Of a stretch of 64,000 bases of DNA, positions 1 through 64,000 are shown piece by piece. The first letter of the stretch is position 1; each line of letters starts with the position of its first letter. The translations under genes and the position numbers were made by a program. The stretch comes from Chlamydiales bacterium. GTDB lineage: Bacteria > Chlamydiota > Chlamydiia > Chlamydiales > SM23-39. The notes beneath the pieces are model-generated. The model did not search any database. It was given only the letters and a program-made list of their open reading frames with translations, and had not been told where the DNA came from. The stretch lies in the NCBI GenBank assembly GCA_965261025.1, contig OZ253438.1, positions 207,490 to 271,489 on the forward strand, written 5' to 3'.

Positions 1-1665
1 AGTCATTTTCAGCAAATTTTTACAGCTCATGGGGTTACCATGATTTTTTTCGTGGGGATGGGAGTGGTCTTTGGAATTATTAACTTAGTTTTGCCTTTAC
101 AGATAGGAGCTAGAGATGTTGCCTTTCCTTTTTTGAATTCTTTGAGTTTTTGGCTTTTTTCTTCTGGAGCCCTTTTTATTTTAGTTTCTTTAATGGTAGG
201 TGTTTTTGCAGGAACCGGGTGGACGGCTTACCCTCCTTTATCTTCTTTGAAGTACAGTCCCGGAGTAGGGGTCGATTATTGGCTCTGGAGTGTGCAAATT
301 TCAGGGGTAGGAACGCTTCTTTCAGGGATTAATTTTTTGGTTACGATTTTGAAGATGCGTTGTCCTGGAATGAGCTTTATGAAAATGCCTATATTTGTTT
401 GGAGTGTTTTAGCAACGGTGATTTTAGTTCTCTTTGCTTTTCCTATTTTGACAGCCACAGGAGCCATGCTTACTTCGGATAGACTCTTTCATACACAAAT
501 TTTCAATCCTGAAAAGGGGGGCAATCCCATGATGTATATCAACCTTATATGGGCTTGGGGACATCCTGAAGTATATATTTTAGTACTTCCTGCTTTTGGG
601 ATATTTTCCGAGATAGTACCTGTTTTTTCTCGAAAAAAACTCTTCGGCTATACCTCCATGGTTTGGGCTATTTTTGCTATTACGTTCCTCTCTTTTATCG
701 TTTGGCTTCACCACTTTTTTACCATGGGAGCAGGACCCAATGTAAATGCTTTTTTTGGGATTATGACCATGGTAATAGCTGTTCCAACAGGGGTAAAAGT
801 ATTTAATTGGCTTTTTACTTTGTTTCGAGGAAAAGTAGAATGCAAAACTCCCATGCTTTGGTTTTTTGCCTTTATCATTACTTTCACCATAGGAGGAATG
901 GCCGGAGTTTTAATGGCTATTCCAGGAGTCGATTTTCAGGCTCATAATAGCTTATTTTTAGTAGCGCATTTTCATTCGGTAATTATTGGGGGGGTGCTTT
1001 TTGGTTTTTTTGCTGGATATACTTATTGGTTTCCTAAGTTTTTTGGTTTTTGTTTAGAGGAAAAAACAGGAAGACAAGCTTTCTGGTGCTGGCTTATAGG
1101 TTTCTTAGTTGCTTTTTTGCCTCTTTACCTATTGGGTTTTATGGGCGCTACGAGAAGGCTCAATCACTACGAAGCAGAAACGGGATGGCAGCCTCTTTTT
1201 ATACTAGCCTCAATCGGGGCTATTTTTATTTTTTTTGGTTTTCTGCTCCAGATAAAGCAGTTATGGGTCTCTATTAAATATAGAGAGAAAAACAGAGATA
1301 CTACAGGAGACCCCTGGGGAGGAAGAACTCTAGAGTGGGCCTGCTCTTCTCCTCCTCCTTTTTATAATTTTGCTAAAACTGCTGAAGTACGTAGTAAAGA
1401 CCCCTTTTGGGAGGCAAAAAAGCAGAAAATCTCCCTTTTTCCTGGTAAATATGAAACAATTCATATGCCTAAAAACACAGCGACAGGTTTTTATGTAGGG
1501 GTAGGGAGTTTTATTTTTGGTTTTTCTATGGTATGGCACATTTTTTGGTTAGGACTGCTCAGCCTGGGTTTTCTTTTAGGCTCAATCATTTTGAGATTAT
1601 ATAAGAAAGAAGTGGAATACGCCATTTCTAAAGAAGAAATAGAGCATTTAGATAAAGGATCTTAA
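1..1665 (+). CDS. cyoB: Cytochrome bo3 (o-type) ubiquinol oxidase subunit I, 5' end outside window
   Basis: Frame 1 is open from nt 1 ([17 protein letters not shown]...), so the gene starts upstream. Heme-copper oxidase subunit I signatures [26 protein letters not shown] and LVAHFH are present. The C-terminal [27 protein letters not shown] and IHMPKNT closely resemble E. coli CyoB as I recall it. cyoC and cyoD follow directly. Confidence 0.9.
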
Positions 1666-2259
1666 ATGGAGGAAGTTAACACAAAGGCTTACCCTGATGT
1701 ACACCAGGATAGCTATTCGAAGACGATTTTTGGATTTTGGCTGTATCTATTTAGCGATTTTATTATGTTTGCCTCTTTGTTTGCTGTTTATGCTGTTTTA
1801 AGAACATCGCATGGATCTGAGAGTTTACAAAAACATCTAATGAGCCTTCCCTTTTCCTTTTTTCAAGCGGTTACTCTTTTTCTAGCTAGTTTTTCCTCAG
1901 GGATAGCAGGGGTTTTTACTCACAAAAGGAAAAAAAATCCCCTGATTCTTTGGTGGGCCATTACTTTTTTTTTCGGAGCTTTATTTTTTGTTTTACAGAT
2001 GAAAGAATTTTCCTATTTAGTCCAAGGGGGAAATACTTGGGCAAAAAATGCTTTTTTTTCGATCTATTTTACCATTGTAGCAACGCATATGCTTCATGTA
2101 TTTTTTGCTCTTGTTTGGATTGTAGTTCTTTTAATTCCTCTGCGAAAGAGTTTAATTCATTTAGTGGAGGTAAAAAGGTTTATTTGTCTGAAAATGTTTT
2201 GGCAATTTTTAAATGTAGTATGGGTTTTTATCTTTACCATAATTTACCTCATGAAATAA
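1666..2259 (+). CDS. cyoC: Cytochrome bo3 ubiquinol oxidase subunit III
   Basis: 197 aa, multi-TM. The ATG directly follows the cyoB stop. IFGFWLYLFSDFIMFASLFAVYAVL and the C-terminal FWQFLNVVWVFIFTIIYLMK parallel E. coli CyoC ([20 protein letters not shown]). Confidence 0.8.
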   Translation: MEEVNTKAYPDVHQDSYSKTIFGFWLYLFSDFIMFASLFAVYAVLRTSHGSESLQKHLMSLPFSFFQAVTLFLASFSSGIAGVFTHKRKKNPLILWWAITFFFGALFFVLQMKEFSYLVQGGNTWAKNAFFSIYFTIVATHMLHVFFALVWIVVLLIPLRKSLIHLVEVKRFICLKMFWQFLNVVWVFIFTIIYLMK

Positions 2260-2274
2260 GGGAGTTTTGCGTAA

Positions 2275-2595
2275 GTGGATCTTGAACACAAATGGAATCT
2301 TAGTTTGAAGCCCCTTTTAGGAGGGGGAATCGTTTCTTTTTCTCTACTTTGTTTCTCCTACTTCTTTGGAATAAATGCGCTATTTTTGCAGGACACTCTC
2401 CGGTGGATTTTAATGGGGCTAGCTTTATTTCAAGCGGTAGTACAACTTATTTTTTTTCTTCACTTAGGAATTGAGTCAAGGCCTAGGTGGAATTTGATGA
2501 TCTTTTTCTTTATGGTAGTAGTGATTTTCCTGGTAATTGGAGGCTCCCTCTGGATCATGCATAATCTGAGTTACAATGTAATGATAACCGATTAA
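2275..2595 (+). CDS. cyoD: Cytochrome bo3 ubiquinol oxidase subunit IV (small 3-TM subunit)
   Basis: 106 aa with three hydrophobic helices and a GTG start shortly after cyoC. The assignment rests mostly on size, topology and operon position. Confidence 0.6.
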   Translation: MDLEHKWNLSLKPLLGGGIVSFSLLCFSYFFGINALFLQDTLRWILMGLALFQAVVQLIFFLHLGIESRPRWNLMIFFFMVVVIFLVIGGSLWIMHNLSYNVMITD

Positions 2596-2602
2596 GAGAG
2601 AT

Positions 2603-4741
2603 ATGACTTTTTTTGCAGAGATAGAAAAAGGGGTAAAAAAACTAGCCTCTCTTTTTCATGATAATCCTCATTCTTTTTTAGGGCTTCAAGAGGAGGGAAA
2701 TAGAAAAAAAATTCATCTTTGGATTCCTGGAGAAAAGCAAGCTTGGATAGAAGTAAAAGGAAAACAAGAGGCTCTTTCTCTAGTCCATAAAGCAGGGTTG
2801 TTCTCGTATGAGTTAAAAGAAGATTTAGGGGCTTTTCATTATCAAATTATCTATCCGAATGGATTAAAGACTTTTGACCCGTACAATTTTCCTCCCTTTT
2901 TTGAAGAGAGAGAGCAAAAGCTTTTCCTGGAGGAAAGTCACCCTTTTTTATATGAGAAGATGGGAGCTTCGATCTTAGAAAAAAATGGGATAGAGGGAAC
3001 TCTTTTTTCGGTTTGGGCGCCTCGGGCGTTGGGGGTATCTGTGGTAGGGGATTTTAACAACTACAACAGTAGACTACACCCTATGAGAAGGCTTTCTCCT
3101 TCAGGAATTTTTGAACTTTTTATTCCCAACGTAGGCGAAGGAGCTTTGTATCAGTTTGAAATTCATAGCTGTAAAGGAGTAACGGTTCGTAAAAATGATC
3201 CTTTTGCTTTTTTTCAGAAGAAACGCCCTCTTTTGACTCCTGTTGTCTATAAACATCAGTTTTTATGGAAAGACCAGCTTTGGATGCAGAGAAGAAAACA
3301 AAAAAAGTATCAAAAAGAACCTATAAATATCTATGAAGTTCACTTAGGATCCTGGGCGCAACAAGAGGGATTTTTAAATTATCGAGATTTGGCTAAGAAG
3401 TTATCTGAGTATGTGAAAGAGATGCACTTCAATTATGTGGAGCTGCTTCCTATTATGGAACATCCCTTAGACGAATCTTGGGGATATCAAATTGTGGGAT
3501 TTTTTGCTCCCACCTCTAGATTTGGTTCTCCTGAGGATTTTCAGTATTTTGTAAATTACCTCCATGAAAGAGATATCGGGGTAATTCTAGATTGGTCTCC
3601 AGCTCATTTTCCCTCTGATAGTTTTGCCTTGGCAAACTTTGATGGTTCCCCCCTTTTTGAATACGAAGATATCCAAAAAAGAAAGCAACCCAAGTGGGAC
3701 ACCTTAGTATTTGACTATCAGAAAAAACAGGTACAAAATTTTTTGATTTCTAGCGTTTTATTTTGGTGTGAGAAGATGCATATAGACGGAATACGGGTAG
3801 ATGCGGTTTCTTCGATGCTTTTTTTAGACTTTTATAAAAAGCCAGGAGAATGGTCTCCAAACATTCATGGAGAAAAGTACAATCTGGAGGCAAAAGCTTT
3901 TTTGCAAAAACTCAACAAGATTGTAAAGGAAAAAATGCCCGATGTTTTGATGATAGCAGAAGAGGGAACTTCTTTTTGTGGAGTAACCACTCCCTTAGAA
4001 GAAGGAGGACTTGGTTTTGCCTTGAAATGGAACTTGGGATGGACCTTTGACACGCTCCTTTATTTTTCCAAGCCCTTACAGAAAAGAAAGAATTTTCAAG
4101 AAAAACTTCTTTTCAAAATGGTATATGACTACAACGAAAAGTTTTTATCTGTTTTATCTCATGATGAAGTGGCTTTAGGGTGTAAAAGCCTCTGGGATAA
4201 AATGCCTGGAGAAGAGATAGAAAAAGTAGCAAATATTCTTCTTTTATACAGCTACTTTATCTGCAGTACAGGTAAAAAACTGAGCTTTATGGGAATAGAA
4301 TTTGCGTATAGAAAAGAGTGGGATGCTTGCCAGGGTCTTCTTTGGGACCTTTTGGAGAAAGAGCCTCACAAGAGAGTGCAAGAAACTTGTAAAGCGTTAA
4401 ACTCTTTTTATCAAAAAAATAGCGCCCTCTGGGAAAAGGACTTTGAGAGAGAAGGTTTTGAATGGGTCTTTCAAGGAAAAGAGCCTGAGGAAGTAATTGC
4501 TTATATTCGAAGGTCTACTTCTCAAGAGCTTTTTATCATTCATCACTTTTCAGATCTTTCTTTACCCAGTTTGTTTTTCCCTATAAGCAAAAAGGTAGAA
4601 CTTCTTGCTAGAGTCAGTGCAAAGGGCTATGAAAAAAGGGGGGATGTAGTGGCAAAAATGGGGTATAATCAGCAAAGAATAAAGGGGCTTGAGATAGCTA
4701 TTTCCCCTTTATCCACCTTGATTTTTGAGGTTTTTCCTTAG
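2603..4741 (+). CDS. glgB: 1,4-alpha-glucan branching enzyme
   Basis: 712 aa with GH13 conserved regions ILDWSPAHF, IDGIRVDAVSSMLF, MIAEEGTSF and LSHDEV. An N-terminal CBM48-like stretch (FSVWAPRALGVSVVGDFNNYN) is present. Confidence 0.9.
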   Translation: MTFFAEIEKGVKKLASLFHDNPHSFLGLQEEGNRKKIHLWIPGEKQAWIEVKGKQEALSLVHKAGLFSYELKEDLGAFHYQIIYPNGLKTFDPYNFPPFFEEREQKLFLEESHPFLYEKMGASILEKNGIEGTLFSVWAPRALGVSVVGDFNNYNSRLHPMRRLSPSGIFELFIPNVGEGALYQFEIHSCKGVTVRKNDPFAFFQKKRPLLTPVVYKHQFLWKDQLWMQRRKQKKYQKEPINIYEVHLGSWAQQEGFLNYRDLAKKLSEYVKEMHFNYVELLPIMEHPLDESWGYQIVGFFAPTSRFGSPEDFQYFVNYLHERDIGVILDWSPAHFPSDSFALANFDGSPLFEYEDIQKRKQPKWDTLVFDYQKKQVQNFLISSVLFWCEKMHIDGIRVDAVSSMLFLDFYKKPGEWSPNIHGEKYNLEAKAFLQKLNKIVKEKMPDVLMIAEEGTSFCGVTTPLEEGGLGFALKWNLGWTFDTLLYFSKPLQKRKNFQEKLLFKMVYDYNEKFLSVLSHDEVALGCKSLWDKMPGEEIEKVANILLLYSYFICSTGKKLSFMGIEFAYRKEWDACQGLLWDLLEKEPHKRVQETCKALNSFYQKNSALWEKDFEREGFEWVFQGKEPEEVIAYIRRSTSQELFIIHHFSDLSLPSLFFPISKKVELLARVSAKGYEKRGDVVAKMGYNQQRIKGLEIAISPLSTLIFEVFP

Positions 4742-4749
4742 GATATTTT

Positions 4750-6744
4750 ATGCCTTTTAAAGAGATTCGTACAGAAGAAGAATATACACAATTAGTAGAG
4801 GAGATAAAAAAACATAATCGACTCTATTTTGAAGAGAGCAAACCCCTTATTTCTGATTACGAATTTGATCTTCTTTTGAAAAGTTTAGAAGCTTATGAAA
4901 AGAAAAACCCTGATAAGGTTTCTAGTGATTCTCCTTCGCAAAAAATAGGAGAAACAATCTTAAAAGGCTTTATACAAAGACCCCATAAAGCGCCTATGCT
5001 TTCCCTTGCGAATACCTATTCAAAGGAGGAGATTTTCCAGTTTATGGAGAGGGTAAAAAGAGTTTTATCCGTAGAAAAGCTCTTTTTTTGCTGTGAACTA
5101 AAATTAGATGGTATCGCTCTTTCCCTTTCTTATAAAAACGGAAAATTTGTAAGAGCTTTGACCAGGGGAGATGGAAAAGCAGGGGATGATATTACGGAAA
5201 ATGTGAGACAGATAGTCTCTGTACCTAAAGTAGTGGATTGCAAAGAGGATTTGGAGGTGCGAGGAGAAGTTTTTTTAAAATGGGAAACCTTTCATTTTCT
5301 CAATGCTAAAAGAGAAGAACAAGGGCTAGAGCTTTGGGCTAATCCCAGAAATGCAGCAGCGGGTTCTTTAAAGCTTTTAGATACGAAAGAGGTAAAAAGA
5401 AGAAAGCTAGAGATAGCTTGCTATTCTTTAGTAGAAGGAGAGAAGTGGGTAAAAGGTCAGCATGAAATCTCTTCTTTTTTGCGAAAGAAAGGGTTTCCTG
5501 TTTTGGAAAAAAAGTTTTTTCAAAGAGCCTCTTCTTTGGAAGAGATTTTTTCTTTCATAGAAAGAGTAGAAAAAGAGAGAAGTACTCTTGCCTTTCAAAT
5601 AGATGGAATCGTTATTAAGGTAGATGACCTTTCTTTCCATAAAAAATTAGGTGCCACAGGAAAATTTCCGAGATTTGCTGTAGCCTACAAGTATGCTCCT
5701 GAGCAAATAGAGACAGTAATCGAAGATATTACAGTACAGGTGGGAAGAACAGGGGTTTTAACCCCTGTTGCAGAGCTAAAACCTGTTCCTTTAGCAGGAA
5801 GTGTGATAAAAAGGGCTACTTTACATAATGTAGAAGAAGTAGAGAGAAAAGACATCCGCATCCAAGATACAGTCCTTCTAGAAAAAGGAGGAGATGTAAT
5901 TCCTAAGGTGATCAAGGTACTTTTAGAAAAGAGAAAAAAGGGAGTCAAAAAGTGGCTTTTTCCTAAAAGATGTCCCATATGTCACAGCGATGTGACCAGA
6001 GAAGAAGGAGAAGTAGCTATTCGCTGCTCTAATAAAAAATGTGGAGGACAAAAGCTAAAAAAAATCATCTTTTTTGCCTCCAAAAAAGGACTGGATATTG
6101 AACATTTGGGAGAAAAAGTAATTACAAGACTTTTTGATCTTGGTATGGTAAGAAGATTCTCTGATATTTTTCTTTTAAATGAATCAGGGCTTTCTCAGCT
6201 GGAGGGATTTAAGGAAAAATCGATCCATAACCTTTTATCCAGCATAGAGAAAGCTAAAACAACGACCTTACCCAGATTTCTTTCTGCTTTAGGGATCTCT
6301 TATGTTGGAGAAGAAACAGCAGAAGTTTTAGCCTCTTTGGGTTCTTTAGAAAAGCTTAGCCAAGCAACTGTAGAGCAGCTACAAGAGTTAGAAGGAATAG
6401 GGGAAAAGGTAGCCCATGCTGTTGCGCTCTTTTTTCAAGAAGAAGAAAACCAGAAGGAAATAAAGCTTCTTTTAGAGCAGGGTATCCTTTTTTCCAAAAT
6501 CTCCTCCCAAAAAGAAGAACATCTTTTTTCAGGAAAAACCTTTGTCCTAACAGGGACTCTATCAGGATATTCTAGGGAAGAAGCCTCTTCTTTGATTAGA
6601 GAAAGAGGGGGAAAAATTAGTAGTTCTGTAAGTAATAAGACCGACTATTTGCTCTTAGGAGAAAATCCCGGGTCGAAATACCAAAAAGCTAAAAAACTCT
6701 CCACTACTATCCTTTCGGAAGAGCAGTTTATTTCATTACTTTAG
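4750..6744 (+). CDS. ligA: NAD-dependent DNA ligase
   Basis: 664 aa. Has the adenylation motif CELKLDGIALSL (KxDG), a four-Cys zinc finger (CPICHSDV...RCSNKKCGG), an HhH region and a C-terminal BRCT (GKTFVLTGTL). Confidence 0.95.
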   Translation: MPFKEIRTEEEYTQLVEEIKKHNRLYFEESKPLISDYEFDLLLKSLEAYEKKNPDKVSSDSPSQKIGETILKGFIQRPHKAPMLSLANTYSKEEIFQFMERVKRVLSVEKLFFCCELKLDGIALSLSYKNGKFVRALTRGDGKAGDDITENVRQIVSVPKVVDCKEDLEVRGEVFLKWETFHFLNAKREEQGLELWANPRNAAAGSLKLLDTKEVKRRKLEIACYSLVEGEKWVKGQHEISSFLRKKGFPVLEKKFFQRASSLEEIFSFIERVEKERSTLAFQIDGIVIKVDDLSFHKKLGATGKFPRFAVAYKYAPEQIETVIEDITVQVGRTGVLTPVAELKPVPLAGSVIKRATLHNVEEVERKDIRIQDTVLLEKGGDVIPKVIKVLLEKRKKGVKKWLFPKRCPICHSDVTREEGEVAIRCSNKKCGGQKLKKIIFFASKKGLDIEHLGEKVITRLFDLGMVRRFSDIFLLNESGLSQLEGFKEKSIHNLLSSIEKAKTTTLPRFLSALGISYVGEETAEVLASLGSLEKLSQATVEQLQELEGIGEKVAHAVALFFQEEENQKEIKLLLEQGILFSKISSQKEEHLFSGKTFVLTGTLSGYSREEASSLIRERGGKISSSVSNKTDYLLLGENPGSKYQKAKKLSTTILSEEQFISLL

Positions 6745-7260
6745 GTGGAAGATTTCATGACACCAATCATACCACATCCCACTGCTGTTTCCTGCATCTC
6801 CGGTTGGTTGAGAGATACAATCATCTGCTTTTTGATGGACAATCACAGCTTTTCTCAAAAGTGCTGTATCTGCTTTGCAAGGACAGGTTTTTCAAGGTGT
6901 TCTCCTATTTGGCATATCCTCTCTTATTGGTTACCAAATTTCCCCCATTGCGTGCGTTGCGATCTTTAGTATAGAGGCGCCCCTATTTTTTGTGAGTGGG
7001 GTTGAAATGACCTCCTGCAGAAAGAGAGATTTGGAGAGCTACAGTCTCCACATTCACGGATAGGAAATCCAGGTTCTCCCGGGCTTAGTCCCTCTATTTC
7101 AGCAGAGACCAAAACTCTGGTATTTTTTCTGGGTAAAGATCCCACCCACTGTTGCTTGACTATTTCAAGGTTCCTTTTCTCTTTTGTAAAAAAGGTTTTC
7201 CCCTTCCATAAAAATCCAGGAATTTTTGAGAAAATCCCTGCTATGACAAAGATCTATCTC
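6735..7260 (-). pseudogene. sodC: Decayed periplasmic Cu/Zn superoxide dismutase gene (multiple frameshifts, stops and ligand substitutions)
   Basis: Minus-strand translation spread over three frames gives TRVLVSAEIEGLSPGEPGFPIRECGDCSS, then AGGHFNPTHKK*, then DRNARNGGNLVTN, then KAVIVHQKADDCISQPTGDAGNS. This follows the SodC pattern (PGxHGFHIHExGxC / AGGHFNP / DRHxGDLGN / VVHxxxDDxxSQPTGNAG). No intact ORF exists, and His ligands are replaced (GFPIRE for GFHIHE). Confidence 0.6.
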
Positions 7261-7491
7261 AATTTTTTCCCTTAACAAAAAGTTTTCCTAAGGTCTTTTT
7301 ACAGAGTGCGGTTTCCCTTTCTAAAAAAGGAATTACTTCTTCTTTTGGGCCTTAACAGGTCTCATGCTCAATCTAAGCAGAGTGGGAAGAAGATTTTTCC
7401 TTTTTACTCCTCTTATATCATAACCGCATCTCATTTTGTTTAATTACAAACTCTAAACTAGCAAATCTTTTGTTATTTTGACTGCTTAGGG

Positions 7492-10170
7492 TTACAAGGC
7501 CTCATCGTCTCCAATTTCCCGGTTTACAGTGTTTAAAAATGTCCTTTCTTTTATTGGTAAGCGCTTCCCTTTTTGAAGAAGATCGTAGGCTTGTTCTATA
7601 AGAGATTTTCCATCAGATTGTTCTAGGTCATAGACGGACTTTAAAAGAGAAGTGATGTGGCATCTTAGGATTGTTATTTTGTTCTGCAGTTGGGATATAT
7701 CAAGGCCTTCTATTCTGCCTTTGAGGCTGTGAAGTTGAACAATAGCAGAGAAAAGATGTATCGCTGAGGGATTTTGCTTTTTGGCTATAGCTTGCTCAGG
7801 GAGTAAATCTGAAGAAGTAAATTGCTTAATTACTTCGGTAGAAGTAGAAAAAGTCTCTTGAGAAATAGAAAAACCAAATAAGCGCTCATATTTGAAAGGG
7901 TTAAGACTTATTGCAATGTGGGTGATTTTTCTCCTCTCTTGCTCTAAGTCCCTCAGATAGTTTTCCCCTTCAAATAAGATTTCTATATAGTTCTGTATTT
8001 CTTCTTCAGTAGAATCTTTACTAAGAGAAGGCATGTTGAACTTTTTGTCGATAGATCGGTATTGTAAAGTCATTTTGTTACAGGTTTGCTTTACCTGCGG
8101 AAATCCCTGGTCTTCCTCTTTCTGGATTCGAAAGATTTCTTGCATTTTTAGGAGATCTTGAACTCCTTGTTGAGCAATTTGCTCCTCTTGAAGACGGAAA
8201 TTTTGAGCTTCTGTTTGGTCTGAAATTAACGCATTAAGCCTATCTAGTTCTTGTTGAAAAGAATCTGAATCTAAAAGTTTGAGAAGATAATTTTTTTCTT
8301 CCCTTACGCTAAGAAGGAAGGCTTGATGATAATTTTCTGGAGTAAGGTATTTAAATAGCCAGTCTCTTTGGCATCTATAAACTCCTTTAATGAATTCTAC
8401 CCTATCTTCATTGCTTTTTCCTTTAGTAACATGTTTATTCTTTAAATCTGTAAAGCTTGGTGAGCAATGAATAGGCGGCAAGGATTGGTGGATTGCTGTT
8501 GGGTTTTTAAAAATTTCTTCTAATTTTTTGACAAACTGTTCTTTACTTAAGAGTTTCGTATGATGGAAGTTTTCATAGGCTCTTATTTCAAAATCTAATA
8601 CTTGTAGCAGAGCGGTATAGTAATTCTCAGGGGATAGATTTAAATTAGACAATATATCTCTGGCTTTTTTAAAGGTCTCTTTGATGTCTTGAAAAATTTC
8701 AGGCTTCTCCTTTTCGGAAAATCCCGTTTCAAGCTCCTCTAATAAGGACATGTACTGATTTGATAATGCCATCGATTCTTTAAGAAACTGGAGTAAATAT
8801 TTGAGAAATTTCTGATTTGCATCTGGACTGCTCCCGAGAAATATCAAACCCGTTTCTTTTGAGGTCCTTGATATAGGATTTATATTGGAATGAAACATTT
8901 TTTCTTTTTCCTTTTTTCCCTCTTCAAAACACCTAGCTACTTCTTCCTTACTGGGGAACTCTCTTTTAATTCTAGTAAGTTCTTGATTATAACTTTCTTG
9001 TGGCAGGGTTTCTTGAAGTAGTCTTTTCTCTCTATTTAAAATCCCAACAAGTTTTGAGTAATCCTCGAGGGTCTTAACAGGTTTTGATTTTAAAGGCTCT
9101 TTTGCTCTTTCAAAAGTTGTCTGTATTTCTCTCAGGCTAGGATATCTCGAAGAGATAATCTGAGATTGAGAATCATAGTCAGCTTCAGATAGAAATTGCC
9201 TTAATAAATTCAGTCTGATTTTTAGAACCTCCACTAAATGCTCTAAGCAACCTATGGTTTTATCTTCTTGGTTTTTTAAGGAGTCTTCTACCGTTTTAAA
9301 ATTTTTTTCTATTTCCTCCATTATTCGTATTTTTTCTTGGGAAAATGCCCTTTTATCTAGGAATCGTTTGGATAGAGCATATTCATCTAGCAGAACTACT
9401 TGGAATCCTTGGATGTATTCTATTCCTTCCGTGGTAGCTTGTAGGATAATCTTTTGTAATCTAAAATGATCGATTAGATCGGATGCTTTTTGTTTGTCCG
9501 AAATATTCTGGTTTTTTATTGTATTTTTTCTTTCTTCAAGGTTGTTAAAAAGGGACGAAAAAGACCTTTTTTCTAGAAATAGAAATTTTTGAAATAGGCC
9601 TTTTATAAAAAATTCTTCTTCAAGGAATTTTTCACTTATTGCACGCTGTTCGGCTACATTAGAAATTTCCTTTGTCTTTTCTTCTTTTTTATCAGAAAAA
9701 GCTCTTCCTAACTGGTTCAGAATATCTTGTTGCAGATCTTTGGAAAGCGCGCTCTCTTGATATGTTGCAAGTGTAAAAAACTCCTCTACTAAGAGATCTA
9801 ATATTTGTTGAAAGAGTAAAATTCTTTCCGTTTTGTTTTTTTTTACCTTTACTAAACTGCGTAGAAAGTCAGCGGTTACTATAAAATGCGCCTTTAGTTT
9901 TTCTGCTCTATGATCGGGGGTATTTTTTAGTACAAAGAGTTTTTCTTTTCGAAGAATTATCCATTCAGATAGTGATGGACCTATTTCTTCTTGTGCCATT
10001 CTATTAAGTAGTGCTGCAGTCATTAGAGGTTCTTTTGGGCTTAGTCGTTCATAACGCTTAAAAATTTCCTGCACAAAGTCAATTAAATGTCGAGGTGAAG
10101 GTTGTGATGGTTTTGAGGAAGATGAGGTACTAAATTCCGTAATATTATTAGTTGGTCCGACAGCTGTCAT
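7492..10170 (-). CDS. Large hypothetical protein, alpha-helical with internal repeats; no recognisable domain
   Basis: Uninterrupted 892-aa ORF with a Ser/Thr/Pro-rich N-terminus (MTAVGPTNNITEFSTSSSSKPSQPSP). E/K/L/Q-rich throughout, with recurring modules (LSPENYYTALLQVLDFEI, LTPENYHQAFLLSVREE, LPQESYNQELTRIKREF). Confidence 0.6.
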   Translation of the reverse strand: MTAVGPTNNITEFSTSSSSKPSQPSPRHLIDFVQEIFKRYERLSPKEPLMTAALLNRMAQEEIGPSLSEWIILRKEKLFVLKNTPDHRAEKLKAHFIVTADFLRSLVKVKKNKTERILLFQQILDLLVEEFFTLATYQESALSKDLQQDILNQLGRAFSDKKEEKTKEISNVAEQRAISEKFLEEEFFIKGLFQKFLFLEKRSFSSLFNNLEERKNTIKNQNISDKQKASDLIDHFRLQKIILQATTEGIEYIQGFQVVLLDEYALSKRFLDKRAFSQEKIRIMEEIEKNFKTVEDSLKNQEDKTIGCLEHLVEVLKIRLNLLRQFLSEADYDSQSQIISSRYPSLREIQTTFERAKEPLKSKPVKTLEDYSKLVGILNREKRLLQETLPQESYNQELTRIKREFPSKEEVARCFEEGKKEKEKMFHSNINPISRTSKETGLIFLGSSPDANQKFLKYLLQFLKESMALSNQYMSLLEELETGFSEKEKPEIFQDIKETFKKARDILSNLNLSPENYYTALLQVLDFEIRAYENFHHTKLLSKEQFVKKLEEIFKNPTAIHQSLPPIHCSPSFTDLKNKHVTKGKSNEDRVEFIKGVYRCQRDWLFKYLTPENYHQAFLLSVREEKNYLLKLLDSDSFQQELDRLNALISDQTEAQNFRLQEEQIAQQGVQDLLKMQEIFRIQKEEDQGFPQVKQTCNKMTLQYRSIDKKFNMPSLSKDSTEEEIQNYIEILFEGENYLRDLEQERRKITHIAISLNPFKYERLFGFSISQETFSTSTEVIKQFTSSDLLPEQAIAKKQNPSAIHLFSAIVQLHSLKGRIEGLDISQLQNKITILRCHITSLLKSVYDLEQSDGKSLIEQAYDLLQKGKRLPIKERTFLNTVNREIGDDEAL

Positions 10171-10332
10171 ATTCTTATTTCTCCTATTTTTATATTAAAT
10201 TAAACAAAAGCGGGAGAGTTTACCTTGTAAAGGCGTTTTTTTAAAGAAAAACAGAAAAGAGTGTAGGGGCAAAGTAAAAGAGTCCTAATATTTCCTCTTT
10301 TTTGAATAGATAGGTGTTATGAGGAAAGTTTT

Positions 10333-13300
10333 TTAAATAGAGCTCTTTTTGAGGGCTTTGATCTTTTCTCGAAGTAGTTCGAAGCAGCAGTAAATTACAG
10401 GAGTTAGAAAAAGGGTCAGTATTTGAGAGAAGATAAGACCTCCCATAATTACCATCCCTAACGGTCTTCTGGAAACAGCATTAGATCCTCCTATTCCTAG
10501 GGCAATGGGAATGGCTCCCATGAGGGCGGAGAGGCTAGTCATAAAAATAGGACGGAATCGGATTAAGCTAGCTTCTACAATGGCATCATAAGCATTTTTT
10601 CCTTTAGAAAGAGAGAGGTTAGCAAAGTCTACCATCATAATTCCATTTTTCATTACGATCCCAACCAAAAGAAGTACTCCTACAAAAGAGTATAGAGAAA
10701 GAGCTTCCCCCGTCAGATACAGAGTAGAAAAGCCTCCAAAAGTAGCAGGGAAAAGAGCGCTTAAAACAGTAAGGGGATGAATAAAACTCTCATATAGGAT
10801 ACCTAAAATTACGTAGATCACAAAAACAGTAACCAGAAATAGAAAAGGTAAACTGGCAAAAGAAGACTGAAACACACTTGCGCTACCTTGAGATTTTCCG
10901 AATACTTGTTTAGGTAAAATTTGTGAGGCCTTTTTTTCAATTTTACTCAGGACAGCTCCCAAGGGAACTCCTTCTTTTAAGTTAAAAGAAACCGTAGCTG
11001 CAGGAAGAGCATTTACGTGGTTTACTGTTAAAGGGCCTACCCACTCCCTTACCTTAGTCACTTCTTTCAAAGGAACCATAACCCCTTGCTGATTTTTTAG
11101 ATAAAGAGAGGATAAAACGCTCGGGTCTTTGTAGAAAGAAGGAAGCGTTTCCATGATAACATCATACTGATTGATGGGGGTATTGATGGTAGAGATTTTA
11201 TTATCAGAATAAGCAAGGTTAAAAAGAGTTTGAATATCCTGCGCTGTAAGTCCCAGATCTGAGGCTTTATTTCGTAAAATAGTTATTTCCAACTGCGGCT
11301 GAGAAATTTGTAAATCAGAGGAAACTTGGGTAACACCGTCTATAGAGCTGATAGCTTGCATGAACCGGGGCACTACTTCATAAAGAGTTTTTGCCTCCAA
11401 ACTGGTAAGGGCATATTGGTAAAGACCTTTTAGAGTAATCCCGATTTGTAAGTTAATAGTAGGAAGGGGGGCAAGGTAGGTATCTATACCAGGGATTTCT
11501 CCGGTTTTTTGCATAATTTCACTGATTACAGGGAAGATAGAAGATCTTTGATGAAAGGGCTTCAAAGAGAGAAACAGAAAACCCTGGTTATCTGAGGCAG
11601 TACCTTCTACAGAAGAAACAGAGATACAAGTTTGTACAGCCGGATTTTCTATAATGGTTTTAGCAACTTCCTCTTGATAACTTTTCATAGCATTGGGGGA
11701 AGTTCCATCCCTTGCTTGGGTAAATCCTTGGATAAAACCTTGGTCTTCCACAGGTAGAAAGTCCTTTGGCAGAACAGAAGCTAAGACAAAAGATCCTATA
11801 GCACTAGAAAAACCTATAAACAGTAGAAGGATTTTATGATGTAAAGACCAATGAAGCCCCTTTTCATAAAAATGAGTCATTTTGGAAAAGCAAAAATGGG
11901 CTATTTTTTCCATCTTGGTGGTAGTTTCTTTCTTCGGAATAAAATGGCTACAAAGAAGGGGGGTCAAAGTTAAGGAAATGAATCCAGACATTAAGACAGC
12001 TACGATAATGGTAACAGAAAACTCTTGAAACAGCCTCCCCACAATCCCTGGCATAAAGAACATAGGAATAAATACTGCTGCAAGGCAAAGAGTCATAGAA
12101 AAAATGGTAGTGCTAATTTCTTTAGAGCCCTCTATGCTAGCTAAAGTGGGATCTTTTCCCATCTGAACGTGCCTTACATTGTTTTCTAAAACTACGATTG
12201 CATCATCGACTAAAAATCCAATGGAGAGTGTGAAGGCAAGTAAAGATAAAATATCCAAAGAAAATCCCCCTAAAAAAAGAAAGGGAAGGGTTCCTAAAAG
12301 AGACATAGGGATAGCCACAGAAGGAATAGCGGTATTTACCATTTTCCCTAAAGTGAAATAGATGATTAAAACCACTAAAACAAAGGCTACAAAAACAGTG
12401 AGTTTTACCTCGTCTACCGAATTTTGGATGATATCTGCTTTTTTAAAGAGGGTATTGTATTTCAAAGAAGCTGGTAAAAGCTTCTGGATAGAAGGGAGTG
12501 TTTTTTCTAGACGATTTGTGACCTCTACCGTATTTGAGCCAGGTAGAGTTTGTATAGCGATGACAATACAAGACTCTTTCTTCCCTTTCTGATACAGATT
12601 TAAAGAGAATTTATCATCTTCTAAAGAGTTTAAAGCTTTTCCTATATCGGAGATTTTAACTAACGCTCCTGCCTCTGCTTTTACTGCTAAGCAGTTGTAT
12701 TCTTCTGCATTATAAAGCTGTCCTTCTACATCGATAGTATGCTCTTCTTTAGGTCCGAATAAAGCTCCTGTGGGAAGGTCAACATTTCCTTGTTGAATGG
12801 CTCTTGCTACTTCATTGAGTCCGATATTTTTTGCTGCTAGCTTTTCAGGATCTACCTGAATACGAGCCGCAAAAGGAGATCCATAGGTAATCACCTGAGA
12901 TATCCCTTCTATTGTGCTAAGTCTTTGCCCAATAAAGGTATTTCCATAATCATAGAGTTTTGCCTGATCCATAACAGGAGAGGTAATAGCCATATAAAAG
13001 ATAGGGGTTTGAGCAGGGTTTACTTTTCGATAGTAAGGGTTAAAAGGAAGGTTTTCAGGAAGATTGGGAATGGCTCTACTAATTGCTGCTTCTACATCTA
13101 ACGAAGCCGTATCTAAAGACTTTTCTAAAGAAAATTGAAGAAGCAAAATAGTAGATCCTGTTTTATTTGAAGAGACAATAATACTTAGTCCATCAATCGT
13201 CATGAATTCTTTTTCTAAAGGGGTAGCTACCGTATTAGCCATAGTTTCAGGATTAGCCCCTGGGTAGGAAGCAATTACTTCAATGGTAGGAAATTCTACG

Positions 13301-13416
13301 TTCGGTAGATTACTCACAGGAAGACGATAGTAGCTAAAAACCCCAAAAAATAATAAGGAGAGCATTACAAGGCTCGTCATCACAGGTCTTTTAATAAAAG
13401 GCTCTGAAAGATTCAT
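10333..13416 (-). CDS. RND-family efflux transporter, inner-membrane permease (AcrB/HAE1-like)
   Basis: 1027 aa with an N-terminal FIKRPVMTSLVMLSLLFFG. Shows the two-large-loop, 12-TM organisation typical of AcrB-type pumps and overlaps the upstream MFP gene by 4 nt. Confidence 0.9.
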   Translation of the reverse strand: MNLSEPFIKRPVMTSLVMLSLLFFGVFSYYRLPVSNLPNVEFPTIEVIASYPGANPETMANTVATPLEKEFMTIDGLSIIVSSNKTGSTILLLQFSLEKSLDTASLDVEAAISRAIPNLPENLPFNPYYRKVNPAQTPIFYMAITSPVMDQAKLYDYGNTFIGQRLSTIEGISQVITYGSPFAARIQVDPEKLAAKNIGLNEVARAIQQGNVDLPTGALFGPKEEHTIDVEGQLYNAEEYNCLAVKAEAGALVKISDIGKALNSLEDDKFSLNLYQKGKKESCIVIAIQTLPGSNTVEVTNRLEKTLPSIQKLLPASLKYNTLFKKADIIQNSVDEVKLTVFVAFVLVVLIIYFTLGKMVNTAIPSVAIPMSLLGTLPFLFLGGFSLDILSLLAFTLSIGFLVDDAIVVLENNVRHVQMGKDPTLASIEGSKEISTTIFSMTLCLAAVFIPMFFMPGIVGRLFQEFSVTIIVAVLMSGFISLTLTPLLCSHFIPKKETTTKMEKIAHFCFSKMTHFYEKGLHWSLHHKILLLFIGFSSAIGSFVLASVLPKDFLPVEDQGFIQGFTQARDGTSPNAMKSYQEEVAKTIIENPAVQTCISVSSVEGTASDNQGFLFLSLKPFHQRSSIFPVISEIMQKTGEIPGIDTYLAPLPTINLQIGITLKGLYQYALTSLEAKTLYEVVPRFMQAISSIDGVTQVSSDLQISQPQLEITILRNKASDLGLTAQDIQTLFNLAYSDNKISTINTPINQYDVIMETLPSFYKDPSVLSSLYLKNQQGVMVPLKEVTKVREWVGPLTVNHVNALPAATVSFNLKEGVPLGAVLSKIEKKASQILPKQVFGKSQGSASVFQSSFASLPFLFLVTVFVIYVILGILYESFIHPLTVLSALFPATFGGFSTLYLTGEALSLYSFVGVLLLVGIVMKNGIMMVDFANLSLSKGKNAYDAIVEASLIRFRPIFMTSLSALMGAIPIALGIGGSNAVSRRPLGMVIMGGLIFSQILTLFLTPVIYCCFELLREKIKALKKSSI

Positions 13417-14495
13417 AGGCTATTTTTTACTGTTACCAAAGAAGAGGGGGTCAGATTTATCTGCCCTTCTGTGATTACTTTCTCTTTTTCTGAAAGACCT
13501 TCTTTAATCACAACAATTCCTTGTTGTTTTATTCCCAAGATCACTTTTTTTAAACAGACCCTTTGATTTTCTCCCAAAACAAATACCTTGGGACCTTCTG
13601 TAGTTTTTAAAATAGCAGAAGAAGGGATAGTAAGCGCCCCCTTTTCCTCCGTTAGAAAGAGGCGAACCCTTACAAACTGGTTGGGCCAAAGCTCTTCTTG
13701 TTTATTTTCAAAAAGAGCTCTTAATTGAATCATTCCTGTTTTTTTATCTATTTGGTTATCAATTGTTTCTAAGACTCCTTCCTGAAGGAGGTTTTCTGAT
13801 TTTTCGAAAGAGGCTTCTACTTTTAGAGGAGACTGCTTATGAAAATGTTGGACCTTTATTAGATCTATTTCAGCAATAGAGAAAGTAACGTATATCGGAG
13901 ATATTTGGTTTAAAGTCACTAGAACCTGATGGGTATTTGCCTTAATGAGATTTCCCTTATCTATTTTTACAATGCCCGTTTTTCCAGAAAAGGGGGCATA
14001 AAGGTGACAGTATCCCAGATTAATTTTGGCATTAAGTAGGCTGGCTTCGTCTTCGGCAACAAGCGCTTGATTTTTTTTGTAATCCGCTACATAAGAGTCA
14101 AAATCAAACTGGGATACATACTCCTGCTTTACAAGATCTTGGTATCTTGCTACTTTCTCTTGGGCAAGTTTTAAGGAGGTAAGGTCTTGTTCCAGCTGCG
14201 CTTTTGCCTTTTCCAAAGAAGCTTCAAAGGGTCTAGGATCAATGCTAAAAAGCAAAGCTCCTTCTTCCACTGTTTCTCCCTCTTCAAAAAAAACATCGAT
14301 GAGCTCACCTTCTACTCGGGAAGTAATATCTGCAGCAAGTATGGGTTCCACGTGTCCTATGGTTTCTAGGTAGAGAGGGACGTTTTGTTTTTTTACTTCC
14401 GCAATTTTTACAGGAAAAGAAGAGGTAGAAGGGGTAGGTGTGGATTGAGTGCAGCTACAAAAAAGAAAAAAGAAGGCTAAAAGCAGTTTTTGCAT
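13413..14495 (-). CDS. RND efflux membrane-fusion (periplasmic adaptor) protein
   Basis: 360 aa with a signal peptide and lipobox-like LFCSC. Has a coiled-coil hairpin segment (LEKAKAQLEQDLTSLKLAQEKVARYQDL) flanked by beta-rich regions and sits between the OMF and RND genes. Confidence 0.85.
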   Translation of the reverse strand: MQKLLLAFFFLFCSCTQSTPTPSTSSFPVKIAEVKKQNVPLYLETIGHVEPILAADITSRVEGELIDVFFEEGETVEEGALLFSIDPRPFEASLEKAKAQLEQDLTSLKLAQEKVARYQDLVKQEYVSQFDFDSYVADYKKNQALVAEDEASLLNAKINLGYCHLYAPFSGKTGIVKIDKGNLIKANTHQVLVTLNQISPIYVTFSIAEIDLIKVQHFHKQSPLKVEASFEKSENLLQEGVLETIDNQIDKKTGMIQLRALFENKQEELWPNQFVRVRLFLTEEKGALTIPSSAILKTTEGPKVFVLGENQRVCLKKVILGIKQQGIVVIKEGLSEKEKVITEGQINLTPSSLVTVKNSL

Positions 14496-16015
14496 AATTT
14501 TCCTGTAGAAGAAGGTTTCTTTTTTAAAACCCCTGTTGCAAAAGCCAGATTTGCTAAGGAGCTATACCAGTTTTTTTTAGCCAAAACATATTTGGCTCTG
14601 GCGTTTGCTAAAGAACTCTGTGCCGAGAGAAGATCTAAAATAGTATTTACACCTGCTAGATAGTTTTGAGAAGCTATGGTGAATTGTAATTCACTGTTTT
14701 GTAAAAACTCTTCCGAGTAGTGCAAAGAATCACTAGCGCTTTTTAATTCGCTATGGGCCACACATACATCCTGGATGACATTTAGCTCTTTTTGTCTTTT
14801 TAAAGCCCTGCTTTTTACCAAAGAGGCAAGAGCCTTTTTTTCTCCGTTCCTATAGTAAAAACCTTGAAAGATAGGAAAGGACAAGGAGAGGGTTAAATTA
14901 TAGTGATATTTATCAGAGATTCCTGCGCTTTTCCAATTTTTCCCTACATCAAAAGACCCATCCAAAATGGGGCGAGAAGCCGCTTTTGCTGAAGCTAAAT
15001 GGGCTTCTGAGGCTTGTACTTCAAAGGAAGCTGTTTGTAAATCGGGCCTTTTTCTTTGTGCTTGTCTTACCAAGGCTTTTACTGTTTCTAACATAGGTGT
15101 TTGGCACACTTTTTCAGGAAGATCTTTCACTTCAAAAGAAAAGTGAGCAGGAACTCCCATATCAGTTGCTAAAGTAGCAAAAGTGGTATCTACTACTTTT
15201 TTTTGCTGGATCATCTCAATAGTTTTCTGTAAAAAAATTGATTTTGCTTGAGCAAGATCCGACAAATTTGCAACCCCTGTCTCTTTTTTTTTCTCAGAAG
15301 CTTTTAAGGTAGCCTCTGCTGACTTCACGTCTTCTTGTAAGGCGTTAAAAAGCTCTTTTTGGTAGATATAATCGTAATAGCTATTCATGACTTTTTTCAG
15401 TACTGATTGGATTTGTTGGTTATGATCTGAGTCAGCTGCATAGAGAGAATACAAGGCTTTTTCTGAAGAGCTTTTTCTTTGACCAAAATCAAAAATAGTA
15501 TAGGAAAGCTTTAGTTCGGGAGTAATTTGGTAGTAGTTAGAGGAAGAGTCTTGAAAGTCCGAATCACTTCGAGGACTAAGAAGAGAAGAGGAAGAAAAAG
15601 CCTCTTTTTGTTTTAGGTAAGAGCCTTGAAAAGATAGGCTGGGAAAATAGGAAGAAAGAGATTGAGAATAGCTAGCAGCTTGTACTCTCGCTTCAGCCCA
15701 GGAGATTTTTGTATTTGGGTTATTCTGCAGGGAAATATCAATAATCTCAGCTAAGGAAAGCTCTTCTTTTTTGCCTTCCTCAGGTAAAAGGGAGACAAAA
15801 TCTTGCAGCAAAAAACTAGAGTCCTCTTCTTCTTCCCAAAAAGAAGAAGGAGAAGAAGGGACATAACTATAAGGATTTACAAGAGCATTTTTAGAACAGG
15901 AACAGAAAAAAAGAAGTATCCAAAACAGATTCTTTCCTAAAGAACAAGTCGTAGAATTTCTTTTTTTGCATATATTCTTTTGACTATATAAGAAGACGAA
16001 AGAAAACCTAGCCAT
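14477..16015 (-). CDS. Outer-membrane efflux factor (TolC/NodT-like lipoprotein); start codon uncertain
   Basis: 512 aa with a lipobox-like LLFFCSCSKN and two TolC-type helical/beta repeats. First gene of the OMF-MFP-RND operon; overlaps the MFP gene by 19 nt. Confidence 0.8.
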   Translation of the reverse strand: MARFSFVFLYSQKNICKKRNSTTCSLGKNLFWILLFFCSCSKNALVNPYSYVPSSPSSFWEEEEDSSFLLQDFVSLLPEEGKKEELSLAEIIDISLQNNPNTKISWAEARVQAASYSQSLSSYFPSLSFQGSYLKQKEAFSSSSLLSPRSDSDFQDSSSNYYQITPELKLSYTIFDFGQRKSSSEKALYSLYAADSDHNQQIQSVLKKVMNSYYDYIYQKELFNALQEDVKSAEATLKASEKKKETGVANLSDLAQAKSIFLQKTIEMIQQKKVVDTTFATLATDMGVPAHFSFEVKDLPEKVCQTPMLETVKALVRQAQRKRPDLQTASFEVQASEAHLASAKAASRPILDGSFDVGKNWKSAGISDKYHYNLTLSLSFPIFQGFYYRNGEKKALASLVKSRALKRQKELNVIQDVCVAHSELKSASDSLHYSEEFLQNSELQFTIASQNYLAGVNTILDLLSAQSSLANARAKYVLAKKNWYSSLANLAFATGVLKKKPSSTGKLCKNCF

Positions 16016-16060
16016 TTCTCTTTTTTGTAAGAAGCCACTTTTAAGCTTCTTTTAAAAAGG

Positions 16061-17524
16061 CTAGCGTTTGGCGTCAAGTTTTTTGTGAAAAAGAGCATTG
16101 ACTAGTTCAGGAGAAGCCTTTCCTTTGGTAAGTTTCATTACCTGACCTACTAAAAAAGCAAAGGCTTTCGTTTTTCCCTGACGGTAGTCTTGGATAGATT
16201 GGGTATTTTCTTGAAGTACTTGGTCTACCAAGAGCTCGATTTGTGAAGAATCATCAATCACCCGATAATCAGGATTTTCTTGGAGGAATTCTTTCGGGCT
16301 TTTTTCAGGGTATACAAGCATATCATCTGCGATGCATTTAGCAATCTTTCCAGAGATAGTCTTCTTACAGATAAGCTCTACTAGCTCTGCTACATGTTTG
16401 GGAGCAAGGAGGGAGGTATGAAGCATTTCCCCTTTTTCTTTGAATCTTCCTACAAATTCAACTAAGATCCAATTCGCTAAAATTCTAGCTTCCTCGGTAT
16501 ATTTCAAAGCTTCCTCAAAATAGTCGGAAAGATCCTTCTCTAAAACTAAATAAGAAGCTAGCTGTCTAGGAAGTTTTAACTCTTGCAGATACCTTTCTAA
16601 TCTTTGATAAGGGAGCTCCGGCATTTCTTTTTTCACGGCATCCAAGAAGTCTTGGGAAAGACAAAGGGGGGGAAGATCTGGCTCTGGAAAATAGCGATAG
16701 TCTGCTGCTTTTTCTTTCCTTCGCATTAAAATAAGACTCTTTCTTACAGAATCCCAGCGGTAAGTAGCCTGCTGTATCACTTGATCAAAGGGTTTATCTG
16801 GGTATTTTTCATAGAGAGAGATTTGTCTTTGTGCTTCCGCTTCGATGGCCATCTCCATAAAGGCAAAAGAGTTCATATTTTTAATCTCGGTTTTTGTGCG
16901 AAGCTCCTTAGAGCCCTTAGGTCTTACTGAGACGTTTACATCCATTCTTAAAGATCCTTCTTCCATGTTACAGTCAGAGGCCTTTAGATACTGAAAAATT
17001 GCCTTAATAGCTCTTGCAAAAGAAGAGGCTTCCTCTTTAGAATGCATGCAGGGGGTAGAGACAATTTCTATTAAAGGAACGCCAGATCGGTTGTAATCAA
17101 TTCCTGCAAAGTGATGAAAATGCTTGAGCATACCCGCATCATCTTCTAAATGAGCTTGATGAATCATAAAAGGTTGCAAAGTACCTGCTACCTCAGCAAA
17201 AACAGTCCCCCCTTTTATAAGGGGATTTTCAAATTGGGTAATCTGAAAATTTCTGGGGCTGTCAGGGTAGAAATAAGATTTTCGATCGAAGGTGGTAATA
17301 GGACTCATTTTAGCTCCTATCGCTAGCCCAAATAAAACAGCCTTTTTCACTGCTTCCTCGTTTAAAAGAGGAAGAGCTCCAGGTTGCCCTGTGCATATTT
17401 CACTGATATTTGTATTAGGTTCCTCCCCAAAATGGTTGGCAGCAGGACTAAATAATTTCGTGTTAGTTTCTGTGAGCTGAACGTGAATCTCTAGTCCAAT
17501 GACTATTTCCCACTTTTTCATCAA
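16061..17524 (-). CDS. gatB: Asp/Glu-tRNA amidotransferase subunit B
   Basis: 487 aa. The N-terminal WEIVIGLEIHVQL, QAHLEDDAGM and the C-terminal YqeY-like tail are typical of GatB. Overlaps gatA by 4 nt. Confidence 0.95.
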   Translation of the reverse strand: MMKKWEIVIGLEIHVQLTETNTKLFSPAANHFGEEPNTNISEICTGQPGALPLLNEEAVKKAVLFGLAIGAKMSPITTFDRKSYFYPDSPRNFQITQFENPLIKGGTVFAEVAGTLQPFMIHQAHLEDDAGMLKHFHHFAGIDYNRSGVPLIEIVSTPCMHSKEEASSFARAIKAIFQYLKASDCNMEEGSLRMDVNVSVRPKGSKELRTKTEIKNMNSFAFMEMAIEAEAQRQISLYEKYPDKPFDQVIQQATYRWDSVRKSLILMRRKEKAADYRYFPEPDLPPLCLSQDFLDAVKKEMPELPYQRLERYLQELKLPRQLASYLVLEKDLSDYFEEALKYTEEARILANWILVEFVGRFKEKGEMLHTSLLAPKHVAELVELICKKTISGKIAKCIADDMLVYPEKSPKEFLQENPDYRVIDDSSQIELLVDQVLQENTQSIQDYRQGKTKAFAFLVGQVMKLTKGKASPELVNALFHKKLDAKR

Positions 17525-18993
17525 GAGATCTCCCTATCAAAAAGAGGGGGGATCTTTCTATGCTCTGGATAAGCTTTTTCAAAAGCATACCCGCTAAGAA
17601 TTACCTTTTTATCATGAAGTTGAGGTCCCAAAAATTGCATTCCCAAGGGTCTATTTTCCTTATCAAAACCAGCTGGCATAGAAAGAGCAGGAAGTCCTAC
17701 TAAATTAGCGCAAATGGTAAAGATATCCTGCAAATACATCTGTAAAGAGTCTTGGATAGAGCCCAAAGTAAAAGCCGCTTTTGCTGTAGTGGGAATTGCA
17801 ATCAAATCACACCGTTGAAAAGCTTTCTCAAAGGCCTCTATCATAAGAGTTCGCACTTTTTGGGCTTTTTGATAGTAGGCATCTTTAGATCCAGAAGAAA
17901 GGACATAAGTTCCCAGTAAAATTCTTTTCTTTACCTCTAAACCAAACCCCTCATCTCGGGAAAGATCATACACTTCCTCCAAAGATTTAGCCCTTTTGGA
18001 ACGAATCCCAAAGCGAATCCCATCGAAACGGGCTAAGTTAGTGGAAGCTTCTGCGGTAGCTAAGATGTAATAGACCGCAATAGAATATTTCAAGATCTTT
18101 AAGTCCACAGTTTCTATTTCCGCCCCTAAAGCTTTGAGCCTTTCCACATTTTCTTGAAAAGAAGCTAAAGAATCAGGCTCTAAAAATTCTAAAAAACCCC
18201 AGGGGATACCAATTTTTTTCCCCTTTAAGCTTTCTGAGCAGCCATCAAAATAAGGCTCCGCTGGTAAATCCAAGCAGGTAGCATCTTTTTTACAAGGCTG
18301 ACCTATAGTTTCCATCATCAAAGCACAGTCCAAGGAAGAAGTTCCAATAGGGCCTATTTGGTCAAGAGAAGAGCCAAAGGCTACAAGACCATAGCGAGAA
18401 ACCCTTCCGTAGGTAGGCTTGAAGCCATAGACACCGCAGAATGAGGCGGGCTGCCTTATAGAACCTCCTGTGTCAGAACCGGTTGCCAGAGGAACTAACC
18501 GAGCTGCTACAGCAGCAGAAGAGCCCCCGGAAGATCCTCCCGGAGATAAAGTTAAATTCCAAGGATTTTTAGAAGGGAAAAAAGAGGAGTTTTCCATAGA
18601 AGATCCCATCGCAAATTCGTCTAGATTAGTTTTGCCGATAAGCAGAGCGTCTTCTCTTTCCATCAAAGAGGCAGCTGTAGAAGAAAAAGGCGCTTTGTAA
18701 TTTTTTAAAAACTGAGAAGAACAAGTGGTAAGCTCTCCTTCAAGATGCATATTGTCTTTTAAGGCAATAGGAACGGCAGCAAGTTTTCCTAAAGGTTCTT
18801 TTTTTTCTCTTTTTTTATCTAATTCCAGGGCCTTTTTCTCTATCCTTTCAGAAAAGACTTGTAGAAAGGCTTGCGTTTTCTTATCAAAAGAAGTAATTCT
18901 TCTGAGAAAATAGGAAGCGATCTCCCTAGCAGAGAGCTTTTTTTCTAAAAACAGAGAGCGGATTTCAAAAGCACTTTTTTGATAAAGATCCAT
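17521..18993 (-). CDS. gatA: Asp/Glu-tRNA amidotransferase subunit A
   Basis: 490 aa with the amidase signature GGSSGGSSAAVAA...GSDTGGSIRQPASFCG. Confidence 0.95.
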   Translation of the reverse strand: MDLYQKSAFEIRSLFLEKKLSAREIASYFLRRITSFDKKTQAFLQVFSERIEKKALELDKKREKKEPLGKLAAVPIALKDNMHLEGELTTCSSQFLKNYKAPFSSTAASLMEREDALLIGKTNLDEFAMGSSMENSSFFPSKNPWNLTLSPGGSSGGSSAAVAARLVPLATGSDTGGSIRQPASFCGVYGFKPTYGRVSRYGLVAFGSSLDQIGPIGTSSLDCALMMETIGQPCKKDATCLDLPAEPYFDGCSESLKGKKIGIPWGFLEFLEPDSLASFQENVERLKALGAEIETVDLKILKYSIAVYYILATAEASTNLARFDGIRFGIRSKRAKSLEEVYDLSRDEGFGLEVKKRILLGTYVLSSGSKDAYYQKAQKVRTLMIEAFEKAFQRCDLIAIPTTAKAAFTLGSIQDSLQMYLQDIFTICANLVGLPALSMPAGFDKENRPLGMQFLGPQLHDKKVILSGYAFEKAYPEHRKIPPLFDREIS

Positions 18994-18995
18994 AG

Positions 18996-19358
18996 CTATT
19001 CTTCCGGTTTCAAAACAGGAGGGACCTTAACCATTGCGGCAACTACCTCGGGGACATTCTGTAGAAAGGCTTTTTGTGTAAAAGACGAGTCTATTTCATC
19101 TTTTCGCATTTTCAACTGGACTAAAGAACCCAAAACATGATTGCAAGGTTTTACTTTTTCTGTATCTATTTCCTGTAGCAACTCCATATAACCGATAATT
19201 TTTTGCAGACTCTCCAAGATCTCTTTTTCCTCAGAAGGCTTACAATCGATACGGGAGAGTTTTTCCAAGTTTTGCAAAAAGGAGGGGCCGAGCTCTTCTT
19301 CCAAGAAAGTCTTCACGAGAAATTTCTCCTTAAGGTTATGACTACAAAAGAGTTTCAT
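18996..19358 (-). CDS. gatC: Asp/Glu-tRNA amidotransferase subunit C (start ambiguous)
   Basis: Small ORF directly upstream of gatA with a C-terminal FLQNVPEVVAAMVKVPPVL typical of GatC. The ATG at 19358 gives 120 aa. An internal GTG at 19316 preceded by AAGGAG would give about 106 aa. Confidence 0.75.
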   Translation of the reverse strand: MKLFCSHNLKEKFLVKTFLEEELGPSFLQNLEKLSRIDCKPSEEKEILESLQKIIGYMELLQEIDTEKVKPCNHVLGSLVQLKMRKDEIDSSFTQKAFLQNVPEVVAAMVKVPPVLKPEE

Positions 19359-19564
19359 CTTAGCAAGAAAGTAAGGTTATGGTCAATCAAAATACCTATT
19401 TGTCTTGCTCATACAGGGAAAGATAAAGTATAATTTTAAGCAGACTCTAGCTTAAAAATACCAGGTGGCAGCTCCATAACATAAAGCTTATTTTAACCTT
19501 GCTCCCACAGCAATCCTTTCTTAGAATTGGTAATATTTCTCTAAATTGTTACAATGTCTTCCCT

Positions 19565-20803
19565 ATGAAAAAATTTAAAATTGTTACCCTAGGTTGTAGA
19601 ACAAATCAGTACGAGTCAGCTGCCTATACAGATCAGCTCAAAAAGCTGGGATATCTTCCTTGCTCAGAAGAAGAGCAAGCAGATATATGCATACTAAACA
19701 CTTGTACCGTAACTCATTCTGCCGATGTTCGTTCTAAAGCCAGTCTAAGGCAGCTTTTACATCAAAATCCTAAAGCGACTCTTTTCGTAACAGGATGCAT
19801 GGTAGAGGAAGCTAAAAAACAAATCCAGGAGGAAAGGGTTGTTTTTGTTCCGAATAAAGAAAAAGAAAACTTGATAGAGTGGGTTTTTCCAGAAGAGCAA
19901 AATCTACCCGAATTTTCTATAGAACAGTTTGAAGCACATACAAGAGCTTTTGTAAAAGTGCAAGATGGGTGTAATTCTTTTTGTAGCTACTGCATTATTC
20001 CCTATGTAAGGGGTAGATCTCGCTGTCGCTGTAGTAAAGAAGTAGTAGACGAGGTAAAAAATTTAATAAACCAGGGATATAAAGAAATTGTTTTGACAGG
20101 GATTAACATTGGGGACTATGAAGACGGGGAAAAAAACCTAGCTGATCTTGTGCGTGAAGTAGATCAGATTAAAGGGCTTCACAGGCTTCGACTCTCCTCC
20201 ATTGATGCAGATGAGGTGGATGGGAATTTAGTAGAGGCCATTTTGCAAGGAAAAACTACGTGCCCTAGTATGCATATCGTCTTACAGTCTGGTTCAAATG
20301 TCATCTTAAAGAAAATGAATCGGAAATATACCCGCCAGATCTTCTTGGATACAGTAGAAAAATTGAGAAAAGAAAACTCTGATTTCACTGTAACTACTGA
20401 TGTAATTGTGGGATTTCCGGGGGAAACAGAAGAAGATTTTTGTGATACCTTGGAAGTAATAGAGAAAGTTCGCTTTGCTAAAGTGCATATGTTTCCCTTT
20501 AGTCCTAGGAAAAGAACTAAAGCAGCCACTTTTTTAAACCAGATAGATCCAAAAACTATTCAAATAAGAAAAAGAAAACTTTTACAAAAAGCAGAGGAGG
20601 TAGCCTTTTTATTAAGGGAGAAGTTCGTGGGAAGAAAAGTACCTGTTTTACTAGAAGAAAGGGTCTCTAAAGATTATATAGCAGGGCATACTCCTAACTT
20701 TTTAAGAGTAAAAGTGGCTTCTTCTTCTTTAGAAAAAAATCAGATAGTAGAGGTTCTTTTACAGGAAAACCGAGAAGACGGATTTTTAGGGGTTACCTTA
20801 TGA
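19565..20803 (+). CDS. mtaB: MiaB/RimO-family radical-SAM methylthiotransferase, MtaB-like
   Basis: The N-terminal UPF0004 domain starts MKKFKIVTLGCRTNQYES. Has the radical-SAM CNSFCSYC (CX3CX2C) and a C-terminal TRAM-like region. The ATG at 19565 is preferred over the upstream TTG used in the ORF track. Confidence 0.8.
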   Translation: MKKFKIVTLGCRTNQYESAAYTDQLKKLGYLPCSEEEQADICILNTCTVTHSADVRSKASLRQLLHQNPKATLFVTGCMVEEAKKQIQEERVVFVPNKEKENLIEWVFPEEQNLPEFSIEQFEAHTRAFVKVQDGCNSFCSYCIIPYVRGRSRCRCSKEVVDEVKNLINQGYKEIVLTGINIGDYEDGEKNLADLVREVDQIKGLHRLRLSSIDADEVDGNLVEAILQGKTTCPSMHIVLQSGSNVILKKMNRKYTRQIFLDTVEKLRKENSDFTVTTDVIVGFPGETEEDFCDTLEVIEKVRFAKVHMFPFSPRKRTKAATFLNQIDPKTIQIRKRKLLQKAEEVAFLLREKFVGRKVPVLLEERVSKDYIAGHTPNFLRVKVASSSLEKNQIVEVLLQENREDGFLGVTL

Positions 20804-21846
20804 AAATAACCTTGTCACAAAGGCTTAAACCCTTTTCTTTCTGTAAAGGAGGGGAGATAACGCTTCCTGGGTCTTTTGTCACCTTGAAAATATTTCCCAC
20901 AAAGGTGGAGATTTTTCCTTTAGGAGGAGAGGAAAAGAAGCTTTTTTTTGCTTTACAGGGGCCATTTCCTCTGTTTTTCTATCAAAGTAATATAGAAAAA
21001 AGAAGAATTGAGGTTTTCTTCAGAAATGACAGAGGTTTTTTTTCCTATCATTTATTCTTACGAAAAGGAAAGTTTTCTTTTTTTCTAGCAAGAGGGGATT
21101 TTCTGGTGTTAGAAGAAAAGGGGATAAAAAGTGAGCTGAGAAAGAAACAAACGCTCTCTTGGGACTTAACCCCGGTAGAATCTTCTAATAATTTCTGTGA
21201 GAAAATTGCCTTCGGTTGTCACAAAAAGCAGGAAATAGAGAAAGTTCTTCTAAGAAAAGATCCTAAGGAGTTTTTTCCCTTTTGGTTTCGGCTCGGAAAT
21301 CTTTGTCCTCGATTAGGAAAAGAAAAAAGCCCTTTTTTCTCCGATATGGAAAAAGCTTTTTTACGAAAGGACCCCACCTTTTTAGTGAAAAGACTCTCTC
21401 TTCTTTTAGAGGTTGCCTTTTCTGGTTTTTTTGTTCCTTCTCTTCAAGATAAGACAGAACAAAACCTTCCTTTTCCTTCTGGAGATCTTGCCCACCCTTA
21501 TCTTCTCTTACAAGAAGGTGCTTTTTGGATAAAGCATCTTTTTTTGCAAGAGGAAAAAGAGGGCCTAGCTCTCTTAAAAAATCTTCCTAAAGAGCTTCCT
21601 TTTGGAAGGGCCAAGGGGCTTATCTGCTTTTTGGGAAAAATAGACCTAGAGTGGTCTAAGAAAAAAATAAAAAAGGCCATCTTGTACCCTGAAAAAACAG
21701 GCCATTTTCGTCTTTTTCTAAAACCCTGTTTTCAGCGATTTCGCCTTCGAAGAAGAAAAAAAGAAAAAGGGGTCTTTGTACGAGCAGATTCTTTTTTCTC
21801 GATAGAAAAAGGAAATACCCTCTACCTAGACAGATTCGAAAAGTAA
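20800..21846 (+). CDS. Hypothetical protein (no recognisable domain)
   Basis: 348-aa ORF whose ATG overlaps the mtaB stop (ATGA), suggesting co-translation. F/K-rich, with no motif I recognise. Confidence 0.5.
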   Translation: MKITLSQRLKPFSFCKGGEITLPGSFVTLKIFPTKVEIFPLGGEEKKLFFALQGPFPLFFYQSNIEKRRIEVFFRNDRGFFSYHLFLRKGKFSFFLARGDFLVLEEKGIKSELRKKQTLSWDLTPVESSNNFCEKIAFGCHKKQEIEKVLLRKDPKEFFPFWFRLGNLCPRLGKEKSPFFSDMEKAFLRKDPTFLVKRLSLLLEVAFSGFFVPSLQDKTEQNLPFPSGDLAHPYLLLQEGAFWIKHLFLQEEKEGLALLKNLPKELPFGRAKGLICFLGKIDLEWSKKKIKKAILYPEKTGHFRLFLKPCFQRFRLRRRKKEKGVFVRADSFFSIEKGNTLYLDRFEK

Positions 21847-21870
21847 AGAGAAATAGCCCCTCCTATTCCT

Positions 21871-22014
21871 CTATTGTTTACAAGCGCATTGGGGAGAGCA
21901 TTCACAGCTATCTTCACAAATGCATTCGGAGCGATTACAATCCTCTTTTTGTTTTTTTTCAAAAGAGCAACTCAGAAAGAAAAGAAAGCAAAGACAAAAA
22001 CCGATTTTTTTCAC
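21871..22014 (-). CDS. Small (47 aa) cysteine-rich lipoprotein-like peptide, below the ORF-track cutoff
   Basis: GTG at 22014 is preceded by GAGG with a 6-nt spacer. Translation is (M)KKIGFCLCFLFFLSCSFEKKQKEDCNRSECICEDSCECSPQCACKQ*. That gives a signal peptide with lipobox-like FLSC, then 8 Cys in 32 residues. It lies antisense to a weak TTG-initiated 67-aa plus-strand ORF. Confidence 0.45.
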   Translation of the reverse strand: MKKIGFCLCFLFFLSCSFEKKQKEDCNRSECICEDSCECSPQCACKQ

Positions 22015-22099
22015 TCGAAACCTCGATTTGGTTGGTTCACTTCAGGATTTCTGATTTTTTCTTTGCTTTCAATTTAATTTTTGCGAAAATCGCGCAAAC

Positions 22100-22978
22100 A
22101 TGGAAAATCTCAAAAGCTTTCCCTTTTTTATGAGGGAGTACTTTCTTCTTACTAAACCAGGAATTTTAGTAGGGAATGTGCTAAATGCCTTAGGGGGTTT
22201 TTTTTTAGCCTCCTCTTCTATAAACCCTTTACTTTGGCAGGTCCTTTTAGGACTTTTGTCAGTAATGGCCTCTGCTTGTATTTTCAATAACTATGTGGAT
22301 AGGGAAATAGATGCAAAAATGCAAAGAACGCAGGATAGAGCTTTAGCACAAGGAAAAGTTTCTTCAAAAAAGGCCCTTTTTTTGGGTGTCATATTATTGA
22401 TTTATGGAATAGCAGCTCTTTATCTTTCTGCCAATTTTTTAACAGCCCTTTGCGCTTTTTTGGGTTTTTTTATATATGTGGGTATTTATAGCTTTGTCAA
22501 GTACTACACTAGCTTGGCTACCTTAATAGGAAGTATAGCGGGAGCTATGCCTCCTTTAGTAGGGTATTTTTCTCAAAAAGCAGAGATAGATGGCGTTTCC
22601 TTTTTGTTGTTTGCCTTGGTTGCCTCTTGGCAAATGCCCCATTTTTTATCTATTGCTATTTACCGGATAGAAGATTACCGAAGAGCAAAGATTCCTGTTA
22701 TCCCTTTACAAAAGGGGTTCAAAAAGACAAAAAAGCAAATGCTTTTCTACGTGATACTTTTTTGTCTTTTTGCCCTTTTTCTTTCTAGGGCTGCTTTTGT
22801 GGGGTTTTTGTATAAAGGAGTTCTTGTCGTCTTAGGGGGAGGCTGGATTTTACTTTGCCTAAAGGGTTTTTTTACTTCTCAAGACGAAAAATGGGCTCGT
22901 CAGATGTTTCGTTTTTCGCTTATGGTAATCTTAGGGCTGTTTCTCTCTTTTTTAGGGAAGTTTCTCTTGCAAAATTAA
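22100..22978 (+). CDS. cyoE: Protoheme IX farnesyltransferase (heme O synthase)
   Basis: 292 aa UbiA-type prenyltransferase with NNYVDREIDAKMQRTQDR and multiple TM helices. This matches the heme O requirement of the bo3 oxidase. Confidence 0.9.
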   Translation: MENLKSFPFFMREYFLLTKPGILVGNVLNALGGFFLASSSINPLLWQVLLGLLSVMASACIFNNYVDREIDAKMQRTQDRALAQGKVSSKKALFLGVILLIYGIAALYLSANFLTALCAFLGFFIYVGIYSFVKYYTSLATLIGSIAGAMPPLVGYFSQKAEIDGVSFLLFALVASWQMPHFLSIAIYRIEDYRRAKIPVIPLQKGFKKTKKQMLFYVILFCLFALFLSRAAFVGFLYKGVLVVLGGGWILLCLKGFFTSQDEKWARQMFRFSLMVILGLFLSFLGKFLLQN

Positions 22979-23006
22979 GGCTCTCTTAAAAAGGGTCAAG
23001 AGAGCC
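22979..23006. terminator. Perfect 9-bp stem hairpin in a 38-nt convergent intergenic gap (candidate bidirectional terminator)
   Basis: GGCTCTCTT (22979-22987), a 10-nt loop, then AAGAGAGCC (22998-23006), starting right after the cyoE stop. The U-tract is weak on both strands. Confidence 0.45.
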
Positions 23007-23016
23007 CCAAATTCGA

Positions 23017-23400
23017 TTAGCTAAAAAATCCCATTCCTCCAAGATAAGCCCCTAATACTAGAAGAACCCATCCTAGCCAATGGTATTTGTCTCCAGATAG
23101 GACTTTTTTCATCCATTTTGCGAAAGAGTCCATAAAGAAAATGCGGAAAAAGCCGTTTATCAGGATAAGCCATCCCACAAGAGTAATAAGTACAGTCCAA
23201 TCCTTATACCAGTCATTATGAAGATGTACAACGACCATACCTATTAAAACAGAAATATAGCCCGAAAATAAAATAAGGGGTTTGCTTTGGATAAAATCTT
23301 TCATAATGGGTTTGATCTTATCTGGGATTATGATCATAGAGGCCCCTACTACAAAGAGGTATACCCCTAAGATCTGTGCTAGTGCTAAAGAAAGTTCCAT
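23017..23400 (-). CDS. Small 4-TM membrane protein, unknown function
   Basis: The ATG at 23400 is preceded by AAGGAGA. The protein starts MELSLALAQILGVYLFVVGA. The upstream ATG of the ORF track has no SD. Confidence 0.6.
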   Translation of the reverse strand: MELSLALAQILGVYLFVVGASMIIIPDKIKPIMKDFIQSKPLILFSGYISVLIGMVVVHLHNDWYKDWTVLITLVGWLILINGFFRIFFMDSFAKWMKKVLSGDKYHWLGWVLLVLGAYLGGMGFFS

Positions 23401-23529
23401 GAAGTTCTCCTTGGTTCTTTCTCTGCTCTGTATCAAAAAAAATATCTTAAAGACAAGAAAATATTTTTAAACCTCTTAAAATAATTACTCAATTTAAATC
23501 AAAAATATCTATCTGTTATCATCTTTTAT

Positions 23530-24048
23530 ATGAAAAGAAAGATTTTTATAAAAAAAATAGTATTTTTTTGTTTTTTATTTACCTATCTCTTTGCCTCAGA
23601 ACCATTTCAGGTTCCTTTAGATGGCAAGGTCTACCTTTCTAACCTTGACGAGAATTTTTTAGAAAAAAAAGAAAGTGAAGATTGGGTTCATCTTGTAAAG
23701 GCCTGGAGAGGGAAAAAAATGGCTTTTTTTATGCCTCATTTTCCCAAGCAGGAGAAAATAGAAGGGGGAATGGTTTTTGAAGCGTTTCAAAAAAATCTTA
23801 TCTATCGGGTAAAAATAGAGCCTAAGAAGGAATCTTTTCTGGAGGAAAAAAGGAAAAATGCTCTTTTCCTACGAAAAGAAGGAAATACAGAATCTAAGAT
23901 CTATAATCTTTTCTTCAAAGACCGAAAAGAAAAAGTGATTTTTTTGGAAAAAGAAATAGTTACTTTGGCTGTTTTAGGAGAAGGCTTTAACGAAGAAGTA
24001 AAGTTCTTTGAATCTTTTCAGGAAATCACACCTAAGAAGCAGGGATGA
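23530..24048 (+). CDS. Hypothetical exported protein
   Basis: 172 aa with an N-terminal signal-like MKRKIFIKKIVFFCFLFTYLFASEP. No recognisable domain. Confidence 0.5.
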   Translation: MKRKIFIKKIVFFCFLFTYLFASEPFQVPLDGKVYLSNLDENFLEKKESEDWVHLVKAWRGKKMAFFMPHFPKQEKIEGGMVFEAFQKNLIYRVKIEPKKESFLEEKRKNALFLRKEGNTESKIYNLFFKDRKEKVIFLEKEIVTLAVLGEGFNEEVKFFESFQEITPKKQG

Positions 24049-24185
24049 TCTAAACTTTAGATTGTAAGATACAGACTTTTCCTTGACCGGGAGTTTGCTT
24101 GCTTTGCTGTTTTTAAGCTATTGTAGAAAAAACCCTTGCTAGGGTATCTTGTACTTCTCTCTTGCGGGAGATCTCTCTTTGGATT

Positions 24186-24258
24186 GGGGGCTTAGCTTAG
24201 TTGGTAGAGCGTCTGATTTGCATTCAGAAGGTCAGGAGTTCGAATCTCCTAGCCTCCA
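24186..24258 (+). tRNA. tRNA-Ala (anticodon UGC)
   Basis: Cloverleaf folded by hand. The acceptor GGGGGCT/AGCCTCC includes the G3:U70 alanine identity pair. The anticodon loop is TTTGCAT and the T-arm is AGGAG-TTCGAAT-CTCCT. CCA is not encoded. Confidence 0.95.
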
Positions 24259-24264
24259 TTTCTT

Positions 24265-24338
24265 GCGGTTATAGCTCAGCTGGTTAGAGCGCGACACTGA
24301 TAATGTCGAGGTCCCAAGTTCAAGTCTTGGTAACCGCA
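24265..24338 (+). tRNA. tRNA-Ile (anticodon GAU)
   Basis: Acceptor GCGGTTA/TAACCGC, D-arm GCTC-AGCTGGTTAG-AGC, anticodon stem CGACA/TGTCG with loop CTGATAA, and T-arm CCAAG-TTCAAGT-CTTGG. Confidence 0.95.
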
Positions 24339-24465
24339 TACTCTCTTCGAATTTTTCTACAGAAAAGTCTGAAAGGTTTGTTCTATCGTTTTTTCCGTTT
24401 TAGGGGAAAGAGTTTTGTAAAATTCGTTTTATTTGCTACAACAAGAAGAAACAGCAAGAGGTTTT

Positions 24466-24954
24466 ATGCAAAAGAAAAATCAATCATTGCACCGCTTGTG
24501 GGGCTTTCTTTTTTTGTTATCTTTGGTTTTTCTTATTCAGTATATGGGAGCTTTCTTTACAGGTAGCTCTTCTCAGCAGTGGTATTATTCTTTAAATAAA
24601 CCAAGCTGGACTCCAAAACAGGAAGTTTTTACTCCTATTTGGACCTTTCTGTATCTAATAGTCGCAGCGGTAGCGTACTTTTTATGGAAAGAAAAGCCCT
24701 CTAGTAACAGGAAGAAAGCTCTTTTTTTCTGGGGATTACAGCTTCTTGCCAATGGTCTTTGGTCCTTTTCTTTCTTCTATTTTCAAAACATCACTTTGGC
24801 CCTGTGGAATTTAGGGCTTATCGTTGTTTTAGTTTTGATCTTATTTCATTACGCTAAGAAGGTATCCAGTATGGCCAGCGTGCTTTTACTTCCCTTTTTC
24901 CTTTGGCTTCTTTATGCATTTTGCCTGAATTTCAGCATCTGGATGCAAAACTAA
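24466..24954 (+). CDS. tspO: TspO/MBR family tryptophan-rich sensory protein
   Basis: WYYSLNKPSWTPKQEVFTPIWTFLYLIVAAVAY and five TM helices are typical of TspO. The ATG at 24466 is preceded by AGAGG. Confidence 0.85.
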   Translation: MQKKNQSLHRLWGFLFLLSLVFLIQYMGAFFTGSSSQQWYYSLNKPSWTPKQEVFTPIWTFLYLIVAAVAYFLWKEKPSSNRKKALFFWGLQLLANGLWSFSFFYFQNITLALWNLGLIVVLVLILFHYAKKVSSMASVLLLPFFLWLLYAFCLNFSIWMQN

Positions 24955-25889
24955 TTAGATACGGCGGCCACCTTTGCTCTTTTCCCTTTTTTTTTTATAT
25001 ATCCTTGTTTGAGTTCAGAGCGGTAAATCAACCAGAGCCCCGAAGAAACCACTCCTGTGGAGAGAAAAATAATCCAAGAAGGTTTTTCCCCAATTAAAAT
25101 CCAGCTCGTCAAGGAGGCAAAGATGGGGCTTAAAAGTCCCATAAAAGAGAGAAAAGTGGCAGTAAATTTCTTTAAAAGAAATCCATACAAGTTATAGCAA
25201 ATCAGATTCGAAAGAACCATAATAGTAAGCATACCTTTGAAGAAGGAAGAGGTATCATGTACAGGGACCCAGGAATCTACAAAAAAAGAGTGAATCAGAG
25301 CAAAAATACCTCCCAGGATCATAATAGAGCCGTTGGCATAGATGGGAGAAACTTCTTGGTTTTTGACAACCAGTCTTAAAAGAACCCACCCATAGACTGA
25401 GGTGAGGGCTGCTCCTATGATGGCCAAAGAAGGCCAAGACAAAAAACCAATGCCTCCGAAAACGCTTTCCTGTCCCACTTGAATGCGTAAAACAGGCAAG
25501 AAACCTAAAAATCCCACTGTCATGCCTACCCATTTTTGGGGAGTCATTTTTTCTCCAAAATGAAGATAGGAAAAAAAGGCAGCAAAAAAAGGAGACAGGC
25601 TGTAGATAAAACAGGTTTTGGCTGCTGTCAAATATTTTAGCCCCCAGAATTCCAAAATATTTGTCACATAAATGCTTAAAAAGGAGAGGAGAAGAAGGGA
25701 AAGAAATTGTTTTTTGCTTAAGGAAAAAGAACGCCTTCTCAAAGCCCAGTAAGAAAGGAGAAGGGTCCCTGCAAGGAGCATACGAGAGCTGGTCAAAAAA
25801 AGAGGGGAAGTAAACTGCAAAGTCCACTTTCCTATAGGGAAGACACTAGACCAGATTAGGTATAACAACGCTACGCTCAAAACATTCAT
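24951..25889 (-). CDS. EamA/DMT-superfamily transporter
   Basis: 312 aa with about 10 TM helices arranged as two EamA-like halves. Confidence 0.8.
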   Translation of the reverse strand: MNVLSVALLYLIWSSVFPIGKWTLQFTSPLFLTSSRMLLAGTLLLSYWALRRRSFSLSKKQFLSLLLLSFLSIYVTNILEFWGLKYLTAAKTCFIYSLSPFFAAFFSYLHFGEKMTPQKWVGMTVGFLGFLPVLRIQVGQESVFGGIGFLSWPSLAIIGAALTSVYGWVLLRLVVKNQEVSPIYANGSIMILGGIFALIHSFFVDSWVPVHDTSSFFKGMLTIMVLSNLICYNLYGFLLKKFTATFLSFMGLLSPIFASLTSWILIGEKPSWIIFLSTGVVSSGLWLIYRSELKQGYIKKKGKRAKVAAVSN

Positions 25890-26053
25890 GAAAATATCCT
25901 CTTACGCATTAAGGATATAATTCTATCTTCTTGTTTTAATAACTTCTAGAATAATTCCTGATAGATACTTAAATTTTGAAAGGGGGATTTTCTCTTGCTA
26001 TAGAAGGATTTTCTCCTATACTATGGGGATCCCTACATCTGGTTTAGTATTTT

Positions 26054-27907
26054 ATGAAAGTTATTTCCTATGGATCCTGGCCTTCTCCTTTTCCTATCAA
26101 AGAAATGGTTAAAAGGAAAAGCGCTTTTAGTTTTTTGCAGAGAGAAGGATCAAAACTTTACTGGATAGAAAAAAGTCAAGGAGGAAGATCTACGCTATGT
26201 TCTTTAGATCTTCAAAACGAAAAGCAGAAAGAAGAAACGCCAGGTTTTGAGGTAAGAAGTAAAGTAAATGAGTATGGAGGCTTTCCTTTTTTGGTCGTTC
26301 AAAATCTTCTTTTTTTTACCGATAGCAAGGGGGCTATTTATATTCGGGAAGAGGGGCTTATTCGCCTTTTGCATCAAAGAAGAGAAAGAAGGTATGCCTC
26401 CTTTTGTTTTGATTCTAAGAGAAGAAGGCTTCTTGCTGTATGTGAAAATACGCAAGAAGGATCCCAATGCATTGTTTCCCTAGATCTACAGGGGAAAGAA
26501 AAAATCTTGATAGAGGGAAGTGACTTTTATTCTTCCTTAGCGCTCGATCCTAAACAGAATCTTATCGCTTTTTTATCTTGGAATCACCCCAATATGCCTT
26601 GGGAACAAAGTGAACTTCATCTCGGTTTTTTTTCTGAAAAAGGAGAAATAGAAAAGACAGAAGCTGTGGTCAAAAAAACAGGTGTATCCTTGTTTCAGCC
26701 CTCTTTTTCTGAAGAAGGAGAGCTCTATTTTATTTCTGATGAGACAGGGTGGGGAAATCTATACAAATACAAGCAAGGAATAAAAAAGGCTCTTTTACCT
26801 ATGGAGGCTGAATTTTCTCAGCCGGCCTGGGTAATGGGACTTTCTAGATATGCTTTTATCCCAAAAGAAGAGGGTTTCGATTTATTTTGTGTTTTTACCA
26901 AAAAAGGGAAAGATCAATTGGCGATTTTTTCCGAAAAAGAGAATTGCTTGCAGGAAGTGGGAGAGGAGATTTTTCAGGCGCAGTATCTTCAAGCAGAGGG
27001 AAGGTATGGCTATTTTGTAGGGGCAACGAGCTCTTTGGAGCAAACCCTTTTTGCTATTTCTTGGGACAACAGGCAAAAAAGAGCCCTTTTCCCTTATGCT
27101 AAAAAGGAAGTTTTCTCGGTCGGAGAAGAAATTTTTTCAAAGAGCAAGGAGGGAGAAAAAATCTACGGTTTTTTCTATCCCCCCTTGAGTCTTGCCTGCA
27201 GGGGACCTGAGGCGGAAAGACCTCCTCTAATTGTAAAATGTCATGGGGGACCTACTGCACAAGCTTACAATACATATAATCCAGAGACCACTTTTTGGAC
27301 TTGTAAGGGATTTGCTGTTTTGGAAGTAAACTATCGAGGAAGTTCTGGATATGGGAAAAAATACCAGGAAGCTCTTTTGGGAAACTGGGGAATTTTTGAT
27401 GTAAATGATGTGTGTGATTTAGCTCTTTTAGTTGCAGAAAAAGGGTTAGTAGATAGACAAAGAATGGCAGTTAAAGGAAGAAGCTCTGGAGGGTATACAG
27501 CCCTTGCCGCAGCTTGTTTTCGCAAAGTTTTTTCTGCTTGTGTAAGCTACTACGGGATCGCAGATTTAAAAGCTTTAGTAGAGACGGGACATAAGTTTGA
27601 GCTTTACTATACGCAAAAACTTGTAGCTCCCTATCCGGAAAAAGCAGAGGTATACAAGGAAAGGTCTCCTATTTATCACAGCTCCCACATAGAATGTCCT
27701 GTTTTATTATTTCATGGTACAGAAGACAAGATAGTTTTCCCCGAGCAATCTATTAATTTATACCAGAGATTAAAAAAACAAAAAAAGCCTGTAGAAATTT
27801 ATCTCTTTGAAGGAGAAGGGCATTCTTTTCGCAAGGAAGAAACTTGGCAGCAGGCTTTTGAAAGAGAGTATGAATTTTATAAAGCCTGCTTTGCGATTTC
27901 TCCATGA
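26054..27907 (+). CDS. S9-family serine peptidase (prolyl oligopeptidase / acylaminoacyl-peptidase type)
   Basis: 617 aa. An N-terminal beta-propeller-like region is followed by a C-terminal alpha/beta hydrolase with nucleophile elbow GRSSGGYTA and a distal GEGHSF. Confidence 0.85.
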   Translation: MKVISYGSWPSPFPIKEMVKRKSAFSFLQREGSKLYWIEKSQGGRSTLCSLDLQNEKQKEETPGFEVRSKVNEYGGFPFLVVQNLLFFTDSKGAIYIREEGLIRLLHQRRERRYASFCFDSKRRRLLAVCENTQEGSQCIVSLDLQGKEKILIEGSDFYSSLALDPKQNLIAFLSWNHPNMPWEQSELHLGFFSEKGEIEKTEAVVKKTGVSLFQPSFSEEGELYFISDETGWGNLYKYKQGIKKALLPMEAEFSQPAWVMGLSRYAFIPKEEGFDLFCVFTKKGKDQLAIFSEKENCLQEVGEEIFQAQYLQAEGRYGYFVGATSSLEQTLFAISWDNRQKRALFPYAKKEVFSVGEEIFSKSKEGEKIYGFFYPPLSLACRGPEAERPPLIVKCHGGPTAQAYNTYNPETTFWTCKGFAVLEVNYRGSSGYGKKYQEALLGNWGIFDVNDVCDLALLVAEKGLVDRQRMAVKGRSSGGYTALAAACFRKVFSACVSYYGIADLKALVETGHKFELYYTQKLVAPYPEKAEVYKERSPIYHSSHIECPVLLFHGTEDKIVFPEQSINLYQRLKKQKKPVEIYLFEGEGHSFRKEETWQQAFEREYEFYKACFAISP

Positions 27908-28578
27908 ATGAACTTCTTTTTTTATTCCATATTCTATTAATGCTCTGTTTTTTGAGCCTTTCTTTTTTGGGAAAAAAACCTGCTTTGATGGCTTTTGTTT
28001 GTATGAATGCTCTTTTTGCCAACCTTTTTGTGATCAAGCAAATCTCTCTTTTTTCTCTTTCTGTAACCGCTTCTGATGTATTTGTAATTGGGGCTATTTT
28101 GGCCAATAATTTAATCCAAGAATTTTATGGGAAAAAAGAGGCTAAAAAAGCGCTTTATCTCTCCTTTTTCTTTCTTTTGATCTTCTTTGTTTTTTCCCAA
28201 GTTCATTTAGCCTACACTCCTTCTGAAAAAGATCAAACGCAAGAAGCTTTTACTACTCTTTTTTCTATGACACCCAGGATTCTTTTTAGTTCCATTTTTG
28301 TCTTTTTTTTCGTGCAGAGATGGGATCTTCTTTTTTTCTCTTTTTTGCAGAGAATTTTCTCTGAAAAATGGCTTGGGCTTCGCCTTCTTCTTTCTCTAAC
28401 CGTTTCTCAGTTTTTAGATACCTTTTTATTTACTTTCATAGCTCTCTATGGGTATGTGACTTCTTTTTTAGAAGTGGTTGGATTTAGTTTTCTCATAAAA
28501 ATGGGGGTGATTGCTATCTCTTCCTGTTTTATAGCGCTTTTTAAGAAATTCTCTCCCAAGAGGTTTTATGCAGAATAG
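27904..28578 (+). CDS. yhhQ: YhhQ/VUT-family queuosine-precursor (queuine/preQ) transporter
   Basis: 224 aa, 6 TM. Family-like motifs are SVTASDVFVIGAILANNLIQEFYGKKEAKKA, VQRWDLLFFSFLQR and SQFLDTFLFTFIALYG. Overlaps the peptidase stop and the tgt start. Confidence 0.75.
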   Translation: MNELLFLFHILLMLCFLSLSFLGKKPALMAFVCMNALFANLFVIKQISLFSLSVTASDVFVIGAILANNLIQEFYGKKEAKKALYLSFFFLLIFFVFSQVHLAYTPSEKDQTQEAFTTLFSMTPRILFSSIFVFFFVQRWDLLFFSFLQRIFSEKWLGLRLLLSLTVSQFLDTFLFTFIALYGYVTSFLEVVGFSFLIKMGVIAISSCFIALFKKFSPKRFYAE

Positions 28579-29701
28579 CTTTCGTTTTGAAATCCTTCAT
28601 ACTTCTAAAATTTCTAAAGCACGCTTTGGTAGGATTCATACCCCTCATGGAATTATTGAAACCCCCAATTTTGTGGCAGTGGGTACCAACGGAGTTTTAA
28701 AAGCCCTAGATCATCAGAGGGTAGAAGAAATGGACCTTCAGCTAATGTTTTGTAATACGTACCATCTTCTTTTGCAACCCGGGATAGAGACGGTAAAAAA
28801 AGCGGGAGGACTGCATAAGTTTATAGGGAGAAAAAGTCCTATCATTACCGATTCAGGGGGATTTCAGGTTTTTTCTTTAGCTTATGGATCAGTACAAGAG
28901 GAACTAAAGGGAAAAGGAGTTAAAAGGGGGAGTAGTTCTATCATAAAAGTCTCAGAAGAGGGGGTCCTTTTTCGCTCTTATAGAGATGGGAATAAAGTAT
29001 TATTGACCCCCGAAAGTTCTGTGGAAGCACAAAAAGCACTAGGAGCAGATATTATTATTCCTTTCGATGAGCTTCCTCCCTATCATGTAAGTGAAACTTC
29101 TTTAAAGGAATCATTAGAGAGAACTCATAGGTGGGAAAAACGCTCTTTACAAAGACACCTAAAGGAAAAAAAAGGGCAGGCCATGTATGGGGTAATTCAT
29201 GGAGGGGTTTCTTTAGAGCTGAGAAAGCAAAGTTGTGATTATCTGACATCTCTTGAGTTTGATGGATTTTCTATAGGGGGAAGTGTGGGGAAAACCAAGG
29301 CAGAAATGATGACTATGCTTCGTTATACCAAAGAATATCTTCCTGAAGAAAAACCCCTACATCTTTTAGGGATAGGAGATCTTGTCTCTTTGGAAAAGTG
29401 TGTTCCTCTAGGAATTGATACCTTCGATAGTTCCTATCCGACTAAAGCTGCAAGGCATGGGTTATTATTTGCGCAACAAGGAGATATAAAGATAGAAAAA
29501 GGGATATATCAAAATGACTTTTCTCCTCCCGAAAGAAAATGTGCCTGTTTTACCTGTACCCACTATACAAAAGCTTACTTGCACCACTTATTCAAGGCTA
29601 AAGAGCTTACTGCTTATACTCTTGCTACGTTGCATAATCTTTTTTATATGATTCAAAAAATGAAAGAGTTTCGCAGGCAAATTCTGCAAGATCAAATCTG
29701 A
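28568..29701 (+). CDS. tgt: Queuine/preQ1 tRNA-ribosyltransferase
   Basis: 377 aa with GRIHTPHGIIETPNFVAVGT, the catalytic region GIDTFDSSYPTKAARHG and the zinc site CACFTCTHYTKAYLHHL. The pocket reads FDELPPY where E. coli has FDECTPY. Confidence 0.95.
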   Translation: MQNSFRFEILHTSKISKARFGRIHTPHGIIETPNFVAVGTNGVLKALDHQRVEEMDLQLMFCNTYHLLLQPGIETVKKAGGLHKFIGRKSPIITDSGGFQVFSLAYGSVQEELKGKGVKRGSSSIIKVSEEGVLFRSYRDGNKVLLTPESSVEAQKALGADIIIPFDELPPYHVSETSLKESLERTHRWEKRSLQRHLKEKKGQAMYGVIHGGVSLELRKQSCDYLTSLEFDGFSIGGSVGKTKAEMMTMLRYTKEYLPEEKPLHLLGIGDLVSLEKCVPLGIDTFDSSYPTKAARHGLLFAQQGDIKIEKGIYQNDFSPPERKCACFTCTHYTKAYLHHLFKAKELTAYTLATLHNLFYMIQKMKEFRRQILQDQI

Positions 29702-29776
29702 AGGCTTGTTCGCAAGGTTTCAGTGGGAAAATATTTCGTAAAATAGGTACAATTCAGAACCCTGAGGGATTCTTTT

Positions 29777-30766
29777 ATGAAAAGATCGATACAAAAAATT
29801 GCCGTTACTGGAGCCTGTGGTAATATCGGCTATAATCTTATTTTCCAAATCGCAGCAGGGGCTTTTTTGGGAAGACAATCTCCTATTTCTCTACATCTTT
29901 TAGAACAAGAACCTATGATGCCTTCTTTAAAAGCGCTACAGATGGAACTAGAAGATTGTTGTTTTCCTTTGTTGGAGGAGATAAAAATAGGAAGCGATCC
30001 CTTTGCCGTTTTCGAATCAGTTGATTACGCTTTTTTAGCCGGAGCAAGACCCCGAGGCCCGGGCATGGAGAGAAAAGATCTTATTACTTCTAATGCCAAG
30101 ATTTTTAAAGAGCAAGGGCAAGCCTTAAATAGGGTAGCCAGCAGAAAGGTAAAGGTTCTTGTAATAGGAAATCCTTGCAATACAAACTGTCTTATAGCTA
30201 TTCACAGCGCTCCTGATCTTCCCCCCTCTTCTTTTTATGCCATGACAAGATTGGATCAAAATAGAGCACAGGCCATTTTGGCTAGAAAAATGGGGATAAT
30301 GCATACGGAAATCGCGAATGTAATTATCTGGGGAAACCATTCCATCACACAAGTTCCTGATGTCTATCAAGCAACTATTTTCGATAAAAAGCTAGAAGTA
30401 CAAGACGAACTGTGGCTGGAAAAAGAGTTTCCCTATTTAGTTCAGCGAAGAGGGGCTGAGATCATTAAAGCAAGGGGTAAGTCATCGGCTGCCTCAGCAG
30501 CTTACGCCTCGATTCAAGCTATGCAAGATTTGACCTTTCCCACAAAGGAAGGAGCTTTTTTTTCTGCAGGGGTTTACACCGAAGGCCTTCCTTATCCTTT
30601 GGATAAAGATTTAGTTTTTTCTGTTCCTTGTATTACCACCAGGGAAGGGAAGGTAAGCGTTTTGTCACAGATTTTTTGGCAGGAGATTTTGCAGGAGAAA
30701 ATTAAAGCTACAGAGAAAGAGCTTCTAGAAGAAAGAGAAATGGCTTTTTCTCTTTTGAAAAAATAG
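29777..30766 (+). CDS. mdh: Malate dehydrogenase (LDH-like MDH family)
   Basis: 329 aa with VTGACGNIGYNLIFQIAAG, GARPRGPGMERKDL, IGNPCNTN and WGNHS. Confidence 0.9.
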   Translation: MKRSIQKIAVTGACGNIGYNLIFQIAAGAFLGRQSPISLHLLEQEPMMPSLKALQMELEDCCFPLLEEIKIGSDPFAVFESVDYAFLAGARPRGPGMERKDLITSNAKIFKEQGQALNRVASRKVKVLVIGNPCNTNCLIAIHSAPDLPPSSFYAMTRLDQNRAQAILARKMGIMHTEIANVIIWGNHSITQVPDVYQATIFDKKLEVQDELWLEKEFPYLVQRRGAEIIKARGKSSAASAAYASIQAMQDLTFPTKEGAFFSAGVYTEGLPYPLDKDLVFSVPCITTREGKVSVLSQIFWQEILQEKIKATEKELLEEREMAFSLLKK

Positions 30767-30804
30767 GTTTTTTCCTCAAGAAAACGGTTGCGAGGAGCGC
30801 TCTT

Positions 30805-31575
30805 ATGGAAAAAATGTTCAATCGGTCTTTTATTCTTCTTTTTTCGAAGAAAAAGATTTTAGTTACTTCCTCCACTCTTTTTCTCTGTTCTTTACTTTTT
30901 CTCTTTTTGCAAACTTTTTCTTTTTGGGGATTCTTTTTTGCCTATTTCATTTCTCTTTTTTTTCTCATCCCGTTGGGGATCCTTCTTTGTCAAGGTTATA
31001 CAAAAGAGCTTCAAGGAAAGGTTTTTTCTTGGAGGAAACAGCTTCTTCTTTTAGGAGAAAGATTACTAAGTAAAAGTTTATGGGCCTTTTTTTTTGTGCT
31101 CACCTCTGTTGCTTTATCAGTAGGTTTTGTGTTTTTTCAATTTTTTCAAAGTATCCCTTTTTTGCAGGAGATAGTTTCTAGCCTTTTATTTTTGATTCCT
31201 TTTGCTTTGGTCTGTGCTTGTTTTTTTCTTTTCTTTCTGAGTCTTTTTCTTCTTTTTTGGGCAGTGCCTCTCTGGGCTTTTCATAAAGAAGGGACAAAAA
31301 GATCTCTTTCCAAATGGCTTCTACTTTTTAAGAAAAGTCCTTTTCTTTACTTAGCTTTTCCTGTGGCAGGGATGATCCCTTTTTCTTTTCTGTTTATTTT
31401 ATTTCGTAAGATCCTGTTTTTTACTCAAGGATTCCTTAGAATGGATTTAACTTTTTTAGGAGGTCTTGTGCAGGGGATTTTACTGTGTGCTATTTCTTCT
31501 TTTTTCCTCTCTTTTGGAATAATCTTTTTTTTTCATCTGGCTGTAGAAGCCTTTTATTTTCAAAAAAAATCTTAA
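30805..31575 (+). CDS. Hypothetical polytopic membrane protein (extremely Phe/Leu-rich)
   Basis: 256-aa ORF with several hydrophobic segments. No recognisable motif. Confidence 0.5.
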   Translation: MEKMFNRSFILLFSKKKILVTSSTLFLCSLLFLFLQTFSFWGFFFAYFISLFFLIPLGILLCQGYTKELQGKVFSWRKQLLLLGERLLSKSLWAFFFVLTSVALSVGFVFFQFFQSIPFLQEIVSSLLFLIPFALVCACFFLFFLSLFLLFWAVPLWAFHKEGTKRSLSKWLLLFKKSPFLYLAFPVAGMIPFSFLFILFRKILFFTQGFLRMDLTFLGGLVQGILLCAISSFFLSFGIIFFFHLAVEAFYFQKKS

Positions 31576-31690
31576 TAGATCTTAATTCTGTCGGAGCTTT
31601 TCGATATAAGGGAAATCTCTCTTTTTAGGTTTGACTCTGATTTTTTTTCCTTTTTTTGTTAAGATGGAGGGGGAGGATTTTTTTAAAGAG

Positions 31691-32671
31691 ATGAAAAGGG
31701 TTGCCATAGTAGGGGCTGGTTATGCAGGACTTGCCGTTTCTTATTACTTAACAGAGCTAAAAAAAGAGCTTTCTCTTACCCTATTTGATTCAGCTTCCTT
31801 AGGGGAAAATACTTCAGGTATGGCGGTAGGCTTAATGCATCCTTATATGGGGATTTTTGCCAAAAAAAGTTGGAAGGCAGAAGAAGCTATGCAAGAGAGT
31901 CTAAAACTGTTTCAAATAGTAGAAAAAGAACTTGCCTTTTCTGTATTTTCCCAGAAAGGAATTTTTAGACCTCTCCTAGAGTTGAGGCAGAAAGAGCCTT
32001 TTGAAACTCTTTGTCAGAAAGAACCCTTGGTTCATTGGTGGAAGGAAGAGAGAGTAAGAAGCCGTTTTGGCTCTTTTCTTTTTCCAGGATGTGAAGGGAT
32101 TTTTTTGGAAAAAGGGGTGTTAGTAGAGAGCAAAAAATACTTACAAGGGCTTTGGCAAATCGTAGAAAAAAGAGGCGTTTGTAGAGTCTTACGAAATATT
32201 TCTTCTTTAAAAGAGCTGAAAGACTTTGATACGATCTTCATTTGTACAGGGGCCAGAACCCTAGAGCTGATTCCTTCTTTTTCTTCTTTTTTACAAAAAA
32301 GAAAAGGTCAAGTAATTGAGGGGGAGTGGGATTTTGATCCCTTGTTTTGTCCTGTACTGGGAAGAGGTCATATTACTTTTCAAAGAGGAAGTTGTTTTTT
32401 AGGTTCTACCTATGAATTAGAAACTTGCTGTGATGAGGGCTCGAGGAGAAAACGGGAAGAGCTTCTAGCTAGAATAGCTGCCTTTTTACCATTAGTGGGG
32501 AAAATGAGGATAAGAAATATTTTTTCAGGGACTCGATTATTTCAGTCTAAGAGCTATCTACCTTATGTAGGATCTCTTGATGAGAGAGTTAAAATCTTAA
32601 CAGCTTTTGGTTCCAGAGGTCTTTTATATCATGCTTTTTTTGCGAAAAAACTCGTACAATCTTTAGTATAA
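31691..32671 (+). CDS. FAD-dependent oxidoreductase (DAO-like); start 31691 or 31664
   Basis: Has a Rossmann dinucleotide motif MKRVAIVGAGYAGLAVSYYL. Length and C-terminal pattern fit the D-amino-acid/glycine oxidase-like family. Confidence 0.7.
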   Translation: MKRVAIVGAGYAGLAVSYYLTELKKELSLTLFDSASLGENTSGMAVGLMHPYMGIFAKKSWKAEEAMQESLKLFQIVEKELAFSVFSQKGIFRPLLELRQKEPFETLCQKEPLVHWWKEERVRSRFGSFLFPGCEGIFLEKGVLVESKKYLQGLWQIVEKRGVCRVLRNISSLKELKDFDTIFICTGARTLELIPSFSSFLQKRKGQVIEGEWDFDPLFCPVLGRGHITFQRGSCFLGSTYELETCCDEGSRRKREELLARIAAFLPLVGKMRIRNIFSGTRLFQSKSYLPYVGSLDERVKILTAFGSRGLLYHAFFAKKLVQSLV

Positions 32672-32677
32672 GCCTCT

Positions 32678-33454
32678 ATGGGAAAAAATCGTTTATTATT
32701 CTTAGGAACCGGTGCTTCTATGGGGGTTCCTGTGATGGGATGTAAGTGCTCTGTTTGTCTCAGCAAAGACCCTTATAATAAAAGATTTCGTCCTTCTGTT
32801 TTTATCCAAATCCAGGGGAAGAATTTTTTGATTGATGCAGGTCCAGATATACGGGATCAGGCTTTGCTATATGGGATTGATTCTTTAGATGGTCTCATTC
32901 TTACCCATATTCACTATGATCATGTAGGAGGACTAGATGAGCTTAGAGCGTTTAATTTTGTACATAAAAAAGGGATTCCCTGTCTTGTTTCCCAAGAAAC
33001 TAAAAAGGATTTAGAAAAAACAAAGAATCATATGTTTTCCTTTAAGCATGCTACCGGAAAACCTACGGAGCTTTCTTTTCAAGAATTAGAACAGCCGTCC
33101 GGAAAAACTTCTTTTTTAGGAGTAGAAATTGCTTATATTAGTTTTTTTCAAAGAGAGGTGAAAGTAAATGGTTTTCGGATAAAGAATATGGCCTATATTT
33201 CTGATATTAAGTCGTATGATCCTTCTCTTTTTCCTTTTTTACAAGGAGTGGATATTTTAGTTCTAAGTGTCTTAAAAGAAACCTTTTCCCCCTCTCATTT
33301 TTCTCTTGAGGAAGGGGTTTTATTTGCACAAAAAGTAGGAGCCAAAAATACGTATTTTACCCATATTTCCCACGAACTAGACCATCAAAGGACAAGTCAA
33401 AAGTTACCTAAAGGAGTAGAGCTTGCCTACGATGGATTGGAGCTTTTTTTTTGA
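32678..33454 (+). CDS. MBL-fold metallo-hydrolase (PhnP/GPMA-like)
   Basis: 258 aa with LGTGASMGVP, the HxHxDH motif (THIHYDHVGG) and a distal FTHISH. Confidence 0.8.
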   Translation: MGKNRLLFLGTGASMGVPVMGCKCSVCLSKDPYNKRFRPSVFIQIQGKNFLIDAGPDIRDQALLYGIDSLDGLILTHIHYDHVGGLDELRAFNFVHKKGIPCLVSQETKKDLEKTKNHMFSFKHATGKPTELSFQELEQPSGKTSFLGVEIAYISFFQREVKVNGFRIKNMAYISDIKSYDPSLFPFLQGVDILVLSVLKETFSPSHFSLEEGVLFAQKVGAKNTYFTHISHELDHQRTSQKLPKGVELAYDGLELFF

Positions 33455-34782
33455 CAAAGCAAGAAGGTTTTAGTGCAAAAATAGGAAGGCTCCAACAGTT
33501 TGGTAATCAGGAAAGAGCTTTACTAGTTGGTATTTTTCGGGCTTTTCAAAAAAAAGAAGAAGGCTGGGAGTTTTTGCAAGAATTAAAAAGGCTTTCTATC
33601 ACTTATGGGATAGATCCTGTAAAAATGCAGCTTTGTCCTTTGAAAAAGGTGAATGCGGCTACTTTTTTAGGGAAAGGAAAGGTTTTAGAGCTGGCTTTAG
33701 CAATAGAGCAAGATAACATTGACCTGGTAATTCTCGATGAGGAAATTTCCCCCCAGCAACAAAGGAATTTAGAAAAAGTCTTTAAAAAACCTGTTGTGGA
33801 TCGATCTGAGTTGATATTAGGGGTTTTTGCTAAAAGGGCCCAAACAAAGGAAGCTAGAGTACAAGTAGAGCTGGCTCGATATGAGTATCAACTTCCGAGA
33901 TTAGCCAAGATGTGGGGACATTTGGGAAGGCAAAGAACAGGAGGAAGCTCTTCAGGAAAAGGGGGAGGGTATTTAAGAGGGGAAGGGGAAAAGCAAATTG
34001 AGATAGATCGTAAAATCTTAAAGACAGAGATTGCACATTTAAAAAAACAGCTACAAGAGATTACAAAACATAGGATAAGACAAAGAGAAGCTAGAAAAAG
34101 ACAAGCCATTCCTACGTTTGCCTTAATAGGCTATACCAATGCAGGAAAGTCCACTTTGCTAAATGCCCTTACGGAAGCAGGTGTATTTGTACAGGATACG
34201 CTATTTGCTACTTTGGATACGAAAACTTGTCAGTATCAGCTCCCTTCCCAGAATAAAATTCTTTTAATCGATACAGTAGGATTTATCCGAAAATTACCTC
34301 ACCATCTAGTGGCTTCTTTCAAGAGTACCTTAGAAGAGCTTACCTATGCAGATGCTTTTTTACACGTGATAGATGCCTCCGACTCTGCTAGTCAAGAACA
34401 GGCAAAAGTGGCTTTACACCTGTTAAAGGAATTTCGAGTAGAAGATAAGCCTGTAATTACAGTTTTCAACAAAATGGATAGTCCCCTTCAAAAATCTGGC
34501 CTTTTTCCCCTTTTCTATTCTTCAAAAAATAGTGTGAAAGTTTCTGCTAAGAAAAAGGAGGGATTTGACAACTTGATTCAGAAAATGGAAAGGATTATCT
34601 CTTCTTTTCGCAAGAAGGTGAAGCTGCGTCTTCCTCAAAAAGAATACTCCTTTTTATGCAGGTTAAAAGAGCAGGGAAAGGTCGAAAAGGTAGAATATGA
34701 GGGAAACGACATCATTTTTACCATTGAGCTTCCCAAGTCCTGGTTAGGTAAAGTAAAGCCTTATCTAGAAAAAGGGTATTAG
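33451..34782 (+). CDS. hflX: GTPase HflX
   Basis: 443 aa with an HflX N-terminal domain. G1 is GYTNAGKSTLLNALT, G3 is DTVGFI and G4 is NKMD. The TTG start overlaps the upstream stop. Confidence 0.9.
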   Translation: MTKQEGFSAKIGRLQQFGNQERALLVGIFRAFQKKEEGWEFLQELKRLSITYGIDPVKMQLCPLKKVNAATFLGKGKVLELALAIEQDNIDLVILDEEISPQQQRNLEKVFKKPVVDRSELILGVFAKRAQTKEARVQVELARYEYQLPRLAKMWGHLGRQRTGGSSSGKGGGYLRGEGEKQIEIDRKILKTEIAHLKKQLQEITKHRIRQREARKRQAIPTFALIGYTNAGKSTLLNALTEAGVFVQDTLFATLDTKTCQYQLPSQNKILLIDTVGFIRKLPHHLVASFKSTLEELTYADAFLHVIDASDSASQEQAKVALHLLKEFRVEDKPVITVFNKMDSPLQKSGLFPLFYSSKNSVKVSAKKKEGFDNLIQKMERIISSFRKKVKLRLPQKEYSFLCRLKEQGKVEKVEYEGNDIIFTIELPKSWLGKVKPYLEKGY

Positions 34783-35372
34783 AAAAAATATTTTTTTACC
34801 AAATCTATAACCCCTTTTGCAAACATTTGCACTCCTATAAGACTAACGATCATACCTCCTAATCTCTCTACAGCTTTAAGTCCTTTTTCTCCTACGAATT
34901 TTTTTAGATAGGAAGAAATCAGCAAAATTAGCAAAGAAAGCGTCCAAGCTAAAAAAGTAGCTGCTGCTACAGTAAAAGGATTTCCTACTTTTTCCGCATA
35001 AACCATAACCATAGCAATAGAGCCGGGTCCTGCCATAACAGGAATGGCTATAGGTACCACCAAAGGTTCATGTTTAGGCAGTCCAGAGGTATCTGGATCT
35101 TTGGGAAAAATCATAGTTAAAGAGATGATGAAAAGAAGGATTCCTCCTGAAATACCGATAGCAGAATTATCTATTCCTAAAACCCCTAAAATCCAGTTAC
35201 CAAAGAAAATGAAGAGAAGTAAGATCGCTAAGGCAATAGAAAGCTCTCGGAAAATGATCTTTCGCTGTCTTTTAAGATCATACGGAGACAAAATAGCAAG
35301 GAATAAGGGAATCTGTCCCAGGGCATTTAATATGAAAAAAATGGAGAAGGCAACATTGACAAAGCTCAGCAT
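34779..35372 (-). CDS. MarC-family (UPF0056) integral membrane protein
   Basis: From the ATG at 35372 the protein starts MLSFVNVAFSIFFILNALGQIPLFLAIL and has 6 TM helices. The longer upstream extension in the ORF track is non-homologous-looking. Confidence 0.8.
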   Translation of the reverse strand: MLSFVNVAFSIFFILNALGQIPLFLAILSPYDLKRQRKIIFRELSIALAILLLFIFFGNWILGVLGIDNSAIGISGGILLFIISLTMIFPKDPDTSGLPKHEPLVVPIAIPVMAGPGSIAMVMVYAEKVGNPFTVAAATFLAWTLSLLILLISSYLKKFVGEKGLKAVERLGGMIVSLIGVQMFAKGVIDLVKKYFF

Positions 35373-35595
35373 AAAAATTCCTATTTTTGGTGAGCTCCTA
35401 TGATAGAGAGTAGGAGTTTTAATTTCTACTAAAAGGGATAAAAATACAGAGGCTTTTTTTCTTTTAACCCTTTTATTTTCAAAGGGAAAACAGAAACTTT
35501 TAGGGAAGGTAAAATTTTTTCGTGACAAACCTCTTTATTTGAAGTACCATAGGTTTAAAGGTGACTTGCCTTAGAATAGATACTTGGGGGTTTTC

Positions 35596-35862
35596 ATGAA
35601 ATGTATCAGGTTTTTGGCTCTACTTCTAGTTATTATAGGCGCTCTTAACTGGGGACTTTGGGGTTTTTTTCAGTATGATGTAGTTGCGGCCTTATTTGGA
35701 GGTCCTTCTTCTGGAATTTCTAGATTAATTTATTCTTTAGTAGGAATTGCAGGGCTGTATGGAATTAGTTTTTTCTTTCATCATTGCTCTAGTTCTTCTT
35801 CTGGTTGCTGCTCTTCTGGAGAAAATAATCAGAATAATCAGAACAATCAAAATAAGCAGTAA
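35596..35862 (+). CDS. DUF378-family small membrane protein with Cys/Ser- and NNQ-repeat tail
   Basis: The ALLLVIIGALNWGLWGFFQYDVVAALFGG...SRLIYSLVGIAGLYG pattern fits DUF378. The C-terminus is CSSSSSGCCSSGENNQNNQNNQNKQ. Confidence 0.75.
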   Translation: MKCIRFLALLLVIIGALNWGLWGFFQYDVVAALFGGPSSGISRLIYSLVGIAGLYGISFFFHHCSSSSSGCCSSGENNQNNQNNQNKQ

Positions 35863-35874
35863 TTAGGGTCTTCA

Positions 35875-35902
35875 AGGAGGGGAGTGTTTCTCCTCCTTTT
35901 TT
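35875..35902 (+). terminator. Intrinsic-terminator-like hairpin with T6 tract
   Basis: Stem 35876-35883 (GGAGGGGA) pairs with 35889-35896 (TCTCCTCC; 8 bp including one G:U). The loop is 5 nt and TTTTTT follows at 35897-35902. It lies 13 nt after the DUF378 stop and abuts the next ATG. Confidence 0.45.
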
Positions 35903-36733
35903 ATGCAAATTCTTTGTTCTTCTGGATTTATAGGTTCTTATCTCTCTTCTTCTTTTTCCAAGCAGGGGCACAGCATAGTCCTTCTTCGTAGGAGTGATTT
36001 TTTGCTGGATCCAAGGCTTTTAGCGAAGAAAATAGAAAACTGTGAAGTCATTATCAATTTAGTGGGGGAAAGTCTTTTTTCCTTTTGGGGAGTTCACAAA
36101 AAAAAGAGAATTTTAGAAAGTCGTCTTTTTTCTACGGAGAAACTAGTAAAAGCCTTCGGATTTTTAGAAAAGAAACCTTCTGTATTTCTCTCAGCATCTG
36201 CAGTAGGGTATTACGGGAATAGAGAAGAGGTTCTGACAGAGCAGAGTAAAGAGGGGGCTACCTTTTTAGCCTTCGTATGCAAGGAGTGGGAAGCAAAAGC
36301 AAAAGAGGCTGAAAAGTTGGGGATAAGAACCGTTTTCTTACGTTTTGGAGTAGTTTTGGGAAGAGGAGGCTTTTTGCAAAAGAGTGCTTTTTTTGCAAAA
36401 CTAGGCCTTTACCCCATCTTAGGAGAAGGAGATCAGTATATGAGTTGGATAGATATAGAAGATCTTTTTCGAGCCCTTGGTTTTATAATAAAAACCCCTT
36501 CTTTACGTGGAGCTGTGAATCTTTGTTCTCCTTTTTTTCTCTCCCAAGGGGAGTGTGCTGATATTTTAAATGGGAAAAAAACTTCGTGTAGGATACCTTC
36601 TTTTTTATTTAGAGGTTTTTTAAGAGAATTTTTATTCTCCAGTCAAAAAGTGTTTCCTGAAAAGCTTTTACGGGAGGAGTTTGTATTTAAGTTTCCTCAT
36701 TTTACAGAGTCTTTTACAAAATATAAGGTCTAA
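35903..36733 (+). CDS. TIGR01777/YfcH-like epimerase-family protein (atypical SDR) with degenerate nucleotide-binding motif
   Basis: 276 aa. The N-terminus is MQILCSSGFIGSYL (canonical ITGGTGFIG). The overall pattern and the C-terminal DUF1731-like segment fit the family. Confidence 0.65.
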   Translation: MQILCSSGFIGSYLSSSFSKQGHSIVLLRRSDFLLDPRLLAKKIENCEVIINLVGESLFSFWGVHKKKRILESRLFSTEKLVKAFGFLEKKPSVFLSASAVGYYGNREEVLTEQSKEGATFLAFVCKEWEAKAKEAEKLGIRTVFLRFGVVLGRGGFLQKSAFFAKLGLYPILGEGDQYMSWIDIEDLFRALGFIIKTPSLRGAVNLCSPFFLSQGECADILNGKKTSCRIPSFLFRGFLREFLFSSQKVFPEKLLREEFVFKFPHFTESFTKYKV

Positions 36734-36739
36734 GAATAT

Positions 36740-37339
36740 ATGCAAAAAAAGAAGATAAATCCCTGGTTTGCTATGTGGTTTTTTCCCAGGGAAGCTATAA
36801 GGGTTGTTTTAGATACCAGTCCGAAGAGAGGATTTTTTTTTCTTGCCTTCCTCACGGGACTGTGTCAGAGCGGAAGATATATTTATACTCTTTTTTCCAC
36901 GAAGGAAATCCCTTTCATCTATCTGGTTCTTTCCTTAGTGGCTGCTTTTGTTTTTGGGATATTGTTTCTTTTAATGGAGGCAACATGTATCTATTTTACG
37001 GGAAAAATAATAAAGGGAAAAGCTAGGTGGATTGAACTTTTAGCGGCGGTGAGCTGGGCTAAGCTTCCTTTGTTTTTGCTCGTGGTGCTTGGTCCTCTGT
37101 TTTTCCTTATACCCCAACCCCATCCTGTGGGAATTATCTACTCTATATTGACTACTTTTGCTGTTTTTTTTGTTTTAATTGACTCTATTTGCATTTGGCT
37201 TGCCAATGTTTCCGAAGTGCAGCGTTTTTCCAAGAAAAAAGCTTTTGTAAACTGGCTTTTTTCTCTAATTTTGTACTTGATTTTTTGGGTGGTGGTAGCA
37301 ATTTTTGCAGCAGTTTTAATAAACCCCTCTGTTAGGTAG
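36740..37339 (+). CDS. Hypothetical 5-TM membrane protein (Yip1-like topology)
   Basis: 199-aa ORF with several hydrophobic helices. The assignment is tentative. Confidence 0.5.
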   Translation: MQKKKINPWFAMWFFPREAIRVVLDTSPKRGFFFLAFLTGLCQSGRYIYTLFSTKEIPFIYLVLSLVAAFVFGILFLLMEATCIYFTGKIIKGKARWIELLAAVSWAKLPLFLLVVLGPLFFLIPQPHPVGIIYSILTTFAVFFVLIDSICIWLANVSEVQRFSKKKAFVNWLFSLILYLIFWVVVAIFAAVLINPSVR

Positions 37340-37358
37340 AGAAAACCACGTCTTTATG

Positions 37359-38261
37359 CTACCGTATCTCAGAGCCAATCTCTTGAAATGTTTTAAAGTG
37401 AGTTTTACAGACGCTTTTTAAGGTTTCTATTCCTTTAGTTAAGAAAATAGTTTTTCCCGCTTCAAAAACTTTAGAAGAGGCTCCTTTTGGTAGCAGAATT
37501 CCGCACTCTTCTGAGAGCTTTTCTAGTCCTTGCAGGAAGTACATTCTTGCCAAAATAGAAGCTGCGGCTACTACTACATCACTTTCAGCCCGCACTACTT
37601 GTTTAATTTCTAGGTTCAGTTTTTTTTTCTTCACCATGTTTTCTATGACGAAATCTTGAGCAAAGCGGTCTATAATGACGGAAGAGCAGCCTGATTTTTG
37701 AAAGAGCGCCTCAACGCAAGATACATGTCCCCAAGCCAAGAGATAGTTGAGATTTTTCATTTTTGCATAGAGTTCATTATATTTTGGGGGAAATAAAGAA
37801 ATAGAATGAAAAGAAATAAGGGCTTGGATTTTTTTTCCTAACAGTAAAATGGATTTATCTGAAAAAGTTTTACTGTCTCTTACTCCTAGTTCTACTAGTT
37901 TTTGTATATCAGAGGCGTTAGCAAAAACCCCTACCACACAAAGAGGACCAAAAAAATCTCCTTTACCTGCTTCATCCACGCCTATTCTCGGAGAAAGATC
38001 CAAATTTACCTGCGGATAACTATAGGAGAAGTTTTGTAAAATCTCCGGTTCTAAATAAAACTCAATAAAAGCATCCTTTTCTTTTCCTTGAACTGTTAGA
38101 GCTCCGGATTCATACAGGGTCAGAGAAATCCCTTTTTTTTGTGCTTGGAAAAGAGTGTGAGCCGGCTTTTTCAAAGAAAAATCCTGAGCAATAAGATCGT
38201 GTTTCAATTTTTCTGATAAAGCAAGATCAATCTTTGTAGAGAAACAGGCTGGTTTTTTCAT
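37359..38261 (-). CDS. rnhC: Ribonuclease HIII
   Basis: 300 aa. An N-terminal TBP-like domain (LTLYESGALTVQGK) is followed by an RNase HII/HIII catalytic core (GVDEAGKGDFFGPLCV). Confidence 0.9.
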   Translation of the reverse strand: MKKPACFSTKIDLALSEKLKHDLIAQDFSLKKPAHTLFQAQKKGISLTLYESGALTVQGKEKDAFIEFYLEPEILQNFSYSYPQVNLDLSPRIGVDEAGKGDFFGPLCVVGVFANASDIQKLVELGVRDSKTFSDKSILLLGKKIQALISFHSISLFPPKYNELYAKMKNLNYLLAWGHVSCVEALFQKSGCSSVIIDRFAQDFVIENMVKKKKLNLEIKQVVRAESDVVVAAASILARMYFLQGLEKLSEECGILLPKGASSKVFEAGKTIFLTKGIETLKSVCKTHFKTFQEIGSEIR

Positions 38262-38369
38262 AACTATTTTTGGATGATCTATTGGACTTAGATTATAGCG
38301 TAGAAAAAGGTTTGAAGAAATGGATTTTGCGTCAAATCGAAGAAAAATGGTAAAATAGGGTTAAAGGGT

Positions 38370-38786
38370 ATGTTTATGTCAGAAGGATTAAAAGAAATTG
38401 GAAGAAAATTTCGCTCTAAAAGAGAAGAGATGCACCTTTCTTTGAAAGAGGTAGAAAATGCTACCTCTATTCGACAAACTTATTTAGAATCTATTGAAGA
38501 AGGTAACTCAGCGCACTTTCTTTCTCCTGTATACACTATAGGCTTTATAAAGCAGTACGCAGCTTTTTTAGGTTTTGATGGGGAAAGGATTGTGAAAGAA
38601 TATCCCCAGGCTTTTAAAATCCTCAATCAAGACAAGCAAAGTTTTGATTATGGTATTGGCACTTTAGAAGTAAGAGGTTCCCATCAAAGAGGAATGAAAA
38701 AAGCTCAGAATCTTTTTTGGGTAGGAATCGCTCTTTTAGTTCTTTTAGGAGCTTGGTACTTTGGTAGGTGGATTGGAGTTTTTTAG
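38370..38786 (+). CDS. rodZ: RodZ-like HTH (XRE-type) membrane-anchored protein
   Basis: 138 aa. The N-terminal HTH is IGRKFRSKREEMHLSLKEVENATSIRQTYLESIEEGN. A single C-terminal TM helix follows (LFWVGIALLVLLGAWYF). Confidence 0.65.
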   Translation: MFMSEGLKEIGRKFRSKREEMHLSLKEVENATSIRQTYLESIEEGNSAHFLSPVYTIGFIKQYAAFLGFDGERIVKEYPQAFKILNQDKQSFDYGIGTLEVRGSHQRGMKKAQNLFWVGIALLVLLGAWYFGRWIGVF

Positions 38787-39704
38787 GTGTCCTTGCTAAA
38801 GGTTTTTTCCCTTGGGATTTTGATGGGTCTTGCCGATTTAATTCCTGGGATTTCTGGAGGGACGATAGCCTTTATATTGGGATTTTATCAAAGACTTATT
38901 CAAAGTCTTGCTACCTTTTCTCCTAGCCAGTTGGTTTTTTTTCTAAGAAAAAGGCATTTTTCTAAAGAGTTATCTGAGTCGTTCCTTTTTTTATTTTCTC
39001 TTTTTTCAGGAATGGGGCTCTCCTTACTTTTTTTTTCTTATTGGGTGCTTTCTTTATTTCAAGATCCTCTGTACAGAGTATATTTATATTCTTTCTTCTT
39101 TGGAGTTGTATTAGGCTCTATTCGCCATAGGAAAAAGAGGGTCTTATTATGGAATAAAAAGCGGTTTTTCTTTTTTACTTTGGGGTTTTTTTTCTCTTTT
39201 TCTATTACTTTTCTGCAAGGAAAAAATTTTCTTTCCTGGGAATCAGGGCGCTTTTCTTTTTTTCTAGTTTTAGCAGGGGCTCTGACTATATTTGCGATGC
39301 TGCTTCCTGGAATTTCGGGGAGTTATATTCTCCTTCTTTTGGGTCTGTATGTACCTTCTTTAAAAGCCCTTTCTTCGTTATGGAGTTTGCGAATTGATTC
39401 TTTTCTTTTTTTGATTCAGTTGGGAATAGGTGCTTTTTTGGGCTTTTTTTTCTTTGCTCATATGTTTTCTTATTTAAATAAACGCTATCGAGAAAACCTA
39501 GAAGCAAATCTTCTGGGTTTTTTATTAGGTTCTTTAGGTTTTATTTGGCCTTATGGTTCTTATATACATTCTTTACATGGCAGTGAAGGGATAATCTTAA
39601 ACAACCATCAACTGGTATTTTCTGTTTTATTTCTATTAGCGGGATATTTTTTATTACAACGCACCCATAAAAAAGCAGAAAAAACTCTACCTTTGATAGA
39701 ATAA
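38787..39704 (+). CDS. DUF368-family membrane protein (family implicated in undecaprenyl-phosphate recycling)
   Basis: The GTG start directly follows the rodZ stop. Has duplicated signature motifs GLADLIPGISGGTIAFILGFY and MLLPGISGSYILLLLGLY. Confidence 0.8.
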   Translation: MSLLKVFSLGILMGLADLIPGISGGTIAFILGFYQRLIQSLATFSPSQLVFFLRKRHFSKELSESFLFLFSLFSGMGLSLLFFSYWVLSLFQDPLYRVYLYSFFFGVVLGSIRHRKKRVLLWNKKRFFFFTLGFFFSFSITFLQGKNFLSWESGRFSFFLVLAGALTIFAMLLPGISGSYILLLLGLYVPSLKALSSLWSLRIDSFLFLIQLGIGAFLGFFFFAHMFSYLNKRYRENLEANLLGFLLGSLGFIWPYGSYIHSLHGSEGIILNNHQLVFSVLFLLAGYFLLQRTHKKAEKTLPLIE

Positions 39705-39765
39705 GGCCCTTGCATAAAAGAATAGGGATCTTTATTCTTCGGCAAAAGCAATTTGAGGAAAGCCT

Positions 39766-41676
39766 ATGGAATGCTTGGGAGATTTTATTCTTTTAAAAGA
39801 GCTAGGACAAGGGCCCTTTTCCACTACTTATCTTGCAGAGCAAAGGTTTATCAAAAAGACCTTTGTTTTAAAAGTTTTGGATAAGACACTTTCTGCCGAT
39901 CCTCTGTTTTTAGATCGTTTTGAAAGGCTTATCTCTTCCGTAGCTTCCTTAGAACACCCCTCAATTGTAAAAATACATAATATTTCTTCGCACGAAGGGA
40001 CTTACTTTTTGGTCATGGATCCTTTTGTTGACTCTGTTGGAGAGACGATGAATTTAGATCGTTATTTGGATTTAAAGGGTAAAGTACTTACAGAAGCAGA
40101 GATAGAAAATATCCTTTTACAGATAGCAGGAGCTTTAGATTATGCGCACGCTATTTCTTTTGATGAGGGGTATTTAGCTCATGGAGGGTTGAAACTTTCT
40201 AACTTACTGGTAGCAAAAAAAGAGAAAGAGCTGAGAATTTATCTTTCTGACTTTGGCTTTTCTAGAATCCTTTCTAAGGGACTTTGTCTAGCTAGAAAAT
40301 GTGAAACTTTCTCTCTTGCTTTGCAGGAAAGAAAGGAAGGCTTTAATTCAGAAAGGCACTACCTTTTACATCGCTCTTTTTTGCGTGACTTTCCCTTTTT
40401 GGCTCCAGAGCAAAAAGATTTTGAAGAAGAAGAGATGCCAGATCCTTCTGTGGATGCCTATGCCTTTGGCGTTTTAGCTTATTTTTTACTTACAAAAACC
40501 TTTCCGGAAGGGTGTTTTGATCCAGTTCATTTAGGAAAATTTTCTTATAATCTTTCTTGGGACTTGCTTATCTTTCAGTCTTTGCAAAAAGATCCAAAGA
40601 ACAGACCTACTAACTTAAGCAAAGCTATGGAAAAGATCCGAGGAGAGAAAAAGGCTTCTTATCCTTGGAGTGAAGTGGGTAAAAAAATTGAAGATGCGAT
40701 GCAAATGTCTTTTACCTTCGGGGAGAAGAAAGCAGATAAAGTAGAGGAGATTACGAAAAAAACCCCTCTTACTTTTTATTCATCTTCTCAAGAGTCTAGT
40801 TTGAAACCCCTTTTAAAACCTCAAGAGATTCATAGGCCTCAGTATGAGCCAGATCCGGGAGCTATTTTTCAAAAAGAACTTGCCGTTTCTAGATATCAAC
40901 CTGCCGAGGTTGAAGTAAAAGAGGTAGAACCTCTTTTAACAGAAATGGTTATTATACCCGGAGATACATACTTTCGAGGAAGTAATCACGGGGCAAGGGA
41001 TGAGATGCCAAGACATGCCATTTCTCTATCGAGTTTTGCTCTTGATATACATCCTGTTACCAACGAGCAGTTTGTCCGGTTTTTAAGCGCTATGGGAGGA
41101 GAAAAAGATGGAAACAATAATGATATTATCCGATTGAGAGACTCTCGTATTAAAAGAAGTTCAGGAAAACTCACAATAGAATCAGGTTATGCCAGGCATC
41201 CTGTAGTGGGAGTTACTTGGTATGGGGCTTTTGCCTATGCAAAATGGGTAGGAAAAAGACTTCCTAAGGAAGGAGAATGGGAAGTTGCCTCTTACAGTGG
41301 AAAAAAAGAGGGTATGATTTATCCCACAGGGGAGGACATAGAGAGAACCAAGGCCAATTTTTTCAGTTCAGATACCACAGCGGTAATGAGCTATCCCTGC
41401 AATGAGTATGGTATTTATGACATGGCAGGGAATGTCTATGAGTGGTGTCAAGACTGGTATGCCTATAACTATTATGACACTTCCTTGCAAGAGCCTGAAG
41501 ATCCTCAAGGACCACCTCAGGGGGTTTATAGGGTGCTAAGAGGGGGCTGCTGGAAAAGTCTTAAGGAGGATCTACGCTGTTCCCATAGACATAGAAATAA
41601 TCCTGGTACGGTAAATGGGACATATGGATTTCGCTGTGCAGCTGATGTCACTTCCGCTGGTAAAAATTTCCTCTGA
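39766..41676 (+). CDS. Ser/Thr protein-kinase-like domain fused to a C-terminal FGE-sulfatase (SUMF1) domain
   Basis: 636 aa with G-loop LGQGPFSTTY, VLKVL Lys, YLSDFG (DFG) and FLAPEQ (APE). The catalytic loop reads AHGGLKLSN instead of HRDLKxxN. The C-terminal roughly 250 aa has FGE-type motifs ([33 protein letters not shown]). Confidence 0.85.
   Translation: MECLGDFILLKELGQGPFSTTYLAEQRFIKKTFVLKVLDKTLSADPLFLDRFERLISSVASLEHPSIVKIHNISSHEGTYFLVMDPFVDSVGETMNLDRYLDLKGKVLTEAEIENILLQIAGALDYAHAISFDEGYLAHGGLKLSNLLVAKKEKELRIYLSDFGFSRILSKGLCLARKCETFSLALQERKEGFNSERHYLLHRSFLRDFPFLAPEQKDFEEEEMPDPSVDAYAFGVLAYFLLTKTFPEGCFDPVHLGKFSYNLSWDLLIFQSLQKDPKNRPTNLSKAMEKIRGEKKASYPWSEVGKKIEDAMQMSFTFGEKKADKVEEITKKTPLTFYSSSQESSLKPLLKPQEIHRPQYEPDPGAIFQKELAVSRYQPAEVEVKEVEPLLTEMVIIPGDTYFRGSNHGARDEMPRHAISLSSFALDIHPVTNEQFVRFLSAMGGEKDGNNNDIIRLRDSRIKRSSGKLTIESGYARHPVVGVTWYGAFAYAKWVGKRLPKEGEWEVASYSGKKEGMIYPTGEDIERTKANFFSSDTTAVMSYPCNEYGIYDMAGNVYEWCQDWYAYNYYDTSLQEPEDPQGPPQGVYRVLRGGCWKSLKEDLRCSHRHRNNPGTVNGTYGFRCAADVTSAGKNFL
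41118..41676. repeat. Direct repeat copy 1 (3' 559 bp of the kinase/FGE gene)
   Basis: Aligns with 43365-43923 at a constant offset of 2247 nt. I spotted only four substitutions by eye, plus a 3-nt difference in the last codons. Confidence 0.9.
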
Positions 41677-41809
41677 CGTCTGAGGACTGTTATGCAGTGG
41701 GTTTAATCCCCTTTTTTTGAGCCTCCAAAGCGATGGATTTACGGAGAGAAAAATATTTTCCTTTACCTATTTTGCACAAAATGTCAAATAAAGTCTTGTC
41801 TATTACAAT

Positions 41810-43234
41810 TTACGACTTGTCTAGCAGATGTTTAAAATCAATGATTGCAGAAAAAAAGTCGCTTTCTACTACGGTTTCATCAACTCCATTCACATGAATC
41901 AAAACAGGTCGTATTGATATATTTTTAGGTAGGGTTAAACTACGAATTTTTTGTTTTACCTCATCAACAACACTTCTTGTAAGCTCTTGACTACTAAATT
42001 TAATTTCACACAAATAACACGTTCCGAATTTTGTTTGAATCATGTAATCGATTTGACAACCTGATCGACCTTTAGCTTTACGTTGGAAAAATGGATTGTC
42101 ATTCACAATCTCAGACGGATCAACATTGAGAATATGCTGTATTGCCTTGCGATTGCTGAGTACAAGATTTTCAAATTGCAACCCCATTGCTGATTGCCAT
42201 TGAGGTAACAGCTTTAATCCCTGTCTTGCGATTTTCTTTTTATTTGGCTTGATATATTTCAAATAAAACCTTAAATAATTGTCTTTAAGTCGGTAATGAC
42301 TCAACTTTGAATCTTTCCCTGTTTTAAGATGCCATGTAAAATCTTGAGAAACAAACCCTGCAGTGACTAGATCTTCCATGTATCTAGAGGTCACCCCACT
42401 TTTTTCGACGTTTAAAGCTTTGTAGATATCTTTAAGCTCACACGGACCTTCAGCAAGTCTTTCGACAATTTTTTTGTAAATCGCACTTCTATTTGAAAAC
42501 AAATCTGAAAAAATTCGCTCAAACTCACTAAAAAGAAATCCTTCTTTTCGAAAGCACAGTTTTTGAATATTATCCTCTGCGCTTTGATTGGGTATGATTT
42601 CTTCAAGATAGCGAGGAACTCCGCCAATGACTGAAAGAACCTTTAGTTTATCAAAAGCGGATACCCTTTTCTCTTCTGCTTTCCAAAATTTGTTACATTC
42701 ATAAAGCGGAAGTTCTTCTAAAACAATGTCTAAAGAAATTCTTCCCAAAAAACCTGTGCTGCTAAGAATGTTTTCTTCTATCCAACTTGAAATTGATCCG
42801 CACAATATGAGAATCAGCTGAGGGTTATTCTTAAAATAGAGATCCCAAGCTGTTTTAAGCTTTCCTAAAAACGTAGGATCTTTTGAACCCATCCAACTGA
42901 TTTCATCTAAAACAAGAACGATTTTTCCTTTTTGAGCATGTTGTGCTAGATGCCAAAATAAATCTCCCCAGTCATCAGCCCTCGGAAGAGGGATTTTCAT
43001 TTCACGTTGTAATTGTCGAGCAAATTCCTCTCTTTGATCGGCAGCTGAAATGTTATTGGTGGGAGGAAACCCAGAAAATACATAGTGAGGTATTTTGCTA
43101 GCAAATTCTTGAGTTAAACGACTCTTTCCGATACGTCGTCTACCCCGAATAACAACAAGGCTCGACGCTTTTTTCTTAAAAAGCTCCTGTAACATCTGAA
43201 GCTCTCTTTTACGTCCCACAAACGTATGCAGCAT
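41810..43234 (-). CDS. AAA+ ATPase (archaeal-ATPase/DUF234-type ATP-binding protein)
   Basis: 474 aa with N-terminal FVGRKRELQML, Walker A GRRRIGKSRL and Walker B IVLVLDEISW. A C-terminal DUF234-like region is present (CQIDYMIQTKFGTCYLCEIKF). Confidence 0.85.
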   Translation of the reverse strand: MLHTFVGRKRELQMLQELFKKKASSLVVIRGRRRIGKSRLTQEFASKIPHYVFSGFPPTNNISAADQREEFARQLQREMKIPLPRADDWGDLFWHLAQHAQKGKIVLVLDEISWMGSKDPTFLGKLKTAWDLYFKNNPQLILILCGSISSWIEENILSSTGFLGRISLDIVLEELPLYECNKFWKAEEKRVSAFDKLKVLSVIGGVPRYLEEIIPNQSAEDNIQKLCFRKEGFLFSEFERIFSDLFSNRSAIYKKIVERLAEGPCELKDIYKALNVEKSGVTSRYMEDLVTAGFVSQDFTWHLKTGKDSKLSHYRLKDNYLRFYLKYIKPNKKKIARQGLKLLPQWQSAMGLQFENLVLSNRKAIQHILNVDPSEIVNDNPFFQRKAKGRSGCQIDYMIQTKFGTCYLCEIKFSSQELTRSVVDEVKQKIRSLTLPKNISIRPVLIHVNGVDETVVESDFFSAIIDFKHLLDKS

Positions 43235-43337
43235 ATTTTTTTATCCTGTATTTTGGTGATGAATTTATCATAGCAAAAACACATCACAAAATCAATGTTT
43301 TTTGTTTTAGTGATGTACAAAAATCAAGGGTTATGCT

Positions 43338-43361
43338 AAAAAAGAGGCTGCTTTAGCAGCC
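43338..43361 (-). terminator. Rho-independent-terminator-like hairpin upstream of the ATPase gene
   Basis: The minus strand reads GGCTGC-TAAA-GCAGCC followed by TCTTTTTT. It sits exactly at the inner edge of repeat copy 2. Confidence 0.5.
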
Positions 43362-43364
43362 CCC

Positions 43365-43923
43365 TAATGATATTATCCGACTGAGAGACTCTCGTATTAA
43401 AAGAAATTCAGGAAAACTCACAATAGAATCGGGTTATGCCAGGCATCCTGTAGTGGGAGTTACTTGGTATGGGGCTTTTGCCTATGCAAAATGGGTAGGA
43501 AAAAGACTTCCTAAGGAAGGAGAATGGGAAGTTGCCTCTTACAGTGGAAAAAAAGAGGGTATGATTTATCCCACAGGGGAGGACATAGAGAGAACCAAGG
43601 CCAATTTTTTCAGTTCAGATACCACAGCGGTAATGAGCTATCCCTGCAATGAGTATGGTATTTATGACATGGCAGGGAATGTCTATGAGTGGTGTCAAGA
43701 CTGGTATGCCTATAACTATTATGACACTTCCTTGCAAGAGCCTGAAGATCCTCAAGGACCACCTCAGGGGGTTTATAGGGTGCTAAGAGGGGGCTGCTGG
43801 AAAAGTCTTAAGGAGGATCTACGCTGTTCCCATAGACATAGAAATAATCCTGGTACGGTAAATGGGACATATGGATTTCGCTGCGCAGCTGATGTCACTT
43901 CCGCTGGTAAAAATTTTTCCTGA
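43365..43923. repeat. Direct repeat copy 2
   Basis: Near-identical to 41118-41676. The differing positions are cgaTtgagag/cgaCtgagag, agaaGttca/agaaAttca, gaatcAggt/gaatcGggt and cgctgTgca/cgctgCgca, and the terminal codons encode NFL* versus NFS*. Confidence 0.9.
43365..43923 (+). pseudogene. 5'-truncated duplicate of the FGE-sulfatase domain (no kinase domain, no proper start)
   Basis: The in-frame region opens after a TAG at 43354-43356. The only start candidate is an internal GTG at 43453. The encoded 155 aa are identical to the kinase C-terminus except the last residue. Confidence 0.75.
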
Positions 43924-44214
43924 CATCTAGAGAGAAAGATTAAGTAGATAATTAGAGGGGATTCTAGGGCTTTCTTCATTGAGGAGCTTCTCCTAAAGGC
44001 CTAAGAGAAGGATCTCTTGGGTTTGCTCGTTGGTTTGTATCGATGTTTTTACTTTAGACTTTGGATTTTAAGGGGGAAGGAGCCCCGCTTTAATGAATTG
44101 CTATCTGAAATCCAAGAGAATTTTCAATGACTTTTTATCCACTCTTGGGTGGAGGTTTTCTCTTGAAAGAGTAGGGTCATTCGTAGAGAATTAGAGGTAT
44201 TTGCGGTAACCTAA

Positions 44215-44793
44215 ATGAAGGATTTTTTTTTACGATCTGAAGACCATATAGTTAGATCCAAAGATTTCTCCAAGAAATCTTTAGAGTCTCAAAATTTTGA
44301 GGAGTGCTTATTTGAGGGGTGTAACTTCACAGAAGCTCTTTTGAAAAAGGCAAAGTTTAGTTCTTGTCTCTTTAAAAACTGTAATTTTAGTTTAGTGAAG
44401 TTAGATGAATGTCGTATCCAGGATACTCCATTTTTGGAATGCAAAATCGTAGGTGTGGAATTTTTTAAATGTGAAAAGACCTTTTTCTCAACAACTTTTC
44501 GAGGTTGTTTAGTCCAATATTGTAATTTTTCTGATCTTCGGATGAAAAATGCTTCTTTTGCTAGAAGTAAGTTGAAAGAGTGCTACTTTACCAATACATA
44601 TCTAGTGGGATCTGATTTTGAAGAGACAGATTTGATGGGAACCGTTTTTCACAATAGTGATCTTTCCCAATGTGATTTCTCTAAAGCATTGAATTACAAT
44701 ATTGATCCAGTAACTAATAATATTAAAAAAGCGAAATTTTCCCTTCCAGAAGCAGTAGGACTTCTACGTGGTTTTGATATTTCCCTTCTATAG
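44215..44793 (+). CDS. Pentapeptide-repeat protein (Qnr/McbG-like size and architecture)
   Basis: 192 aa made almost entirely of tandem A(D/N)LXX-type pentapeptides (FEECLFEGCNFTEALLKKAKFSSCLFKNCNFSLVKLDECRI...). Confidence 0.85.
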   Translation: MKDFFLRSEDHIVRSKDFSKKSLESQNFEECLFEGCNFTEALLKKAKFSSCLFKNCNFSLVKLDECRIQDTPFLECKIVGVEFFKCEKTFFSTTFRGCLVQYCNFSDLRMKNASFARSKLKECYFTNTYLVGSDFEETDLMGTVFHNSDLSQCDFSKALNYNIDPVTNNIKKAKFSLPEAVGLLRGFDISLL

Positions 44794-45102
44794 TATCAAA
44801 AAGAGTTCTTTGACTATTTGAAAAAAGAGCCTAGGGTCCTCTTGTTTAGGTTATGCTAGATGCTTCTACATTGCTGTAAGCAAAGAATCTACGTATATTT
44901 AGAAGAGGAAGAAGGTCTCGATTTTTTACCAGCTCTTTCTAAGAAGAACTCGTATTCTTCGAGAAAGATCTTTTTTAGTTCACCAGAGTCTTTGCAAAGG
45001 ATATCCCATCTGGGATTCTTCTTCTTCCCTATTATAGTGGCTTCTGTAATAACTTATTTAATGATTAAAAGAGGTTTTTGTTGGATCAAACTGGTATGTT
45101 GG

Positions 45103-45747
45103 TCAATGCACCATTTGTCCACTAAAAATCTGTTGATTTGCAAGATCTGTTTCTATGCTGTAAATCCAGTTATTGAACAGTACTTCCTCTATAAGACAAG
45201 CATGTGTGGCATACCTTTTTCCCAGCTTAAGTTTTTTGATCCCTTCTTGCATTTCATCTAAATGTTCTTCTTCTTCGAGAAGAATCGACTTTACATGTAC
45301 TTTTGATCTATGCTTCCGCAGCACTGCTTCGTAAATGGGATAAAATTTTTGGGCTCGAACTTCTATAGCATAAGTTACTAAAAGATAAGCAATCTTTTTC
45401 ACGGAGCGTTTATCTAGCATGCATTCTTTTATTAGGAAACGAGATATGAAAAGGTCTAATTTATTTAGGTATTGCAAAGTAGTAATTCCGCCAAGAATGG
45501 ACGATGGGCAATAATTAGGAAAAAAGGACAAAGAGACTCTTTTAATTTGCCATTTCAAATAGTGACAGTGGCGAAATTCTTCAGAGGCATGCTTAAGCAT
45601 TTCTTCTTTCACTAAAGTAGGGTGCTCACAGGCAGCTATTTTGCGAGCGCCGCAATTTTCTAAATAAGAAAGGGTATTGAGCCATTTCGCGTGAAGAATA
45701 TCATTTTGGACAATCTTAATGAGAAGAGGAATTAATTTTTTCTCCAT
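45103..45747 (-). CDS. Uncharacterised ferritin-like diiron-carboxylate-motif protein, last gene of the biotin operon
   Basis: 214 aa whose start overlaps the bioA 3' end by 16 nt. Candidate diiron ligands are E30, E57-x-x-H60, E129 and E159-x-x-H162, spaced 27 and 30 residues apart (YLENCGARKIA, ASEEFRH, YAIEVRA, LEEEEHL). Confidence 0.6.
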   Translation of the reverse strand: MEKKLIPLLIKIVQNDILHAKWLNTLSYLENCGARKIAACEHPTLVKEEMLKHASEEFRHCHYLKWQIKRVSLSFFPNYCPSSILGGITTLQYLNKLDLFISRFLIKECMLDKRSVKKIAYLLVTYAIEVRAQKFYPIYEAVLRKHRSKVHVKSILLEEEEHLDEMQEGIKKLKLGKRYATHACLIEEVLFNNWIYSIETDLANQQIFSGQMVH

Positions 45748-46994
45748 AAATCTCCTTCAAGGGTAAATATAATTGCATCATAGACAAGATTCAGTTCTTC
45801 TTTTGAGAAACAGTAAGGAGGGAGAACATAGAGAACGTTTCCCAAAGGTCTTAATAAGATTTTTCTCTCGATAAAAAATTCATATAGAAAATTACCTAGA
45901 GAAGAAAAATAAGTACAATTTTCATCTTTATACTCGAGAGCTAAAATCGTTCCAAGAGATTCACACCGTTTAAGTCTTGGATGATTTTTCCATTGTTTTA
46001 CAAAATTTGAGTGATACTTTTCGATCATCATTCTTTGTCTTGTACAATCTGAGGTTAGAAGAAGGTCGAGACTAGCAACAGCACTAGCACATGCTAGGGG
46101 ATTAGCCGTATAGGAATGCCCATGTAAAAGTGCTTTGTGCTTGTCTTTACAGTGGAAGAGTTTGTAAATTTCCTCTTTACAGGCGGTGGCTCCTAACGGT
46201 AAAAATCCTGCTGTGATTCCTTTAGATAAACAAATAATATCAGGATTTTCTTCTAACCTTCCGCAGGCGAAATAGGTGCCTGTTCTACCAAATCCCGTCA
46301 TTACTTCATCGGCAATTGTAATAACTTCATGTTCTCGGCAAATTTTGAGAAGGTGATTCAGGGCTTTGGCTGAGTGGATCACCATTCCAGAAACTCCTTG
46401 AATTAAGGGCTCAAATAAGAAACAGGCTATTTCATTCGAGGAAAGGGCAGCTTGAAGTTCAGCAATACTTTTTTCTTCTAGACCAGAGGTGGGTGGAGTA
46501 ATTGTGATTACATCAAAGAGATGATTCCAAAAGGGGCGATTCAAAAGGGTTTTTCCAGATACTGACATTGCTCCAAAGGTATCACCATGATAGCCCCCTT
46601 TAAAACTCACAATTTTTGTTTTCTTTTTGCTTTTATTGTACCAGTACTGAAGTGCCATTTTTAAACCTACTTCAACGGCTGTTGAACCATTGTCTGAATA
46701 GAAAATTTTCCCCATTTTTCCTGGGAGAAGAGGAAGGATTCGAGTAGTAAGTTCTAATGCTGGTGGATGAGTAAATCCTGCAAAAATGACCTGTTCCAGC
46801 TCTAGGGCTTGTGCAGAAATTTTTTTAGCGATGTATGGGTGACAATGACCATGTAAATTGACCCACCAAGAAGAAATAGCATCTAAATAATCTAGGCCAT
46901 CTTGTGAGGTTAAATAGGATCCCTCGCCTTTGATAATTTGGATAGGCTCTTTTGCTGTTTTCATTTGAGTGAAGGGATACCAGATTGCTGCCAT
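45732..46994 (-). CDS. bioA: Adenosylmethionine-8-amino-7-oxononanoate aminotransferase
   Basis: 420 aa with IWYPFTQM, SSWWVNLHGH, ADEVMTGFGRTG and the PLP-Lys region LSKGITAGFLPLGA. Confidence 0.9.
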   Translation of the reverse strand: MAAIWYPFTQMKTAKEPIQIIKGEGSYLTSQDGLDYLDAISSWWVNLHGHCHPYIAKKISAQALELEQVIFAGFTHPPALELTTRILPLLPGKMGKIFYSDNGSTAVEVGLKMALQYWYNKSKKKTKIVSFKGGYHGDTFGAMSVSGKTLLNRPFWNHLFDVITITPPTSGLEEKSIAELQAALSSNEIACFLFEPLIQGVSGMVIHSAKALNHLLKICREHEVITIADEVMTGFGRTGTYFACGRLEENPDIICLSKGITAGFLPLGATACKEEIYKLFHCKDKHKALLHGHSYTANPLACASAVASLDLLLTSDCTRQRMMIEKYHSNFVKQWKNHPRLKRCESLGTILALEYKDENCTYFSSLGNFLYEFFIERKILLRPLGNVLYVLPPYCFSKEELNLVYDAIIFTLEGDLWRKN

Positions 46995-47584
46995 TTTTTT
47001 GCGTACCTTTGAATTGTTGATAAATTAATGCTTTTTTCTGGAAGTAACCTGCCAAGAAAGGGAACTTCGGAAAATTTTATGATTGCCTTTTCACTGTCTG
47101 GGTTGGATTTGCCGTTAAAAATGATCCCTAGAATTTTTATGGATCTTTTTTTAAGTGCCTCAATTGTGAGTAGCGTATGATTGATGCTACCTAAGTAGTG
47201 TTTTGATACAAGGATCCAGTGAGCCTTCCAGGTTTTAAAAAGATCGATGCTAAGAAGACTTTCGTTTAAAGGAACAAAAATCCCTCCAGCCATCTCAATA
47301 ATCAAGGGATGATTTGTTATAGGTGGGATGATTTTTTCAGGATGGATTATTCGGTTTTCTAAGCGGGCTGCATGATGTGGAGAAAGTGGGGCCTTAAAAG
47401 TATAAGCTGGGGGGTGAACTTTGTGATTCGAAGAAAGGAATCTTGTAATCATAGCAGAATCAGTATCGGAGGCTCCGCTTTGGACCGGCTTCCAATAATC
47501 TCCTTTAAAAATCGTGGTAATAACTGCAGAAACAACTGTTTTACCAACTCCTGTGTTAATTCCTGCTATGATAATATCAGCCAT
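46961..47584 (-). CDS. bioD: Dethiobiotin synthetase
   Basis: 207 aa with a P-loop (IIIAGINTGVGKTVVS) and EMAGG. Overlaps both bioF and bioA. Confidence 0.9.
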   Translation of the reverse strand: MADIIIAGINTGVGKTVVSAVITTIFKGDYWKPVQSGASDTDSAMITRFLSSNHKVHPPAYTFKAPLSPHHAARLENRIIHPEKIIPPITNHPLIIEMAGGIFVPLNESLLSIDLFKTWKAHWILVSKHYLGSINHTLLTIEALKKRSIKILGIIFNGKSNPDSEKAIIKFSEVPFLGRLLPEKSINLSTIQRYAKKWQQSGIPSLK

Positions 47585-48656
47585 ATTGCCTTATAAGCTG
47601 GAGTAGGTTTAGGAGCTCTTTCCTTGAATTAAATGAATGGAGAGTTAGTCGGATATTTTCTTTTCCTCTTTGCACTGTTGGACTCAAAAGAGCTCGAACG
47701 TCAAATCCTTCTTTCATAATAGCTGAAACAAGCGCTAGAGCTTCTTGGTTATTTCGCACAAAAATGGGCTGAATGGCAGTAGAAGAACGGTTTGAAAGCT
47801 GAATTAGATCTTGCAAATGCACTCTTTCTGCCTCTAATTGAGGAAAGAGAGTATAACTACATTTAATAGCCGCTAAAGAGGAAAAAGGAAGGGCTGTTGT
47901 ATAGATGAATGATTTAGCAAAGTTGATAAGTGTTTCTTTTAAATGGGGATCACCCAATATAGCAGCTCCAAAGACGCCAAGCGCTTTGCCAAAGGTTACA
48001 GTTTGGGCAAAAATTTTCTTATTTAGACCTGCCTTATGAACAAGACCTCTTCCCTGATTTCCACATATCCCAATTGCATGGGCTTCATCAACGATCAAGT
48101 GAGCATGATATTTTTGGGAGAGATGAAAAATTTCAGCTAAGGGCGCTAAAGATCCATCTGTTGAGTAAATGGATTCAATGCAGATATAAGCTTTTCTCCT
48201 TTGGGTAATTTGTGTGAGTCTATTTTCTAAATGATTTAGATCATTATGTTTAAAAGGAAATGCCTTTGCTTTAGCTAGGCGGATGCCTTCATGGGTCGAA
48301 GCATGAATATGGGCATCAAATAATAAGATATCTTCTTCTTTTGCAATGCAGCTGATTAAACCGATATTGGCCATATAACCACAATTGAAAATTAATCCAG
48401 CTTCAAATCCATGAAATGCAGCAATCTTTGCTTCAAGTTCTTCCACATAGGTATTATTTCCTGTAAGAAGGCGAGACCCGGTTGAACCCAAATAGTTTAG
48501 GGACTCCCATTCAGAAAGCACGGCTTGTTTTAATTGCAAAGATTTTGCAAGCCCCAAATAGTCGTTGGAAGCAAAATCAATCAGATTTTCTTTAATTTGC
48601 AAAGATCGAAAATTTCCGATTTGTTTACGTTTTAGTAGAATTTGATTCACAGGCAT
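47577..48656 (-). CDS. bioF: 8-amino-7-oxononanoate synthase
   Basis: 359 aa with DFASNDYLGL, HLIVDEAHAIG and the PLP-Lys motif TFGKALG. Confidence 0.9.
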   Translation of the reverse strand: MPVNQILLKRKQIGNFRSLQIKENLIDFASNDYLGLAKSLQLKQAVLSEWESLNYLGSTGSRLLTGNNTYVEELEAKIAAFHGFEAGLIFNCGYMANIGLISCIAKEEDILLFDAHIHASTHEGIRLAKAKAFPFKHNDLNHLENRLTQITQRRKAYICIESIYSTDGSLAPLAEIFHLSQKYHAHLIVDEAHAIGICGNQGRGLVHKAGLNKKIFAQTVTFGKALGVFGAAILGDPHLKETLINFAKSFIYTTALPFSSLAAIKCSYTLFPQLEAERVHLQDLIQLSNRSSTAIQPIFVRNNQEALALVSAIMKEGFDVRALLSPTVQRGKENIRLTLHSFNSRKELLNLLQLIRQYG

Positions 48657-49605
48657 AGCTCTTACGCTTTTTCAGTCCTAATAAGTTAAACATTTCTTCA
48701 TCTGAGTCATTCGATGTATTTCCTACAGTGAGTAGTTTCTCACCGGCAAAAATAGAATTGGCCCCGGATAAGAAACAAAGTGTTTGCTCTTGGTATGATA
48801 ACTCAATGCGTCCCGCAGAAAGACGGATCATTGATTTAGGCATAAGGATTCTAGCGATAGCAACCATCCGGATAAATTCCCAAGAGGAGAGTTTTGGTTG
48901 ATTTGCTAAAGGAGTTCCTGGAATGGGGCTCAATTGATTGATAGGAACAGATTCTGGGTGAGGATTTCTATGAGATAAAGCTAAAAGAAGTTCTAGTCGA
49001 TCTTCTTTTGTTTCTCCCATGCCCATAATGCCTCCACAGCAAACACTTATTCCTGATTTCTCAACAATATCAAGTGTATTAATACGATCTTGATAGGAGC
49101 GTGTGGTAATAATTGTTTTATAAAAACGCTCTGAGGAGTCTAAGTTATGGTTATAAGCATAAAGTCCTGCTTGTTTTAATTTTTCTGCTTGAAGCTTACT
49201 TAAAAGGCCAAGTGTGCAACAAACTTCTACTCCTAAATTGGCTATCCCTTTAACCATGCGCAAAGTCTCATCAAACTGCTTACTATTTCGAACATTTCTC
49301 CAAGCGGCTCCAAGACATATTCTTGTTGCCCCTTTTATACTTGCTTTTTTGGCCGCAGCCATAACTTCTTCATATTGCATCATGGGCTGAGCTTTGACAT
49401 TTGTTTGATAGTGAGAAGATTGAGCGCAGTATTTACAATCTTCTGAGCAACCTCCTGTTTTAATTGAGATCAAATGGCAAACTTGGATTTCTCCCATCTT
49501 GTGGTGCATTTTGTGAATTTTCATCGCCTCTACGATCAATTCCAAAAGAGGCTTCGAATAGAGAATTTGTAACTCCTGAAAGGTCCAGTCCGATCGAATG
49601 GTCAT
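48625..49605 (-). CDS. bioB: Biotin synthase
   Basis: 326 aa with the radical-SAM motif KTGGCSEDCKYCAQS, plus YNHNLDS and the downstream CCGGIMGMGE. Confidence 0.95.
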   Translation of the reverse strand: MTIRSDWTFQELQILYSKPLLELIVEAMKIHKMHHKMGEIQVCHLISIKTGGCSEDCKYCAQSSHYQTNVKAQPMMQYEEVMAAAKKASIKGATRICLGAAWRNVRNSKQFDETLRMVKGIANLGVEVCCTLGLLSKLQAEKLKQAGLYAYNHNLDSSERFYKTIITTRSYQDRINTLDIVEKSGISVCCGGIMGMGETKEDRLELLLALSHRNPHPESVPINQLSPIPGTPLANQPKLSSWEFIRMVAIARILMPKSMIRLSAGRIELSYQEQTLCFLSGANSIFAGEKLLTVGNTSNDSDEEMFNLLGLKKRKSYACESNSTKT

Positions 49606-49669
49606 ATTTACCTCATTATTACGGACAAGTTTAGGAAGTATCTAGTTCTGATTGCAACTGGAAGTTTGG

Positions 49670-49698
49670 TTATGTAAACCAAAAATAGGTTTACATAA
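49670..49698. promoter_or_regulatory. Perfect 11-bp inverted repeat resembling BirA operator half-sites, in the bioB/wHTH divergent intergenic region
   Basis: The site is TTATGTAAACC-aaaaata-GGTTTACATAA. The core TGTAAACC/GGTTTACA equals the E. coli bioO half-sites as I remember them. It lies 65-93 nt upstream of the bioB ATG. Confidence 0.6.
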
Positions 49699-49788
49699 AA
49701 CTAAATAAAGTTTGATAATAGCGGATATTGCTCAATCTGATGAAAACCTAAAAATAGTTAAATTAAACTAAAAAGAGGTTATATTTTT

Positions 49789-50583
49789 ATGTTTGAAGTG
49801 TTGTTTGGAAATAAAAACATAGAAAAAATTCTTATTTTTCTTTTCGTGAGCGGTAGGTGTTATGGGGCTCAGTTGCAGCGAATTTTCAATACACCCCTTA
49901 CGCCTCTTCAAAAAGTTCTTATCCGTCTAGAAAAAGGAGGGCTGATTTCTAGTCAATATGAAGGAAAAACGCGTATTTATCGGTTTAATCAAGGATTTCC
50001 TCTGCTGTCTGATTTAGAACAGCTGCTTAAAAAAGCCTATACGCTGTTACCCGTTCATGAAAAGAAACTTTATTATATGGGAAATGAAAATCGTGGTTTT
50101 TATCGAGATTCTTCTACGAAAAATCTGAGTACCCTTTTTGAATTTTGGGAAAAACTCTCTTCCGTCAAAAAACTGTCTTTTTTAGCTCACTCTAAGTCCA
50201 AAGAAAGCTCTGGTTGGAATGGACATGGATCAGGGGATGTTATCGTGACAAAAACAAGCCCTAATATTCTTGTTTTTCAGGAAAAGGGTTTTTGGAAGGG
50301 AAAAAACAACCAAGAGGTGAGTTTTACAAATACCTTCCGATGGACCTTAGATCGAGTTACTGGGGTGATTTCGCTAGAACACCTGCGTCATGGTATAGAG
50401 AATCCTGTTTTTCTATTTCATTTAGCTCCTTCGGCAGCGCATTCCTTATCTTCTATTGATTCGCATCTCTGTGATGGAGACTCTTATTTTGGTCAGGCGC
50501 ATTTTGACCGATATAACTTAAAGTTAACTTGGCGTGTCATTGGACCTAAGAAAAATGAAGAGATTGAATACAGCTATCTATAG
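49789..50583 (+). CDS. Winged-helix (ArsR/MarR-like) protein with uncharacterised C-terminal domain
   Basis: 264 aa. The N-terminal wHTH pattern is CYGAQLQRIFNTPLTPLQKVLIRLEKGGLISSQYEGKTRIYRFN. The C-terminal roughly 150 aa (WNGHGSGDV...FRWTLD...HLCDGDSYFG) is of unknown function. Divergent from bioB. Confidence 0.6.
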   Translation: MFEVLFGNKNIEKILIFLFVSGRCYGAQLQRIFNTPLTPLQKVLIRLEKGGLISSQYEGKTRIYRFNQGFPLLSDLEQLLKKAYTLLPVHEKKLYYMGNENRGFYRDSSTKNLSTLFEFWEKLSSVKKLSFLAHSKSKESSGWNGHGSGDVIVTKTSPNILVFQEKGFWKGKNNQEVSFTNTFRWTLDRVTGVISLEHLRHGIENPVFLFHLAPSAAHSLSSIDSHLCDGDSYFGQAHFDRYNLKLTWRVIGPKKNEEIEYSYL

Positions 50584-50639
50584 CAGTCTTTTTTATGTTT
50601 CATTTCCCACAAATCTTTAAAATCTTTACCTTGTATATC

Positions 50640-50960
50640 GACTCCGCTAGTCTAAGTGGTCTACGAAGCTCTCTCCCAGTTTCCTAGGTAAAAAAGTGTA
50701 GGTTTATCTCTTTAAAAACTAGTTTTGTTTCTAACGGCTCTCTTACCAATAAATCCGCTACCTCTTTAGAAAAGAGATCTAACAGATAGCCATTTGTGAG
50801 AATATGCGTTACCGTTAATTCTAAATGGGTTGTTTTGAAGGGTTAAGCAGCTAATCGTAGAACTCCCTAAGACATCCGCTATTTTCTCTACAGAAAAGTC
50901 CTTATTAAAGGGTTGATTGACCATTGACAGAAGCTTTTCTTAGAACTTCTGTGAAGGCTG
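50640..50960 (-). mobile_element. Possible degraded HTH-containing gene remnant (transposase/resolvase N-terminus-like)
   Basis: Minus-strand frames give FTEVLRKASVNGQSTL* and, after a frameshift, NKDFSVEKIADVLGSSTISCLTLQNNPFRINGNAYSHKWLSVRSLF*. An HTH-like IAxxLGxSxxT segment is present. No intact ORF exists and the call is weak. Confidence 0.25.
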
Positions 50961-50968
50961 GGCTATTC

Positions 50969-51601
50969 CTAGGAAAGAGCTTCCAGTTTGTCTATGTCTA
51001 AGTGGCAGATTAGCTGTAAATTGCTATTTATTTTTTCAATATTCCAGTTCCACCAAGCAATTTTCTGCAAACGATCAATGGTTTTATCATCGAACCTCAT
51101 TTTCACAACTTTTGCAGGGTTTCCAGCAACAATCGAATAAGGGGGAACATCTTTTACTACGACAGATCTAGCCGCTATAATAGCTCCATTTCCTATCTTG
51201 ACTCCATTCATCACCAAAGAATCATATCCAAACCAAACATCGTTTTCCACGATGATATCCCCTTTAACTGGCAAGTCATAGACATTGAAGGCAGACTCCC
51301 AACCGTGACCAAAGATGGGAAAAGGATAGGTGCTAATTGCATCAAGTTTATGATCTCCCGTCATGATAAACTTGGTTTCTGCGGCAATAGCGCAAAATCT
51401 CCCTATAACAAGCTTAACTTTGGAAAAATCGTAGTTGTACAAGACGTTGTATTCTTCAAACTTATCTGGTCCGTACCGACAATCATCAAAATAGCTATAG
51501 TCACCAACAAAAATATTAGAAGCCTTGACGAATTTTTTTAGGAATACAAGCTTATCATAATCTTTAATAGGGTATAGGTTGTCTGGATTTGGGCCTGTCA
51601 T
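50969..51601 (-). CDS. vat: Xenobiotic acyltransferase (XAT) hexapeptide-repeat family, Vat/streptogramin-A-acetyltransferase-like
   Basis: From the ATG at 51601 the protein starts MTGPNPDNLYPIKD. Has GDHKLDAISTYPFPIFGHGWE, hexapeptide repeats (VWFGYDSLVMNGVKIGNGAIIAARSVVVKDVPPYSIVAGNPAKVV) and WWNW. It is collinear with Vat(D)-type enzymes as I recall them. Confidence 0.85.
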   Translation of the reverse strand: MTGPNPDNLYPIKDYDKLVFLKKFVKASNIFVGDYSYFDDCRYGPDKFEEYNVLYNYDFSKVKLVIGRFCAIAAETKFIMTGDHKLDAISTYPFPIFGHGWESAFNVYDLPVKGDIIVENDVWFGYDSLVMNGVKIGNGAIIAARSVVVKDVPPYSIVAGNPAKVVKMRFDDKTIDRLQKIAWWNWNIEKINSNLQLICHLDIDKLEALS

Positions 51602-51628
51602 GCCTCGGAGTTTATTGAAATTCAAGCA

Positions 51629-51928
51629 TTAAATCAAGAATCCCTGCGTATAAAGGTTGGTTTTAGTAGGAAGATTATGAATATAAAGGTCTTTGTATAC
51701 AGGGGAGTGATTAATAATGGAGGGCTTCCCAATAATATGTATATCCAAAGCATTATCTAGATTTTGCCGATCAGCTATGGCTGAGTCACTGGGTAGTTTA
51801 TTGGTATTGATACGCTTAAACACAGGAGTTCTTAAGAGCCTATACGATTTTAACATCGAAATACCATGATTGCCTAACGAGTCAAGGAAACTTGCACTAG
51901 CCAATTGAAAGGCTGAAGGGTCAGACAA
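51629..51928 (-). CDS. Hypothetical 99-aa ORF (TTG start), possibly a gene fragment
   Basis: Sits 3 nt upstream of vat on the same strand. It has no recognisable domain and no ATG start. Confidence 0.3.
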   Translation of the reverse strand: MSDPSAFQLASASFLDSLGNHGISMLKSYRLLRTPVFKRINTNKLPSDSAIADRQNLDNALDIHIIGKPSIINHSPVYKDLYIHNLPTKTNLYTQGFLI

Positions 51929-52153
51929 GTTTTAGTATCCACTAAAAGAAGGTGAAGATCACACAGTCAAGTTCTATTTTTATAGAGAATTAGTCGATTT
52001 TTCTCTTCAGCGCTATCTTGCTTCAAGTAGAAGCTACTGGTTTTTTCTTAAAAATTATTTTTGAAAAATAAGTATGAAGCTTTTAGGCTGATAACCACTT
52101 CTTACCAGGAATATCAATTACGCATAGACGAAAGTAGAAAATTGATAAAAATT

Positions 52154-53812
52154 ATGAGACTAGGTTTTTCTATTTGTTCTTATAACCGGCCCTATGAACT
52201 GAAGCGTTGTATTGACTCCTTATTATTTACTACACAACATTTAAAAAATACGTATTATCTTTTGGTCGATAATTGCTCCCCTCAAATTTCGAAATCACAG
52301 CTTGAAAATTATCGAAATACTGCTCTTTCTAACCTTAATATAGTAAGGTTTGCGTCTAACAAAGGTATTACAGGTGCATTTAACTTCTCTTGTTATAGCT
52401 TATCAAAAAACAATTGTGATATTTTTTTTATTATTAACGATGACATTTTTTTTAAAAAACGTGGGTGGGTTGAAGGATATTTGTTAGCACACAAGCAATC
52501 GGGTATCCATCATTTTAATTTCATGGACGGAAGAAATATTGTTGGAAGGCAGTCTTTTGGTTCAGTTGAAGTCACTTATCATAATTGGGTTAGAGGGTGT
52601 CTAGAAGTAATTACCAAGGAGTGTTACAAACAAGTAGGCGGTTATCGAAAATGCTTTCATGATTTTGGTTGCATGGATACCGACCTTTCCGATCGGATTA
52701 TTTTAAATGGATTTGCAAGCTCTTATCTGCAAGAACTTTATTCTTATTGTACTACCTCCTCATATAAAGGACATTACAATATGGGTTTTTCTGCAGATAT
52801 TGAACAAGCTCGGAATTATATTTTTGATCCTCATCCAAACATGGGGGTAGGGAACCCCAAGTCACAGTATTCGAAGAAAAAGGAGGGTTTTGAGATTTTG
52901 AGTTTCGAACGAGAAAAGAGAACAAATCATCTCCTGGTATTAACATATCATCACATTTTAAATGCAAAAAATTCGAAAGGTTTTCCAAAAGATTTTGGAG
53001 TAACTACTGTTGAATCTTTTAAATCTCAGATTCACACTTTAATTAAAATGGGATACCATTTCTTTTCTCCAAGTCAACTAAATACTCAAAGGCCCTTACC
53101 CAGTAAAATATGCATTTTATCCTTTGATGATGGCTATCATTCTATTTATCAAAATGCTTATCCGATTCTGAAGAACGAAGGAATTTCAGCCATTTATTTT
53201 CTTACTACAGGTTTTTTGGATCAGCAAGAACTATTTCCTTATCACGAATTTCTTTGGTTCTTAGAAAGCTGCAAAGACAGAAGTATTAAGCTGAGCCTCC
53301 TTCCTTCTCAATGTAATCAGCTCACAGAAAGGGAACTGCGCCTAAAGTTAAAATGGTTTTTTCGTTTTTCAGCAAATAAACAGCAGCAAAAAGAAATGAT
53401 TCATTTTTTAAAAGGTACTTTCGAAAATAACTCTTATCCAGAGCGTTTTTATTTAACTTGGGGACTGGCTTCAAAAATGAGTGATGTCTTTGAATATGGG
53501 GCCCATACTGTCACCCATCCTCAACTAAGCCTTATAAATTCAACAGATATGAAGAAAGAAATCTATAAATCAAAGCAAGAGCTTCAAAAGCGATTAGGCG
53601 GGGGAAACTGGTTTGCTTATCCATATGGATACAGTAGTTCTTTTAATCAAACAAGCATCAACTTTGTAAGGGAAAGTGGTTTTTTAGGTGCTTTTACTAC
53701 AGAACCTAAAAAAAATACGCTTCCTATTAAAGAGCCTTTTTTAATAGGTAGGTTCTCTCCGGAGAACCTAGCTGGAGAAGATTTTAAAAAGCGAGTTAAA
53801 GAGCTTAGATGA
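52154..53812 (+). CDS. Fusion protein: family-2 glycosyltransferase (N) + polysaccharide deacetylase/NodB-homology domain (C)
   Basis: The ATG at 52154 gives MRLGFSICSYNRPYELKRCIDSL...LLVDNCS...FIINDDIFF (GT-A fold, DxD-like NDD). The C-terminal half has ILSFDDGYHS and GAHTVTHPQL (NodB motifs). Confidence 0.8.
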   Translation: MRLGFSICSYNRPYELKRCIDSLLFTTQHLKNTYYLLVDNCSPQISKSQLENYRNTALSNLNIVRFASNKGITGAFNFSCYSLSKNNCDIFFIINDDIFFKKRGWVEGYLLAHKQSGIHHFNFMDGRNIVGRQSFGSVEVTYHNWVRGCLEVITKECYKQVGGYRKCFHDFGCMDTDLSDRIILNGFASSYLQELYSYCTTSSYKGHYNMGFSADIEQARNYIFDPHPNMGVGNPKSQYSKKKEGFEILSFEREKRTNHLLVLTYHHILNAKNSKGFPKDFGVTTVESFKSQIHTLIKMGYHFFSPSQLNTQRPLPSKICILSFDDGYHSIYQNAYPILKNEGISAIYFLTTGFLDQQELFPYHEFLWFLESCKDRSIKLSLLPSQCNQLTERELRLKLKWFFRFSANKQQQKEMIHFLKGTFENNSYPERFYLTWGLASKMSDVFEYGAHTVTHPQLSLINSTDMKKEIYKSKQELQKRLGGGNWFAYPYGYSSSFNQTSINFVRESGFLGAFTTEPKKNTLPIKEPFLIGRFSPENLAGEDFKKRVKELR

Positions 53813-55224
53813 ATAAAGAACAAGAATTTGAATCAGTATTAGAATCCTTAAAGATATTGGATATTCAAGAAATAACGCATACGCTCATAAAGAAAAAATT
53901 CTCTTCTTTTTATCAGTCTTATCAAATCACTTCAGACGATTTAGTTGTTTTTCTTTTGACTTATTTTAAACCAGACATATCTGTATATGATATCCTTAAG
54001 CAGACTAGCCTGAATAAAAATCAGATACTACAAGCTTTCAAAAAAATTAACTCTTGCACCCTTTTCCAAAGGCTTTATCTATCTCATAGAACACATAGAA
54101 ATTTTTACCGAAAAATAAACACCTTATTGAAGTCACCAAAAAAACTGTATGAGATGATTCAGGATCAATCTTCAACTCTTCTGGAGCTAGAAGTACATCC
54201 TGCTCTATTTTGTAATTTGCGATGTGTTTTTTGCTACAGTAAAGGGCAGGGAGTTTATAGATATATTCATGAAAAAGGACGTAACCCCCTTACAATCAAT
54301 CAATGGAAACAAATTATTGAAGAGGCAAAAGACCTAGGTGTTTCTAAGATTGCCATAAGTGGTGGCTATGAGCCCTTTAAAGCCGGTGAAACATTGGGAA
54401 TTATTGATCATGCCCATAATTTAGAAATACCTATCGAAATCTATACGAATGGAACAATTCCCCTTACTTCAGAAAAACCTGTATGGGATACGCTACAAAA
54501 ACTGACGGCTATTCATCTGAGTTTTCGAGGAACAAATCCAGAAACTCATGCAAAAGTTACAAGATCGACTCCTCAAAGCTATCAAATTTTATTAGAAAAT
54601 TTCCAAAAACTGCTAGCCTCGAAAAAGAAGGGGGAACTTGAAGCCAAAATTACGGTTTCTTTCTTTGTGCACAAAGATAATATATCTTCGATTTCAGAGA
54701 TTATTCAGCTAGCAGAAGGGGTTGATTCTATCAATTTTTCTAGCGATAATTACGAAGGGTTGAAGCATAGTCTTTCTAAACAACAATTTACGGATCTTCA
54801 AAAAGAACTCCATTCAGTTCAGCCTTATATTTTAGGATATAAAAAACCTGTTGTAACGTTGAATGATGATTTATGGATGCTTTATCAGAAAGATAAAAAC
54901 AAGCCCACTAATCCGCTAATTCAGAATTATTTATGTTATAATTCTTTCATTAGACCTACGATTAATCCTTTTGGTGATGTTTATAGATGTTGTTTGGTTG
55001 CTCAACCAAATTTTGATTTAAAACATACAAAACTAGGTACTGTCGATCAAAATCATTCTTTGAAACAAATTCTACAAAGAGCTATTTCCCATCCGCTATA
55101 CACAAAAAATTGTATAAAGTGCAATCCTTCAGAAAAAACGGGCTTGATTGTGATGAATAAATTAAAGAATGATATAAAAGCAGGAGTTTTGCCTGAGCAT
55201 CAACCCTATAGAGGTTTATTATGA
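53809..55224 (+). CDS. Radical SAM protein 1 with about 130-aa N-terminal extension and Cys-rich C-terminal (SPASM/twitch-like) region
   Basis: 471 aa with CNLRCVFC (C135/C139/C142) and ISGGYEPF. The C-terminal cysteines are YLCYNS...YRCCLV...NCIKCNPSEK. The start overlaps the upstream stop (ATGA). Confidence 0.8.
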   Translation: MNKEQEFESVLESLKILDIQEITHTLIKKKFSSFYQSYQITSDDLVVFLLTYFKPDISVYDILKQTSLNKNQILQAFKKINSCTLFQRLYLSHRTHRNFYRKINTLLKSPKKLYEMIQDQSSTLLELEVHPALFCNLRCVFCYSKGQGVYRYIHEKGRNPLTINQWKQIIEEAKDLGVSKIAISGGYEPFKAGETLGIIDHAHNLEIPIEIYTNGTIPLTSEKPVWDTLQKLTAIHLSFRGTNPETHAKVTRSTPQSYQILLENFQKLLASKKKGELEAKITVSFFVHKDNISSISEIIQLAEGVDSINFSSDNYEGLKHSLSKQQFTDLQKELHSVQPYILGYKKPVVTLNDDLWMLYQKDKNKPTNPLIQNYLCYNSFIRPTINPFGDVYRCCLVAQPNFDLKHTKLGTVDQNHSLKQILQRAISHPLYTKNCIKCNPSEKTGLIVMNKLKNDIKAGVLPEHQPYRGLL

Positions 55225-56513
55225 GAAAAAAGAAAGACCGAATAGCAGGTAAAGTAATTGACTATTCTAACATGCCTGAGAGGATGGGGATAGCTCCTCA
55301 GTTGCAAAAGAGTATCCTAGAGGAAGTAGATTTAGAGTCTGTCCTAGACAACATTGAAAAAGTTTGGCAGGACGGTTTTGATTACAAGGATATGCTAAAG
55401 CTATTGCCTTTTTCAAAAGAAGTTAAGCAAAAAATTGTAGATATGCATTGGCTTCCAGCCAAGGGAGAAAAGAATTTTAACTACATCAAAGAGAATACTC
55501 ATTCTGGTTTTCACAAGTTAGTCTTTAAAAGGATTTTAATCCTTCTTCATGCAAAAGCTTTAGGAAATACCCTTCCTAGAAATGAAGATATGTGTGTTGA
55601 AATTACCTCTGCTTGCAATAAAAAGTGTCTTCATTGCTATATGCATGAAAAGAATCTTGGAGAGTTCATGAACACAGAGCTTCTTCATAGTTTAGTTGAA
55701 TATGCCAATCAAAACATGCTTTCTTTACAAATGATTGGCGGAGAGCCTATGCTCGATAAAAGACTTGTTCCTCTCATTCGTAAATATCCAACCTTAATTT
55801 TTTATGTTGTATCAAATGGGGTGCGCTTTTCTGATCGCTTAATCCATTCAATTCGGAATGAGATACATAATTTTCAACCTATCTTAAGTTTAGAAGGGTT
55901 TCAATCTTATAACGATTCAATTCGGGGGATAGGCAGTTTTAGTAGAACTGTTGATATCATGAAAAAACTCAAAAAGTTAAAGATTCCTTATCAAACTGAT
56001 ACCATTATCACTACCAAAAATATTAATTCTGTTCTCTCAGATGATTATATGAATTTCCTAATGGATCATGGTCCTTGGGGAGTTGGACTCTATAAGTATA
56101 GACCAGTTGAAGGGCTGGATCATGGATTATCGCTTTCTAAGAAAGACTTGGATTTATTCGAAGAAAAAATTAATGAATTTCTTCACAAGTATCCTTTTCG
56201 GTTTTTTCATGAAGAACCCATTCACATTGCAAACCGCAGAAAAACAAGGGTATGTAAGGGTCTTTTAACAATCACTGTACATGGCCATGTAAAAATGTGT
56301 CCCTCTATTCATAAACCCACGCTTACTCTTCAGTGCTTTAATAGAGATGAAGTGGCTAACGTTTTAGACACTTGGTACAACATAGTAGGAGTAAACAGTC
56401 CTGGATGTCCTCTTTTCTTTAATACAGATTCTATTAAAAACTTCTACCAAGCACTTCCGCAATCTCGGAAAACTTGTGTAAACAAGAAAGAATCTTTAAC
56501 TGTTCTTTCTTAA
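55221..56513 (+). CDS. Radical SAM protein 2 with about 125-aa N-terminal extension and Cys-containing C-terminal region
   Basis: 430 aa with VEITSACNKKCLHCY (C132/C136/C139) and MIGGEPML. The C-terminal cysteines are RVCKG...KMCPS...LQCF...PGCPLFF. ATGA overlap with rSAM-1. The N-terminal DLESVLDNIEK echoes EFESVLESLK of rSAM-1. Confidence 0.8.
   Translation: MRKKKDRIAGKVIDYSNMPERMGIAPQLQKSILEEVDLESVLDNIEKVWQDGFDYKDMLKLLPFSKEVKQKIVDMHWLPAKGEKNFNYIKENTHSGFHKLVFKRILILLHAKALGNTLPRNEDMCVEITSACNKKCLHCYMHEKNLGEFMNTELLHSLVEYANQNMLSLQMIGGEPMLDKRLVPLIRKYPTLIFYVVSNGVRFSDRLIHSIRNEIHNFQPILSLEGFQSYNDSIRGIGSFSRTVDIMKKLKKLKIPYQTDTIITTKNINSVLSDDYMNFLMDHGPWGVGLYKYRPVEGLDHGLSLSKKDLDLFEEKINEFLHKYPFRFFHEEPIHIANRRKTRVCKGLLTITVHGHVKMCPSIHKPTLTLQCFNRDEVANVLDTWYNIVGVNSPGCPLFFNTDSIKNFYQALPQSRKTCVNKKESLTVLS

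Positions 56514-64000: not shown

Follow-up and report, generated by a model that had tools for sequence, protein, structure and literature searches.

The window, a 64,000-nucleotide stretch of a Chlamydiales bacterium contig, carries on its minus strand a small gene, placed head-to-head with the heme O synthase gene cyoE, that is almost certainly real and whose 47-aa product joins a lipoprotein-type signal to a Cys-rich mature part. Homologs sit at the same position in a related chlamydial MAG (L001) and in a MAG of 52.5% GC (L015), and the reading frame is kept in both, so that the gene proposed by the first-pass annotation has been borne out as a genuine, frame-conserved one. The explanation we favor, with confidence a little short of even, is that the product would be a lipid-anchored periplasmic metal-thiolate peptide, tied to the bo3 quinol oxidase or to heme O biogenesis.

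A small cysteine-rich reading frame

The small gene consists of the following parts (positions in the window):

21871..22014, minus strand: coding sequence of the predicted 47-aa prolipoprotein, TAG stop included, from the reading of the ORF and the homologous ORFs in L001 and L015
22021..22024, minus strand: Shine-Dalgarno GAGG, 6 nt ahead of the GTG
21970..22014, minus strand: signal peptide, residues 1-15, with an MKK n-region, an 11-residue hydrophobic core, and FLS before Cys16
21967..21969, minus strand: codon of Cys16, the predicted lipid-modified first mature residue, present in all three homologs
21877..21945, minus strand: Cys domain E24-K46, EDCNRSECICEDSCECSPQCACK, with 7 invariant Cys spaced C-x4-CxC-x3-CxC-x3-CxC

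The GTG at 22014 is the first start codon past the upstream stop, and translation from it to the TAG at 21873-21871 gives MKKIGFCLCFLFFLSCSFEKKQKEDCNRSECICEDSCECSPQCACKQ. The FLSC motif is encoded at 21978-21967, 8 Cys fall among the 32 residues counted from Cys16, and homopolymers occur within the ORF at 22011-22005 (A7) and 21959-21952 (A8); on re-reading, everything that the first-pass annotation had said of the sequence (the GTG, the GAGG spacing, the product, FLSC, the Cys count, the A7 and A8 tracts) holds. Cys takes up 10 of the 47 codons, versus 1.2 expected from base composition (P ~7e-7), and among the 324 ORFs of 30-80 aa in the window this is the sole one to pass a lipobox rule of the PROSITE PS51257 type. 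The further suggestion that the A7 and A8 tracts invite slippage did not survive: the runs encode Lys, L015 lacks the A8, and such runs are common in the window, where A/T runs of at least 7 nt occur at 2.4 per kb. Phase variation through the A-runs is unsupported on the same grounds.

Conservation of the reading frame in three lineages

The two homologous ORFs lie as follows in their own contigs:

L001, 7040-7183, minus strand: 47-aa ORF at the same locus
L015, 1464-1625, plus strand: 53-aa ORF

Each begins with an ATG preceded by a ribosome site (GAGGG in L001, AAGGAGG in L015). The window and L001 peptides are identical at 26 of 47 positions, and at 18 of 24 in the Cys domain. Across the three homologs the Cys domain keeps E24, D25, C26, N27, E30, C31, C33, E34, C37, C39, S40, C43, A44, C45 and K46, a pattern of 15 residues including all 7 Cys (EDCN-x2-ECxCE-x2-CxCS-x2-CACK); MKK and Cys16 are likewise invariant. 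For the whole ORF pN/pS comes to 0.38, and for the Cys domain, with a pN of 0.14, to 0.17; pS is saturated (0.71-0.83). Differences are concentrated at third codon positions (Fisher p 0.010-0.024), and of the six frames it is the sense frame that scores highest in identity (0.75/0.67/0.62). The gene is conserved between genomes of 37% and 52.5% GC, with Cys kept through switches between TGT and TGC. A leave-one-out profile built from the window and L001 sequences scored L015 at 36 bits and the best non-member at 15 bits, against a background of 36,254 six-frame segments that included ~240 loci picked for the same Cys spacing. Comparison of the homologous frames thus shows purifying selection in three lineages on the frame, its length, the MKK and hydrophobic signal, Cys16, and the 23-residue Cys domain. 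The first-pass annotation had named frame conservation as a check on its proposal, and had allowed that the plus-strand ORF might be the conserved one instead; the latter is rejected, as the antisense frames are lower in identity and the 67-aa plus-strand ORF is interrupted in L001, splitting into pieces of 40 aa and 29 aa.

The conserved DNA might alternatively be no gene at all, only the promoter and 5' leader of cyoE with an incidental ORF on the minus strand. A sigma-70-like element matching at 10 of 12 positions does lie antisense within the ORF, faces cyoE, and is kept in L001. The pattern of change, with third positions dominating, is nevertheless of the protein type, every Cys has been kept despite the codon switches, and start, stop, length, ribosome site and signal character persist though the signal sequence itself diverges; with the antisense frames both less conserved and broken in L001, a promoter without a gene is very improbable. 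Promoter and gene are not mutually exclusive.

Predicted export and lipidation

Lipoproteins were recognized by a positive n-region, a hydrophobic core and [LVI][ASTVI][GAS]C, and by the PS51257 rule with the Cys at position 15-35. As lipobox the window has FLSC, L015 the canonical LSAC and L001 the atypical FTCC; the window and L015 peptides pass the PS51257-type rule, while L001 fails it, though its Cys16 is kept. A profile search of the PDB gave weak matches only (E >= 0.23), all of them to signal peptides of known lipoproteins. The product is probably a lipoprotein. Its precursor would be exported via Sec, lipidated on Cys16 by Lgt, and cut by signal peptidase II, leaving a mature peptide of ~32 residues tethered to the membrane on the periplasmic side.

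By the E. coli lipoprotein sorting rule, Ser or Ala at residue +2 directs a lipoprotein to the outer membrane. The small peptides carry Ser or Ala there, and the E. coli rule would place them away from the oxidase.

Linkage to cyoE and the bo3 oxidase genes

The relevant neighbors in the window are:

22100..22978, plus strand: cyoE, heme O synthase, divergent partner of the small gene (NF003348 286.7 bits, TIGR01473 261.5 bits, both above cut-off)
4..2595, plus strand: bo3 quinol oxidase genes cyoB (truncated at the window edge), cyoC and cyoD, by tblastn/BLASTP with the L015 proteins
19499-20803, plus strand: MtaB gene (TIGR01579 437 bits, cut-off 357)
20800-21846, plus strand: gene for a 348-aa hypothetical protein, neighbor of the small gene

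The small gene stands head-to-head with cyoE in all three lineages, at a distance of 85 bp in the window, 96 bp in L001 and 63-78 bp in L015; the pairing with cyoE was also read in L248 together with L015. In L015 it occupies the space from cyoD to cyoE (cyoA-B-C-D/[gene]/cyoE), its stop codon overlapping that of cyoD. In the window, whose CyoB, CyoC and CyoD are 73%, 52% and 47% identical to those of L015, cyoBCD are 19.5 kb away from cyoE, yet the small gene has remained beside cyoE. The CyoE proteins of the pair-bearing lineages are only 45% identical, and that of L015 is nearer to E. coli CyoE than to its chlamydial counterparts. The window and L001 have a common ancestry, so the linkage amounts to two independent lineages only.

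More distant relatives of the 348-aa neighbor (P0003, P0004, P0006, P0009, P0015) keep the linkage to mtaB, and beside these five neither cyoE nor a Cys-rich ORF was found. In E. coli the cyoD-cyoE gap is 11 bp and houses no small gene. The gene is likewise absent from most cyo-bearing bacteria, so bo3 in general must be able to do without it. The RND pump near the small gene is of the multidrug (Mdt) type.

A metallothionein-like Cys domain

Each mature peptide, 32-38 aa long, contains 8-9 Cys (24-25% of its residues) and three CxC pairs; aromatic residues number 0-1, and His and Met are absent. The composition is that of the operational metallothionein class (small, Cys-rich with CxC/CxxC, few or no aromatics or His). 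AlphaFold2 run on the metal-free Cys domain gave no fold (pLDDT 52.5), a result compatible with metal-driven folding though not evidence for it. We propose that the 7 close thiolates (three CxC pairs and one further Cys), set among acidic residues, would wrap a small metal-thiolate cluster, whose metal would most likely be Cu(I), as in metallothioneins. On present evidence the chances that the peptide binds metal through thiolates are evenly balanced; that the metal is specifically copper is possible but more doubtful. Counting against a Cu(I)-thiolate site is the fact that Met and His are the commoner ligands at periplasmic copper sites, and in an oxidizing compartment free thiols could form disulfides instead of binding metal. 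Metallothionein families gave no match to the small peptide (Pfam, including the prokaryotic SmtA type, at E up to 10 with all three homologs; PDB). Between the two functions guessed in the first-pass annotation, a metal-binding peptide is the one that fits better, though solely by gene context, the small gene being invariably paired with the cyoE of a heme-copper bo3 oxidase; an envelope protein of the OmcA/CrpA type does not fit, for reasons given below.

Proposed role and its alternatives

Given the gene's association with the cyoABCD cluster and heme O synthase, a part in oxidase maturation suggests itself, and we hold a role tied to the oxidase to be a plausible proposal, just under an even bet. 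The bound metal would serve or protect maturation of the heme o3-CuB center of the bo3 quinol oxidase, the peptide acting as a membrane-tethered copper buffer or donor, akin to Cox11/CtaG, Sco, CtaK or the exported store Csp1. In its most specific form, that of a lipid-anchored Cu(I)-thiolate chaperone loading CuB into bo3-type quinol oxidases alongside heme O delivery by CyoE, the idea is unlikely. If true, it would supply a minimal Cox11 analog for an oxidase class that has heme O synthase as its sole known assembly factor, and also the first exported, membrane-tethered bacterial metallothionein. In E. coli, heme O synthase is the only specific assembly protein known for bo3 (review, PMC9145763), and a tethered thiolate-rich peptide paired with cyoE is a concrete, testable candidate for the copper route to the buried CuB. 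A lipid-anchored metallothionein would also bring thiolate-cluster chemistry into the cell envelope, the known bacterial ones being few and lacking export signals.

The same linkage to cyoE would also suit an accessory protein of the bo3 oxidase or of heme O synthase that works without bound metal. This could be a disulfide-stabilized lipopeptide docking to CyoE/CyoB, where it would be an additional subunit or help with assembly, or else a membrane-surface thiol-redox relay. Terminal oxidases commonly have small accessory proteins (CydX, CcoQ, CtaM), and a docking surface might be formed by the acidic residues conserved between one Cys and the next. Such regular CxC-x3 spacing in a peptide devoid of hydrophobic core residues, however, typifies metal-thiolate peptides and not disulfide-rich mini-proteins, AlphaFold2 yields no fold, and the mature-domain Cys number varies among the homologs (7, 7 or 8, and 8), so that no fixed disulfide pairing is evident; we regard such an accessory as rather unlikely. 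A generic periplasmic metallothionein, that is, a lipid-anchored sponge for Cu/Zn/Cd detoxification whose position by cyoE has no functional meaning, would explain the metallothionein-like composition, and bacterial metallothioneins such as MymT are indeed small, overlooked by annotation, and copper-protective (PMC7558416). It would leave unexplained a cyoE pair that has been kept despite 45% CyoE identity and even after cyoE parted from cyoABCD, when chance adjacency to a given gene in a second genome is ~1 in 1,000 or less; metal-resistance genes are not found adjacent, the nearby RND pump being the multidrug one, and we consider this reading improbable.

Equally improbable is the envelope role raised in the first-pass annotation, that of an OmcA/CrpA-type Cys-rich lipoprotein, disulfide-linked into the chlamydial outer-membrane complex. 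In its favor are the chlamydial host (relatives of the neighbor gene are named Chlamydiae or Parachlamydiaceae), the Cys-rich peptide with its lipoprotein signal, a Ser at +2 that would suit an outer-membrane site, and the "TCC" junction of L001, which resembles the "SSCC" of OmcA. The Pfam OmcA family, though, is unmatched at E up to 10, BLASTP against C. trachomatis OmcA gives E = 3.3, and the mature part has about a third of the OmcA length. The omcA gene adjoins omcB in an operon, whereas here there is neither an omcB-like neighbor nor a further Cys-rich ORF nearby, and the L015 homolog lies within a cyo cluster, in a genome of 52.5% GC with a CyoE nearer to that of E. coli. Finally, a ~47-aa peptide with many Cys, two genes from a radical SAM protein, could be thought a radical-SAM-modified precursor (SCIFF/ranthipeptide-like) with that enzyme as its maturase. 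This is scarcely credible, and a SCIFF/RiPP precursor was rejected: the radical SAM protein is the tRNA methylthiotransferase MtaB by its TIGR01579 score, the L015 homolog has no radical SAM gene beside it, NCBIfam SCIFF is unmatched at E up to 1, and the N-terminus is a secretion signal and not a leader.

Relationship to known systems

Copper metallothioneins are among the closest known counterparts of the small peptide. The fungal 7-Cys Cu-MT holds a Cu(I)6 cluster. Like the small peptide, it has seven Cys, six of them in three CxC pairs a few residues apart; in the small peptide the Cys motifs follow one another in the reverse, mirror-image order. MymT and the Neurospora crassa Cu-MT (GDCGCSGASSCNCGSGCSCSNCGSK) resemble it further in being tiny, in a Cys share of ~25%, in lacking His and Met, and in having hardly any aromatic residue. 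MymT is also, like the small gene, a tiny ORF overlooked by annotation (PMC7558416). The small peptide differs in having a secretion/lipoprotein signal, where the bacterial metallothioneins in the same source (PMC7558416) have no export signal. It differs as well in having no Pfam family match and in the linkage of its gene to cyoE instead of metal-resistance genes.

In alpha-proteobacteria the gene of Cox11/CtaG, the CuB chaperone of aa3 oxidases, adjoins the heme O synthase gene ctaB, an adjacency that parallels the pairing of the small gene with cyoE. Cox11 is anchored in the membrane, acts in the periplasm as CuB chaperone, and holds Cu(I) at a Cys-based site (PMC7558416). It is built from a transmembrane helix and a ~120-residue immunoglobulin-like domain with two Cu-binding Cys, whereas the small peptide has a predicted lipid anchor and a multi-thiolate motif; at 47 aa in total, with no Pfam or NCBIfam match and no likeness in sequence or size, it does not belong to Cox11/CtaG, the likeness being confined to gene context and proposed function. 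Sco (YpmQ) and CtaK of Bacillus subtilis are lipid-anchored copper chaperones for heme-copper oxidase assembly at low copper (PMC9145763). They share with the small peptide its predicted lipid anchor and extracytoplasmic location. They are unlike it in having folded domains (a thioredoxin fold with CxxxC...H, and a His/Met site, respectively) and in serving CuA, which the bo3 quinol oxidase does not have. Csp1 of methanotrophs is exported and, beyond the cytosol, keeps a Cu(I) reserve bound to numerous Cys thiolates for use by a copper enzyme of the membrane (PMC7558416), which demonstrates that Cu(I)-thiolate clusters can occur in the periplasm; it is, however, a Tat-exported, rigid four-helix-bundle tetramer with 13 Cu per monomer, not a lipopeptide, and has no similarity to the small peptide. 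OmcA (CrpA), the 9-kDa lipoprotein of the outer-membrane complex, is, like the small peptide, a small chlamydial Cys-rich lipoprotein (PMC2811131), but shows no detectable homology to it, has omcB and not cyoE as its neighbor, and possesses a much longer mature part.

Distribution of the family

The small gene was uncalled in both chlamydial genomes and is missed by standard searches, an annotation gap in its own right. Pfam (at E up to 10, with all three homologs), NCBIfam, PDB and Rfam contain no family match; a word-index protein search with the small peptide yielded no candidates, and exact-sequence look-ups found no record of the small peptide, the window CyoE or the window neighbor protein. 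An exhaustive phmmer search of 1.84e9 representative proteins gave 0 matches at E up to 1e-3, as follows from the score of just 25 bits between the window and L015 peptides. A neighbor-anchored scan of genome contigs gave no match. Scanning DNA for the Cys skeleton placed L015 among the matches listed for genome contigs (at least 120, mostly of low complexity); no member was seen among the matches listed for metagenome contigs, which were chiefly (TG)n-type repeats, nor in viral contigs. A plasmid tblastn match at E = 7 proved to be spurious, a zinc finger in a Methylomonas DNA ligase gene. A motif-word profile made from the three real sequences and 19 synthetic x-scan sequences, run against 5.8e9 proteins, recovered a single match, P0018, the L015 peptide itself. 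The family seems to be very rare; it spans at least three lineages, a distribution to be read as a lower bound.

Non-coding elements around the gene

Three further elements accompany the small gene:

21847..21872, minus strand: terminator-like hairpin from the stop codon, a 10-bp stem followed by UUUACUUUU
22040..22091, no strand assigned: conserved non-coding block, putative shared promoter/operator, inside the 85 bp separating the divergent small gene and cyoE
21913..21941, plus strand: sigma-70-like TTCACA-17-TACAAT toward cyoE, antisense within the small ORF, 10/12 match, same site in L001

Rfam gave nothing at gathering score, and a single chance-level match (E = 0.67) over the terminator hairpin. 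The hairpin RNA folds at -11.6 kcal/mol (z = -4.4), with none of 200 shuffles as stable, and together with the U-tract after the stop it points to the small gene as a putative transcription unit of its own. The sigma-70-like element reads TGCAAT in L015, where the rule fails, and its conservation may stem from coding constraint alone, since it shares its bases with conserved codons (Cys33-Glu34 and Asp25-Cys26-Asn27). The block in the divergent region is identical between window and L001 at 42 of 52 positions, and at 34 of 38 in its first part, compared with 54-55% at third codon positions; its core, ATTGAA[A/C]GCAAG, is also present in L015.

The small gene and its relatives

The unannotated small gene (47 codons) beside cyoE, the heme O synthase gene of the bo3 quinol oxidase, is conserved and encodes a secretion-type, lipoprotein-like signal and an invariant cysteine-rich motif; it is genetically coupled to cyoE. 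The relevant window features are:

21871-22014 (-): small ORF, GTG start at 22014, TAG stop at 21873-21871 (strand reading and ORF listing)
22024-22021 (-): Shine-Dalgarno GAGG, 6 bases upstream of the GTG
19499-20803: mtaB, encoding MtaB (TIGR01579, 437 bits)
20800-21846: gene for a 348-aa hypothetical protein, its start overlapping the mtaB stop (ATGA)
22100-22978: cyoE, encoding heme O synthase CyoE (NF003348 and TIGR01473 above cut-off)
4-2595: cyoB (partial, at the window edge), cyoC and cyoD (comparison with the Cyo proteins of L015, a contig described below)

What the first-pass annotation had read from the sequence of this ORF, including its start, ribosome site and cysteine content, was borne out in full when minus strand 21600-22300 was re-read and its ORFs listed. 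The GTG at 22014 is the earliest start codon following the upstream stop, and the product is MKKIGFCLCFLFFLSCSFEKKQKEDCNRSECICEDSCECSPQCACKQ. Ten of the 47 codons specify Cys, where 1.2 would be expected from base composition (P about 7e-7); no other small ORF in the window is as rich in Cys, and among 324 window ORFs of 30-80 aa this one alone passes a PROSITE PS51257-type lipoprotein rule. From the stop codon onward the sequence can form a 10-bp hairpin, with UUUACUUUU after it (-11.6 kcal/mol, z = -4.4). The suggestion that the ORF is prone to slippage is not supported.

Direct protein searches gave no relative: a word-index search with the peptide returned no candidate, exhaustive phmmer over 1.84 billion representatives returned nothing at E up to 1e-3, and neither Pfam nor NCBIfam holds a family for the product. 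The 348-aa neighbour was therefore used as an anchor. Its relative P0002, 54% identical, lies on a contig of assembly GCA_964351495.1, and the anchor led to L001, the locus of a related chlamydial MAG, where mtaB, a 345-aa gene and cyoE follow one another as in the window and a 241-bp gap holds an uncalled 47-codon ORF on the minus strand, MKKGLFLFFSLLFTCCSSPEQKKEDCNISECVCEDTCGCSSGCACKK. The two small ORFs are identical at 26 of 47 positions and at 18 of 24 in the Cys domain, a conservation exceeding that of the flanking proteins (54% and 58%). A DNA scan for the bare Cys spacing, one genome per species, produced mainly noise among the matches listed, and one further relative among them: L015, a 7.7-kb MAG contig with a 53-aa ORF and an AAGGAGG ribosome site, MKKSVLLMSCLILSACAAPSQEDCNRPECGCETDCDCSELCACKCNAPAEPKN. 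Among 5.8 billion predicted proteins, the L015 peptide is the sole match to any two of EDCN, ECxCE and CACK. The family appears to be very rare; its known distribution is a lower bound, since the ORF is uncalled in both chlamydial genomes and the two large DNA scans each gave at least 120 matches, listed in part.

Evidence of selection

The small ORF is almost certainly a real gene, given that its reading frame is conserved in L001 and L015 and that the competing plus-strand ORF, which the first-pass annotation had allowed might prove the conserved one, is not kept (67 aa in the window, broken into 40-aa and 29-aa ORFs in L001). In a six-frame comparison pairwise identity is highest in the sense frame, and stops are present in one alternative frame. 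Differences by codon position in the three homologue pairs are 4/4/11, 7/6/13 and 8/8/15, the third position dominating throughout (one-sided Fisher p = 0.010, 0.024 and 0.018), and TGT/TGC switches leave Cys unchanged. Synonymous sites are saturated between the window and L001 (pS 0.71-0.83), with pN 0.14 in the Cys domain. All three homologues share M1, K2, K3, L11 and C16, and within the Cys domain E24, D25, C26, N27, E30, C31, C33, E34, C37, C39, S40, C43, A44, C45 and K46; this conservation extends over genomes of 37% and 52.5% GC. A profile made from just the window and L001 sequences scored L015 at 36 bits and the best non-member at 15 bits, in a test set of 36,254 six-frame segments that included about 240 loci picked for the same Cys spacing.

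Pairing with cyoE

The location of the homologues is the most telling result. In L015/L248 the small gene sits on the opposite strand between cyoD and cyoE of a cyoA-cyoB-cyoC-cyoD/cyoE cluster (Pfam), its start 63-78 bp from that of cyoE; its stop (+ TAA) and the cyoD stop (- TAA) overlap in a TTAA palindrome at 1622-1625. Were cyoABCDE transcribed there as a single unit, as in E. coli, the transcript would include the whole small-gene antisense. The E. coli cyoD-cyoE gap is 11 bp and holds no small gene. In the chlamydial loci the gene is again head-to-head with cyoE, at 85 bp in the window and 96 bp in L001. L015 is well separated from the window organism, because its CyoB is 73% identical to that of the window and 60.5% to that of E. 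coli, and its CyoE 45-48% to chlamydial CyoE and 53% to that of E. coli. The window and L001 are related by descent, and so the linkage has been seen independently twice; the odds of chance adjacency to one given gene in a second genome are still low, about 1 in 1,000 or less.

In L015 the five cyo genes form one unbroken run, whereas window cyoE lies 19.5 kb from cyoB(partial)-cyoC-cyoD. The latter are followed directly by glgB and ligA, and cyoE is preceded by an Mdt-type RND efflux operon, gatCAB and mtaB. With cyoBCD at one end of the window and the small gene head-to-head with cyoE, it follows that cyoE became detached from cyoABCD in this chlamydia and the small gene moved with it.

Two stretches of regulatory-looking DNA adjoin the pair:

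Window 21913-21941, L001 7082-7110 (+): sigma-70-like element TTCACA-17-TACAAT (10/12), antisense in the small ORF
Window 22040-22091, L001 about 7200-7260, L015 1429-1441: non-coding block in the gap separating the small gene from cyoE

The element is directed at cyoE, about 150 nt downstream, and stands at the homologous place in L001, there with a TG-extended -10. Read in reverse complement, it gives the conserved codons Cys33-Glu34 and Asp25-Cys26-Asn27; GC-rich L015 reads TTCACA-17-TGCAAT, with Cys33 the sole TGT among 7 Cys codons. An active element would make the transcripts of cyoE and the small gene overlap head-to-head. The block is identical at 42 of 52 positions between the window and L001 despite the saturated synonymous sites, and its core ATTGAA[A/C]GCAAG recurs in L015; its 15-mer has no second copy within the window. 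A promoter or operator serving both genes is a possible role for the block.

Predicted product and possible role

The N-terminal signal consists of MKK, 11-12 hydrophobic residues and Cys16, and is too short to span a membrane as a helix. The lipobox reads FLSC in the window and FTCC, an atypical form, in L001, and has the canonical form LSAC in L015; against PDB the family profile gave weak matches only, all to signal peptides that end in SAC and belong to known lipoproteins. Predicted mature peptides have 32-38 residues, with 8-9 Cys, 6-8 acidic and 0-1 aromatic residues and no His or Met. The spacing C-x4-CxC-x3-CxC-x3-CxC amounts to three CxC pairs and one Cys; the fungal copper metallothionein with 7 Cys has the same set, in mirrored order. 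An AlphaFold2 model (pLDDT 52.5, Cys domain without secondary structure) is uninformative, though this is expected of a metal-dependent folder.

The product is predicted to belong with the small Cys-rich peptides that bind metal, or with the lipoprotein metallochaperones. In its way of working it would come closest to a copper metallothionein with a lipoprotein anchor added; in gene context it resembles Cox11/CtaG beside ctaB. By sequence it belongs to none of these families (Pfam, NCBIfam, PDB). We infer function from the motif and the neighbouring genes of three uncultured lineages. The peptide would be exported, lipidated and held on the periplasmic side of the membrane surface, where it would bind a small metal-thiolate cluster, most likely of Cu(I), and buffer or pass on the copper that the bo3 oxidase needs at its heme o3-CuB centre, supplied at the same time and place as heme O from CyoE. 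This whole chain is tentative, a little short of probable, and copper specifically as the metal is a more doubtful possibility. Against the chain, Ser/Ala at +2 would mean outer-membrane sorting by the E. coli rule, the predicted L001 lipobox is poor, Met and His are the usual ligands of periplasmic copper sites, and most cyo-bearing bacteria lack the small gene. Precedents include Cox11, a membrane-anchored periplasmic CuB chaperone, and Csp1, an exported Cu(I) store on Cys thiolates (PMC7558416), as well as the lipoprotein copper chaperones of oxidases Sco and CtaK; for bo3, heme O synthase is the sole known assembly factor (PMC9145763). For a step of bo3 maturation that is still unsolved, the small gene is a specific candidate and cheap to test. 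A literature search found no paper joining cyoE, cysteine-rich and lipoprotein.

A metal-independent accessory or redox peptide of the oxidase would draw on the same cyoE context, but fits the Cys motif less well and seems unlikely. The first-pass annotation had suggested either an envelope lipoprotein of the OmcA/CrpA type (small Cys-rich chlamydial outer-membrane-complex lipoproteins) or a metal-binding peptide. Its Cys-rich lipoprotein-like gene stands, and context favours metal binding; the OmcA-type reading is now improbable, having failed in sequence tests (no match) and in gene neighbourhood, and having to accommodate a homologue within a cyo cluster whose genome has 52.5% GC. Equally improbable is a generic periplasmic metal sponge, which leaves the kept cyoE pairing unexplained; the RND pump nearby is of the multidrug type. 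That the conserved DNA is the cyoE promoter only can draw on the sigma-70-like antisense element conserved in both chlamydial loci, but is contradicted by the codon-position pattern and is very improbable; because of that element, gene and cyoE promoter could both hold. A RiPP precursor is hardly credible and was rejected: the radical SAM protein MtaB is an ordinary tRNA enzyme, and no radical SAM gene lies beside the L015 homologue.

Other observations

By gene order, mtaB and the 348-aa gene are a conserved linked pair in Chlamydiae: in L001-L007 the 348-aa homologue lies directly 3' of an MtaB-type radical SAM gene, and in L251 and L252 the contig ends within the upstream gene. The 348-aa protein itself has a weak, sub-threshold match only, to the glycoside hydrolase family 95 C-terminal domain. 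The window also carries:

24186-24338 (+): two adjoining tRNA genes (Rfam, 72.8 and 73.5 bits), about 2 kb past the cyoE side of the small gene
24433-24954 (+): TspO/MBR family protein gene (Pfam, 127 bits)
7492-10170 (-): 892-aa ORF with no match whatever in Pfam or NCBIfam

The Cys-pattern scans brought up further ORFs, unrelated to the small gene, which may be bacterial metallothioneins missed by annotation: a 58-aa peptide that looks secreted and has CKC/CEC repeats, MRLLLLSLLLAAPYAFADDHCKCGDSCKCEACKDGDCKCEGKCECGDKCDCSGCKKE (L133, about 2100-2280, +); the 23-aa MDCNCDKCNCGSSCSCGSDCSCA in a Cryomorphaceae MAG (L065); and metallothionein-like ORFs in a Sericytochromatia MAG and one further locus (L061 and L096).

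Follow-up and report, generated by a model that had tools for sequence, protein, structure and literature searches.

The kinase gene and the direct repeat

In the window, the whole 64-kb stretch of DNA analysed (64,000 nt), the end of a kinase gene occurs twice, and a cassette carrying an ATPase gene lies between the two copies in the order A-B-A'. The kinase gene (39766..41676, plus strand) is intact and encodes a 636-aa Pkn1-like Ser/Thr kinase with a C-terminal FGE-sulfatase domain, as assigned by Pfam (Pkinase, 9.8e-23; FGE-sulfatase, 2.8e-59). The last 559 nt of the gene constitute repeat copy A, which completes the intact kinase. Orthologues with conserved upstream synteny (RNase HIII, RodZ-like) are found at about 80 Chlamydiota loci, and the Pkn1-like kinase is a core chlamydial gene. 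The 90%-identity cluster of this kinase has one member in a 15-billion-protein collection, the best other matches standing at 87, 77, 74 and 65% or lower, and the species of the window is represented by one genome in the collections.

Positions 41118-41676 match 43365-43923 directly over 559 bp at an offset of 2247, as seen in both a fixed-offset comparison and a repeat search, so that the A-B-A' structure described in an earlier sequence-only reading is real. The two copies differ at 7 of 559 nt. The four substitutions and the last-codon change noted in that reading map to 41134 (T/C, synonymous), 41159 (G/A, Ser to Asn), 41184 (A/G, synonymous), 41637 (T/C, synonymous) and 41670-41672 (CCT/TTC), the last altering the C-terminus from NFL* in A to NFS* in A'. 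Weak identity runs on to 41681/43928 (TGAC.TCT), beyond which, only a few bases after the stop codon, the sequences diverge; the left edge of A' at 43364|43365 is sharp. Copy A (41118..41681, plus strand; identity map and repeat search) thus comprises the functional kinase 3' end and 5 nt after the stop. A/A' is the sole long repeat within the window: the repeat search returned no other repeat of at least 35 nt rivalling it in length or identity, the remaining families being 35-60 nt long with 63-78% identity. The similarity between A and A' is far beyond chance.

Copy A' (43365..43928, plus strand; identity map) is a start-less pseudogene. It is immediately preceded by an in-frame TAG and lacks an ATG, and its 156-aa ORF begins at a GTG within the domain, which identifies A' as a truncated 3' fragment. 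It shares 99.5% identity with kinase residues 452-635 (tblastn) and continues without a break into the pentapeptide-repeat gene and biotin (bio) operon region downstream. Mismatches between A and A' are grouped at both repeat edges, leaving a perfect interior of 452 nt (p about 0.0015). This clustering suggests gene conversion and is better explained by homogenisation, or by errors associated with the junctions, than by simple youth; the earlier wording, 'recent or homogenised by gene conversion', was a reasonable one. The substitutions are mostly synonymous (4/6) and fit alleles of two functional kinases, hence a conspecific donor, slightly better than pseudogene decay; the numbers are tiny, with p about 0.06 for the four substitutions outside the last codons.

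The cassette and its ATPase

Between the repeats, the cassette consists of a 1.55-kb unit (41810-43364) containing a terminator hairpin, a promoter with palindromic half-sites and the ATPase gene. A 128-nt filler (41682..41809) separates the kinase stop region from the ATPase stop codon. It has no match in the comparison loci through L170 or elsewhere in the window, and it is not in the unit common to L165, L168, L103 and L169. In the A-B-A' unit of the window, no transposase, integrase or terminal inverted repeats were detected, in agreement with the sequence-only reading, and no other recombinase or short target duplication was detected either.

The ATPase gene (41810..43234, minus strand) encodes a 474-aa STAND/ORC-like AAA+ protein with a C-terminal PD-(D/E)xK-like motif. 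An AAA+/DUF234 protein had been proposed here; Pfam retains the AAA+ assignment (ATPase_2, AAA_22, AAA_16) and gives no DUF234 match. The PADLOC profile PDC-S27 is matched at 5e-88 over profile positions 3-467 of 474. The AF2 model has a pLDDT of 90.8, and its best Foldseek matches are 2fna, 2qen, NLR NB-ARC and ORC/Cdc6. In the C-terminal D..ExK motif, D396 and E410 show no variation and K412 almost none; judged by this motif, the C-terminus is nuclease-like and may have nuclease activity. The protein is a candidate single-gene phage-defence protein. Its 90%-identity cluster contains 50 members from many samples in the 15-billion-protein collection.

Upstream of the ATPase, the cassette 5' region (43235..43337, minus strand) carries a sigma-70-like promoter, recognised by promoter scan and conservation, with a -35 element TTGATT at 43295-43290 and a TG-extended -10 element TATGAT at 43272-43267. 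ATCAC-type palindromic half-sites at 43316-43310, 43287-43281 and 43262-43255 form a putative operator. This region is conserved alongside the cassette in L081-L083, L120, L165, L166 and L168. Next to it, a terminator-like hairpin, GGGGGCTGC-TAAA-GCAGCCTC, is followed by a minus-strand T run (43338..43364, minus strand). It has 10 pairs and a fold energy of -16 kcal/mol (z = -2.4), and the TCTTTTTT that follows on the minus strand points to a terminator of that strand, placed shortly before the ATPase promoter. No part of the cassette lies further out in the window than the hairpin, which directly abuts A'. It is conserved in L120, L165 and L168, and the homology of the window to these loci stops at 43363/43364. 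The hairpin previously placed at the repeat edge is present, but its limits are 43338-43364, it is oriented on the minus strand, and it belongs to the inserted cassette. The comparison of GC content and codon usage with the flanks, also put forward in the earlier reading, reveals no anomaly in the cassette: GC is 0.359 vs 0.370 for the window, GC3 is 0.286 vs 0.304 +/- 0.025, and the codon-usage distance falls within the range of host genes.

Cassette mobility and a second target duplication

The segment 41810-43363/4 shares 94-98% DNA identity with L168, L165, L166/L167, L169/L170, L120 and L103, and these loci have no other sequence in common beyond the unit. At least five chlamydial contexts exist besides the window. 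Host flanks range from 34 to 44% GC across contexts with the cassette unit steady at about 36%, and such near identity in hosts of differing GC means that the cassette is a discrete, horizontally mobile unit. The joint at 43364|43365 cuts a longer upstream region that is conserved in L120, L165 and L168; the 5' cut in L166 lies 64 nt further out than in the window, and that in L169 lies inside, at 43327. With cut points differing in this way, the cassette 5' ends are arbitrary and do not represent element termini. Microhomology at the joints is 0-1 nt; joints this blunt speak against template switching of the classical microhomology-mediated kind. The 3' breakpoints are grouped at the ATPase stop codon (-4, 0, +2 and +10 nt), which random illegitimate recombination does not explain unless later deletions trimmed the flanks.

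The clustered 3' breakpoints would suit site-specific integration by a trans-acting tyrosine recombinase, with an element that carries a gene-completing target 3' end in the manner of e14 or phage 21 at icd. In L168, a frameshifted tyrosine recombinase gene has the near-identical cassette 279 nt upstream of it, with IS remnants next to the cassette, and in L087, L088 and L107 integrase homologues occur at 1-3 kb from the ATPase. Against this, there is no integrase in or near the A-B-A' unit of the window, and the L168 integrase finds no match anywhere in the window by tblastn. The 5' end of the unit differs in every context, and the target genes differ too (the kinase in the window, Band_7 in L166). 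Integrase-borne elements have short cores and diverged gene-completing arms, unlike the 99% identity over 559 nt seen here. Site-specific integration is accordingly very improbable.

A long target duplication is lacking in the majority of cassette contexts (L165, L168, L169, L081-L083 and others). In L166/L167, the cassette is bracketed by a roughly 0.85-kb duplication of the 3' end of a Band_7 gene, with duplicated blocks of 403 nt at 96%, 24 nt, and 170 nt at 95%. A filler again follows the ATPase stop, and the repeat mismatches in L166 cluster at the repeat edges, as in the window. Copy A' of this locus has two deletions, frameshifts and a nonsense codon; the duplication is older and decaying, so structures of the insertion-duplication kind can survive until they decay. 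The Band_7 case is a second, independent long target duplication by the same cassette. Across the ATPase family, bracketing direct repeats occur at 5/37 loci vs 3/161 for size-matched genes in chlamydial control loci (p = 0.006); after removal of two MITE/REP-like cases the count is 3/37 (p = 0.08), and the curated enrichment over controls is only suggestive.

L166 and L167 were assembled independently from two other metagenomes, and this bears on whether the repeat could be an assembly artefact. In an assembly of metagenome or symbiont type, and with 99% identity between the copies, two strain variants of the region downstream of the kinase might have been chained, or a repeat mis-resolved. 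The source contig, however, is 1,422,118 bp long, which implies long reads or a clean assembly, and copies A and A' are distinguishable. Some molecule must contain the joint 43364|43365, at which the cassette hairpin meets mid-FGE-domain sequence, and the same architecture was assembled twice at another locus. An artefact is very unlikely.

At the kinase locus itself, the cassette is absent in the nearest relatives, L001 and L177. In these, ispH lies downstream of the kinase, directly in L177 and 6.5 kb away in L001; unlike in both, it is absent from the window. The missing neighbour makes the kinase 3' end a synteny breakpoint as well, and the DNA 3' of the kinase is a breakpoint across Chlamydiota. 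The present form of the locus may reflect two or more rearrangements. In a multi-step history, a plain cassette insertion would be followed by tandem duplication of the kinase 3' end with the cassette, and then by a deletion or rearrangement removing the second cassette and leaving A'. The breakpoint and the loss of ispH are in its favour, as is L103, where part of the cassette 5' region recurs 283 nt past the ATPase and so demonstrates that local duplications and truncations occur around this gene. Yet at least three events are needed, with end points falling exactly on the kinase stop codon and the edge of the cassette; L166 must have repeated these coincidences independently; and the early divergence after the two stop codons speaks against such a history. 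Such a sequence of events is improbable.

Origin of the arrangement and comparison with known systems

In two independent cases the position of the insert coincides exactly with the A|A' joint, which argues for one coupled event and not for separate duplication and insertion. Taken with the mobile unit, the arbitrary 5' cut and the second long duplication, this leads us to infer that the cassette probably inserted without a recombinase, in an event coupled to a long duplication of the kinase 3' end; we lean towards this explanation. A horizontally transferred single-gene cassette would have integrated directly 3' of the core kinase gene, bringing a promoter and operator of its own, the terminator hairpin upstream of them, the PDC-S27-type STAND/AAA+ ATPase and, along with them, the 128-nt filler. 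The route may have been illegitimate end-joining, template switching, or capture anchored by one-sided homology. The same event would have duplicated the last roughly 560 bp of the kinase, with copy A keeping the gene intact and copy A' becoming a dead 3' fragment still attached to the genes downstream. Gene conversion would since have held the repeat interior identical, or the event would be very recent, with the edges diverged.

The sequence-only reading had proposed Campbell-type ('ends-in') integration, in which a circle carrying the ATPase cassette and the kinase 3' region enters the kinase by one homologous crossover and duplicates the homology. The geometry fits exactly, A joining the 5' part of the kinase and A' the downstream DNA, and the single novel joint 43364|43365 could be the joint of circle closure. 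The 559 nt at 99% identity offer ample homology, and the mainly synonymous substitutions are those expected of two functional alleles. The circle would come from a conspecific donor or be excised from an existing A-B-A' locus. The proposal thus accounts for later spread but not for first arrival, since the circle must already carry a 99%-identical kinase end, which requires a same-species donor with the cassette already beside the kinase; donors of the near-identical cassette differ in GC and have no close kinase. Between conspecifics, a duplication-free double crossover would be commoner, yet of the few cassette contexts recovered at 94-98% DNA identity, two independent loci carry a duplication. 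We regard a Campbell origin as possible but rather doubtful. Under the preferred coupled insertion, the repeats would make the cassette losable by RecA-type recombination, and the cassette could in principle leave as a circle and re-enter a conspecific chromosome by a single crossover. The earlier claim of excision is upheld to this extent: the repeats are long and similar enough for homologous recombination to delete the cassette and leave one intact kinase.

Campbell-type insertion-duplication by non-replicating circular DNA yields the same A-B-A' product, with the homologous segment duplicated as direct repeats, one intact and one truncated gene copy possible, and reversal through the repeats. 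The window case differs in having no known circular donor of the kinase fragment; its cassette evidently came from unrelated hosts without a matching kinase, and its 5' end is arbitrarily truncated. In E. coli, e14 and phage 21 insert into the 3' end of icd by means of an integrase, with a short identical core and a diverged, phage-carried replacement end. There, too, the insert lies between an intact target gene end and a displaced 3' fragment, but the window has no integrase and its repeat is 99% identical over 559 nt.

Homology-facilitated illegitimate recombination, studied in Acinetobacter, Pseudomonas stutzeri and Streptococcus pneumoniae, mostly deletes recipient DNA, with microhomologies a few nucleotides long. 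It integrates foreign DNA during natural transformation (PMC3240628), and as in the window there is no dedicated recombinase, one joint is homologous and one illegitimate, and inverted repeats and short target duplications are lacking. The present cases differ in that 0.56-0.85 kb of recipient DNA is duplicated, the joints have 0-1 nt of microhomology, and anchoring by homology would once more call for a conspecific donor. Transformation-triggered merodiploidy in S. pneumoniae produces tandem duplications of 100-900 kb with pre-existing IS repeats at their borders, by unequal crossing-over between chromatids (PMC3784515). DNA uptake and recombination likewise duplicate sequence there and one gene copy stays intact; the window duplication, in contrast, is 0.56 kb long, with a foreign insert at its joint and no pre-existing repeat.

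On the protein side, PDC-S27 is a candidate defence system without experimental validation (PMC12988326), and for chlamydiae no phage or target is known. The window ATPase matches the full-length HMM (5e-88) and resembles PDC-S27 and the STAND/NLR-like nuclease-effector ATPases in its AAA+/ORC-like fold, winged-helix region and C-terminal D..ExK. Like PDC-S27, the cassette is a single-gene system with a patchy, horizontally transferred distribution.

The kinase 3′ end and its second copy

The stretches 41118-41676 and 43365-43923 match at a fixed offset of 2247 nt in a position-by-position comparison and a repeat search, and differ only at 41134, 41159, 41184 and 41637 (T/C, G/A, A/G and T/C) and by one 3-nt change at 41670-41672. 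This exact alignment bears out the A-B-A′ repeat, with few substitutions and a change in the last codons, that a sequence-only reading of this DNA had described. Past the repeat proper, weak identity extends up to 41681/43928. The repeat lies far beyond chance, since all other repeat families in the 64-kb window measure 35-60 nt at 63-78% identity. The left copy (A) forms the last part of an intact gene for a 636-aa protein with Pkinase and FGE-sulfatase domains; it is joined to the upstream kinase part and completes the reading frame. The right copy (A′) continues into the pentapeptide/bio region; with an in-frame TAG ahead of it and no ATG, it is a truncated fragment. An Rfam search of 41000-44400 gives no match at gathering score.

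All five difference events between the copies lie at most 67 nt from the left edge or at most 40 nt from the right edge, around an interior of 452 identical nt (p about 0.0015 for a gap of such size). The duplication had been read as recent or homogenised; the edge clustering fits gene conversion that seldom reaches the repeat ends, and fits error-prone synthesis beside the joints as well. Of the six substitutions in the window, four leave the amino acid unchanged, a weak hint of differences between alleles as opposed to decay of a pseudogene (p about 0.06, calculated on the four substitutions that precede the last codons). When the nearest orthologue, at comparison locus L001 (80% nucleotide identity), is used to polarise the changes, the outcome is mixed and uninformative. 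The left-edge mismatches at 41134, 41159 and 41184 are exactly 25 nt apart, possibly by chance. The edge-clustered mismatches make the pair a modest natural experiment on conversion between a live gene and a dead copy of it.

About 80 genomes of Chlamydiota contain an orthologue of the kinase; most are MAGs of Parachlamydiales, Simkaniaceae and Rhabdochlamydiaceae. Upstream, genes for RNase HIII and a RodZ-like HTH protein are syntenic in most of them; downstream, no conservation is found across these loci, and the ATPase, the pentapeptide gene and the bio operon occur in none of the 80, with flanks of up to 10 kb. The species of the window is represented by one genome, and the 90%-identity protein cluster of its kinase has a single member. 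The next best kinases show 87% (L001), 77% and 74% (L177) identity, and a genome scan reveals no relative closer than L001. Members of the protein cluster of the A′ fragment are distant kinase fragments, not conspecific ones. In L177, ispH directly follows the kinase, and in L001 it lies 6.5 kb downstream; it is missing from the window, which reaches 22 kb past the kinase, so the kinase 3′ end is a synteny breakpoint.

Variation is concentrated in the DNA that follows the kinase (L001 11989-14332; L177 11988-12911; window 41677-64000). L001 carries about five tandem paralogous ORFs of ~110 aa and two ~600-aa genes between kinase and ispH; the window carries the cassette, a pentapeptide-repeat gene and a bioB-F-D-A operon. 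At 45103-45747, a minus-strand ORF of 214 aa overlaps the bioA 3′ end by 16 nt. It has no Pfam or NCBIfam match, its E..H motifs (EEFRHCHY, EEEEHLDE) recall a di-iron protein, and it could be a biotin-operon gene that has gone unrecognised. In another chlamydial MAG (L014), a 106-nt direct repeat of 76% identity (4849-4954, 7024-7124) brackets the whole kinase gene. Elsewhere in the window, at 24185-24339, tRNA-Ala(TGC) and tRNA-Ile(GAT) stand 4 nt apart, a pair typical of rRNA spacers.

The ATPase gene and its control region

The sole gene between A and A′ encodes a 474-aa ATPase on the minus strand. It had been called an AAA+/DUF234 ATPase; strand and AAA+ class stand, with Pfam matches to ATPase_2 (1.2e-12), AAA_22 and AAA_16, and the DUF234 label falls away, as Pfam returns no such hit. 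Walker A (GRRRIGKS; G31, G36, K37) and Walker B (D110, E111) are invariant in 28 homologues. In an AlphaFold model built from these homologues (pLDDT 90.8), the first ~370 residues look like two archaeal AAA+ ATPases, SSO1545 and PAB2304, and like the NB-ARC module of plant NLRs and ORC/Cdc6; Foldseek returns 2fna and 2qen at probability 1.00, along with NB-ARC and ORC/Cdc6. The Walker motifs, the ATPase_2 match and the fold thus place the protein in the AAA+/STAND-like class, in which helical and winged-helix domains come after the AAA+ fold. In the C-terminal domain, D396 and E410 are invariant and K412 nearly so across the 28 homologues; the three make up a PD-(D/E)xK-like motif, as in a putative nuclease.

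The protein is a full-length match to the PADLOC PDC-S27 profile (PDLC04984; E = 5e-88), its residues 4-465 aligning with positions 3-467 of the 474 in the profile. PDC-S27 is a candidate single-gene defence system without experimental validation (PMC12988326). By this homology, the window ATPase is a candidate phage-defence or innate-immunity gene of STAND/NLR-like type. A search of viral contigs returns family members of 53% identity only, none close.

The strong terminator-like hairpin noted at the repeat edge is real: at 43338-43364 it forms 10 pairs (-16 kcal/mol, z = -2.4), and, with its T run on the minus strand, it reads as a terminator placed shortly before the ATPase promoter. A promoter scan places the -35 element (TTGATT) at 43295-43290 and a TG-extended -10 element (TATGAT) at 43272-43267. 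Three ATCAC-type half-sites surround this predicted promoter within 43255-43316 (ACATCAC/GTGATGT/TCATCACC). Every family member examined has its own, distinct set of palindromic or repeated half-sites around the promoter, for instance at L112 1760-1805, L121 2580-2680, L134 5850-5930 and L138 5890-5975. Such sets suggest autoregulation or a co-evolving operator.

The same unit in unrelated surroundings

ATPase homologues of 83-97% protein identity are abundant and stand in unrelated gene contexts: beside serS/DUF1653 (L081), in an efflux operon (L082), at E2/isocitrate dehydrogenase genes (L083), among hypothetical genes (L165), at NfeD/Band_7 (L166, L167), among IS remnants with a frameshifted tyrosine recombinase (L168), and at outer-membrane and LptE genes (L169, L170). 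At the DNA level, the unit of gene, promoter region and hairpin (41810-43363/4) is 97.7% identical in L168, 96.7% in L165, 95.6% in L166, 93.8% in L169 and about 97% in the partial contigs L120 and L103. Apart from this unit, these loci have nothing in common with one another; the Pfam families they share are paralogues of 21-30% identity and are uninformative on host relatedness. Flanking DNA ranges from 34.5 to 44% GC across hosts around a unit constant at about 36%, so the cassette moves between compositionally different chlamydiae. The proposed comparison of cassette and flanks reveals no anomaly in the window, where GC, GC3 and codon usage of the cassette are indistinguishable from those of the host. 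The idea of a compositionally foreign cassette at this locus is therefore rejected; its foreignness is visible only in other hosts.

The two ends of the unit behave differently. On the 5′ side, the cut lies 64 nt beyond the hairpin in L166, exactly at the hairpin base (43364) in the window, and inside the unit, at 43327, in L169 and L170. L168, L165 and L120 share at least 162 nt more, upstream of the hairpin, where a divergent 53-aa ORF is present in L120 and apparently in L165; in L168 its start codon is ATT instead of ATG. Since the cut points differ between contexts, the 5′ ends are arbitrary truncations and not element termini. The window joint has at most 1 nt of microhomology when compared with L168 and the kinase sequence, and the L166 joint has none. 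Unlike these upstream breakpoints, spread over more than 250 nt, the downstream ones cluster: in five independent contexts they fall at -4, 0, +2 and +10 nt from the ATPase stop codon (window 41808-41814, compared with L103, L165, L166, L168 and L169). Random illegitimate recombination does not predict this clustering, which might reflect a polar mechanism or the subsequent loss of useless flanking DNA in compact genomes. Neither the 128-nt filler between the kinase stop region and the ATPase stop codon in the window (41682-41809) nor the fillers of L166 match any comparison locus. L103 holds a second, partial cassette 5′ region (1298-1443; hairpin and half operator, 80-83% identity) 283 nt downstream of its ATPase; no ATPase follows, and the copy is a remnant of a tandem or truncated cassette.

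A second bracketed insertion is found in L166/L167, from two different JGI metagenomes, where the cassette has an intact Band_7 gene on one side and a 74-aa fragment of Band_7 on the other. Three blocks are repeated in L166: 9021-9421 against 11708-12108 (403 nt, 96%), 9603-9626 against 12106-12129 (24 nt, about 96%) and 9700-9868 against 12130-12299 (170 nt, 95%). The duplication originally spanned about 850 nt, taking in the 3′ ends of Band_7 and of a convergent ankyrin gene. Two internal segments lost from the right copy, its frameshifts and nonsense codon, and 6 non-synonymous against 4 synonymous changes between the copies mark it as a pseudogene in decay. The locus resembles the window in other respects too: a 216-nt filler comes after the ATPase stop, the repeats have frayed edges around a cleaner interior, and the flanking genes are intact on both sides. 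This independently assembled analogue, together with the 1.42-Mb length of the window's contig, makes an assembly artefact a less likely source of the repeat.

Most cassette contexts show no such duplication. Among distant relatives of the ATPase (53-59% identity), target-derived brackets comprise a 210-nt stretch that takes in the downstream gene's 5′ end (L121), 58 nt of the upstream gene's 3′ end (L134), and at least 121 nt of terminator and intergenic DNA (L112). Direct repeats flank 5 of the 37 ATPase genes; of 161 genes matched for size in the chlamydial control loci, 3 have them (p = 0.006). Two of these cases, L085 and L138, were rejected as target duplications and left out of the count, their repeats being multi-copy MITE/REP-like elements; with 3 of 37 remaining (p = 0.08), the enrichment is suggestive only. 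The L085 element, ~140 nt long with terminal inverted repeats GAGGCAATTGCAAAACTC, occurs three times in 8 kb (3735-3872, 7315-7451, 8024-8079). The GC-rich 116-nt repeat of L138 (5756-5871, 7576-7691), with nested hairpins and copies 96% identical, surrounds a distant ATPase homologue and looks like a REP-like or small RNA element.

Routes of entry and known element classes

ORF/Pfam, repeat and integrase searches of the window uphold the claim that inverted terminal repeats, transposase and integrase are lacking: 41118-43923 contains no transposase ORF, and its ends carry no inverted repeat. For an integrase-borne island or prophage carrying a gene-completing arm, there is neither an integrase in the window nor an att core common to the ends across contexts. 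A frameshifted tyrosine recombinase does adjoin the closest cassette, in L168 (97.7% nucleotide identity), and would speak for integrase-mediated integration; this integrase pseudogene is the only one next to a cassette, and with 5′ ends that vary this route is less likely. The neighbours of the L168 ATPase are a DDE_Tnp_1 transposase, a Transposase_mut fragment and the recombinase (5763-7242, 9460-10517), and L087, L088 and L107 have integrase homologues at a distance of 1-3 kb from the ATPase.

Integron cassettes carry attC, an imperfect palindrome, 3′ of a usually promoterless ORF, with IntI and attI nearby. This class is rejected: the hairpin is 5′ and terminator-like, the gene has its own promoter, and neither a 3′ palindrome nor IntI is found. 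The FGE/C-type-lectin fold is the classic variable-protein fold of diversity-generating retroelements, whose template and variable repeats differ only at template adenines and which have a reverse transcriptase nearby. The mismatches here are not adenine-specific on either strand and no reverse transcriptase is present, which rejects this class too. Retroposition by target-primed reverse transcription was considered for the fixed 3′ and variable 5′ ends. It was set aside because the unit brings along its promoter, the terminator ahead of it and, at some loci, a piece of a divergent gene, none of which would be present in ATPase mRNA.

The sequence-only reading proposed Campbell-type integration of a circle carrying the kinase 3′ end and the cassette, or duplication plus insertion. 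The A-B-A′ geometry and contiguity are as a single crossover predicts, and this route can explain later re-entry and spread. It does not explain arrival: the circle must already carry 99%-identical kinase sequence, that is, come from a conspecific donor with the cassette beside its kinase, and arrival from compositionally different hosts with a near-identical cassette is left without account. Separate steps of duplication and deletion are less likely, as too many coincident end points would be needed, twice over. With the insert exactly at the A/A′ joint in two independent loci, a single coupled insertion and duplication is more economical. The favoured explanation is recombinase-independent capture: a foreign cassette fragment would be captured together with a filler fragment, and the target, the kinase 3′ end, duplicated in the same event. 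Such capture could have proceeded by end-joining of staggered or sister-chromatid breaks, by template switching, or by recombination with homology on one side; microhomology-mediated switching of the classical kind fits poorly with the blunt joints.

It is very improbable that the cassette is a minimal autonomous or semi-autonomous mobile element inserting itself at widely staggered breaks. Such an element would use its own ATPase-nuclease, or polar copying from a fixed 3′ terminus (the stop codon) to variable 5′ points, and would generate target duplications of hundreds of bp (559 bp in the window, about 850 bp in L166, 58-210 bp in distant members) while preserving the target genes. We know of no bacterial element that makes target duplications of this size.

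In conclusion, what is new is that a STAND-like ATPase of PDC-S27 type travels among environmental chlamydiae as a minimal unit of promoter and gene, without a recombinase of its own and with 0.56-0.85-kb target duplications at two different genes. Classical mobile elements are few in chlamydiae. The locus illustrates how a chlamydial chromosome can take up a foreign, self-contained gene without transposase or integrase, the core gene being kept intact by the long duplication. A near-identical cassette, hosts of differing base composition and the same scar twice at different genes make up a concrete footprint by which gene acquisition without a recombinase can be tested for in obligate intracellular bacteria. 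Bracketed by direct repeats, the cassette gene is easily lost and could, in principle, pass between close relatives as a circle that re-enters by homology to the core gene. IS elements and transposons leave a short target duplication of fixed length and are rejected for this unit, whose duplication measures 559 nt in the window and about 850 nt in L166, and whose 5′ ends vary. An insertion flanked by a duplicated piece of its target is itself of a known kind, as in Campbell insertion-duplication and in e14 and phage 21 at icd.
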